The position numbers and the translations under genes were made by a program. Under the pieces are notes generated by a model. It worked only from the letters and a program-made list of their open reading frames with translations, made no database searches and was not told where the DNA came from. Of a stretch of 64,000 bases of DNA, positions 1 through 64,000 are shown one piece after another (position 1 is the stretch's first letter; every line of letters starts with the position of its first letter). The stretch spans positions 7,440,001-7,504,000 of the forward strand of contig OZ059895.1 of NCBI GenBank assembly GCA_964057225.1, given 5' to 3'. This DNA is from Auanema rhodensis (taxonomy: Eukaryota > Animalia > Nematoda).

Positions 1-912
1 TTTAGTGTTGGATTAGCCGGAATCAGAACTCAGGGTAACCTCTTCCAATTCGAATCTAAGCCAATTGTTGTTGTTTACTACAACGTTGATTACGTTAAGG
101 ACCCCAAGGGTTGGTTAAAATATTTTATCATATTCTATGTTATCGTTTATCAGGATCCAACTACTGGAGAAACAGAGTTCTCAAGGTTGCTCAAGATTTC
201 AAGCGCAAGGTTCAATTCGCCGTTTCCAATAAAGAGGAATTTGCCTCTGAAATCGAAACCAATGGTCTTGGAGAGAGAAAAGACTCTGATAAGCCTATTG
301 TTGCCATTCTTACCAACGAAGGAAAATACCCAATGGAAGTTGAATTCAGGTACATAATTAAGTTTATTAATGTTTGATATTTGTATTGTTCTAGTGTTGA
401 CAACCTTAAGACTTTTGTTGAGTCTGTTCTTGCTGGAGACGCCGAACCATACATGAAGTCCGAGCCTATTCCAGAGGAGCAAGGAGACGTTAAGGTTGCT
501 GTTGGAAAGAACTTCAAGGATCTCGTTCTCAATTCCGACAAAGATGTTCTTATTGAGTTCTACGCTCCATGGTGTGGACACTGCAAGACTCTTGCTCCTA
601 AATACGAAGAACTTGCCACCAAACTCAAGAACGAAGATGTTATCATCGCTAAGATGGATGCTACTGCCAATGATGTTCCCCCACTTTTCGAAGTTAGAGG
701 GTAAGTATTGCTTGTTCTATATGTCAATTTATGCCATCTATCACAGATTCCCAACCCTCTTCTGGCTCCCTAAGAACGATAAATCGAACCCAGTACCATA
801 CAACGGAGGACGTGAAGTTAAGGACTTCGTAAACTTCATTGCCAAGCGTTCCACTGATGGACTTAAAGGATTCGGAAGAGACGGAAAGAAGAAGAAGAAG
901 ACCGAGTTGTAA
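1..912 (+). CDS. pdi-3: Protein disulfide isomerase A3 (ERp57), 3' exons; gene starts before the window
   Basis: Spliced exons give a thioredoxin a' domain with [22 protein letters not shown] and RGFPT, and a C-terminal KKKKTEL ER-retrieval signal; stop at 910-912. Confidence 0.93.
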
Positions 913-1794
913 GATGTTTATAGTCTAATTTATTTTCTCCTATATTATGATGTGTGATAGCCTTTTGCAATTCTCATGCTTGTTTTAAAATTCACGGTTT
1001 CTATTTGACGGTTGTTTATGTTGTTTTTTATGGGAAATACTACTTTCATCCTTACCCACAAGTTTAGAATCACTTCATGTGGTCTTAATTTGGTTTGGCT
1101 CTTGTTAAATCGTTGATAATAAATATTTTCCACTATTCTATTTCAATATACACCTTCAAATATACCAATAAACATAAGAAAAAGACTATTTGAATTAGCG
1201 GGCCTGGTCCTACTGCGAATGTCACATCCTACAGGCGTGGCGGTTGCGTTGCGGCTTTGACATAAGAAACGCTCCGTAGTTTATAAAGTTAGAGCATGGT
1301 ATATATATGCATTAATTTATTCATGCCTTTATTTGCATATTTTCATTATAGTTAGTTTTTTTCAAGCTTATTATGCATTAATACATAGTAAGCAAAGCTG
1401 CTGTTAACTGGAAAGACCCTGCTGACTCGGATGTGTTTTAAAATGGGTAGTTAGCAAAATTAATCTACCATAGTCGCACACAGTTACTTGTATATGTCTT
1501 TAATAAGCAATTATTATTATAATTAATGATGTATAAAGATTTTTTACTTACTGAAATATTCTTTAAAGTTCACAGAAAATCACTTATCGTACTGTCTAAT
1601 CTTTTAAAATGCTATCAAAAACTGGAAAATCAACTGCGAGCAGGTGGTGTGCCGCTCTTAAAAATTTTTTTGTGGTTTTTTGTTTTCAAACATCCTCTAA
1701 TTATATTGATAGTTCGTAACTTTCTCTTCTGACCCAAAGCTAAAGTTCTTATCATTGGAGCATTTAGATCAGGACGTGTAGAATCCTGTAGCAA

Positions 1795-7659
<5,865 letters not shown>

Positions 7660-8035
7660 AAGCTAATTATGATTATAGTTTTAGGCTTAATATCCAGTTT
7701 TATTTCTGTAACAGGTATTAGATAATTAGATTTTCCCACATGTATCTACATGGTTATTCGTTGTGATTTCTTCCACTGTGACATTGCCAACCATTTAATA
7801 ATTGACATTATTATCATCAAAATGTATAGGTATCAACTTGCGGGTACGAGATACATATATTCGTGTAGGTCAAGAATGCCTTTCTTTATTCATCTGACAA
7901 ACACTAATTTTAATATTTCACAGAGTTTGTATATATCAAATTTGTTATGTTAGGTCTCTTTACAGGATGTTACATAAGTGATTATTAATGCTCACCTCAT
8001 ACATTACAAGGAAAGCTATTAAAAGCAGACCTTCC

Positions 8036-9961
8036 GTATTCGCATGACTGTAATAAACAAAATGATAGCATAGTATCATCCGTTGCCACAATTAATAAAA
8101 ATTTAGACCAATTTGTTTACTTCTAAGGTTTAATTTATTTGAAAAAAAAAGTTTGTCAAAGTTATAAAATTCCTTTTTGGATTTAGATTATATGAAAATT
8201 GGAAAATGATTGTTTAATTTTCATAAAATTAGAAATTATTATTATCTTCAAGTAATTATTTCCTTGTATTTCTTGAACATCTTATCTCTAATGATTCTTA
8301 ATGAATGATTAGACCTTTGGAACTTTGTAATATAAAACGGAACTTGGCTACAATCGCATTTAAGATTATAAAAATATATATTTAGTGATGATAATTAAAA
8401 ATTGTATACAAAGAACATGAAAAAGATGAAAATATTCTTCATTTGTCTAACTTTATTCGTATTTAGTAAGAATTTTATTTTATTTTTTATCTTTTTTTTC
8501 TAAAATAAGAATTTAGCAAAAGCATGTCCGGTTGGTTGGGTATATGGCGATGACTCGTATTGCTATAAGGTTTTTAATTCTTTCTATAATGTTTTTCTGT
8601 ACAAAGTATAATATTGAAGACGTTTGAAGAACAACGGAATAAAGATGAAGCGGCTTCGATGTGTAATAATCTTGGAGGAAATCTTGCGATGCCCACAAAC
8701 GCTTTTGTAGATTTCATAAAAACTAAAATTTTATAAAATTCATTAATTGTAGGCAAATGCTTTTCTGGCTCCAATATCTGGAACTGCTAAAGTTCTTTGG
8801 CTAGGAGTAAGATGCTATGGACACGCAATTTCCAGTTGTTACTATGAGGATGGAACTCAATTCACTAATCGTTCTTACTATAATTTTTTAGCAGGTAATC
8901 CAAAAAGTTCATATTCCAACTTGAATAGAGTAAGATATCCTTTTCACTGAGTTGAATTGAGAAGGCTGGAAACAGCATACGCTAATTGGCAGATTTTTCG
9001 CAAATTTATGATTTTTTTTTCGGGGAATTACTTCTATATTGACTGAACTTTGTTTTAATTTTTGGGTGATCGTCATCAATATGTTTGCACTACTTTGATA
9101 ACCTATGGAACTAATGCTGGTAAATGGAGAAGCACAAATTGTGTAGAAGAAACTGGAGGATATACATGCCAAATTCCATACAAAGGTGAGAAACTCGAAA
9201 TATAAATTTCTTTGAATTTTTTTTCAGTTATACCAACATGTCCACCTGAATATTCTCAAAATGGTGATTCATGCTATAAGGTTATAAGCATGGCACAAAC
9301 TTATGATGATGCTGAAGCTTTATGTTCAGCCAGCTGTGGCCATGTTGCAACTCCAAGATCAACGGCTGTAAGTCATCATTCTCTTGATTCTAAGTTCTAT
9401 TATGGAAATTTCAGGAAAATGATTACATTACGTCATTAGTTTCAAATTATTCTTATACTTCTGATTATGTACGATTAGGAATATCATATTATAACAAACA
9501 ATATTATGATGCAAATACAAATCAGCCAATTGCTTATAGAAATTTTGGTAAATTTCATTAAAATCTTCTGAGATTTTTCTTTTTTTAGGATATCAAAATC
9601 CAAATCTTGGTAATTGTGTTGGATTATCGCTAATCAATGATGTTGTTGCTAGAGGAAAATGGATTAATATTCGCTGTAATGTAAATATACCCACCATATG
9701 CGAAATTGGTATAGTTCAATTCAGCATTAACGGTAATTTTATTTAAAATTTTCAATATTTAGGTACAGGAATGTATCTTTGTAATATAGGGATCCCAACA
9801 GGTACCCCAACTCCAACTCATATCTGTACATCTCCATTCTATTTTGAGAATAATGGAACTGTATGTTTCATGTGGTGTATGAGTTCAGTAATGCTATTCC
9901 TTCTTCAGGTTTCATCTCCTTATTATCCAAATACATATAATGGAGAAACATGTACTTATAT
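8036..9961 (+). repeat. Duplicated segment, copy A (three near-identical blocks shared with 32404-34196)
   Basis: Blocks 8036-8586, 9167-9510 and 9803-9961 match 32404-32954, 33437-33780 and 34038-34196, including introns and upstream DNA. Confidence 0.93.
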
Positions 9962-10752
9962 CCTCAGTGTGCCTAAGGAAGAGAAAGTGATTATAGTCTT
10001 CAAAGAACTTCTACTTGATGAAAATAGTCAAATAGAGTTATTTGGCTCTAATACAGATTTCACTCCATTTAAAATGTATTTTTATGAGTGGATTATGGCA
10101 GTTTCGATGTTTTAGTTTTACAGCTTATATAGTGATTCTGATATTGGCTCACCATTCACATCGCCCAGTAATACGATGAAAATTATGACAAAACCATCAC
10201 AAGGGGGAAACAACCGATGGTCCTTTACTTTCTCATCATATCCCACCATCAATCCTACAGCTTCCCCAAGAGGGTCGGGTTGTAATGCTGGAATGTTGTA
10301 TACTAGTTCTAATCATATAGTAAGAATTGGCTTTCTATAATACATAATTTGGTTCTTTTCTTAGATTACAAGTCCAAATTATCCTAATAATTATCCATAC
10401 AATACTACATGCTATTACAACTTATCTGCTCCTGAAGGTCAGAGGTTACGAATGCATTCATTTTTTCCCAAAAAATATTTATTTTCTTCTAGAGTTTCTA
10501 TAACTTTCAATGATATTCGTATCAATGATGATGATGAAATTATCATTTATGATGGTACGTATACTACAAAGCCTGTTTTGAAAAGGTAAAACATTGATAA
10601 AAATAAAATATAAAGATTCAATTTTCAGAATTAGAGGCTACAATTCTTCAATGGCAAACATCGAATCTTCTCAAAAGTCTATGCTTGTAATTTTTTCGAC
10701 TGATGGAAAGCATAGTAATTCAGGATTTTCTGCAAGATTCATGGCTATATAA
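8417..10752 (+). CDS. Secreted C-type lectin (2 CTLD) plus 2 CUB domain protein, copy 1 (one acceptor looks mutated)
   Basis: Signal peptide MKKMKIFFICLTLFVF; CTLD starts CPVGWVYGDDSYCYK and CPPEYSQNGDSCYK; CUB motifs SSPYYPNTY and TSPNYPNNYPYNTTCYY, ending FSTDGKHSNSGFSARF; stop at 10750-10752. Confidence 0.8.
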
Positions 10753-10795
10753 GAATATAAAAATATAAAAATATATGAATATAATTATATTTATT

Positions 10796-11460
10796 CTAAT
10801 TCAAAGTTATTTTCAGCAAAAAAGCAATATCTTTTAAAATACAATGAAATATATCGTTATTCTTATCTTTTTGTCTATAAACAAATTCACATAGATGAGA
10901 TTCAATAAAATGCTCAGGTACCCCATTCATAGCTTTAAGTTTGCGCTTGGCCTTAGACCATAACCCCTCTACCATATTTGTACAAGCACTAGTGTCAAGA
11001 TCGACAAAATTGGTCGAATGATTGACGGTTAGATGCTTGTACCCCAAACCCATCTTACTAATGCCCATATAACCCCTCCAACAATCCGAAATAATAGTTG
11101 TTCCCTCATTAATAGCCTCTTTTATAGAGTTTTCTAGAAGCGCTGCGCTTCTATTTTCAACCTTGAAAAGAAAGCATTCCCTAGTTCCCTACATATGCCC
11201 CCAAAAATCCAAACTTGGTTTTTAATTACTCACCCGTATTATACTTCCTACGCGCAACCAAAGTTCCATCTATTTCTACAGTTTTTCCGGGTCCTCCAAT
11301 TTTCTCCTTGTTCATCAGAAGCTTAAATGTGGCTTCTTCTAAGTAGTTCGTCCAACCAACAAAAGTCGGCATAGAACCAATACCGAGTTCTTCATGCGCA
11401 AACTTCCAAGTGAGGAAATATTTTGCTCAAGCATAGATGAACATAATTATAGTGCTGTAT
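10796..11460 (-). pseudogene. Merlin / ISXO2-like (IS1595 family) transposase, decayed
   Basis: IGGPGKTVEIDG..RRKYN.G*..WIFGG, ISDCWRGY, HLTVNHSTNFVD, TNMVEGLWSKAK, HLCEF. In-frame stop, frameshift, and the usual IDE reads IDG. Confidence 0.85.
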
Positions 11461-11559
11461 TTTAGTTTGCTTTCATATTAATTTTAGCGTGCAAGTGGAA
11501 GCGCAACATCATTTGCATATAGCATAATAGTTATCTTTCATAATAACTATCTTTAATAA

Positions 11560-13153
11560 GTGGCCATAAATTCTCGGCACCCCCAAAAGTTTTCAATTTT
11601 TCTTATTTTAAAAAAAGTTTTTCTGTTTTTCACAATTATCCGAGTTTAATCTACTTCATTTAACTGTTTTGAACTTTATTCTCCAACTTCAATAGGTTTT
11701 CTCCACGTTTTAAGTCCAAAATTTTTATTAGAATGATTTATGGAGCATGAACAGATAACCAAAAAATTTTAAAATTTCAAAAAATCATAAAAAATATTTT
11801 CCGAACAAAAATAAAAAAGTTCTTCGTAAAAACAATACTTTGAACTATCAAGAAACTAAAAAAATACTTAATATCGTGTCCCATGTTCTCTAGCTTCAAT
11901 CACCGCTTTGCATCTTTGTGGCATTGATGCAACTAGTTTTTCCAGAAGTCTTCGTGGCAATTTCTTCCAGGTTTCCCTCAGGATCTTCATTTTTTCATCC
12001 GGTTTCTTGCAGTTCGTTCCTCTGACCCTCCACTTCAATATCGACCACAAATTTTCAATCGGCTTGAGGTCAGGGCTCTGTGGAGGCCAGTTCATCAGCG
12101 TCACCCCGTTACTAGCCATCCACTGTGTGTTTTGGGTCGTTATCCTGCTGATAGATGAATCCTCTACGAAATTTTGAGCGAGCGTATGGATACATTACAT
12201 TCTCCAGAATGTTTCTGTACCCATGTTGATCCATGGTTCCTTCAATTTGGTGCAAGGGACCAACTTCAGATGACGTGAAGGCTCCCCACACCATCACTGT
12301 GCCTCCACCAAACTTGGTGGTGCCAGTCGTGTATCTTCTATGGTACCTGAAGCCAGTGGGACGTCTGACTCTCCTTGCTCCACCATTCCCAGCCAACATG
12401 AACTTGCATTCATCCGTCCAGATGCATTTCTTCCATTGCTCCTGGGTCCAGTTCACGTGCTCCTTAGCGAATTCCAGACGCTTTTTGACGTTCCTCATAG
12501 AAAGTAGAGATTTGTTGGCCGAGGAGTGGGAACGTAACCCTTGTGCCAACAACCTGGTACGGATTGTCTTAGCGGAGCAAACGTTGGGCTTCATCAACTT
12601 CAGCTCTTCACGGATTTACTGAGACGTCGTGAAGGGATTAATAACAGCCAACCTTCTTATTACTCTGCCTTCTCGTTATGTGGCAGAATTTTGTCTTCCT
12701 TGATTCTGCAGTCTTCCGTCATCTCCAGAATGTCCTTTCCTGACAATATCTCCTACTGTAGACCTTGGGACACCCAGAAGACGTCCAACAGCAACTTGGG
12801 TCATGCCAGATGCATGTGCTTGTAGAACTGATTTTCTTAGATCTTCAGAAACAAAAAAACCCCTTGTCATGTTCTAAAATGATAAAGTAAGGTTTTGTCT
12901 ACAATTCAGCAAAATAATTATCAAAGTTCATGCTCCCTAACTCAAGATATAAATATGTAAATTTCCTTCCAAATATGGACGTCAGATATTTTTTCATAAC
13001 TTCCTTCCCATCGATACTTTGAGATTGAAACTGAAAATTCTAGAAGCCTGAACTACTACGAACTACATTATCCTGAAAATTACATTTTAAATTAAAAAAA
13101 AAATTTTTTTTTTCGTCGAGGCACCACCTGCCGAGAATTTATGGCCACGAGTG
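11560..13153 (-). mobile_element. Tc1-type (DD34E-family) transposon with frameshifted transposase
   Basis: TIR match GTGGCCATAAATTCTCGGCA (11560-11579) / TGCCGAGAATTTATGGCCAC (13129-13148). Right end ..GAGTG is followed by TA; the left terminal bases are missing. Transposase pieces: HTH, WTDECKF, VMVWGAF, QQDNDPKH, WPPQSPDLKPIENLW. Confidence 0.9.
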
Positions 13154-13320
13154 TACGTGCTACCCGTAGGAATTTCGAAAAAATATGCTAATTTTTCAAA
13201 TTTTTTAATTTTTTAAAAAATAATTACAAAATTTGAATATATTCAAATCTAATATTACAAAAAAATTTTTTATTTTTTTCATCTGAAAAAACTTTTTTTT
13301 ACCTATCTCAATTTTTTCTT

Positions 13321-13812
13321 TTTCGTTATGGATGTAGCACATTTTTTCTCATTTTAAAAGTGGTGTTTCTGCTCATGAAGCCCACCGAAAAATGAAAACT
13401 GTATATGGAGAATCTTCTCTAGCATACAGCACATGTAAGAGGTGGTTTGCCCGCTTCAAAACCGGCGAGATCAATCTTGCAGATCGTCAAAGACAAAAAA
13501 GCCCTTTTGTCCGTTTTCTGGAATGAAAACGGAGTTCTCTACTATGATTTTTTACCTTACGGTAAAACCATAGATGGAGAGTACTATTCTTAACAACTCA
13601 GAAGGCTCAATGCTGCCACTGAAGCTCGAGAGGAGTTCAGAAGCAGGGACGTTGTTTCACGACAACGCGCACCCTCACTGTTGTGCGAAGGCAGAACAAA
13701 CGCTCCAGGAGCTGGATTGGGAAGTTTTGAAGCATCCCCCTTATTCTCCAGACCTTGCGCTAACAGATTACCATCTGTTCAGGTCCATGGAACATAGTTT
13801 AAGAGGGGTAAG
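13321..13812 (+). pseudogene. mariner (DD34D) transposase remnant, 5' part, interrupted by the Maverick
   Basis: HTH (AHRKMKTVYGESSLAYSTCKRWFARFKTG), internal deletion, LSVFWNENG, HDNAHPH..HPPYSPDLALTDYHLFRSM; 34 residues between the last two Asp. Confidence 0.85.
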
Positions 13813-13852
13813 AGTAGAGAGCCGTGCAAAATTTACTAACCACGCCCCCAAA

Positions 13853-13967
13853 CAGCTGTCAAAAACATACTTTTGGGGGCGTCAGCTGCTAAAAACATAC
13901 TTTTGGGGCGCGTCAGCTGTCAAAAACATATTTTTGAGCGTCAGCTGTTAAAATCATATTTTAGGAT
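13853..13967 (+). repeat. Four 28-31-bp subterminal repeats, each starting with CAGCTG (mirrored in the right TIR)
   Basis: CAGCTGTCAAAAACATACTTTTGGGGGCGT and three variants. Confidence 0.9.
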
Positions 13968-14423
13968 CATGGTTCATGGATTTTCCTTTTTTAAATTTAA
14001 AAATCATGATTTAAAGCATGATTTTTTTTTTAAATCAAATTTAAATATGCTTTTAAATGTATGTATATATTTTTAATTATTTTTAAATATATTAAGTAAA
14101 AATAAAAATCTTAATTTTAAATATTTAAATTATATTTAAATTTTATATATATAAATTATATTTAAACTTTAAATATTTAAATTATATTTAAATTTTATAT
14201 ATATAAATTTTATTTAAACTTTAAATTTTATATATAAATTATATTTAAATATTTAAATATGTAAATTTGTTTTTTAAATTTTATTTATTTATTAAATTTA
14301 TTAATAATGTTTGTTTACTTGATTTGTTTATTTTTTATTGTATTGTGTTTGTATTGTTTTTATTTTAAAGAACAGTAAAATTTTTGCATGTATATCGTTT
14401 TGTTCACCGTACTTGTTATGGGT

Positions 14424-14629
14424 AATTCAATGGAACACATATCGAAGGTTAATTCGATAAGAACGATATGAAATACAAAATTCAATGGAACACATATCGA
14501 AGGTTAATTCGATAAGAACGATATGAAATACAAAATTCAATGGAACACATATCGAAGGTTAATTCGATAAGAACGATATGAAATACCAAAATTTAATGGA
14601 ACACATATCGAAAGTTAATTCGATAAGAA
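14424..14629 (+). repeat. 55/56-bp tandem repeat inside the left TIR, 4 cores
   Basis: Unit AATTCAATGGAACACATATCGAAGGTTAATTCGATAAGAACGATATGAAATACAA starts at 14424, 14479, 14534 and 14590. Confidence 0.93.
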
Positions 14630-15028
14630 TGACATTAAATTATTAATTTTTGAAATTACAAATTGTTATTAATTATATTTATTCTAACAAGTAAAGGTTT
14701 CAAATTATAATAAAAGATTAGTTTTAAACTTTATTTTACTAATATAACAATACAATAACTAAATAGAGCACACATTGAAGGTAAATACAATAAGATTAAC
14801 AAACAGTTGCGCTGACCTCAATGAAACGCATAAAGTTAATTTAATAAGAACTAATAACAAAAATTAATCCGACGGGGACAATAAAAACAGATGTATTCAA
14901 TAAGCTTATTTATTTTAAAGTTTATCGCAACTGCTAGTTTTGACAGCTGTACCCAAATCCATGTTACATAACAAATTACAATGCCAACAGCAATGTGTAG
15001 ACTGATGTATTCATTATATCAAGGTACA

Positions 15029-18000
15029 ATGGCTGCTAATAGGTTGTGTCTTTTTGATTATTTGTTTGTAAACTTTTTCTTTTTTTAGTTATAAACGTTT
15101 ATGTGAAGAGCTAGGATTTGATTATGAAGAAATCAATCAGCTCAGGTAATTTAACAATATTTTGAATCTTTATATATATTTTGTTTTTTAGTAAACGTAT
15201 AAAGTTTACCGAGGCTGGTGGGATCGAGCTCTGTGAGCCCACATCACCCACTTTTAACAGTGGGCCCTCATCATCAAGGGTTATTGAAGTAATAACCTTG
15301 GATGACAGTGATGAGTAAGCGATATTAAAAATTATAACAATTAGTTTTTTCTTTTTAAGCGAATGGGATCCTGCTACCCCATCAACCAGTGGAGGACAAG
15401 TCGGATATGGAGCGGCATTCAACGATGTCTGTAAAATAGAGGTGCGATCTTTTATTTACATATCATTTCATAATATATCTTTTGAAACATGAAATTTTCT
15501 CTTGCTCCAATTGCATATTTTGAAAACATTTTGAAATTTATTTCTCTTTTTCAATTGCTCTCTCTCTCATCTTTACATTTCATCTCAATCTATATCTTTT
15601 TTCAAACAAATTGCAAGTATTTTGAAATTTACATATTCATTCTTTTGAACAACATTCATTTTAAAATCTTTACATTTCATCTCACTATCTATCTATCTTT
15701 CCTCATCTATCTTTCTTTCAACCAATTTTGAATTCTTACAAATTATAAATATTTCAAACATTTTGAACTAGTAAAATAATAAAACACAATCTTGACCTTT
15801 TCATTTATTTTTTAACATTAACAAATGTTTATAAAAGTTTTTTCAAAGTTGAAAAAAAAAAAAAAAACTTTATATTTAAAAATCAAATGCCATTTATTTT
15901 TAAACATTAATAAAAATAATTTAAAGAAAAGTAAATTTATAAAAAGTTATAAACAAAAATTATTTATATTTAAACTAAAAGCGTATAACCATTATAAAAA
16001 GTGTGTATTATAGTGGTCACACCGACGCATAAAACGAACTGGTCGGTTCACCAACGTGGTCGTTAGATCGCTCACGTTCCCACATTTGGAAGCCATTGAT
16101 GAGCCAATGCATGTTGTCATGCCGCGGCTATTTAATGAGTTTCTTGATCGGTGCCTTGCTGAAAGTGGTGTGCCAGATAAACAAAAAGCACTATTTTGTT
16201 TATCAATAGAGCACCCATCCTTTGAAAAGGGATCCATATTTATGGATTTCCGTAGAAGGGAGCATTTGGATGGCGTTGCCATCATGAATGCCATCAGCAA
16301 GGTACAGCAATCAAAGCGAGAGGCTGTAATTAGCCAGGCAATGAACATTGAAATGTATGTGTTTGATGAGAGACCAGTGCAGCCAAGCCTGATGCCTGGT
16401 GAAGGTAGAGTTGGTTTCTATTTTGATGCCGAACTCAAGATACCTGGCACAATTGAGAACACTGATACACATTGCCTGGCTAGAGCAGCAGTTGTGGGAA
16501 TGTGGAGAGCCGATGAAGAGGCAGCAGAAGATGTTGTTGAGAAGCGGAGGATTCAAAATCTTCGTCGCAACTACATCTTGTTGCCAAATCAACCACATCA
16601 TATCAATTTATTGAATAGGTGTGGTATTTCTGTACATTTACCAAATTATAATTTGAACCATTTAAATATTATTGCAAGTTGTAATACAGACTATAAGTTT
16701 GTAGTATACGCTAGGCCACCTGGACAGCGTATGTACGCTATTCAGCGTATCTTTAATGAAACGGCTAGCAAAGTGGTAACACTAGGCTACCGAAATAATC
16801 ATTATGACTGTATTACAACTTGTAGTAGATCACAGATTTTTGATGGTATTATATGCCAACACTGTAAATTATCTTACAAAACAGTGTTGCATAGATGTAA
16901 AGCCAAGTGTAAGAAATGCCACACCTTAAAATGTAATTCGATGGAAAATGTGGTTGAGAGTAGCATAAGATGTGATAGTTGTAGAGTTTTGTTCAAAACT
17001 CGTCAATGCTTTGACAGGCATATTAGAAAAACATGTCGAATGTTTAAGGTAATTTAAAAAATATATATAAAATTTTACAAGACTAAATTCAGACATGTGA
17101 AAACTGTGATCATTATCACAGAGTACGTGCTGATAGACCGCACAATTGCAATGAGAAATTTTGCAAAAAGTGTGGGCAAACAAAGCCTGAAGATCATTCT
17201 TGTTGTTGGGTACCACCTAACGACAAGAAGAAGGATCAGTTAAAAAAGAGGCAAGAAAAATACAAGGTTTGTATTTTACATCTTTACAAGTGTAATGCTT
17301 ACTTGTTTAAGATTATATTCTATGACTTTGAAACGGTTGTGTTAAAAAACGGTACAAATGTTCATGAATATGCAGATGAACAATGGCCCAATATGGTTGT
17401 GTATAATAAATTTTGTGAAAGTTGTATAGATGCCAACTCATGTGAAAAATGCACAACCAAGGAGGGCCATTTTGGGTACCAACAAGGTGATAGTGAATGG
17501 TCTGTAACAGATCGTTTCCTTGATTGGTTACTCAACTCTGTTGAGAATGATAATGCAATTTTGATTGCGCATAATGGTTCACGCTTTGACATACATTTCT
17601 TGGTGTCTAGGCTGATAAACCGTGGTATATATCCTGATCCAATTTTAAATGGGACCAAGATTATAAGCATGGTTGTCAAGCCTTTAAGAGGTCAAAAATT
17701 TAACCATTTATATTTTAAAGATAGTTATTTATTAGTGCCTTTACCCTTATCAGCGTTACCCAAGGCATTTGGTGTACCTGATATGAGTAAAGGACAGTTT
17801 CCTTACCTCTATAATCACCCAATAAATTATGGCAAAGTGTTGCCATCTTTACCACCAAAACAGTACTATTGTACTGCTAGAATGAAAGCAGAAGACCTAG
17901 CTTCATTCGATATTTGGTATGAAGAGCGTAATCAAAGAGCGTTTGATTTTGATGAAGAGCTTTTGGAATATTGTAGGACAGATGTCCGTATTTTAACCAA

Positions 18001-20241
18001 CTGTATGAAAGTTTACATGAAGTTGGCAACCGCCACCACTGGCTGGAACCCTGTCATACAATGTATGACATTTGCCAGTTTCTCTTTATTCCAGGCAAGT
18101 TTTTTAAAATACAAGCATTTTCAAAACTAGTATATTACAGTTGAAAATGAATCACATTAAAGAGAACCAAGTGGGTATTCTGCCCGAGACTGGTTATTAT
18201 GCCGGTCAAAAGCAGAGTATAATAGCCATAAAGTATATAAAATGGCTAGAACAAGGATTGGGCCACCCATTAATGCATAAGCTTAATGGTGGCGAATTTG
18301 CAGTGAGAGTAGATGGCCATCGCTATCTACTCGATGCTTATGACCCCGTTGCCAATCATGGCTATGAGGTGAGTAATTTGTAATAAATGTAAAAAATGCA
18401 AATTTTTGTAGATTAATGGTTGCATTTACCATGGTTGCCCCCAGTGCACCAACAAGAGCGCTATAGCACCAGGCAGAAATGGTGAAACAATGGAAGAGGT
18501 AATTGTGACATTTTTAATCATTTTAATTTTTAAAATTTAGGTTTATGATAAAACCATGAAAAGGCTTGAAGCAATTCAAAGCCAAGGCATTAGTGTTACC
18601 ACAGTGTGGGAGCACGAAATTAATGCTCAAATTTCGGCCAATGAAGAAATGGCGAAATTTATGCGTGAAACAAATGTTGTTACACGCTTGGCACCTAGAG
18701 ATGCCTTTACCGGTGGCCGCACCCAGACATATAAGCTTTTGGCACAAGCTTCGGATAGATACTCGCTCGAGTATGTGGACTTTTGTTCACTATATCCATA
18801 TGTCACAGCCTTTGATGCCTATTACCCTGTAGGTAATCCCAAAGTTATTACTGAGGGTTTCAAAAGCTTTGAGACATGTTGCCCATACAAGGGGCTAGTA
18901 AAATGTGACGTGCTTGCACCCACAAATTTGCTGTACCCTGTATTAGGCACACGTATTGGCGGTAAACTTATTTTTACAAACTGCCGCACTTGTGCAGTCA
19001 AAAGTAAAAATGTAACATGTGAGCACCAGAATGATGTAAATGCTAGAAAGCTGCATCTAACTGTGACACATGTTGAGCTCGAGTGTGCCATACAACGTGG
19101 CTATAAAGTGCTTAATGTGCATGAGGTGTGGCACTGGGAAGAATGGCAACAAGGCGGCCTGTTTAAAGAATTTGTACAAAAGTACATAAAAATTAAACAA
19201 GAGGCGTCGGGCTGGCCAAAGCCAAACATGACAGAGGAAGAAAAGGTATGTTTTAATAAAAGTATCACATTAAATAGAATTTTACAGGTGATTTATCTCC
19301 AAGAGCACGAGGAGAACACTGGTGTTGCTCTGGAGAGCAATAAAATTGAGAAGAATGCTGCCATGCGTAGCATTGCCAAACTGCAGCTAAATAGGTTTGT
19401 AAACTTTTTAAAAACAATACATTACAAATTTGCTTATAGTGTCTGGGGTAAAATGGGTCAAAGACCAGATAAAGCCCAAACCAAGATTATTGGTGTTGAG
19501 GACCCAGAAATTGGTAGGATCATTACTGATCCTGCAAGGGAACTCACTGGGTTCAAAATTGTGGATAATGTTGCGTACTGCACAACAGTACCAGAGGATT
19601 CACATTTGGCACCACCGCCTTTTACAAATGTAGCTATTGCGGCCTATACAACCGCTCATGCAAGGCTACTATTGTATAAGGCAATGGAGAAAATTGGAAA
19701 GAATTTGGTGTATACAGGTAATTTTATACTTTGTATTCAATTTAAACTTACATTATTTAGACACGGATTCTCTAATTTATCAAAGGTGCCTGGATGAGCC
19801 AGATCCAATTGAGGATATGAAGGGTGAATGGTTAGGTAAACTAACCTCTGAAATACCCGATGGTTGGTCAATGACCAAGTTTGTGTCACCAGCGGCAAAA
19901 GTTTATAGTTATAAACTTGTAAATGCAGCTGGTGATGTAAAATATGTAACAAAGGCAAAGGGAGTGGTAAGTACGAGCTTTGACTTTTCAAATAATTTTA
20001 TAATTTTCAGACGTTGGACCACACGGCAGCGTCAGTGGTAAACTTTGAAAGTATGGAGCGACTGGTTCGCGGACTCGTTATGGATGGAGAAAAATTGGTT
20101 TTAAAAACCAATACGACATTGTTAAAGAGGCAACTCGGTGCCATATCCACAATGGATATGACAAAAAGTACTAAAGTCGTAATGGATAAACTTTGTTATC
20201 TTCAAGATTATAGTACTTTACCCTACGGTTATTGTGTTTAA
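15029..20241 (+). CDS. pPolB: Protein-primed family B DNA polymerase polyprotein (14 exons, about 1369 aa)
   Basis: Phase-consistent exons 15029-15042, 15089-15145, 15192-15314, 15360-15441, 16014-17048, 17093-17266, 17312-18094, 18141-18368, 18412-18498, 18541-19245, 19288-19394, 19440-19717, 19761-19966, 20011-20241. Motifs: ExoI FYDFET, ExoII AHNGSRFD, ExoIII YCRTDV, A DFCSLYP, B KLQLNSVWGK, C YTDTDS, KAKG. The first four exons are less certain than the rest. Confidence 0.9.
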
Positions 20242-20379
20242 TATATTTGAATTTATAAATTTTTATCTTGTATATATTTGTATTTATAAAATTTTATCAT
20301 TGTACATGTATTTATTTTTAAAAATAGTTGTATTAATAAATTTTATTCTTAAATCTTTTAAAGAATTTTATTACATACA

Positions 20380-21714
20380 TTACAAACTGGTATCAATATA
20401 TGGAGCACGATTGTTGTCAATTGAAAGAATAGAGTCATACTCTGCATAAACAATTGCATATAAGCCCTCTTGCGGCGTTTGTTGACCAAATTCCAATTTC
20501 AAGGCTACATTACCTTGTCGTATAACATCAAATAACTCTGACGAATGCACAGTAGGAGAAATATCAAATACAAAAAATGTGAAACCAGCTTTATACATTG
20601 CTGGTGTAATACCATTGGATGAATCTGTACGACCAAGTCCCAAACCTTCCAGCATGTCAATATATGCTGTGGCATAGGAAGATCGCCATTCTAAATTATA
20701 AGGACGGGTAGGTATTACCCTATTGTTGAGCGTCAAGTATATATTTTTCAAATCAAACGGTTTAAAGTTGAATGGCGAATGTTTAAAAGTACCATTATAA
20801 GCGTGTGCGCCAACAAGACCTACTACAACACGTTTTGGTGTATGAGACGTGAATAATATATTATTAGGTGAATCCAAGCGGCCTCCTTCTATGAAATAAG
20901 AGCGCATTTTCACTGATGTCATGGGGTAGTGTATTCGATCCTTTGCGAGTTTATCTTCTATAGCCATAGCTAATCCAGCGTTTAGATCAAACTCTTGAAT
21001 GAGCAAATGTACATCGCTGATATCTACTTTCAAATTTGGAAACTCCTCCTTTAATGTAGTATCCTTGTTTTCATTATTCCAGCCTAGAGTGTCAATTAAA
21101 AAGTTATCACGGTTTGGATATGCAGTTAGCTCCATTTTTGAATAGTTTACAAACAGTCGCTCTTGATTAAATAGGTCGATACTGACGGGAGCAGCCATCT
21201 CACACAATATGCCATTTTTTACAAGCGCTTGACGCGTTCTAAATCCAGCACTGGATGCATTATCTATATATCTATCAGCATAATATCCTGATATGGCAAG
21301 TTTGCTCTCTTTAACATCGTTGCTATACATTAAAATATTTTCGATATATGTTTTATAGGCATGATTCACGGTAGAGTCATACACGCTAACATCGCCAATT
21401 TTCAAATGATACGAATGTATTAAACTGGCAGCAAATTGTTGACATGGTGCAAAAACAAGGTTGTCTGGTACTGGATCACCGTTTGTGGTTACAATTTTAA
21501 ATTTTACATTCAACCAACATCTTCTCAGATTGAGGAATGATTTGGAATTTTGAGCTATAACAAATTCCCATGGTCCTTGAGGAAGAAAAGTATTTTTCAA
21601 AGGGACTTGTACAGTACGAGTGGATTCAACACCTAATGCCGACGCAGGTATATCACCATAGTTGATATTAGGTAAAAGGGCTTGTGCTGATTTTGAATCT
21701 ATCAATTTAGCCAT
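20380..21714 (-). CDS. Major capsid protein (double jelly-roll), 444 aa, intronless
   Basis: Polinton MCP-like motifs: GPWEFVI, YKTYIENIL, DLFNQERL, PKRVVVGLV..AYNG..SPFNF, GFTFFVFDISP, IVYAEYDSILSID. Confidence 0.88.
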   Translation of the reverse strand: MAKLIDSKSAQALLPNINYGDIPASALGVESTRTVQVPLKNTFLPQGPWEFVIAQNSKSFLNLRRCWLNVKFKIVTTNGDPVPDNLVFAPCQQFAASLIHSYHLKIGDVSVYDSTVNHAYKTYIENILMYSNDVKESKLAISGYYADRYIDNASSAGFRTRQALVKNGILCEMAAPVSIDLFNQERLFVNYSKMELTAYPNRDNFLIDTLGWNNENKDTTLKEEFPNLKVDISDVHLLIQEFDLNAGLAMAIEDKLAKDRIHYPMTSVKMRSYFIEGGRLDSPNNILFTSHTPKRVVVGLVGAHAYNGTFKHSPFNFKPFDLKNIYLTLNNRVIPTRPYNLEWRSSYATAYIDMLEGLGLGRTDSSNGITPAMYKAGFTFFVFDISPTVHSSELFDVIRQGNVALKLEFGQQTPQEGLYAIVYAEYDSILSIDNNRAPYIDTSL

Positions 21715-22167
21715 TTAAATGTGAAACGACCGCTCACGAGTGATGCACAACCGCTTATGAGGTTTCGTGGTTTTGCGTCGTCGCCGTTTGCCCAAGCCGG
21801 TAAGATCTCGTATAGCTTGCCGGCCGGCTGTTTTAAGAGTTTCCTTGATATTATCGCCTTTCAGCACCCCATCGACAATTTCATTACCAGTTTTCAGCAA
21901 CTGTCCGCCAAGAGGTGAATTTACAACTGGACTATTGCTTACAGCACTGGATAAGGCGTTTCTTCCGGCATTGATGAGATTTTGGGCTATAGGTGATTGA
22001 ATGATGCGTGGTAGAAATGATGCCAAAGTTGCCAAAATACCACCCAAACCATGACCCCTCTGCATTCCACGTTGAAACATCATTCCGCTAAATGGGGCGC
22101 CACCCATTTGTTGATTTAAAAGTGTTGTCCATTGAATAGAGTTGACATCCAAAAGGAGGTGCGGCAT
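21715..22167 (-). CDS. Putative virion core / membrane-lytic precursor protein (150 aa from MPHLLL)
   Basis: QRGHG followed by amphipathic GLGGILATLASFLPRII; Arg/Lys-rich C-terminus; its stop abuts the MCP start (TAAATG). Confidence 0.7.
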   Translation of the reverse strand: MPHLLLDVNSIQWTTLLNQQMGGAPFSGMMFQRGMQRGHGLGGILATLASFLPRIIQSPIAQNLINAGRNALSSAVSNSPVVNSPLGGQLLKTGNEIVDGVLKGDNIKETLKTAGRQAIRDLTGLGKRRRRKTTKPHKRLCITRERSFHI

Positions 22168-22218
22168 ATCGAACCGCACGCGCGCAATACAAAAGTTACA
22201 CTAGATCATTCTACTAAA

Positions 22219-22674
22219 ATGTATTCGTCTGAAATAGTATCACTATTGCAATCTGTCCCCAGCACTCGGAAACTATTCCTCGGTGTATATAGCGCTGATA
22301 CTCTACCCAAAACGCGTCGTAAAAACTTTGCACTTGTCGTAAATACTGACACACATGATAAGCCAGGCACACATTGGCAGGTCATCTTTGTCCGTAACAA
22401 GCAAGCCTATTTTTTCTGTAGCTTGGGATATAAAATGAACAAGTACATTCAAAATTATCTGGCCAAATATAAAAAGGTAAAAATTAATACTTGCAAACCA
22501 CAACGTATAATTGAATACACTTGTGGTGGCTACGTGGTATTTGTAATACTAATGTTGTCGGCTGGTAATTCATTTGAAAGCATTTGTTCATTTTTTAAAC
22601 TATTACAAAACGATGATGTCTTTATTAAAGCGTTTATGCATAAAGTATTCGACTATAAATTGGCTACTATATAA
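22219..22674 (+). CDS. Adenain/Ulp1-clan cysteine maturation protease
   Basis: FLGVYSADTLP, VVNTD..PGTHW (catalytic His), Q..TCGGY (oxyanion Gln, catalytic Cys), ND near the C-terminus. Confidence 0.9.
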   Translation: MYSSEIVSLLQSVPSTRKLFLGVYSADTLPKTRRKNFALVVNTDTHDKPGTHWQVIFVRNKQAYFFCSLGYKMNKYIQNYLAKYKKVKINTCKPQRIIEYTCGGYVVFVILMLSAGNSFESICSFFKLLQNDDVFIKAFMHKVFDYKLATI

Positions 22675-22715
22675 GAAATTTGTCATTAATAACCTGCTAC
22701 ATTACGTGGTCAGTT

Positions 22716-22886
22716 ATGAATATTCCTTGTCACTGTGAATTATGTGTCAAATACACGTTGGAGCAATCTAAACCAGCGCCTTTATACAGGAGAATGTTGA
22801 AATGTATTTCAGTGCCATTTATTAAAGGTATAGCATTGGGATTGGGCTTTTGTACAACACTAGTCATATTATTGCTCATTATATAA
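22716..22886 (+). CDS. Small 56-aa protein with Cys cluster and C-terminal transmembrane segment
   Basis: MNIPCHCELC...PFIKGIALGLGFCTTLVILLLII*. Fills the gap between the protease and the Zn-finger gene and has the shared GTGGT-N5-ATG motif. Confidence 0.55.
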   Translation: MNIPCHCELCVKYTLEQSKPAPLYRRMLKCISVPFIKGIALGLGFCTTLVILLLII

Positions 22887-22927
22887 AAGTGGGTTGATTG
22901 CGTGTGGTCGTTTTTCATTTTCCTCTA

Positions 22928-23392
22928 ATGGAACTTTTATGTAACAAATATTGTGGTACATGCAAGGAAATATTTTCTTCAACCAAGCATTTTAGTGATC
23001 ACGTTTTGAAAAGACATGCAGGGATTCAACCCATATGTAACAATTATATCAGCAATGCTGACTTTATTCAAAAATATGGACATTTGGATGGTGTTCGTAG
23101 ACGTTTGTGCCCTCATTGTAGTGAAACTTTTGGAACAAGATTCAATTGTGAGCGTCATATTCGGCGTATTCATAATAATAATGGAACGAATGGTGAAGAT
23201 GGTGATGGAAATGATACCAGCAAACCCTTTGAAAAAGCTGAGGAGTTTGTACATTCAACCCAATCAAAAAGATGCCGCAGCAATAGTGACGGAGAACATT
23301 CACAACACGAGCCGAGCGACAAACAAAACTGCCCTAAACTATCTTTTAAACCTTCGAAAATAAAAATGTGGTATTGTATAACTGTTGAATAA
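22928..23392 (+). CDS. Two-finger C2H2 zinc-finger protein
   Basis: CGTCKEIFSSTKHFSDHVLKRH and CPHCSETFGTRFNCERHIRRIH, then a low-complexity tail. Confidence 0.75.
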   Translation: MELLCNKYCGTCKEIFSSTKHFSDHVLKRHAGIQPICNNYISNADFIQKYGHLDGVRRRLCPHCSETFGTRFNCERHIRRIHNNNGTNGEDGDGNDTSKPFEKAEEFVHSTQSKRCRSNSDGEHSQHEPSDKQNCPKLSFKPSKIKMWYCITVE

Positions 23393-23397
23393 AACGT

Positions 23398-24255
23398 TTA
23401 TTTCATATTTTTAACATGCAATGTAACAACTGTAGAACCATAATTAAATTGCATAGGACGACCAAATTCATCTAAAATTTCAATACGTATGGTATCGAGT
23501 GTTTGTCTAGTGATTGGTACATAACGAATAGGATTAAATGTTTTGGCAATCATTTTACCAAATTCAGTAGGAGGTGGTACAGGTAAACATGCAAGTAAAT
23601 TAGCTTTCACATTACCAAGAATGGAATATTCTACAATATCACAATATATATACATTGTATTAATGTTATTTGAAAAATCAATGGGACGCCTGGCTATTAT
23701 TGTATCGTTGATGTTTTTATTTTCAAAACCAAGAAAATATGCAAAATCATCACCAAGCGTTGCATTCAACAATAGTCTCTTGCTTGTTACAAACTCTATG
23801 CGCTGCAATGTTTTGTTAAACTGAAATGTGGCGTCTGCGAGCATTTCCTCCACTAGCTTAGCCTCAGCCTGGCGATTATTATACCACTTTTTTACATCTT
23901 CATCTTTATCTATTAAACTTTTTATACGTGCTTCTTCCTCAGCTCCAAGAGGCTTTGTATTGTTGGCGATAAATGATTCTCTTCCAGCGTTGATTCCGCG
24001 TATTATTTCATCACCATTTGCATAGTTGCCTTTAGGCAAGTGTAGAATAAATTTTCTATTGGAAAAACGTAGTGTATAAGATAAATCTTTTTGAACATTT
24101 AATATAGAACAAGGAAAAATGATGTCTGTCAGCCCAATGCAATATCTATTATTGCGTAGCCTTAGTGTTTCAGGTAATCTGGTAAGAAACACTGATGATG
24201 TATTACTTTTTTCAGAGTCAACTGATGATGGAAGAGTAATGTAAAAATCATCCAT
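23398..24255 (-). CDS. Minor capsid (penton, single jelly-roll) protein, 285 aa
   Basis: Polinton mCP hallmarks DFYITLPS..F..RLP..L.L, MYIYCDIVEYSILGN..NLL, RYVPI..TIRIEILDEFG, VVTLH. Confidence 0.85.
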   Translation of the reverse strand: MDDFYITLPSSVDSEKSNTSSVFLTRLPETLRLRNNRYCIGLTDIIFPCSILNVQKDLSYTLRFSNRKFILHLPKGNYANGDEIIRGINAGRESFIANNTKPLGAEEEARIKSLIDKDEDVKKWYNNRQAEAKLVEEMLADATFQFNKTLQRIEFVTSKRLLLNATLGDDFAYFLGFENKNINDTIIARRPIDFSNNINTMYIYCDIVEYSILGNVKANLLACLPVPPPTEFGKMIAKTFNPIRYVPITRQTLDTIRIEILDEFGRPMQFNYGSTVVTLHVKNMK

Positions 24256-24334
24256 GACAAACCACCACTTGATACGTGTACACTATTGCAAATGAAATCA
24301 TTTGCATTTTAGGTACATTTACGAGTGGTTGATT
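24256..24334. promoter_or_regulatory. Pseudo-symmetric divergent promoter between mCP and ATPase
   Basis: Central TGCAAATGA-aa-TCATTTGCA inverted repeat (24287-24306); GTAC and AGTGGT are mirrored toward each ATG. Confidence 0.55.
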
Positions 24335-24982
24335 ATGGTTTTCAGCTTCAAACTACCCAGTCAGACAACTGTAATAGGTGCTACCCAATGCGGTAAAACA
24401 ACCCTCATAAAGCACATATGTGAAAATACTGAAAAGTTTTTCAACGTCCCCATTGATAGAATATTCTGGTTCAGTCAATGTGGGTCATCGTCAGGTGTAC
24501 CAATAAATGATGAGCGTTTAATAATCATTCAAGGGCCTCCTGATCCTGATTTGATAAAAGAACAAAAGGGAGTAAATACTATACTAGTGCTGGATGATTT
24601 GATGAACTTTTTTTCATCGAATAAAGCAGCAAAGGAATTACTCAACAACATTTTTACAGTATGGGCTCATCACTGGAATTTGGCAGTGTTTAATCTTGTG
24701 CAAGCGGCATTTCAACTGGACAGGACCAGTCGAATCAATAGTACATATATAATACTGATGAAAAGTCATTCAGATATATTACAAATACGTAATTGTCTGC
24801 AGCAATTATTTGGGCCACGTTTCAAAAATGCTCTAGAGGCGTATGATGATGCAATGTCTACTCCCTATAGTCATTTACTGATTGACAATCATCCTTTAAC
24901 AAGTGAGAAGCAGCGTATACTATCTGATATAACAGCGGAGAACCCTATTGTTTATGTTGCCAGAAATGTGTTTAGTGTTTAA
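24335..24982 (+). CDS. A32/FtsK-HerA-type DNA packaging ATPase
   Basis: Walker A GATQCGKT, Walker B ILVLDD, HHWN..LVQ..F, RINSTYIILMK, PYSHLLID. Confidence 0.92.
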   Translation: MVFSFKLPSQTTVIGATQCGKTTLIKHICENTEKFFNVPIDRIFWFSQCGSSSGVPINDERLIIIQGPPDPDLIKEQKGVNTILVLDDLMNFFSSNKAAKELLNNIFTVWAHHWNLAVFNLVQAAFQLDRTSRINSTYIILMKSHSDILQIRNCLQQLFGPRFKNALEAYDDAMSTPYSHLLIDNHPLTSEKQRILSDITAENPIVYVARNVFSV

Positions 24983-24994
24983 AGTGCTTGTTCA

Positions 24995-25303
24995 ATGAGT
25001 GGTCGTATTTTGTCAAATTTCAACTTTTTGTCTTCTTGCGCCAAAACTCCTTGTTCTGTTTCCTCATTTTCTTTTGCACAAATTGAAATTATTGTTGAAA
25101 TTGTATTTAATATTGTGAAAAATAATAATTTTCTTTTAACTAACAAGGAATATAAAACCCTCTTGCCCATATCTTCATTATTACGTCAAATAGCTTTGAT
25201 ACGCACACCGGAAAAGGCTAAATCATTATTGGCAACGCTTTCACACAAACAATTGAAAACAATAGTTACATGTGGTATTGCCTATTTTGGTTTTAAATCA
25301 TGA
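24995..25303 (+). CDS. Small Polinton protein (102 aa; tentatively the conserved PW-type ORF)
   Basis: I.EIVFNIVKNN..LT..LRQIA pattern; ATGA overlap with the next gene. Confidence 0.65.
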   Translation: MSGRILSNFNFLSSCAKTPCSVSSFSFAQIEIIVEIVFNIVKNNNFLLTNKEYKTLLPISSLLRQIALIRTPEKAKSLLATLSHKQLKTIVTCGIAYFGFKS

Positions 25304-26016
25304 AGCTCAACCATAAATATCGACTAATTCCTGTCGACGAGGAAACAGTTAATATAGACAAGTTTGATGCAGAGCTCAAGCTTTTACGAGAAAATAGAGC
25401 TATACCCGACTATAAAAAGGCTGAACTATACGAAGACTTGATTGCTCGTCTCAAAAACTATAGAGAAAGTATAGATGCGCCCATATCAGTACAAGTGGAA
25501 AATGCTGATCCACCTCTATTGCCAGAATACAAGTTGCCAAGAAAGTATAACAATTTGTGGGAGAAATTTCCAGAGGTGCGCACAAACAAGAATAACCAAC
25601 TTGTGATTAATAATGAGGCTGTACCAAACACGAATATTACAAAAATTTTAGATTTTGTATTGGATAAAACAAAAACGGAGCCCAATGGATTTTCAGTTTT
25701 GTCAAAGTTTTTAGCCAGTAAAGGCGTACCAAGTTCTAACAAGAAACAAACTAGAAGAGAGTCGGCTGACAATGATTCAGTTGACGTTGTAACTAGAGCT
25801 GAACCGGCTGTTACAGACTTGGACTCTACTATATTACCTAGAACGCCTCGTCATCGTAAAGCTGTTATTAGATATTCACCATCACCGGTTCGTACACTCA
25901 AAAGTAAAAGGTCAAAGACTTTTGATACTGCCGCCGAATCATATTACACACCACAAGAAGGAGACTCACAGAATGGCCAAGGTCGTAAAAGGTTCTACAT
26001 TAGATTATGGAAATGA
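25300..26016 (+). CDS. Polinton protein of unknown function (238 aa; tentatively PZ-type core protein)
   Basis: YRLIPVD..D.KKAELY..L..R, LVINNEAVPNTNI; basic Ser/Pro-rich tail; terminal QNGQG-RKRFYIRLWK. Confidence 0.7.
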   Translation: MKLNHKYRLIPVDEETVNIDKFDAELKLLRENRAIPDYKKAELYEDLIARLKNYRESIDAPISVQVENADPPLLPEYKLPRKYNNLWEKFPEVRTNKNNQLVINNEAVPNTNITKILDFVLDKTKTEPNGFSVLSKFLASKGVPSSNKKQTRRESADNDSVDVVTRAEPAVTDLDSTILPRTPRHRKAVIRYSPSPVRTLKSKRSKTFDTAAESYYTPQEGDSQNGQGRKRFYIRLWK

Positions 26017-27040
26017 TATTTTGGCGAGCATTTATTACGATATAAAACACCCAGCTTCATATACATCAGCCAAGAATTTATTATCGCAAGCACGAAAACA
26101 TGGCATTTCAAAGGTACAAGTTGATGATTTTTTGCAAGATTCTGAAACTTTTACACGACATAAACCAACCAGAATGCGTATGCAGACTAGAAAGACTAGA
26201 GGATGTGGTCGATTTCTAACAGTGCAAGCAGATTTGGTTGATATGCAAAAATATAAAAAATTAAACGACGGCTATGCTTACATGTTGACCATGATTGATG
26301 TTTATACACGCATGTTATATGTTAGGCCTTTGAAAACTAAAGGTGGTATAGAGGTTGCTAGTGCATTTGAAAATTTATTCAAGAATTTTATACCAATTCA
26401 GTTGATTACTGATAATGGCACAGAGTTTTATAATAGTCATTGTGAAAAACTATTCAAAAAGTTTGCCATACTGCACGGATCTACAAGTTCACCACAAAAG
26501 GCTGCAATGGTGGAGCGAGCAAATAGAACTTTAAAAACACGCATGATGAAATATCTCTATTACAAGAATAATCATCGTTGGATTGATATCCTAGATGATT
26601 TGGTTGAAGGAATAAACAAATCTTATAACCGCTCTATAAAAATGCGGCCCATTGATGTTAAAGCAAATATATTCATTGAAGAATATGCACCAGCTGTTAA
26701 AAGCCGCTTTAAAATTGGTGATACTGTTCGCATAAGCAAAAATAGGCGTACTTTTGAAAAAAGCTACGAGTCTGGATATACAATGGAGCTGTTCACAATT
26801 GATGAGGTTGTAACCGGAAACCCAACCGTGTATAAACTTGTAGATTATAATGGTGAACGTATAAAGGGAATATTCTACGAACCTGAACTTGTCTTGGCTA
26901 CTAATAAAAGCAACAAGTACTATATAGAAAAAGTTTTAAAAGAGCGTACTCGAAGCGGTAAACGTCAAGTATTTGTAAAATGGAGTGGATATCCCGACAA
27001 CTTTAATGAATGGATAGATGCAGAAAATTTAAATGTATAA
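25973..27040 (+). CDS. Retroviral-type DDE integrase (c-integrase) with C-terminal chromodomain
   Basis: YYDIKHPASY; catalytic QADLVDM, ITDNGTEF, AMVERANRTLK; chromodomain YYIEKVLKER..VFVKWSGYPDNFNEWI. Confidence 0.95.
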   Translation: MAKVVKGSTLDYGNDILASIYYDIKHPASYTSAKNLLSQARKHGISKVQVDDFLQDSETFTRHKPTRMRMQTRKTRGCGRFLTVQADLVDMQKYKKLNDGYAYMLTMIDVYTRMLYVRPLKTKGGIEVASAFENLFKNFIPIQLITDNGTEFYNSHCEKLFKKFAILHGSTSSPQKAAMVERANRTLKTRMMKYLYYKNNHRWIDILDDLVEGINKSYNRSIKMRPIDVKANIFIEEYAPAVKSRFKIGDTVRISKNRRTFEKSYESGYTMELFTIDEVVTGNPTVYKLVDYNGERIKGIFYEPELVLATNKSNKYYIEKVLKERTRSGKRQVFVKWSGYPDNFNEWIDAENLNV

Positions 27041-27334
27041 TTTTTCAATGTTATAAACAATTGTAATTATAATAAATGATTTATTTGATATATCGCATAA
27101 TGTAACAATAAAAAACCAGCAAAATACAAACAACAATTCAACCTGGAAAAAAAAAATGTAGACTATTCAAATTTTCAAATTCTTACCAGTTGGTTGATCA
27201 TTCGTCCTCAATTGATGAGCCATTGATGGATATTCGCAAAAGCTGGAAAAAAAAATGTTACGGCTGAGAATATAAAAATGCCACATAACAAAACAAGAAT
27301 AAAACGCCAATTGTGCTATTTGTGCTTGTTGTAG

Positions 27335-27921
27335 TCAAAATGAAGGATCAAAGCGGATAAACATGTTCAGGTTGAGTGCTTCTGGACTTAGTTTAAAGTA
27401 GAATACATTCTGCTTATAACCAAAAGTCTTTATAGTAGCCTCATCTGCATATATAACAATATAGCCCATATTGTTCAACAATTGCTTGCACGTCATGGTG
27501 TTATAAGAGCGCATCTAAAAATAATTATAAAATTGAAAATAAATAAATATGCAAGCTTACATTAATAGAGAACTTTTCGGGCTTATAGTGACGAAATTCC
27601 TTCAAAAGACCCAACGCATCATTCCTTCCTCTACACTTTATACAGAGGCTGAAACAGTGATACTCGTCTATAACCTGCAATGATTCCCTACAAGTTTTGC
27701 AGAGACAAATTGGTCTCATTAATACACTCCTTGGTGGAGTGCTCTCTCTCAGAATCTCCATCTGCTTTATTGGTGAATCTAAATTAAAGATTTAATAAAT
27801 ACAAGTTAAGGTTCATACCAAAATTTGTAAAATTTGGAGCTGGTGTGGGTGGTCGTGGTACTTCAGGTTCAGGCGATTTGCGCACAACATTTGTCACATC
27901 AGCAAGTACAGCACGCTTCAT
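27335..27921 (-). CDS. Spliced Maverick accessory gene (3 exons, 166 aa): D-box, CDK sites, Cys/Zn cluster
   Basis: Exons 27921-27819, 27778-27561, 27514-27335, joined by 40- and 46-nt GT-AG introns in phase; TATAAAAG about 150 bp upstream. Protein MKRAVLADVTNVVRKSPEP..DSPIK..STPPR..CLCKTC..HCFSLCIKC..FIRFDPSF. Confidence 0.72.
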
Positions 27922-28072
27922 TTCCGCTAAAGATCCAACTTTCTAAAATATAAGGCAAACTTGCAGAGAGGAGCAGTCTATGGCGAATGGCAAAGAGTGG
28001 CAGGAGATGGTGAAACGTCGGATCCTCGGATAGTCGGCAGAGCTGAAATGTAAATGTAGCAAAATTGCCAAC

Positions 28073-28080
28073 CTTTTATA
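28073..28080 (-). promoter_or_regulatory. Candidate TATA box of the right-end gene
   Basis: TATAAAAG on the minus strand, followed by TTTCAG and TTTTAG acceptors (possible trans-splice sites) before the ATG at 27921. Confidence 0.45.
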
Positions 28081-28550
28081 CAAAGATTTTTGTAAAGTAC
28101 AACCCATTGTGTTACAATCAAGTTTGCTGATGAAATTCTTTTATTAATTAGATTTTACAGCATATTTATGCAGATATACTCATCTCATCGACAGTTGCCA
28201 GCAGTTGGCGCACTCTGAACCTGTAAACAATCTGCATATTAATTAGTTTTTACATCTCTTTAAACATTATTGTTTACCGTTTGTGCCATAAACAACAGCC
28301 AGCTCTGTAAAACATTTAGGCTTTTTAAACTTTGCTTAATAGCTCATATATTATTCATAGTATACTTTTACACCCATATTGTAGCACAAAACATATGACT
28401 GCCAACGTTTTATATGTGAAAAATATTTCATTCTTTAATATTTACCAATGATTATATTACGAAACTAAAACTTTTGAAATGTTAAAATGATTATACTATA
28501 TTTAAACCCCCACAGTGCAGTTATTACTGTTTATTAACCATCGATATGCG

Positions 28551-29549
28551 TTGAGGTCAGCGCAACTGTTTGTTAATCTTATTGTATTTACCTTCAATGT
28601 GTGCTCTATTTAGTTATTGTATTGTTATATTAGTAAAATAAAGTTTAAAACTAATCTTTTATTATAATTTGAAACCTTTACTTGTTAGAATAAATATAAT
28701 TAATAACAATTCGCAATTTCAAAAATTAATAATTTAATGTCGTTCTTATCGAATTAACCTTCGATATGTGTTCCATTAAATTTTGGTATTTCATATCGTT
28801 CTTATCGAATTAACCTTCGATATGTGTTCCATTAAATTTTGGTATTTCATATCGTTCTTATCGAATTAACTTTCGATATGTGTTCCATTGAATTACCCAT
28901 AACAAGTACGGTGAACAAAATTATCTACATGCAAAAATTTTATTGATCTTTAAAATAAAAACAATACAAACACAATACAATAAAAAATAAACAAATCAAG
29001 TAAACAAACATTATTAATAAATATAATAAAGAAATAAATAAAATTTAAAAACAAATTTATATATTTAAAATTTAAATATAATTTATATATAAAATTTAAA
29101 GTTTAAATATAATTTATATATATAAAATTTAAATATAATTTAAATAATTAAAGTTTAAATAAAATTTATATATATATAAAATTTAAATATAATTTAAATA
29201 TTTAAAATTAAGATTTTTATTTTTACTTAATATATTTAAAAATAATTGAAAATATATACATACATTTGAAAAAGCATATTTAAATTTGATTTTAAAAAAA
29301 AAAAAAATATTTAAAAAAAAAAAATCAAAAAAAAAAAAAATCATGCTTTAAATCATGACTTTTATATTTAAAAAAGGAAAATCCATGAACCATGATCCTA
29401 AAATATGATTTTAACAGCTGACGCTCAAAAATATGTTTTTGACAGCTGACGCGCCCCAAAAGTATGTTTTTAGCAGCTGACGCCCCCAAAAGTATGTTTT
29501 TGACAGCTGTTTGGGGGCGTGGTTAGTAAATTTTGCACGGCTCTCTACT
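28551..29549 (-). repeat. Maverick right terminal inverted repeat (about 999 bp; 3 cores of the 55/56-bp repeat)
   Basis: Reverse complement of 13813-14821, with scattered substitutions and indels inward of the outer ~180 bp. Confidence 0.93.
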
Positions 29550-29670
29550 GGTAAGCTTCAAAACTATAGGGGAGGTTGAAATGTTTTTAAAGTTATTTTT
29601 CAGGAATGGAATAAGAAATCTAGAGAAGAAATAAAAGAAAGTAATAGAAAGGGGGGACAATACTTTTGAG
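29550..29670 (+). pseudogene. mariner transposase remnant, 3' part
   Basis: Continues the frame broken at 13812: (RG)VSFKTIGEVE..FFRNGIRNLEKK*KKVIERG..QYF, the typical mariner C-terminus. Confidence 0.8.
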
Positions 29671-29770
29671 AATAAATGTAAATCAAAACAACAAAATATT
29701 AATATTAAAAACATCCAAATAAAGATTTAAAATTGAAAAAAAATATTTAAATATTATATTCCTTGACAAT

Positions 29771-30791
29771 ATGAAGCCTTCGCCTCTGAATCTCAACCGA
29801 AGAACAGTTGAGAAGAACATCAAGCAATACAGAGAAAGAGAAAGTATTGAACCTCTTAAAAAAACAGGAAGACCACGGACCATCAACGTTTCGAAGATGA
29901 GAAAGATCATTAAGAAGAGGATTCGGAGGAATAACGAGCTCAGTCTCAACAAATTGAGTTCAAGCCTCAACATCTCAAGAAGGACTGTTCAACGGATCGT
30001 CAAAAATAAGTTGGAGCTTCACAGTTATCGCCTCACTCGCTCACATTATCTGACTGAGAGTGCCATGAAGAACAGGCTGGAAAAAGCTAAGCTGCTTCAC
30101 GAAATCAATGAGGGCCGCTTGATCAACGTGTTACGGACGGATGAGAAAAATTTCACTGTTGAACCATGTAAAAATCCACAAAACCACCGTCAACTTTTGA
30201 AGAAGGATCAGAAGAAAAGAGGAGATGTTAAAATAGTTGGAAGAAAACTATTTTCATCGATAGAAACACGAAAATTAACGCCAAAACCTATCAAGACGAG
30301 GTTTTATCGGCTGTACTACTTCCGTGGATGCAAGAGAATTTCAGAAACAACAGCATGATTCTCCAACAGGATTGGGCTCCAGCCCATGAAGCCAAAACAA
30401 CAATTCGCTTCTGCGAAGAGCATTTTCCAGGTATCTGGAACAAGTCTTCATGGCCATCAAACTCGCCAGACCTCAATCCCATGGACTTCTCTGTTTGGTC
30501 ATGTTTAGAAGAACCCATCAGGATTAAAACATTCCGATCAGTTGATCATCTTAAACAAGAATTACTACTTTCTTGGGACAAAATTGATGAAACGTATCTG
30601 CGGGTCACGGTTGGATCAATAGAGCGTAGACTGAAAGCTTGCATCAAAGCGAAAGACTGACATTTCGAACATTTCTTATAATTTTAGTACTGTTATTATA
30701 TGTTTTAGCTGTTAATAAAATTTGGTGACAATTCGTTTAATTTTGAACTTATGATTGAATTCACTTGCGAACATACTTAAGCGCCACCCTG
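29771..30791 (+). mobile_element. maT / DD37D-type Tc1-mariner transposon, 5'-truncated and internally deleted
   Basis: GRPR, TDEKNFTVE..NPQNHR, QQDWAPAH..WPSNSPDLNPMDFSVW with 37 residues between the last two Asp; right end ..GCGCCACCCTG followed by TA. Confidence 0.87.
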
Positions 30792-31169
30792 TATATTGAC
30801 ACACCTAACATTTTCGATCAATTTTCTGTTGAGATGTCGATTTTATTTTTAATTTCCTATTTTCATGCTCAAATGTTATATTTTCATGTCATTTTCATAC
30901 TTTTTACAATTTTGATGGATGTCGATGGATGTAGATTTTTTTTACCAAGTGGTATCATAAAAATAAAGCCTAATAAATGACTAATCTGAAGAAAGATCTA
31001 CCAAGTGTTACAAATCTTGAACTTCTGGCTTTAGTAGAAAAATTATTAATCAAGAATTTCCGAGGAATCTGCAGTAAGCGAAACATTAAAGATCTGATTG
31101 AGCTAGACCAAACCTAACAACAAAGAACTCATTTTCTAATTAGTTCAAATTTATCTAAATTCCAATCGA

Positions 31170-31612
31170 TATGAATAGTCGGCTTCAGCTTGCGTAGTTA
31201 ATCAACTCCCAGAACATTGACATGCTCGAAGTAGGTGCCGATTCTACTCACTTGACACTCGACTCGTGTATCCTGTTCCTAAATTTCATGCAATATGATT
31301 TTCAAATAAGAATAGTATCTGGAAACCTGGATGGCGAAAGGGTTTTACTACCCGTCGATGACATTTCCGGAGCCAAAAAAAGCCTCCAGGGGCACGTGAA
31401 CGGACTTTCGTGTCAATCAGACACCATATCTTGATTATTGGGGAATCGGATTTCCCGGCACGTTGGAAAGCCAAAGGTGCCATGAACCTGGAGTTTGGTC
31501 CATGCAAGATTCCATCGACAGGGAACGCGGGATCAGAGAACGTGCCTGCACAAATGTTTGACATCCTTAGCACGTTCGATCTATAACAACAAAGTTTTAA
31601 AATAAAAGCCAT
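31170..31612 (-). pseudogene. Single-domain retropepsin-like aspartic protease pseudogene
   Basis: IWCLIDT, then (1-nt frameshift) SPFT; after an intron, FEHVNVLGVD*LRKL, the retropepsin hhGxDxL motif; several stops. Confidence 0.55.
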
Positions 31613-31856
31613 ATCAAAAAGCGTACTTTTTCTAACCCCTCTTCTTTAATATCCCCAGCATGATGTCGAATTCATCATAAGGTATGGCCAACAGCCCAAC
31701 CATCTGCTCCGCTTGAAGACCCGCTCTAAAATTTTGAATAAATAGGCGGATAAAATAACTAAGAGAGTGTATCTATATTTACAATTTACAGGTTTCCCTC
31801 TATGGGGAGTAGCTATAATAAGTATAATAAAACTTGAATATATTATGATATAAAAA

Positions 31857-31920
31857 CTGAATCATTATTGGTTATTGCTTAATCATTATTGGTTATTGCT
31901 GAATCATTATTGGTTATTAT
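31857..31920 (+). repeat. 21-bp tandem repeat x3
   Basis: AATCATTATTGGTTATTGCT(T/G) repeated. Confidence 0.85.
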
Positions 31921-32403
31921 TGACTGTAGAAAAGAAATCTTAAATAAGAATTGAACATTCGTCGATATCTGGATACCACCGTATCTCATATAGGTATCAC
32001 ATTTTAACAAAAGTACGCCTGACGGCAAAAGGGGCGTGGCTAAAAACGGCGGTATAGATACGGAAAAAGCGCCCTACTTATATTTAACTCTTCCTTATCA
32101 TAATGTAACGAACAACATTCGACGAAAAAAGAAGAACTTTCATTGGTACATCCGCATCTCTCAGGTGTTCTTCCCTGTGACTTGTCTCGCACTCAAAAGA
32201 TACTGTAAATTCCGTTTTGATAGAAATCCATAAAAACAATTATAGAGAGAAAAAGAGAAAAAATAGCTGAAATGTTGGGCGCGCACCAGCTTTACATAAA
32301 TAAGCGGGAGTGCTTTATGCCTGATCCGAGGGGTCTGGGGGTATCCCCTTAAAAAATTTGAGAGGCCAGTTCTATTCTAAATGAAATAAAATATTTTTAT
32401 TTT

Positions 32404-34196
32404 GTATTCGCATGACTGTAATAAACAAAATGATAGCATAGTATCATCCGTTGCCACAATTAATAAAAATTTAGACCAATTTGTTTACTTCTAAGGTTTA
32501 ATTTATTTGAAAAAAAAAGTTTGTCAAAGTTATAAAATTCCTTTTTGGATTTAGATTATATGAAAATTGGAAAATGATTGTTTAATTTTCATAAAATTAG
32601 AAATTATTATTATCTTCAAGTAATTATTTCCTTGTATTTCTTGAACATCTTATCTCTAATGATTCTTAATGAATGATTAGACCTTTGGAACTTTGTAATA
32701 TAAAACGGAACTTGGCTACAATCGCATTTAAGATTATAAAAATATATATTTAGTGATGATAATTAAAAATTGTATACAAAGAACATGAAAAAGATGAAAA
32801 TATTCTTCATTTGTCTAACTTTATTCGTATTTAGTAAGAATTTTATTTTATTTTTTATCTTTTTTTTCTAAAATAAGAATTTAGCAAAAGCATGTCCGGT
32901 TGGTTGGGTATATGGCGATGACTCGTATTGCTATAAGGTTTTTAATTCTTTCTAAAATGTTTTATAATTGAAAATATGTTTTATTTGAGGTAATAAACAA
33001 TCATAAGAATATAAATAGAGATACAGCTTCTACATATTGTAATAACTTCGGTGGATATCTTGCCGCTCCCAAGAATGCTTTTGTCAGATAGATAAATTAT
33101 AAAATATATATTATATACATTTAATTTCAGCTTAATAATCTTATTTTGTCAATGTCAATCGACTCTAACTATGTATGGATAGGAGTCAGGTGTACTGGAT
33201 CTCTTGTGACTGATTGTGAATATGACGATGGAACTCGATTTACTAATGAATCTTATTATAATTTCTTACCAAGTAATATTGAAGATTTAAGGCTCATCAA
33301 AACAAATAATTATTTTTCAGTTGATACTCATTTGGAAAGTGATCAATGTACTATTCTAGATGCTGTTAGATTTGATGACGAACCAAATTCTGAATGGCAA
33401 AGTATACGTTGTACATCGTCAGTGCTCGCTTATGCTTGCCAAATTCCATACAAAGGTGAGAAACTCGAAATATAAATTTCTTTGAATTTTTTTTCAGTTA
33501 TACCAACATGTCCACCTGAATATTCTCAAAATGGAGATTCATGCTATAAGGTTATAAGCATGGCACAAACTTATGATGATGCTGAAGCTTTATGTTCAGC
33601 CAGCTGTGGCCATGTTGCAACTCCAAGATCAACGGCTGTAAGTCATCATTCTCTTGATTCTAAGTTCTATTATGGAAATTTCAGGAAAATGATTACATTA
33701 CGTCATTAGTTTCAAATTATTCTTATACTTCTGATTATGTACGATTAGGAATATCATATTATAACAAACAATATTATGATTCAAATACAGGTCATTCCAT
33801 CTCTTATAATAACTTCGGTAATTCAAATAAGTTCAATATGAGTTTTTTAATTCTAATCAGGTACTTATGATCCAAGTGTGGGTAATTGTGTTGAATTATC
33901 CTTAAACAGCGGAAAATGGAATTCTACTAATTGTAATAAGCTTATGAAGTCCGTATGTCAAACAGGTTTTAACGTTTTCCGGTATATAATGAAATATTTT
34001 TATTTTTAGTTCAAAAAGGATACCCATGTGTAACAACTACCCCAACTCCAACTCATATCTGTACATCTCCATTCTATTTTGAGAATAATGGAACTGTATG
34101 TTTCATGTGGTGTATGAGTTCAGTAATGCTATTCCTTCTTCAGGTTTCATCTCCTAATTATCCAAATACATATAATGGAGAAACATGTACTTATAT
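32404..34196 (+). repeat. Duplicated segment, copy B
   Basis: Matches the three blocks within 8036-9961. Confidence 0.93.
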
Positions 34197-34991
34197 TATA
34201 AAAGTTTCTGAAATAAACCCTGTGCAATTTGTCATCAAGGAACTGAATTTGACACAAGGCAGTAGATTGGAAATGTACAATGATATTACAGATAAACTAC
34301 CATATCTTACGTATATAAACTTACAAACATTCTCTTTTTAATTTCATTTAATCTTTCAGTTTATACAATAGTGATGGTATCATTGGTAAATCTATTTTTT
34401 TACATAATTCTGTTATGAAACTAGTGGCCAAAAGTCCATTAGGTGGAAATAACCTGTGGTCTTTATCATTTGATTCATATGTCACATATATACCTGAAGC
34501 TTCACCTAAAGGTTCAGGCTGTAATGGATCACTATATGATGAAGGATCTGTTAGATGAATTATACCATTTTTGAATTCATTATTTGAATTTAGTTGTCAA
34601 GTCCTAACTATCCAAATAACTATCCATATAATACTATATGTTCTTATCATTTATACACTGATGCTGGTAAAAGGTTAATTAAACGTTGAAGTATATTGAG
34701 AACATAGTATTTCTTCAGAATTACTCTTTATAAAAATGATATTAGAATTACTATTTGGGATGAAATTATTGTTTATGATGGACAAACCATTAACAATCAA
34801 ATAATTGGAAGGTAAATTTTTATAATTTTCATATTTCAATGAATAGTCTCTTCAATTTTATTTTCAGATTTTCTGGACATGAACCAACATTTATGCCTAT
34901 CGTATCAACTGGTAATCACATGTTGGTTAAATTTATAACTGATGGCAAACACACTGATTCCGGCTTCTATTTGTCCTTCTTAAGTGATTAA
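32785..34991 (+). CDS. Secreted C-type lectin (2 CTLD) plus 2 CUB domain protein, copy 2
   Basis: Same exon layout as copy 1; YVWIGVRC, WQSIRC, SSPNYPNTY, SSPNYPNNYPYNTIC, FITDGKHTDSGF; stop at 34989-34991. Confidence 0.82.
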
Positions 34992-37262
34992 TATTGAATA
35001 AATAAATATTTTAATAATATCTAATTAATTTTTTAAGTTTTATGTTCAAAAGTTGAAAATGATTCCATATTTTAGAAAAAAAAAGTTATGAAATGTAAAA
35101 AATGTTTTCGTTATTGTATTCCTCTTTTTTCTTCTTTCGAGAACTTTCTCTCATCATTTTTTGAGATTTCAAGGCGGAACATGCTGTATCTTCATGTCCA
35201 ACTTGGATATATTCAAGAAGATAACAATGGCCAACTTTATTTGATATTGAAGTAACGATTATAATTTTCTTATTCGTCTGATTAATCTCATTTATCTGAT
35301 TTATATGTAGTTAATAATGGATTCATTACAAGTCCAACATCGGATGTTGTCAGTAAGAATTGGCTTTAAATCAATTGAATCTTGAACCTTTTGAAACTTG
35401 TACATATATTATAAATTAAAAAGAACATAATGAATACATAACTTGATGAATAATGATATTAGTTAGAGAAATCTTTCTCACATGTATATTTCAAGTTCAA
35501 GCTGATATGTTCACATAGTTCATTTCAGTTCATTTCAATAGTTCTTTACTTTCACATCATATCCAGCAATTCATCATACATCTTCACTTACAGGTTCCGG
35601 TTGTAAGAATACTTCCTCAGTTAACAATATAGGAATCAAAGCCATATATCCTAAATCACTTCCTTAAGTACGAAAGACAAGTTGTGAGTTAGATGTTCTC
35701 ATTTGGAAAACCAAGCAATGCTAACATTTGTCCAGACGACGAGAATAGAAAAGAAACTCTACAAAGAAAGTTTTATAAGTTTCAATTGAAATTTATTTAA
35801 CTAAAAAATTTGTTTTAGTATCTTTAATAACTTTAAACTTCAGTAAGCTTGATATTTGAAATGATTAAATATTTGAATTCTTTGAATTAGAGTACATGTT
35901 AAGTTCTTTAGTTTTGACCGATTGTCAATCTGAAAATTATGTCAAAGATACTTTTGTTAAACAGAAATTCTCAAGGGAATTCGATAAGTGCATTATCAAT
36001 GAATATAATTCTTATTTTTGTTTGGAAATATAACTTTTATTCAAAAAAATTTTTTTTTAAAGTTTTTAATTAATAAAAAAAATTTTAATTTTCAATAATA
36101 ATGATGATGATGATGATGATAAACATGAAATTTTTGATTAAAACGTCAACAGAAAACAGAAAAACTTCTCAGAAAATATTTTGGCTCAATTCCCCAAAGG
36201 TTAAATATTAATCAAAAAAAAATAGTTTGTAAACAAAAAAAAGAGCAATATAAAGAAATAACAAAAAAAGGTATTAAGAATATGTTAGTTTATTGTTTTT
36301 AATTATTTATTATATTATATTTATATTTATTATATGATAAATAATATAAAATATTATAATTTGTTTAACCTTTGATTTGTCATCTACTTCCGTAAAAATC
36401 TTTATAGAATAATTGATTGTAATTGAATGTGTATTGTTAAAAAGAATGACAATGCTCTTCGATTAGAAGAGAGCAACATCTTTAGGATTTATTTCTCTTT
36501 TCAACTTACAAAGAACATGTCAATTCTCTAATTGCACAACTATTCTATAAGATTACATAGATATCACATTGAGCTTTGAACATTGACAAATATTCACAAG
36601 AATAAGTTTTAAAATTATAGAAACTTTACTATGTAAAAGGTTTAAAACCATTGTGAAAATGCTTGACATATTTTAAAAAGAATACGGATTATTCAGGAAA
36701 TGTCTAGATGCTTACAAGCTTTCATTGAAGAAATGTTCCTATTTGCCGTACTTTCCCATATAGCATAAAGAAGTGGGTGGGGCAATGAGTCTGGCTGATG
36801 CGATGAGAGAAGCACTTGATATGTTCATGCTGCTTTCAGAAGTCATTCTTCAAGACCTATCTCATCTCAAATATTTCATTTTCTTTTAATTTCGTTATTG
36901 TCATCATCATTTCAAGCAATTGACAACATCGATATACGAAATCCACGTTGCTATATATTTAAATCATCTCATTGCCACATATATCCAATGCTTCTACTCG
37001 TCAATATCAAAAGTATTCAATTGCTATGTTGAAAGTCTGATACAAGGTAGGTTAAGCTATTGACTTTTCTCAGCTAAACTAAAACTTTAGTCTATTTAAT
37101 TACCCTAACTGACATCTAGTATATCTACTAAATCTACTCTTGACATACAGCTTTAACGTCAAAATCCACGTATTCACGTGACGCATCTAGCTATTCTAGT
37201 TTTAATACTTAATCAGGAATACTAACAACAATACGGTTGAATTTGTTTAAGCTTTGTAGGCA

Positions 37263-39166
<1,904 letters not shown>

Positions 39167-39255
39167 TTCAAAACGTGATAAAATCTATTGTTTATTCTTA
39201 CTAATCAAATATTGTCATTTAACTATTGGCAAGCAGTTTACTAATTTTCTTTTCT

Positions 39256-39258
<3 letters not shown>

Positions 39259-39286
<28 letters not shown>
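39259..39286. repeat. (TA)n microsatellite
   Basis: About 14 TA units. Confidence 0.9.
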
Positions 39287-39289
<3 letters not shown>

Positions 39290-40028
39290 GATTTTTAATG
39301 GAAAATATAGTCAAGTCTTTTAGAAAAAAAGCATATTTTGTATATAAAGCTTAATAAAAACATGACAAACAACACATGCATTTTCATTTTTTATACTAAC
39401 CAACTCGGTCGTTCTTAATGAACAATACAATTGATGATACTACTTATTCTACTAATCAACAATGTATATCAACTCCTTCTTTATTTTATAATAATTTTTA
39501 TTGACAGATTTCCTACACTGGTCATGGTACATATGTGTCGAAACATTTTATTTTTTCATATTTCTATTAACTACATGGAGAATTCATAAATCGGGAATTT
39601 TTAAGGTAATTTTGCAACAAAACTACAAAACAATGTTAACATGTGTTCACTTATAATAGAATGATGTGGATCGTATTACTGTTCATCATAGAATTCATAA
39701 AGAAATGATAGAAAAGCAAGAGAGAATTTTTGTCGAGAAACAAGAAGTTCAATGACTTATTAACAGCGAAACAAAAACTTTTTTTAGGAATTGATGTCAC
39801 CGGCTAGGATGAAAGAAACATAATGTATAACTAACATAAATAACTTGAAAACAAAACAAACAGTATTACAAACTATTACCTAATGAAATCAAAGTAAGGT
39901 AGAATAAAACACCAAATATTGACGTTACGATACATTAGTAATTTTGAAACTTTTCTTATTTAACAGTTCGAAGTATATCTAACAGTTTGGGAATAAAAGG
40001 GATGTCATGCATGCAGCAAGTTGAAAAA

Positions 40029-42402
40029 TTAACTGCTGAGTGATTGAATACTGAAAAAGTGATTGTACAGCATAGTATAGTATCGAATATTTTGGAAAAC
40101 GGTGCTGCAGTTGAATATTACGAATTTCCATCAGATCTGTGAAGCATATTATTTTTGGGGTTTAATATCACATCTTGCAGACGTGGATGGAACTTCATTC
40201 GATGAATTACAATCGGTTGGTGGTGTGTTACATACACCCGATGTCCCCTGATAAAATGAGTTTTGACTTTCAGATTTAAATTGGTTCCTGAAATAAAATT
40301 CATTATACGAAAAAACATAAAAAATGATGTTGATTATAGAGTATTTTAATTAATGATACATACGGTTCATTTGAATGCGTTTCTTGATTTGAACTGTTAT
40401 AATAGAACATCTTTTTACTTCCATTCGTAACTCGATAGGTTGTAGCGGATTTTTTATGACCCAATAACATATTGGCTGGTAATGGTGCCTTAGAATCTTC
40501 GATCTTAACATAGGCAAATGTATAAGCCGGTGATGTTGTTTTCTTACCCTCATTTTGGCAGACGATGTCATTATATTTAGAGGGCTCAATTGGCGCCTTT
40601 TAATAAATCTATCATTAAAATATTCTAACAAAATATACCTTGGTTTTGCCCCTGATCTGAAGAAATATATAACTTAGCTTATTTAAGCTAATGGAACTAA
40701 CTTGAAATTAGCTGAAAAAGAAGAAGCCATTGAATGTTTTGGTGGATTCCCTGCTCCTATGAATGGCGATGAATTTGAAACTGTGGAAAATACCTTAAAG
40801 TTAGTATAATAGTAACTTTCAGAAATGTATGTTCAAACCTGGTGGGGATTAGCAAAATTGCGAACGACACCTTGATTTGTAGTAACTTTAGGCTCAAACT
40901 TCAAAAGACTTGAAGGTGATTTCACATCGAGAATTTGTTGCCTACTTGCTCGTTGTTGAACCTGCTATAACTTATACATTTAATATACGAATGATTATTT
41001 ACTTGATATGCTCGAGAAGTACTCTCTCCAGTAGATTTTTGATTTTTCATCTGGCTCTGAAAACAGCGTCTTCACATAGTTCAGACAACAGCTTTAATTT
41101 TAAAATTATGGCCGTTAGGTCACTATTATATAACATAAAATAGTTTCAAAGACCTACATAAACCTAAGAGTTATATCCTTACCTTATAGCCTAGCTCTGC
41201 TTTATATAACGAAGCAATGTCAGTTATAACTGTCAGCATGTCACTAATGGTCAGTGAATCTAAGGAACCAATAAGTCCTTCGTGTAGCGCGAGAACTACT
41301 GCACCTATCCTATGCAAAATCGTAATATGTGGAAAAGCTACAGTTATATCTGCGAAAGGACAACACTCAATAATATTGAAAGTGTATGTCAGAGAATCGA
41401 AAAGGTCTTTCAAAAATGTCGGCGATGTTACATATGTTGATTTGCGCGACCTCATTTTGTAAGCGTCAACTAAGCTTGAGACAGCATACAACACCTGGTT
41501 GTCAAAGCTTAGAGCGTCAGGGAATAGAATCTAGAATATGACCAGATTTATAACTCATTCAAATATGCTTACTCTGTCCAATCTGAGAAAACGAAAGCAA
41601 TATTTGAACATCGAATTGAACTTACCTCACTATCTCATCATTCTTGAAAAATTCGATTAAGAGCTGAAAATAAATATTAAATACCAAGCTGGAAACATTT
41701 CCTAACACGTTCAGAAGAGTTCAGCGGCTCTTCTTGAGTAGGTAGTTCGATTTTTGGCCTAGATATTAAATAAATACTTTATATATCATATTTCAAACAT
41801 AAACCGAACTTAATACTTAATAGATCAGTCCTGGTGTCATAGATTTTGTTAATTTTCCTTTAAGAGATGTATTTTCAAATAGGATTTTGTAATAAACTGA
41901 CTCAATTATTTCTGGTTTATAATAAGGAATAATTTCGGATTCTTTTTTCATTTTTTTTTTTACAATTGGTTGTACTCTAGGCGTTTCTATTATTTTATCA
42001 ATCTCTGTAATATTTAATATTAAAAAAATTAGTAACCGCGGTTCTACTTGGCATATCAGCGAACTCATTTCTTTTGCGTCCCCGCTTTTTTAATGCAAGT
42101 GATTTAATATTCTTAAATTGTATATCATCATCCGTAGGACTTAACTTCACATTTATATATTGAAGATGCTCGAACTTTCTGAAACGTTTTTTATTTGAAA
42201 TACAAAAAAAAAATTATTCCAACTCACCCAGTTTCTAATAAACTTTCAAAGTCCGGATGTACAACAGGTAAATGGTTTTCATCCGGTGGAAGGAACTGGA
42301 GCTTAGAATCAATTAAAAAACCTAATTAACAAAACTTACATCTACTCTAGTTTTGAATTTTTTAAACGGTGGACAAGCATCGGAATTAACAAAAATGCTC
42401 AT
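40029..42402 (-). CDS. Uncharacterised multi-exon protein with Pro/Ser-rich C-terminus
   Basis: Regular ~45-nt GT-AG introns on the minus strand from MSIFVNSDACPPFKKF; open exons such as 41171-41494; no family recognised. Confidence 0.5.
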
Positions 42403-43009
42403 ATTTAGCAATTAAATTAAGTTTACTCGTGACCAAATATGAACGTTAATGCGAAAATGCTTTGTTCAACTTACCTTACTTTTACGATTTATGATTTGTG
42501 TTTACATATTACAAACTACAAAGTAAATCATTACCCTCCTAAATTCTTCGTGTTCTTCAGTTATTATTACAAGATAGTTTTAATATATTCAAAAATAAAC
42601 TTTATTATTTATATTGTAGAAAGATATTATATAATATAATGTTTCGCGTGTTCTAAAGAAAAAATATAAATTTATTGAAAGAAAGAAATTATATTTATGT
42701 TACACGTTTTGCATATTGTACAACAATTAGGTAAAAAGAGGTCATTATTCTCTAAATAAGTTTGTTAAGGTTTTTTCAAAGATTTCTACAATCAGGATCT
42801 AAAAATAAAACAAATCAAATGGAAGCAATGTAAACGTAATAAGTGCACATGTAATCAAAACAGGTAAATACCCTAATTAATTGTGTGTGAATTAATGAAT
42901 CTTAATATTAGGCAAGGCAAAAGGTTTAGATACAAATCTATGTACAAAAAAAAATTTGAGAGAGCGAAGAAAATAATCAACGAACAATATATAGTATACG
43001 ATGATGTTA

Positions 43010-46000
43010 TTAGATTTCTTCAATCTCAATATTGTATCGAAGCTGCTTAGCTGAGAACCAGGAATAATAGTTGTCAAACTCTATTACATCTGTAAATATA
43101 TCAATATATAACATTTATGCATGAAGAACTTACAGTTTCCGGATTTCTCAGCAACATAGTGACCACTTACAGGCACATTGGTGCATTCCAGTCGGATGTA
43201 TGGGAAGACGGTTTCCATCTCTGTGAGATTATCGGCTTTGCTCGATGGATCGTAATGAATCTCGAAACCGATATCATCTTCTTCAGTCATGTATTGCCAA
43301 CTATAGTTATATTTTAGTTTTTATATTATAAAATTTTAAATATATACCAAATCTTGCTGGGCTCAGTGATCTTGATGGAAATTAAATGTTTGTCACCAGC
43401 ATATACAGTGGTAAGCTGATCGTAATCAGGCATAGCATACTTGGAATCAACGAAGTAATCTTCTGGGATCGGTCCAATACCGTATCTATAAGAGAAAATA
43501 GTTATTTAGAAGTTGATTCAGAAGTGTCGTACTTAATGATGGATGGGCATTTAGGATCACCATTTTCAATACGGCTTCCACCCCAATGCATTGGCCAAGC
43601 ATCCAAATCAACATATTGAGCCAGAGCCCACATCCAGTCGGCCTTAAAACATATTCATTACTCAATTAGTAATAGTTTTCTTACCTCAGATGGCATTTCA
43701 ATTAAGCGAGTAATAGGATCGCTGAGAATAGCAGCAATTGAAGCATAGGCAATACGTGCCATTTCTGGAGCTCTGAAAAAAAAACTGTTTATGAATACAA
43801 TACCATCTTTGTTTGCCTGATAATCAAAATTTTTCTAAGAATCATTGGGTAATGCTCTTGGAATAGTGTAACCAATGTAGTGAAGGTCGAAGCAAATTGC
43901 TTGGATGAGAAGTGTGCAGAGCTGATGTGATCTAAATCGAAGACTAGCATCATCTGCTCAAAAGGTCTACCAGTCTGAAAAACAAAATTATAATGAGAAA
44001 CTAATAATTTCAAGATACCTGTTGAGCTCTCATTTCACAGAGTTGGAGACCTTTTTCAATGGCCATCAACGAGAACTTGATGTAATCAAGAGATGCCACA
44101 GACTTTACAAGTCCTGAAATTGATAACTTATCAATAATGTATTGAGTTAATAAAGTTTAAAATGATTAAAATTTCATGTCAAATATCCAAGTTCTTCAAA
44201 TTTCTCAAAAATGACCGATTTCAAAATAAAGTTTAATGTATAGTCTGATCATATATCTCTCTAAAACCTAAAAAAAGAAACAAAATGTGTTTTAGAATGA
44301 TTCACTTTGAATCAAATCATATATTCTTCTAATCATTAAAATCTCTGTACAACCTGTTCAAAAAATGAGAAAACATTATATAATTGTTATCGTTTCTTTC
44401 TAGAAAATTCCTCTTGATGATGAGGTCCATTTCTCTCTCAGAAAAGGAGCAGATTTATCTCGATAATCACGATTTTATTTAATCATGTGATGTTGATACA
44501 GTTTCATCGACGGGTCTTCAATTTCATAAGCCTTTCAAAATGATTGAACAAGGACAGTATGAGATCTTTATCGTTCAAATTCATTTTGAAAATAATTCGT
44601 AAAAGAACAAAGTTCAATTATTTCAAAGACAAAAAAACCGATTGACATACCTTCTACATCAGTATTTCCGAGAAGAGACATCAAGATTGGACAGCCATCT
44701 TTATCAGGAAGATATCCATATCCGCAATATTTTTCCAAGCACTGAAATCATAAATTATATACAAATCAAGGAAAAAGATTATTTAAGTGAAAATCTTTTT
44801 CAAAAATGTTTCTAAGAAGTTTTGTGGAGATGAAGCTTTAATTCCTTTATCTAACAACGTACATCGAGAGATACATCGATAAGTATCTTATAAACTACGA
44901 AATTCCAATTCTATTTGTATATATATTAATATATATTAATATATATTCCATAATGTTTTAAAATGACCCCTTTCTCTTCGAAATATCTTCGGCTTATTCC
45001 TCATCCTTTCTCCTATCATGCTTTGCGTTTATCGCTGATTTTAACATGACATCATTTATATTAAAAAAAGGGATAGTTTATCTCGATTTGTTATTGGTCA
45101 AAAACTAACTATATATTCATGAATGTTCGTTCAATAAGATCAGGACATAGCTACAAAGATTTCTATCAAAACGACACAACATATAGATATTGAAAGATGA
45201 GTGAAACAGGGCTGCACGATATTCCAAAAAATGTTGAGATATTTTTTTATCTCCTCGTGTCTTTATGCCAGCATACATTTGAACATAAGATCAATTTTAG
45301 AAAAAGATCAAAGCTTGTATTCCCCCTCCCATCCAGCATCAAAACCGTCATCGTATAAGCATCATATTTGAGCGTACGCTTAAAATCTCTATCTCTCTCT
45401 CTATTTTCTAAAAGTTATAATAAAGAAAGCGGTTGCATTCATTTCGCGTTTTGCAGCTTCAGGATTTTGAACAGATCAATGAAAAACAGCATATTATCTA
45501 TAGAAGTTGTCATTTAACTACTTGACCTTGAGATAAAGGCTAGTAGTAAACTATGTCGTTGATGTATTAGTCATTTCGCTCACGTGCTGAAATGAGCTAA
45601 AACATGTTATTTTGGTGGTGACCATACATGAAGTATCGAACTTGATGATTATCATGATCAAGAAAAAAAATATATATATAATAGTCTTTTGTCCTTATTG
45701 AAATCAAAGAACGTCCAGACGATACCTCTTTTCGGTTTAATGAACATGAAAATCGAAATAATTCATATAAAAAAAACCGATTTTTATAAGCATGAAAAGC
45801 ATAACTTAAAAATTGAAAACTTTATTTTTTTCAAATCCAGAATTTCAAAAGAAAAAAGATAATCAGTCACTCTCCTCCACCCTTAATCGAAAATAGATTC
45901 TTATTAAAATGTTTTCATCTTTTATAAGTCAAAGTACACTTTATGATCTCTCAATGAAATAGGAAATCCAAAAACAACCACATTTTTGGTGTTCAGTATG

Positions 46001-48693
46001 TCACTGTTGGGATTGCCTTGAATATGAAGCTATCAGCAAGTTTTTTCATTTAGCAGCTTTGCCATCACATTACAATCATTTTGCCAATTCGTTCTATCAA
46101 TCCATACACGGAAACAAGTTGAATAGCATTTCCAAGTTTCAGGTTTTTATCTGGTTCTACTAACATTTGCGAAGCCATCGTTGTCGTCGTTCATTTATGG
46201 GATCATTAGATTTCTCACGTACATCCACGTGGGCTAATCAATCAGATTTCATCTTGTACTTGTCGAAAAATTATAAAATGCAACTTTAGAAAGAAGAAAT
46301 ATCACAAAGATCAAATGTTAGCCAAAAATCGGGATTCTTCCATCAGAACCGTTGATAGCGCAAGAAAAAACACAAGAAAACAAACTTTTAACATTTTGAT
46401 ATCAGAAAAACGCTTTTTCTCATCTGATTCGTCAAGAAGTTGTAATAATTCCTGCGAATTTTTTTTATTCGTTTCTGAATGATGATTTTGCCATTGGGTG
46501 GCGGTTAAAGGCTTTCATCGTAAAATAACTTTGAAAAGGCCAAGGAAAGAAAAATATGAATTAGTTGGAAAGAGTGGCCAGAAACTTGAGAATTATCTAG
46601 TTCAGAGACGATTTAACTAGTTTCTCTAATCTAAAACACAAAAAGGATTCATAAACAATATACTTCAGTGAAGGGTATACCCTATTCTTAACAAATTCAT
46701 CAAAATGATAAATGAGAATCGAAATAAAAGAATTATGAAATTTTGAAGAGAGTATGCAATATGTAGTGTGCACATACCTCTGGTGCTTTCCAATTCTCAA
46801 TTTCATCCAATTCCCATGCTTTACGAAATACTACGTGTTTCTTCAGTCCCTCGGCAGTTTCATCAAAACGGTGATCACGACTTCTAAGCCATCTCAGTAC
46901 ATAGTTGTCAGATAAACATTCAATTTGAGGCAATATAGTCCTGAAACACAAGTTGTCAATGTAATCTGTTATACATTAGAAAAGGTGTCAGTATCATAAT
47001 CAATATGTTGCTCAAGTTCAAAATAGTCCCACGTGGCTTTCCCAATAGTAACTTCTCGGAAACGCATGATACAAAAAGAAGAGTACCAAGGTCAATCTTC
47101 TATTTTCATTTTTTTCAATGCACGTACTTGTAAGAAAATAATTCGAGAGCTATAGAATCGGGTTCTTTCAATTGTATTTCAAGCAGTGTAACTGTACTAA
47201 AATTCTTGATTTTTATTTTTCTTCTTACTCTATTTTGAAAATAAATTCCAATTTTAAGTGTTGTATTGTTATGATGCAAAACAAATTTAAGGTAAGAAAT
47301 CAGGTAAAAATATCAAATTGTGTTGTTTGTAAACAGCGGTCAGGATCTAAGTAATTGTAATTCAAAATCTCTCTTGATTGATATCACAATGAGACATTTT
47401 TGACTACAAAACACTACGTGATACTGAAAGTATGAGAACCTGAGGTATAAATTGACTACATTTCGATCATATGGTTCCAGATGATATCGGTTACGGAATA
47501 GATACTACTAAGTGTCATCGATGATCATCTAGATGTTTGACGTCATGCAGATTCAACGTTTGATTTCGGCAAGAAGTTGATTTTATGTTCTCTCTAATGA
47601 ACGTCTGAACCCTGTAGCAAAGCGATAATATGTCGCACTATGGAAAACAAAGTAAGCTGTCTAATAGAAAATGTGATGAATTATATAGAAAGTTTTCCCC
47701 GGATTCAACTAGGATGGAGGCCAAGGCTTCTTAAACCTTTCGCAACGAGGTTAGGACTAGATCTACAATGTTTACAGTCATTTCGAAAGATGTTTCTGAC
47801 CGGACGAAGTTGTTATTTGAATCAGTTAAGGCGAAAATGAGAATGCACGTCATCTGGTCAAATTCAGATGACCACCAGTACACAATAAAAGTATTCATAC
47901 GCAAATTTCTATATTATCCAGAATAGTAAATGTGGAGGAAATAGATAAGAGAATGTTAAACTAAATTGGAAGAGTACAACCAAAAAAATCTTGAGATGAC
48001 AAAACATTGGGAGCGACAGACAGTCAGGTTTTGAGAAATTTTCTTTTACCTAATATGCAGACATAGAGAAGAGAGATATTTCTGAAGAGGGAGGAAAAAG
48101 ACACCCAAAATAGCCCAAGGTCAGGCCAACACTCCGATGATTTCACCTCTACACAACGCCGCAAGGTTTCTGATTAGTGGCACGAAAGTTTGCAAGACTT
48201 CGAGAGGAACAGACGGATACATCTTTATAAGACGTAGATTTTATATCAGGCTCAAAAATCTAGGTTGGTACCACTCCGATATGTTCCAAAATAATGATCA
48301 AAATTTCAAAATGACAATAGGTCAAAGTATCATTAAACAGGTAGTTCATCCTAGATTCCCTTTGTTAATCTTCTCATTTTGAAATATCAGATTGTAGTAG
48401 TATAAATATAATAAAACTATAGAATGCATGAAAATAATAATAACTATTGTTAAGAAAATGAATAGAAACGATAAATGATCGGAAAACTCAGGTATTGATC
48501 ATTTGATTAAAATACAAAAGACTGTAGTCCAGAAGATATCAAAACACGAAGCTTTTTATGAATATAACTATATTTGTTTGAAATTTCTTCGTTATCTCAA
48601 AATTCAATGCTCTTACCTCAAATCTTGAATAGCTTGTTGCTCCTCAGAGGAGATAGGTCTGGTCGGCGTCAGGGTTGCGTGCATTACTGCCAT
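43010..48693 (-). CDS. SEC14-like CRAL-TRIO plus GOLD domain lipid-transfer protein
   Basis: DNYVLRWLRSR..LKKHVVFRK, DKDGCPI, LVFDL, FQEHYP, WPMHWGG, EDDIGFEI, EFDNYYSWFSAKQLRY; large 5' introns. Confidence 0.88.
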
Positions 48694-49142
48694 GCTGACG
48701 CTCTCGTTGTCTGCCAGTCTTCTAGTGGTCTGATCACCTCCCTATTTTAAATACTATTTCTTGAGATTCAAGAGAAAGAGAGAGAAACAGTGCCTGTAGT
48801 GGCCCAGCCCCCTTTCTGGCCAGATCCTCCCCCTACCCCTCTTTCCTTGCTTTGGTGCGATCGACTGATGATGCTGATGGTGAAAAGTCGACGTCGACGT
48901 CGTCGTCGCCTTCATGGTCCTCGTTCTGTATCCATCCGTACAGCTATTCTCTCTCTCTCTATCTTTCCCTTCCTCTCAAACGTTCTCACTCTTTTAGCCA
49001 CAGCCAGTCAGTCAACCAGCACAGCCGATGACTTCTATAGCCTTGATCCAACTCGTTCTCTTTATATCTCTGCATTTTCGTCCCTCTTCTCTCAATCAAA
49101 TGTAATAGAGAGAGAAAAAGAGGAGGAAAGAATAAGAGAAAA

Positions 49143-49148
<6 letters not shown>

Positions 49149-49181
<33 letters not shown>
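49149..49181. repeat. (AG)n microsatellite upstream of the SEC14-like gene
   Basis: About 16 AG units. Confidence 0.9.
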
Positions 49182-49184
<3 letters not shown>

Positions 49185-51639
49185 GGAGGCTCTAATACCT
49201 TCTTCCAGCCTGTAGGGGGGTAGTTTGTCTGCTGAATGTTTCATAATAAGAGATACAAAACAAGAGGCAAAAACTAGAGTTAAGACATAGGAAGACTTTA
49301 AATTCTGGATGCGGAATCAACTATATGAAACAAACGGAATTAATAACACCAAGTTGTATTTCTTGTTTATCCTTCATACACTATCAAGTTTGCCTGAGGA
49401 GTTTGATTTCAAGTTTTTAATAAAAAAAACAGACGTATTACCGGATAAAGCTCTGTACAAGCTTTTATCCGGTATTTATAGTATCACTTAACAATATCTT
49501 TATTTTATTCATAATAACTTATTCTTAAAATAGTCGATGACTCATCTTCATGTTATTTTGCTCTCTTAATGATTGAAACCTTCATTTTTAATTTTAATCA
49601 TAAAAACCGTGACTACTATCGATGGCGTCCGACGGTACGAAACAGCTGCCTTCTAGCTGATTGTAGTTGTCATTACCTTCGGCATCTAAAGTGAAAGTTA
49701 AACATATCTAAAGACGACGACAACTATCATGGCGATACCGGAGCAGGTTTAGCTACCAATCAACATGCCACTTTCCATGATTTCCACATGTCCAAACTTT
49801 AAAATAACACAGCTTGGGTTTCGAAATTATTTCAAGTCAAGGGCAAATGTTTCTTAATAAACCTAAGTATCAATATATACACTTTCGCTATAGATTGACA
49901 TAAAATAATTTGATCAAATTATAATATGATTTCGTTTCAAGATCATATACAATTGAAGGTGATATGTGACAAATTTCACGACCTGATCTGTTGTGATGAT
50001 TTATCAAACAAGCTCGCCCAACCTTTTCCACTTCATAAACTTTCTATATTTCCTTTGAGTTCAGAGATTGATCACATAATTAATTCCTGTTGGTACAGGC
50101 TCTCCGTGATTTTATTAACATTTAAAGAATGTATTGATTATATTTCATTGAATCGTTTAAAGTGTTGATTCAAGTAGCAATTTTAAATATGAGACAATGA
50201 ACTACTTTAGGTAAAAATGTTTTATACAGGATGGCCTTAATCATTTAAAATTATTTTGCAAAAGTTCACGTTTTTCATCATTCTTTCTACCCATCTCTTT
50301 TTATTTTTATGGAGTTGTTGCACATTTGAAATAATTTCACAAATGGAATACCTGTTCCCCGATAAAGATTCCCATGATTTTCTCTGAGAATTACTTGTAA
50401 CAATGACGCTAATCAATTTGATCAACTTGTCAAACAAATTCAAGGAAAAAAGAGAACGGAGATGAAAATTCTGGCTGATCTATGTAGTAATTTTTCAAGT
50501 TCTTTTATGGTAAGAAGTATTGTTTTTGTTTTTAGATATGAACTGATATTGGTTTCTCAGGGAAAGGTCAAACGTACACTTATTTATCTTCTGAAAACGG
50601 TGAAATAGAAAGCTAAAGTGAATATGGTGATTTTCTCTATTAACTTATATCACATGGTCTTATTTCCATTACTGTAAATAGGTTAGAAAACTTGTTCTTT
50701 TATCAAAATATCGGAATAAAAAGACAGAAAATCGAGGAGAATGTCATCAATTGGTTCTTTCTTTAATTTTCATTTAACAAGATAACATTTTCAATTGAAA
50801 ATTAATATCAACCATTAAATTATACAGTTAGCCACAAAAATAATGTAACATATTACAACAGAATGGCAAAATAAAAATGAAACAATCAAACATTAATTAA
50901 TAGAAGGATGAATAATTCGTACAAAGTTTTAAAATAAATTTCTATAGTAGCAAGAATGAGTAAAATCTTACATAATTTCATTTTTGAATTTTCGATTAAT
51001 ACATAAATTAGTGCATTATAAAAAAATGGTACTTGCTGTTTGTGTGTAAAAAAACATTTTTAACATAATTACTATTTTAAGAATAATGAAATTAATTACA
51101 CACTCTTTATTTACTTTAAACAACAATGTATTCGTACTTTTCTACTCTTAAGAACTTTTAGTTATAATAGGAAAATGTACTTTTAAATTTATTTTGCTCA
51201 CCTAATTTAAAAAATTATTAAAATCTAACCTAGAGCAGTGATATACAAAACTAATAATGGAATTTATTGGTACAGGTTTTTTATGTATGAAATCGTTGTG
51301 CCCCAAGGCAATGTACGCAAAGTGCAATATAAATACGTAGTCTGTCGTGCAGGTCGAGAAGACAAGTTGGCTTTAATTAAATATAGCCTATTCATATTAA
51401 TACATATATAGGCTTTTCCTTTCTTTCAAAAAAATTGTAAAGTCATTAAATTCAAGAAGTGGATTAAAATACGGAGCGTGCGCTGTTTACATAGCACGCC
51501 ACATTGATTGCCGGGGATATCCTTATTCTCAGCTTTTTATTGTTTATAATTTATTTTATTCTCTATTCATTCTGTCTATGCAGTTCTTATTTTTATGCAA
51601 TCAATTTTAATCGATTTATGCAAATATATTTTATTTTAG

Positions 51640-53389
51640 ATGGCTAGCCCCCGAACTAGACGCGTTCTTAAGGGATTGAGACCTGTAGATGAGAATAACG
51701 TATTTATAAAACATAAAATTTTATTTAAAAGCTTTAATTTTCAGTTCTGTTTTGAATGCGGTGCGAATAATCCACAATGGGTCTCCGTTTCATATGGAAT
51801 CTGGATTTGTTTAGAATGTTCGGGGCTTCATCGAGGACTTGGAGTTCATTTAAGGTAATTGATGTATGCTAAATTTGATCAATTAACATGTTGTTGGTTA
51901 AGTTTTGTACGATCAGTGACTATGGATAAATGGAAAGATATTGAACTAGAAAAAATGAAGGCTGGCGGAAATGCTAAGTAATGCTTTTTTCTATACTGTA
52001 TTTAACTATTTGTTTGTTTAGATTCCGTGACTTTTTGGAAGCTCAATCTGATTATAATCCAAATTGGTCACTCCAAGACAAATATAATTCCAGAGCTGCA
52101 GCTCTTTTTAGAGACAAGGTTGATTAACATAATTTATGTAAGTTATTGAATTTTTTCTTAGGTTTCAACTGAAGCTGAAGGAAAGACCTGGTCAATATCG
52201 ACTTCCTCAGCGCGCAATTATACTCCAAGTGTTGTTGGTGGAAGTAGTAGTTCACAAAGCAAACCTAAACAGGTAAAGAATCCTAGATATACTTCCAATG
52301 TTCAAGATTCTAGACTCAAAACAGTAGTTTATCTTCCTATTATGGAGGAAATTCTGGTTCATACGGTGAGGGAGGTTACAATGGTTCAGGGGGAAACTAC
52401 AGGTAATTGTTTTACTTTTTCAATTAAGAATTTTATTGTATTGGTATGTTTAGTGATAATAGATACCAAGGTTTTGGAAATACTAAGGACCAGCCACAAT
52501 TTAATCAATCTGATGATTTATTATCTGGAGCCATGAGCTCGCTTTCAATGGTATTATTTGATACGTAAATTTTTCTAATTCAAATTTTAGGGATGGAATA
52601 TGCTTTCAAAGGGAGCTTCACAAGCAGCTGCAATAGCTAAAGATGTTAGTTTTCAAGCCTCACAAAAAGCCACTGAAATAACCGGGAGCATGGTATATTT
52701 TATTTAAAAAACTCAGTGTACTATTATTATATTTCAGTCTCAAAATGGTAGTTTACTTTCCGGTGTAGCCTCAAAAGCAACCGAGATTGGAACTAAATCG
52801 TGGGGTGGATTATCTGATTTCGTTAAATCACCTTCGCTGCAAGGTATTGGAAATATTCTTATTAAAGGGTAAGTGGAGCATATCGTTTTTTTGTATTTTT
52901 AATTATTCTCAGGGGATATGAAGATATGAATAGTCCAACTACTGGCCAATCTGATGGATTTGGATCAAAATCCGGAACTAATTTCAGTGAAGATTGGGGC
53001 AGTTTCTCCACTAAGGAAAGTACAACAACTGAACGAAATTCCAGCGAAGGTTTTTTTTTTAAATTATATTCGCACGTATATATTTGCATTCAGAACCAAA
53101 GGCAAATGTTGCTCCTAAGAAGAAAAAGCAGCCAAAATCTGAAACTGCCCCTGCTCCAACACCGCAATCTTTGATTGATCTCAATTCTCCTGAAGGTAAC
53201 AAAGACTGGTACACTCATTCTTATTCTTTTGTTGAAATAGATTCATCAACAATCGCTCAATTCGAAGCTTCTGTAAGCAAATCTAGGGCTGCTGCAGGAA
53301 AGACCAAGGCAGATGTTAAGACAGAGGCCAAAAAAGCAGCACCAAAGAAGGATTGGGATGATGATGCTTGGGACATATTAAACCAATGA
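51640..53389 (+). CDS. ARFGAP1: ADP-ribosylation factor GTPase-activating protein 1
   Basis: [61 protein letters not shown]-like [11 protein letters not shown]-terminal WDDDAW. Confidence 0.93.
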
Positions 53390-53771
53390 TAAGCTTTTGG
53401 GTAATGTCTTCATTTTCTCTATAACCATAATGGTGTCTGTGCCTTTTTCATCGACCCCCTCCCCGCTATTTCCATCTTTCCTCTTGTCGATATGAGTCTA
53501 ATTTATAATTTATATATAAAAACCTATCAAAAACTTTTACAGATTTTTACTAATTTATTACGTAAGTCATTTGGGATCTATCAATTAGATTGTGGTGTAT
53601 ATATAGTATAATGAAATAATCCATAAGTAACATCTTTCCATTCCTTTCATTACTAGAAAAATTAAGTAGACTCGTGCTACTGTTCCATAGTCGCATCATT
53701 CTTTGCCGCTGCTTGTTCAGCATATTATTTATAGATTCCTTTCTCAAATTCCATCAAATATAATAAATTTT

Positions 53772-55963
53772 TCATTCTTCATCTTCTTTCTCTTTGTGTC
53801 GATTCACCATAGATGTTACATCAGTCTCAATGTTGCGTAGAGGCTTACGAAGGCGCGCAGCAAGCTAAGATTTCAAGGTTTTTGAAAGACAGGCAGAAAT
53901 ACGTACCTCGATCTGATTTGTTAGGGCAACTTCATACGGAGTTCTTACAAAGGAAGTCACGGAACCCAAAAAGCGCGATCCTAGTCTGCCAACTCTACCA
54001 ATTCTAAAAAGAGAATTAAATAAGGAAGGTCAAATACCACAAAGTTGCCTATGAACAAAATCTACATTGTGTCTAGCCATATCGTAGTTTATCACATGAC
54101 GTAACCGTGGCAAATCTAACCCTCTTAAAAACAGAATTCTTTAGGATCAGTAAAAAAACAACCTCGAAGCAGCATCAGTAGCTACCAATACTCGATAATC
54201 CTCTATCATTGATTCATTGAGTTCTCCAGTCCAAAGTAGAGATTTCACTTTTGCGGTCTCTAAGCTTTCGTGAACAAATTTCGCCGTTTTTTTATCCTAA
54301 AACAATTTTCCAAGAAACAGATTTATATATAGCAAGACCTTGCAGAACACGAGCGATTGGTTATGTTCTCCCCGTTTAAGATCACTTTCTAGAATATTCG
54401 ATAGACGATTCAATTTATCTTTTTCTCTCGTTCTACAAATTAATGAACTTATTTATAACTTAAAGAATATCTTACCTAATAAAGGTCATCTCAATGTTCT
54501 TTAAAATACTGTGCAGATTCTTGCTTTTGATATAACTCAAATAAGGGCGATCAACTACTCCTTCTGCTATACATTCAAGTTCTTCTGGACAAGATGCCGA
54601 GCAGAAAATAATTCTAGCTCCTTAAAATAACACCATTTAACGATTTAATTTTTTTTCCAAATTTACCTTCATGTTTCGGTAGAGTAATGTTTGTTTCAGA
54701 ATGTGCTATAGGTACCATTGCGAAAATGTTGGTTAAAACATCAGTAAAACCTTCGTCGAGAAGCATGTCAGCTTCATCAAATACCATCTTGAATAATTCA
54801 ATATTTTATAAAAAAATAAAAATCTCACCTGTTTCACATTAGAAGGGTTTTCTAAGGCACTCAAAGCCTCTTGTACTAAGCCAGGTGTTCCAATCAAAAT
54901 ATCCCAGTCCTGAAAAAAAAGAGTAACGTTTATGATTGAGGTATTTAAAAACCTCATTAGTCTGTTGTCCCTTTTCACACATGGCGACCCGGACGCCAGT
55001 TCCAAGAGAAATTGTTTGGAATACGGAATGAATCTGCTGTTTCAAAGCGGCAGTAGCTGTGATTACAATAGCTAGAAGGAGATTTATATTTGTTAATGTT
55101 ATTAGAACTTATACCTTTTTCTTCTTTCTTTGACTTTCGGTTTCGAAGTGCCCAACTTATTAAAGGAGCTGCGAAAGCAACAGTTTTTCCGGAACCAGTC
55201 TCTGACGCTATGAATAAATGATTCGTTGATAAAAAGCTATGTAAGCATTGTACCTTAAATAAGTGAATTTTGAAATTATAAAACAATAAACACAAACTTG
55301 AACACCAAGCGGTTCATATAATTCCATACGTATTAGCGAATTCATTACTTCTTGAGATAACTTATCTGGTATAAAATCATTCCATGATGATAAACTTTGA
55401 GATAAAGAAGGTACATTCTAAAATAATATCTCAAAATATTAGAGTATGTTTCATGTCAATGAACACCTTGCATTGTCGCTTAATCTTAAACCAGTAATTA
55501 CTGTATTTGTTTTTTGCCCAAAATTGGCTGCACAGTTCCACCTTGGAACCACGAGGAATTGAAAAATCAACAGTTTGATTAAACTTTTGATTTGAACACT
55601 CTGAAATAAATTATAACTTATCAAACAAAGCTATCGTGATCGTACCAATAAGTAGAGGAGTTTTTGTAATAAGAGGATCGTACTCTTGTTCCTTAATAAT
55701 ACGTGCAATCTTTTTTTTGGAAAGCCCGCTCAACGGCACCGAAATAACTTTGGTTTGCTTCGGTTTCCTATTAATTTCGTCCATTTTTGACAAAGCTTTC
55801 GGATTAACCATTTTTTCCAAGGGGAAACTGCCATCGGATAAGTTACCAAACTATTTTTAAAAACTACAAATAAAACTCAAAATGAATAGGGAATACATAC
55901 CTCATTAGACGTTATTCGTTTACAATAACTTCGGGCAAGTATATTGAAACACCTTGATCTCAT
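53772..55963 (-). CDS. DEAD-box RNA helicase, DDX28-like (mitochondrial)
   Basis: ASETGSGKTVAF, DILIGTPG, DEADMLLDEGF, SAS, ATDAASRGLD, HRIGRVGR; N-terminus resembles a mitochondrial presequence. Confidence 0.82.
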
Positions 55964-58900
55964 ATTCAAACTATTCAATTTCAAAAAATCAAAATATTAA
56001 ATGAGCCTGAATATAAAAAGTAATATATTCAATTCTGTTGGTTCTCATTAGAGCGCGATGTGCGCCTCTTTGTTACAAGAGTGTATGATACAGTATATGA
56101 GATCTATTAAACACTTTGTTAGCAATGATTTGAACTTTTAAACACTTGATAAAATATTTTATTATATATTTCTCTTATGCATTTTATATATATTTATGCA
56201 TAAATTATTATTTATAAATTTATTTCCATATTGTATATTCAGGAAAAAGTCGAAGTGGGCATCACGGTTGAACTTAGATCTGCAGCCCCCACTGTTGACA
56301 GTGGTGATTCCTGGTCAATAGTAAATAGAACTCTGTTTTTAGCTGAATTGGCTAATTTAACACATTGTGAAATTACACCCATTTCTTGAGCATTTGCTGG
56401 AATTTTACATTCTTCCGTTGTTTCTCTGAAACATTATCATAAGTTTCTATTTTTATGGAAAGTTGCAACTTACGGGCACCCAAATATATGATCGAGTATT
56501 CCCCGCAGTTTGAAAAGCTCAAAACATTGAAGTATCTCTTCCGTTGCATATATCTAAACGTTTCTTTTTTCATTTTCTTAATATTTTAATTTATAATTTA
56601 CAGGTTCTCCTAAAACTGATTGATTTAAAACACAGAGCAATACAATCACTCCAAAGAAAATCTTCATAATGCCAATTGACTGAAAACACTTAGAATACAA
56701 GGATTTATAAGATAAAGATAAAGAAAAAAGGAAGAAATGAACTCAAAAAAACATTATTTTGCAACAGTTCAGTCAAAATTTGTTTATTGAATCATGAAGA
56801 AAGTCGAGGAAAATATATATGGAGTACTTACTCATCTGTTTCTTTATGTTTTATCTTAGTCAAGAGAGCTGACGTGACTAAACCAGTAGTCACAGGAAAA
56901 AAACTTATTCTTCAATTCAACAAAGCTGAAATGTTATAAAAGCCTCGGTAAATGAATCAACTTTTTTCTTTTTTTTTTAAGTATTCCTTTATTTTTTTTA
57001 TAGTAGGTCTCTTTTTGGAACTGATGATAACTACGAGAAACATCAAAGATTTAAATATTTTTCTCTAAAAAAATGAAAAAAATTTAATTATGCTTTAGAC
57101 GATAAGATTTATATAATAGTTGAAATGAACTGAAAAAAAATAGAAAGAAATATACAAAACTATAAAACATATTTTCAAATGTTATGAAAAATGGCAGCTT
57201 ATATAGGATCCAGCTTTGTAAAGAATATTTTAAGTGTGAGAATTTTAGCCTTTATTAATAGTCAACATCAAAAAAAAACAACACAATTATAATGAAATTG
57301 TTTTTATAATTTTATAATATTATTATAGAAAGCTTTTAATAATTTCAAATGATCTTTGAAATATTATTACAAATTTCATTTAATAATTAGAAAAGTGAAA
57401 GATCGGTTGTTGTTTTATTTATATAATAAATACATATATTTTTAAATTATTTTATAAATAATTATTGATTTCAACGAATCATACATATTGAAAATTCGGT
57501 TATAGGGTGTTTTAGAAACTTTCATTAACTAAACATGTCAGTTATTGCTAGTTTGTTATTGCTTTTATAAGTTTCAGACCCTTTATTACAAGATAATTGA
57601 AGGATGTTTTCTGTTCAATTCTAATTATAAAGAAAGTTCCTAATTATACATACTTAACAGTATATTCACCTCTTCTTATTAGAATAATTTAGTAAACGTT
57701 TTCGATATTTAATTAAACTATAAATAGTAATAGAAATACAGTTTCGTACATACTATAAGCTATATTCTTTTTTATATAATAGAAGAATATATAAGTATAT
57801 AATCATACTGTTAAAATAGAAATTGTTTCTGGAAACATTCATCAACTTCTCCTTCATTTTGTGAATTCTTTCGGAAATAGGCAACTTCTTCTATATAGCT
57901 TAATTACTACTTTCAATTTTACTTTGTCGCTTTCATTTCACCAACTTGATGCTAAATTTCATTTCATGCTTGTTTCATAAAATTTCTACCTCTTTTCACC
58001 TTTTCTCTATCCTTAATTTCACTGTCTTCATTTCACCTTCAAGCTATTCCCTCTTCTTCCTCCTTTTTCTTTAATTCTCCTCATCTCTGTCATCTCTGTA
58101 CATCTAGCCATTTGAAAGAACTAGTTAGCATAGAGCTACCTATGAAGATTGTCGTCGTCGTCTTTTAACTCATCCACGTCCGTCATGTGTTCATTGAGTC
58201 CTTTTCTCCTTATTTCATCTCGTTCACCAGAATTCAAGATATTACTGACTTAAAGCTACTCTGACAGTCTTTTTTTCTCTCACAAAGCAATTTATCTTGT
58301 CCATAGTTAAACATCGGGATGAGTTAAAAGATTTCTTTTCTTTAAATTATATTTATACATATTGTCATTGACACATCTAGTTATTATGTTCATGTTATTT
58401 CTGGAACGTCAACCATCTAATATGTTCATTCAGAATAGTTAATACAGTCATATACATGTATGTTTTTATTTTATTTTTTCCCGTTTTGATTCCATTTTCA
58501 ACATATTTTTGCTTGGTTGTTAATAGTTTTTTTTAAATTTCTTGGAAAATGTTCAACTTTGGTAGCCATCATCATTCATTAAATCAACATTGATTTAATA
58601 TTCATCTAAAGTAAATTTTTAACAAATTTCTGTATATAGAATAAAAATTTTATTTATAAATAAAAATATAAATATAAATATTGTATATACTATAGTATCT
58701 TTTCTTTTCATAAAAGATATTATAGCTAAAACTTCTAAAGATGTATGCTAAGCCTTATTCTTGTCACTCACATGGTGACAACTGTAATTAGTGTCGGTGG
58801 AACATGTCAGCTACTTTTATAGAAGAAAAAGAAAAAAAGAAGAACATCATAGATAGATTTCTTATTTTTCTTAATACTATATAGACAATCATGTTAACCA

Positions 58901-59843
58901 TATATAGTGCCATTGGAAATAATAATTACATATATACGATGTAAGAATTTCGGTTTCGATAATAATATTACTGTCAAGATAGTCTCACATTAGCTTCTCG
59001 ATGGGCTTCATTATCCTCATCATAAACAATCATTGAACTCTTTTCTTACCTTTTTTTTGTCTCACTTCTCTTTCTGTTCATCATCATCATCATCTTCTTT
59101 TTTTCTTCATATTCTGTAAGACTAGTTATAACTCTATGACTGTCTAATTCTTTAAGCTCTCTATGAAGTGCATACTATTTTTCTGAAAGAATGTCGTCTT
59201 CGGTATTAACCTGTCGACACCCGGTGTACAGTAACCGGACGGCCGATCCATGTCTATTCCTATAGTCTTCGTTCATTATCTCGTACTCTTTTACTGTTCT
59301 TTAGTTCTATCTAACTGTCTATTTCTCTTTTGTGACGCCTGTTCTCTCTCTATCTCTTTTACTTCCAACCTGAGAGGTGGAGAAAAGGTTGAAAGGAAGG
59401 CATACTAAATAACGAAAAGATGATGTGCGAATCATAGCATCCAGGCAGTTAGACAGAATGCTAGGTGAAGGTATCGTCGTCCTCAGGCCATATGGCTATT
59501 AGCCCCTTCTTTTTACAGCGTCAGATACCTCCATGAAGAACATGTAGAAGACGACGTTGATGACAGAAGAAAGTCAAATAAGCGTCGCCGCCTACATCGT
59601 TAGCATCCTTGTCAAATGTTATGACATTGCTTTCTGTAGTTATTCCCTCAACCTTAACAAGCTTTTTCCACCGTATAGAATCTGAATCTTTTTCTCATGG
59701 TCAAACTATCATTTCCATCAATTTCTTGTATTTGTGTGCCGAAAGCATTATATGATATATCATTAAATGATTGCAAACGCTTCAGTTTATTATTAATTAT
59801 TATATATTATATGATATATATTATATATTTTATAAATTTTCAG

Positions 59844-62442
59844 ATGTATGTAAAAACATGGATATTCACTTTAGTTTTGATTGATATATGTACATGTTTG
59901 CCATCCATAGTTCATACAGCTATCTCATGTGATAAGGTATGTTACTTTATTTTATTTTTTCTTTAATATTATATAAATAAATAATATTTCGATTTAACTA
60001 TTATACTTATGGTTCTTGTTATTCAATTCATGTATTAGGTTTGAAACGTTTTAAATCACTTAACCTTGTATTATCTTTGGAAAACTTTGAACATAATCTC
60101 TTTGAGACCTTCAATATTCTCGTTTATTCTTCCTTCAATAACTTTTCCTATGGATGCCATTGAAATTTGATCCTATTCTATCATTTTATATAACCAGTCT
60201 GATTAATCATTATTGAATTTCTTTGCCACTCCTAATCCGCTCTACCCTCTCTGCTATCCAACTTTATGTATTTTTTTTAATTCTCGAGGTAGCCTTGTCT
60301 AACTTGACCTTGGTGGTCATATTTTAACTTCCGATCCTCATTCACCTCGAACACACGATACTTTTCGAACAAAAAATATTTAAAAATACTCAGACAACAC
60401 AGTATCAACACAGAAATTGGCATTTTTTTAAACTTTTGTCTTGTTTAACTTAGCTAGATGTGTAATTAAAACGAAAAAAATTTGAAAGACAAAGACTCGA
60501 GCCGCATGGCTTTCACGATAGGGTCACTGGCCGGAATCTAATTTATAGTCGACATATATGCATATTATTTCTTTTTGCCAAAAAAATCATTCAACTTGGC
60601 CTATTTTTTCTTTTCTTATTCATAAACACAAAAAAGTATCCGGCAAGATGTTATAATCCGGTCACCGTTATAATACCATGTCAACCTAATACATTAATAT
60701 CTGCCATTAACATATAATAAATATAAAAAATATAGAAAATAACTATTTTAATATAATTCTAGTTAATGATTTTATTTTTTTATTTTTGCAGACTGATTTT
60801 TTATTAAAAATTCAATTCAATGAAACATTTTCTGGAACAATATTTACGGAAAAAGGTGAACCAAACTGTGTTTATCTTAATGCTAGCATTCAAAAAGCAA
60901 CAAGTTATGATGTTAAGGTATTATTTTAATATTTTATTATATACATATATATATATATAATAATTTTTATATAATAAGTTTATATTTAGATACCATTAAC
61001 GGGTTGTGAAACTCGTAGGAATACTGATGGTAATTTAGAAAATGAAATTATAGTTCAATCTTTGGATTCATTTAATCCTACTATTGATAAACGTTATTTG
61101 CTTACCTGTATTCCAGCTAATCCTATATTTAGGTAAATATTAAAAAATTTATTCAAATCATTTAAATTGTTTTATAGGGATTCTCAAGTAACTGTATCAT
61201 TTGGTGGTATTACTGTTGATTCATCATCTTCAACAGCTGCAACATTAATTAGTAGTCCAAAAGTTAGTAAATTAAAAGAAATATAAATATATTTTATTGA
61301 TTTTATTTATATAAATAACTTCAGATTGATTATCAAGTTGTTGTTCGTGATGGAGATGATCCAACTTCACCCCCTCTTAACAGACCTTTAGCAGTTGGAG
61401 ATCGTGTTGTGTGTTTTTGATTTTTAGTTATTTTATTATATTTAATTAATATAAAAACTATAATCGTACTTATATTGATACAAATTTTGTATTTCAGACA
61501 TATACAGTTCAGTTATCTCAAGGTGTACGTGGTCGTATTGGTCGTTGTTGGGCAAGTGATGGCAAGAGTGAGCTGGAACTCAGCTCTTCTGATGGATGTA
61601 GTGTACAAAAATCAGGACAGGTAATCATATAATAGTTGATATATCTATTACAGAACATATTATTAAAATGAAAAAAACTGATTATTCTTAGGTTTGGGGA
61701 GATTTCGATGTTTCTCGCGATGAAAGTGGCACGTTATTCATGAATCATATCAAAGCATGGGCATTTCCAACCAGGTGCTGATACCTATTTTCATTTTTAA
61801 AATGATATCATTAAAAATTTTCATTTCAAGAAGTTATATAGATATATAGATATACGCAAAGTACCCGTATATTAAGAAAAGAAAATTAAATTTGAAGTAA
61901 ATAATATTAATTTTTTGATTGAAATTGTATTTCTAATCTAATATTCAAGATACAACATAGGAGTTTAATCTTTCATTCTTTAAAGTTCAAAAATAATTTA
62001 TATGAAACATTTCAGCAATGAAGTCAATATATTCTGCAATCTTCATATATGTGTTGACTGTGAACAAAATGTTTGTAATCATGAAAGAAATCGTCGAAAT
62101 AAGGATTCATCATCAATACTTGCATCAGCTTCCCAGTTCGGTAGACGTTTATCTGATGACGTCATTGATGACGATATACTCGAAGACATCAGTCCTCCCA
62201 TCTCATTGCGAACGTCATTCCGGTTGAGACGACAGAACAATAAACAAGAGCCATCTGCCATGGAGCAGCAGCAGCAGCAGCAGCCAAGCCCGATGTCTAT
62301 ATCTGAACCTAATTCTTCCCCAATAATTCCAATGAATGACGTATCTTCTACAAATAATCATAATGAGCATATGATGTCATCTTCATCATCGTCAATATTT
62401 TACATTTCAATTACATTATTGTTATTATCACTGATTATCTAA
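59844..62442 (+). CDS. ZP-domain (cuticlin-like) secreted / membrane-anchored protein
   Basis: Signal peptide; SCDK..FNETFSGTIF..PNC, IPLTGC, DKRYLLTC, VGDRV, CWASDG, DGCSV, AWAFPT..IFCNLHIC; furin site RNRR; hydrophobic C-terminus. Confidence 0.87.
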
Positions 62443-64000
62443 GACGATATCATCCATGTTTTTGTCATTCCATGTTTTTTTTTGTGTGAATATTGTTATT
62501 TGTATAATGAACAAAACTATGAAAAGTAATAAAATGATTTATTAATATTTCTTTTTAAATAAAAAATTTTTTAAAATATATATTTCATTATATTATACTA
62601 TAGTTCTATACTATAAATATTATAAATACTATGAATATTTATGAATAACTGAAGCAGCAATATTATATCAAATAGAGATACACCTTTTCAATACTTTTCA
62701 TTGTTCTCACCTATTATCTAATTTTTTTTTTTGAAATTTGACAAATTAACTGAATTTTGAATAAAACAAAAACAATTATTTACAAATACCTATCAATATA
62801 TTTATATATTATATGTCTATATATGGATCTTTTTGAAAAAAAAAAGATTCAAATAATTGGCTTTCATTATTAAAATGAATTGAATTCTACTTAATTCTTG
62901 GAAAATGCTATCAATTTTAATTATTTTTTGTTTTTTCCTCTTACATGACTCATTTTATGGATATCCATGCATAGCTATTAGAATAACGTAAATCAGATGT
63001 TGTTCTTCTAATACTAATTAAGCAATTATGGTTACATCTGTTTCTGAAGGGTCAAATTCTACAGAATCCAAAATAAGATGAATTTCAAAAATCATTGGAA
63101 TAATCTTTGATGAATAATACTGGATAACGTATAATGACATATTATTTCTAATATAATTTTATGACTAAGTCATTCAAAATAAAGTATAAAATGCGAAAAC
63201 GTAAAGTAATTTAATCAACAAATTCAAAATAACACTGAGTTATAACATTTATATGAACAACCGTTCTTAAACTCCGAATAATTTGAAATGAAACTTAAAA
63301 TAAATTTCAAATAAGGTTTATATATAATGAATATAAATCATTTTTATATTAATATACTCATATATACTAAATATATCTGTGAATATCGAACTATAAACGT
63401 TATATGATTAATAGTAAATGAAATATTAAATAGAAAATGTATTGAATATGAAATTTAAATTATAGCTAAAATACAATTTTTAATAAATCAAGTTTATGTT
63501 ACATTTTCTCTAACTATTTCTATTTAAATGTATAGATAAATCTTACATTCATTTAAATACTCTCATGTTTCATTCATTTAACTATATATAATATAAATTT
63601 ATTTAATTACTAATCTATTCAAATGATGGGGCGTGTCTCATTCAAAGACAATGATGTTCCAACCTTTTTATTCATTTTCTGTTTCAAAAATTTCATTTTA
63701 GTAGATCATGTAAACCATTTGATCTATAGACAACTAATAACAATCTAAAAGTCTGAGGTTATAGCTTAATCAAACAAGGAAATGGCAGGTAATATTAATT
63801 TTACAATTGTCAAAAACAATTAAATTACTTCATAATCTAATTAAATTATTTTATTATTACCATTATTATTATTTGAATTTATTCTTCTTTATTATAAGAA
63901 TATTAATTATTAGTCTTAAATCTAATCAATTCTCTCATTCTATTCTTTTTCTCTTCTCTCTTTCCTTATTGAACATCCCACCTACATATGTATCTATCTA

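What the first reader, a model, noticed from the sequence alone, without database searches (positions are those of the whole stretch)
27335..27921. Hidden spliced Maverick gene encoding a D-box / CDK-site / zinc-cluster protein: a possible cell-cycle timer or APC/C decoy
Seen: three exons joined by phase-correct 40- and 46-nt introns give 166 aa; the ORF track shows only the middle exon. The protein starts MK-RAVLADVTN, an exact RxxLxxxxN destruction box with the acidic/hydrophobic pattern of mitotic cyclins. It then has SP/TP sites, including two full CDK consensus sites (SPIK, TPPR), and CxCxxC..HC..LCxxC. Established: D-boxes are read by APC/C-Cdc20/Cdh1, and adjacent CDK phosphorylation can tune this; the D-box is not part of the Polinton core gene set. 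Inference: the element couples its activation to the host cell cycle, either as a regulator destroyed at mitotic exit or as a pseudo-substrate inhibitor of APC/C. Its terminal, inward-facing, spliced position recalls adenovirus early regulators (E1A/E4).
Basis: partly seen in the sequence, partly recalled or inferred. Interest (0 to 1): 0.88.

Follow-up and report, generated by a model that had tools for sequence, protein, structure and literature searches.

The report
Maverick gene with D-box, splice-truncated
A virus-like Maverick transposon in an animal genome transcribes and splices a small gene with no detected relatives, whose predicted protein starts with a textbook cell-cycle destruction signal that likely times its breakdown, but an extra splice seen in RNA would cut the protein to a 66-residue stub holding little more than that signal.

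Summary
The gene is real. It lies between the integrase and the right terminal repeat of a 15.7-kb Maverick with a 6-bp target duplication. RNA contigs show both proposed introns. They also show a third, unforeseen 43-nt GT-AG intron inside the 'middle exon'. It is joined out in 2 of 4 runs, probably in a third, and a contig of the fourth runs unspliced into it. Removing it shifts the frame, deletes three of the seven Cys/His ligands and predicts a 66-aa product. The 166-aa form needs this intron retained and was not seen end to end. The intron has exon-like GC and the downstream frame stays open (shuffle p about 0.002), so the long frame is genuine coding sequence with an exitron. The D-box fits 5 of 6 positions of the published consensus (0.2% of shuffles; about 3% expected element-wide) in a proline-rich N-terminus with nearby lysines. 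No relative or fold match was found, so conservation is untested. Most likely an accessory regulator with an ordinary APC/C degron whose output is lowered by splicing. A chance motif is nearly as likely; a decoy is less likely.

The parts
13807..13812 (+). left target-site duplication GGTAAG
13813..14821 (.). left terminal inverted repeat of the Maverick
   Evidence: I1-I3: 96-99% in ungapped blocks; 88% over 1057 columns with gaps
25973..27040 (+). integrase with chromodomain, tail to tail with the gene
   Evidence: rve, Chromo above cut-off
27080..27085 (-). candidate poly(A) signal AATAAA; the RNA contig reaches 27097
27143..27186 (-). 44-nt intron in the 3' UTR
   Evidence: (X1 joint)
27335..27514 (-). 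exon 3 coding part, 59 codons plus stop of the 166-aa frame; predicted small alpha/beta unit
   Evidence: best model pLDDT 81, other four 53-64
27515..27560 (-). intron 2, 46 nt, AT-rich
   Evidence: X1, X2 joints
27561..27648 (-). exon 2b; holds the stop of the 66-aa form (ends 27638) and, in the long frame, the second CxxC
27649..27691 (-).
27692..27778 (-). exon 2a with CDK consensus sites SPIK and TPPR and the first two Cys
27779..27818 (-). intron 1, 40 nt, AT-rich
   Evidence: X1, X3, X4 joints
27819..27921 (-). coding part of exon 1; the ATG at 27921 is the only ATG between 28100 and 27919
27889..27915 (-). D-box-like motif, residues 3-11 (R3, L6, D8, V9, N11)
27922..28036 (-). 5' UTR covered by RNA contigs
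   Evidence: contig ends 27986, 28020, 28036
28074..28080 (-). TATA-like TATAAAA about 45 nt upstream of the furthest contig end (promoter inferred)
28551..29549 (.). right terminal inverted repeat
29550..29555 (+). right target-site duplication GGTAAG

Best explanation
This is a transcribed, spliced accessory gene in the variable slot between the integrase and the terminal repeat of a Maverick, predicted to give two products: a 166-aa protein (likely disordered D-box/CDK-site tail, likely zinc-binding middle, small folded C-terminus) and, when an internal 43-nt exitron is spliced out, a 66-aa stub. The D-box most likely works as an ordinary degron: APC/C with Cdc20 or Cdh1 would ubiquitylate the nearby lysines and clear the long protein from late mitosis through G1, confining a regulator of the element to S/G2 of cycling cells, and CDK sites would tune this. 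Exitron splicing likely acts as a second brake that lowers output of the long protein. Shown: gene, transcript, four introns, motif, open long frame. Inferred: translation of either form, zinc binding, APC/C recognition, a regulatory role, and any control of the splice choice.
For: RNA joints. D-box consensus RxxLx[D/E][hydrophobic]xN[N/S] (PMC5717348 passage) is met at 5 of 6 specified positions. RxxLx[DE][ILVMF]xN arose in 0.19% of 200,000 shuffles of the protein, and two or more full CDK sites in 2.0%. 0 of 12 other ORFs of the element hold even RxxLx[DE][ILVMF]. The motif sits at residues 3-11 of a region with 11 Pro in 58 residues, with Lys at 2, 15 and 39. The long frame is real: the 265 nt after the exitron are stop-free in one frame only (0, against 9 and 7 stops), which happened in 0.2% of 20,000 shuffles in any frame. 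Exitron GC is 16 of 39 nt against 19 of 118 in the three other RNA-seen introns (p=0.003) and matches the exons (p=0.87).
Against: No relative in any search, so no conservation test. Across about 3,300 residues of element protein the full pattern is expected with probability about 0.03, the minimal RxxLxxxxN with about 0.67, and first-stage readers scan many windows for many motifs. P3 is branched (Val) and P10 is Val, not N/S. The long isoform was never seen whole; its only trace is 29 nt in one contig, which could be partly spliced precursor. The exitron itself is stop-free in 43% of shuffles, so its open frame alone says little. The RNA has differences from this copy in the 3' UTR and may come from a sister copy.
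Confidence: 0.4

Rival explanations
1. The D-box is a chance or unused string in a fast-evolving orphan accessory gene, and the 43-nt intron is a cryptic splice (both its ends are made by Cys codons, TGT) that reflects relaxed selection or a recent move into a host whose spliceosome reads the sequence differently; the 66-aa form is noise or a decay substrate.
For: Both splice sites overlap TGT codons and the acceptor is TTTCAG. No relatives were found. Nematode Mavericks move between genera and their cargo slot is poorly conserved (bioRxiv 10.1101/2022.07.12.499685 section 11). Software finds D-boxes in many unrelated viral proteins (PMC7307157 passage).
Against: The match covers P1, P4, P6, P7 and P9 of a published consensus at the extreme N-terminus (0.03% expected within a 30-residue N-terminus), together with CDK sites in the same Pro-rich tail. 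The element looks young (intact target duplication, 96-99% terminal repeat blocks).
Confidence: 0.33
2. The gene is a captured piece of a host cell-cycle gene whose D-box and CDK sites came along with it; they may still work biochemically but serve no purpose for the element.
For: It sits in the slot where intron-bearing cargo taken from hosts was described. The tail resembles N-terminal degron regions of cyclins and securins (recalled, not tested).
Against: No host-like relative in Pfam, PDB sequences, 1.84 billion representatives or word searches, though these collections are thin in animal proteins. Introns do not mark capture here: the element's own polymerase region has the same kind of short intron. 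The only sequence echo, not significant, is to the element's own Cys-rich stretch upstream of the polymerase domains (E=0.35).
Confidence: 0.15
3. APC/C decoy: the product, above all the 66-aa splice form that keeps only the D-box and CDK sites, competes for Cdc20/Cdh1 and delays destruction of cyclins and other substrates, holding cells in a state that favours the element's DNA replication.
For: The best-supported splice form keeps exactly the degron tail. Several viruses target APC/C (UL21a, UL97, PACR, apoptin, Tax; passages). The long form has a D-box followed by a Cys-rich region, the order seen in Emi1, and a loose ABBA-like string at 126-131.
Against: Known pseudo-substrate inhibitors use several degrons or an extra inhibitory module. 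There is no KEN and no IR/LR tail. The ABBA-like string misses the Phe of Fx[ILV][FY]x[DE], arises in 15% of shuffles under my looser recalled pattern and lies in a predicted strand. Lysines flank the D-box, as in a substrate. Contig depth is only 3-7, and the early stop with downstream introns makes the short mRNA a likely decay target (inference).
Confidence: 0.12

Closest known systems
Intron-bearing cargo genes of nematode Mavericks (wasp/wosp proteases, krma kinases; bioRxiv 10.1101/2022.07.12.499685, passages and section 11 read)
   Same: Intron-bearing gene between the terminal repeat and the integrase.
   Different: Not a protease or kinase; no family match; the slot is about 1.5 kb, not 2-5 kb. 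That paper detected no transcription of Maverick genes, whereas this gene is in RNA contigs. No fusogen-sized ORF in this element (largest 444 aa).
Oncoid genes of adintoviruses/Polintons (PMC8502044, passages read)
   Same: Small accessory protein that pairs a short linear motif for the cell-cycle machinery with paired CxxC.
   Different: Oncoids are defined by LxCxE/CK2 (Rb binding) and usually lie upstream of PolB. Here LxCxE is absent, the motif is an APC/C degron, and the gene lies behind the integrase.
APC/C substrates with an N-terminal D-box (cyclin B, securin) and pseudo-substrate inhibitors (Emi1, Acm1, BubR1) (PMC5717348, passages read)
   Same: RxxLx[DE][hydrophobic]xN in a Pro-rich tail with nearby Lys and CDK sites; D-box before a Cys-rich region, as in Emi1.
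   Different: No KEN, no strict ABBA, no LR tail; no sequence or fold similarity to these proteins was found; encoded by a mobile element.
P-element third-intron switch (PMC7776569, passages read) and exitrons (PMC4484396, abstract read)
   Same: One alternatively used intron in a transposon gene chooses between a full-length and a truncated product; the intron has exon-like features.
   Different: Polarity is reversed: here splicing truncates and retention gives the long form. It is an accessory gene, not the transposase, and regulation is not shown.
CERV of the C. elegans retrotransposon Cer1 (PMC10309623, passages read)
   Same: Spliced accessory gene of a nematode mobile element, with a Cys cluster and phosphorylation control.
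   Different: Different element class, much larger protein (517 aa), 'D-box' does not occur in that paper; no homology tested beyond the general searches.

Membership tests
Maverick/Polinton element | Terminal inverted repeats and 6-bp target-site duplication | tested here: met
Maverick/Polinton element | Protein-primed PolB and retroviral-like integrase | tested here: met
   DNA_pol_B_2 twice and rve above curated cut-offs
Maverick/Polinton element | Protease, packaging ATPase, capsid proteins | tested here: inconclusive
   Peptidase_C5 and ATPase hits below cut-off; the 444-aa ORF has no Pfam hit (capsid by size and recall), with three 27-33% relatives in metagenome contigs
Canonical APC/C D-box | RxxLx[D/E][hydrophobic]xN core | tested here: met
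   residues 3-11
Canonical APC/C D-box | N/S at P10 and small unbranched residue at P3 | tested here: not met
   Val at both; these are preferences, not absolutes
Canonical APC/C D-box | Accessible disordered context with nearby lysines (criterion recalled) | tested here: inconclusive
   11 Pro in residues 1-58, Lys 2/15/39; residues 36-53 have pLDDT under 50 in a weak single-sequence model; exon 1 was not modelled
Canonical APC/C D-box | Conservation in homologues | tested here: inconclusive
   no homologue found
Canonical APC/C D-box | Binding to Cdc20/Cdh1 and APC/C-dependent turnover | not testable with these tools
   no animal Cdc20/Cdh1 sequence was available for complex prediction; bench test needed
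APC/C pseudo-substrate inhibitors (Acm1, BubR1, Emi1) | Further degrons or inhibitory tail (KEN, strict ABBA, LR/IR tail) | tested here: not met
   no KEN, no tail; only a loose ABBA-like string lacking the Phe
APC/C pseudo-substrate inhibitors (Acm1, BubR1, Emi1) | Emi1-type zinc-binding region fold | tested here: inconclusive
   exon 2 model pLDDT 58; best Z 3.1, no Foldseek hit below E 4
Oncoid / E1A-like | LxCxE Rb-binding motif | tested here: not met
   none
Oncoid / E1A-like | Paired CxxC | tested here: met
   CxxC at 61 and 80 in the long form only
Exitron | Canonical intron inside a coding exon, exon-like composition, open when retained | tested here: met
Exitron | Both retained and spliced mature mRNAs exist | tested here: inconclusive
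   spliced in X1 and X2 (probably X4); retained form only as 29 nt in X3

The most novel reading that the evidence does not exclude
A Maverick uses one exitron as a switch between a zinc-binding regulator that APC/C destroys each cell cycle and a 66-aa D-box-only micro-protein that competes for Cdc20/Cdh1, so that a virus-like transposon both reads and pushes the host's mitotic-exit clock through direct degron mimicry.
Probability: 0.1. Interest if true: 0.87.

Novelty: new variant of a known kind. Interest (0 to 1): 0.52.

Why it matters
What wakes integrated Mavericks is an open question, and their accessory genes are mostly unannotated. A working D-box would give a direct, testable link between a Maverick and the host cell-cycle clock, by a motif class other than the LxCxE of Oncoids. 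My searches for 'Polinton' with 'destruction box' (0 papers), Maverick/Polinton with 'anaphase-promoting' (1 of the 25 listed papers held that term, a fungal genome paper) and transposon with 'destruction box' (4 unrelated papers) found no such report in the held library. The RNA also shows that a Maverick gene is expressed and that an exitron decides its product, which a sequence-only gene model misses.

Tried and rejected
Relatives of the gene: word searches with exon 2 (longer; near) and with exon 1 read into intron 1 (longer) gave none. phmmer of exon 2 against 1.84 billion representatives gave 1 hit, P0001, a six-fold tandem repeat whose score is summed over repeats; rejected. Exon 3 was not run through these large searches. 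Exact look-up: 0 of 10 sequences present. Locus scans with exon 2 in viral and prokaryote genome contigs, and with the integrase, the 444-aa ORF or its alignment in viral contigs, gave none. Three metagenome contigs with relatives of the 444-aa ORF are 2-6 kb and hold no relative of the gene. Pfam 0 of 3 exons; PDB sequences no hit under E 0.1; Atlas no usable hit. Folds: exon 2 best Z 3.1, viral E above 4; exon 3 no Z of 2 or more, Foldseek E 1.5 or worse. My recalled idea that exon 3 is the wing of a winged-helix domain is unsupported: such proteins appear only among insignificant rows, and the domain is split across exons in these models. Likeness of the Cys spacing to the ORF at 16107-17057 is not significant (E=0.35). 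Nearby alternative acceptors for intron 1 would also reach the long frame with the exitron removed, but all RNA joints use 27778. No whole genome is held, so sister copies could not be compared. X5, the only run of a second study, has a 0.06 share and covers only 27233-27381, with no junction. Lack of contig cover over other genes of the element is not evidence of silence. A six-term search of the supplement of PMC10748475 found none of five short sequence strings from this element. Supplements of the Widen preprint were not seen and may list related cargo. Host exons scanned (71 of 101 long frames) did not fix the phylum; 'nematode' is inferred from 40-46-nt introns and TTT(C/T)AG acceptors (recalled features).

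Full report
Setting. The window holds a 15.7-kb element from 13813 to 29549 with terminal inverted repeats of about 1 kb and the duplication GGTAAG on both sides. Pfam places PolB domains at 17393-19797 and an integrase with chromodomain at 25973-27040 above cut-off, and a protease and an ATPase below cut-off. It is a Maverick/Polinton. The gene in question lies on the minus strand between the integrase and the right repeat. A preprint on nematode Mavericks describes this slot as a variable region with intron-bearing cargo (10.1101/2022.07.12.499685, section 11). The host is probably a nematode, inferred from intron size and acceptor sequence; no call fixed it.

The observation. Five runs hold the region, four from one study. 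The 40-nt intron is a joint in X1, X3 and X4 and a loose end in X2; the 46-nt intron is a joint in X1 and X2. The runs are only guessed to be RNA on record, but GT-AG joints show that they are. Contigs extend upstream to 28036, past the only ATG, about 45 nt below a TATA-like box, and downstream to 27097, near an AATAAA. So a spliced transcript including exon 1 exists, and the first refutation test is passed.

The same contigs skip 43 nt inside the middle exon, 27691-27649, with GT and TTTCAG ends. One X1 contig carries all three joints, X2 carries this one and the 46-nt one, and an 8-letter loose end in X4 fits it. The skip shifts the frame, and the product is predicted to end after 66 residues. 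It removes codons 64-78, including C64, H75 and C76, and puts C80 and C83 out of frame. The only trace of retention is an X3 contig, spliced at intron 1, that runs 29 nt into this intron. That is under the tool's 31-letter rule and could be a partly processed precursor. Contigs drop rare variants and do not measure levels, so the ratio of the forms is unknown. A further intron lies in the 3' UTR (X1).

Which form is the gene? Three results favour the long frame as genuine coding sequence. The 265 nt after the new intron have no stop in one frame against 9 and 7 in the others, which occurred in 0.2% of 20,000 dinucleotide shuffles in any frame. The new intron has 16 G+C in 39 inner bases against 19 in 118 for the three other RNA-seen introns (p=0.003) and is indistinguishable from the exons (p=0.87). 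Both its ends overlap Cys codons. Against this, its own open frame is weak evidence (43% of shuffles). It behaves as an exitron in the sense of PMC4484396 (abstract read). Whether its use is regulated or cryptic cannot be told from one copy.

The D-box. A review gives the consensus RxxLx[D/E][hydrophobic]xN[N/S] (PMC5717348, passages). Residues 3-12 meet R, L, D, V and N, miss the last position, and have a branched residue at P3. In 200,000 shuffles of the 166-aa product the minimal RxxLxxxxN arose in 6.4%, the full pattern in 0.19%, five or more SP/TP in 1.2% and two or more full CDK sites in 2.0%. For about 3,300 residues, the size of the element's proteins together, the full pattern is expected with probability 0.03. 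None of 12 other ORFs of the element has even the shorter bipartite pattern. The motif lies in a Pro-rich N-terminus with Lys at 2, 15 and 39. This is more than chance usually gives for one protein, but not beyond what a genome-wide hunt for many motifs would turn up. There is no KEN, no LxCxE and no IR/LR tail, and an ABBA-like string at 126-131 lacks the consensus Phe and is common in shuffles under a looser pattern (15%).

Relatives and folds. No relative was found by word search, by phmmer of exon 2 over 1.84 billion representatives (the one hit is a tandem-repeat artefact), by locus scans, by Pfam, PDB sequences or the Atlas. These collections are poor in animal genomes and each search used a single exon, so this is weak evidence of uniqueness. 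Single-sequence models gave pLDDT 58 for exon 2 and 81 for the best of five models of exon 3; no fold search found a match. The conservation test that would decide the D-box could not be run.

Mechanism. I commit to the degron reading at 0.40. The long product would be a small zinc-binding regulator of the element, cleared by APC/C from late mitosis through G1, with exitron splicing as a second brake that yields a stub or a decay substrate. Shown: gene, transcript, introns, motif, open frame. Inferred: everything about protein function. A chance or unused motif with cryptic splicing gets 0.33, a captured host fragment 0.15 and a decoy 0.12. The decoy is the boldest reading because the best-supported splice form keeps exactly the degron tail. 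But known pseudo-substrate inhibitors carry several degrons or an added inhibitory module, and the viral APC/C modulators in the passages I read act by subunit degradation, Cdh1 phosphorylation, APC11 mimicry or binding to Cdc20 or APC1 (PMC7307157; PMC6252338).

Comparison. It is a Maverick accessory gene in the known cargo slot. It works like an Oncoid in design, a short cell-cycle motif beside paired CxxC (PMC8502044 passages), but fails the LxCxE test and is not a member. The splice choice recalls the P-element third intron with reversed polarity (PMC7776569 passages). CERV of Cer1 is a precedent for a spliced, Cys-rich, phosphorylated accessory protein of a nematode mobile element (PMC10309623 passages). 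Of PMC10748475 I read one section, part 2 of the text, passages and a six-term supplement search; it lists uncharacterized ORFs without describing them. Searches for a D-box in Polintons or transposons found nothing relevant. Earlier scan notes report other spliced accessory genes and intron-split core genes in Mavericks of other genomes; these are unchecked leads, and they make splicing as such unremarkable.

Verdict. Observation partly confirmed, interpretation partly supported. A real, expressed, orphan Maverick gene with a strong but unvalidated D-box and an unexpected truncating exitron. New variant of a known kind; interest 0.52.

Noticed in passing
window 15030-15470 (+): A second small inward-facing gene at the left end, with predicted AT-rich introns at 15046-15088, 15146-15191 and 15315-15359. 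One exon encodes a hydrophobic-then-acidic stretch that looks like a SUMO-interacting motif (recalled pattern) and an SP site. No RNA joint was seen there.
   Followed up: partly
window 18370-18411 and 18500-18541 (+): The polymerase region is split into several ORFs, with GT-AG intron-like gaps of about 42 nt. An X1 contig with four base differences has loose ends at both gaps, suggesting a spliced transcript from a sister copy.
   Followed up: partly
window 13813-29549: No fusogen-sized ORF (largest 444 aa), although a fusogen (PC1/MFUS-1) is described as typical of nematode Polintons; a spliced one was not looked for.
   Followed up: no
window 22928-23392 (+): C2H2 zinc-finger-like ORF between protease and the 285-aa ORF (Pfam hits below cut-off), covered by contigs of X1, X2 and X3.
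   Followed up: no
window 16107-17057 (+): The ORF upstream of the PolB domains ends in a Cys-rich stretch whose spacing resembles the Cys cluster of the gene studied; the pairwise match is not significant.
   Followed up: partly
window 11872-13951 and 29723-30660; 8036-9961 and 32404-34196: The Maverick is flanked by Tc1/mariner-type transposase pieces on both sides, further out by a near-identical direct duplication of about 2 kb, and an ISXO2-like transposase frame lies at 10799-11188: nested insertions.
   Followed up: no
window 14424-14646 and 28732-28899: The terminal repeats hold 55-56-nt tandem units and an AT-rich low-complexity block.
   Followed up: no
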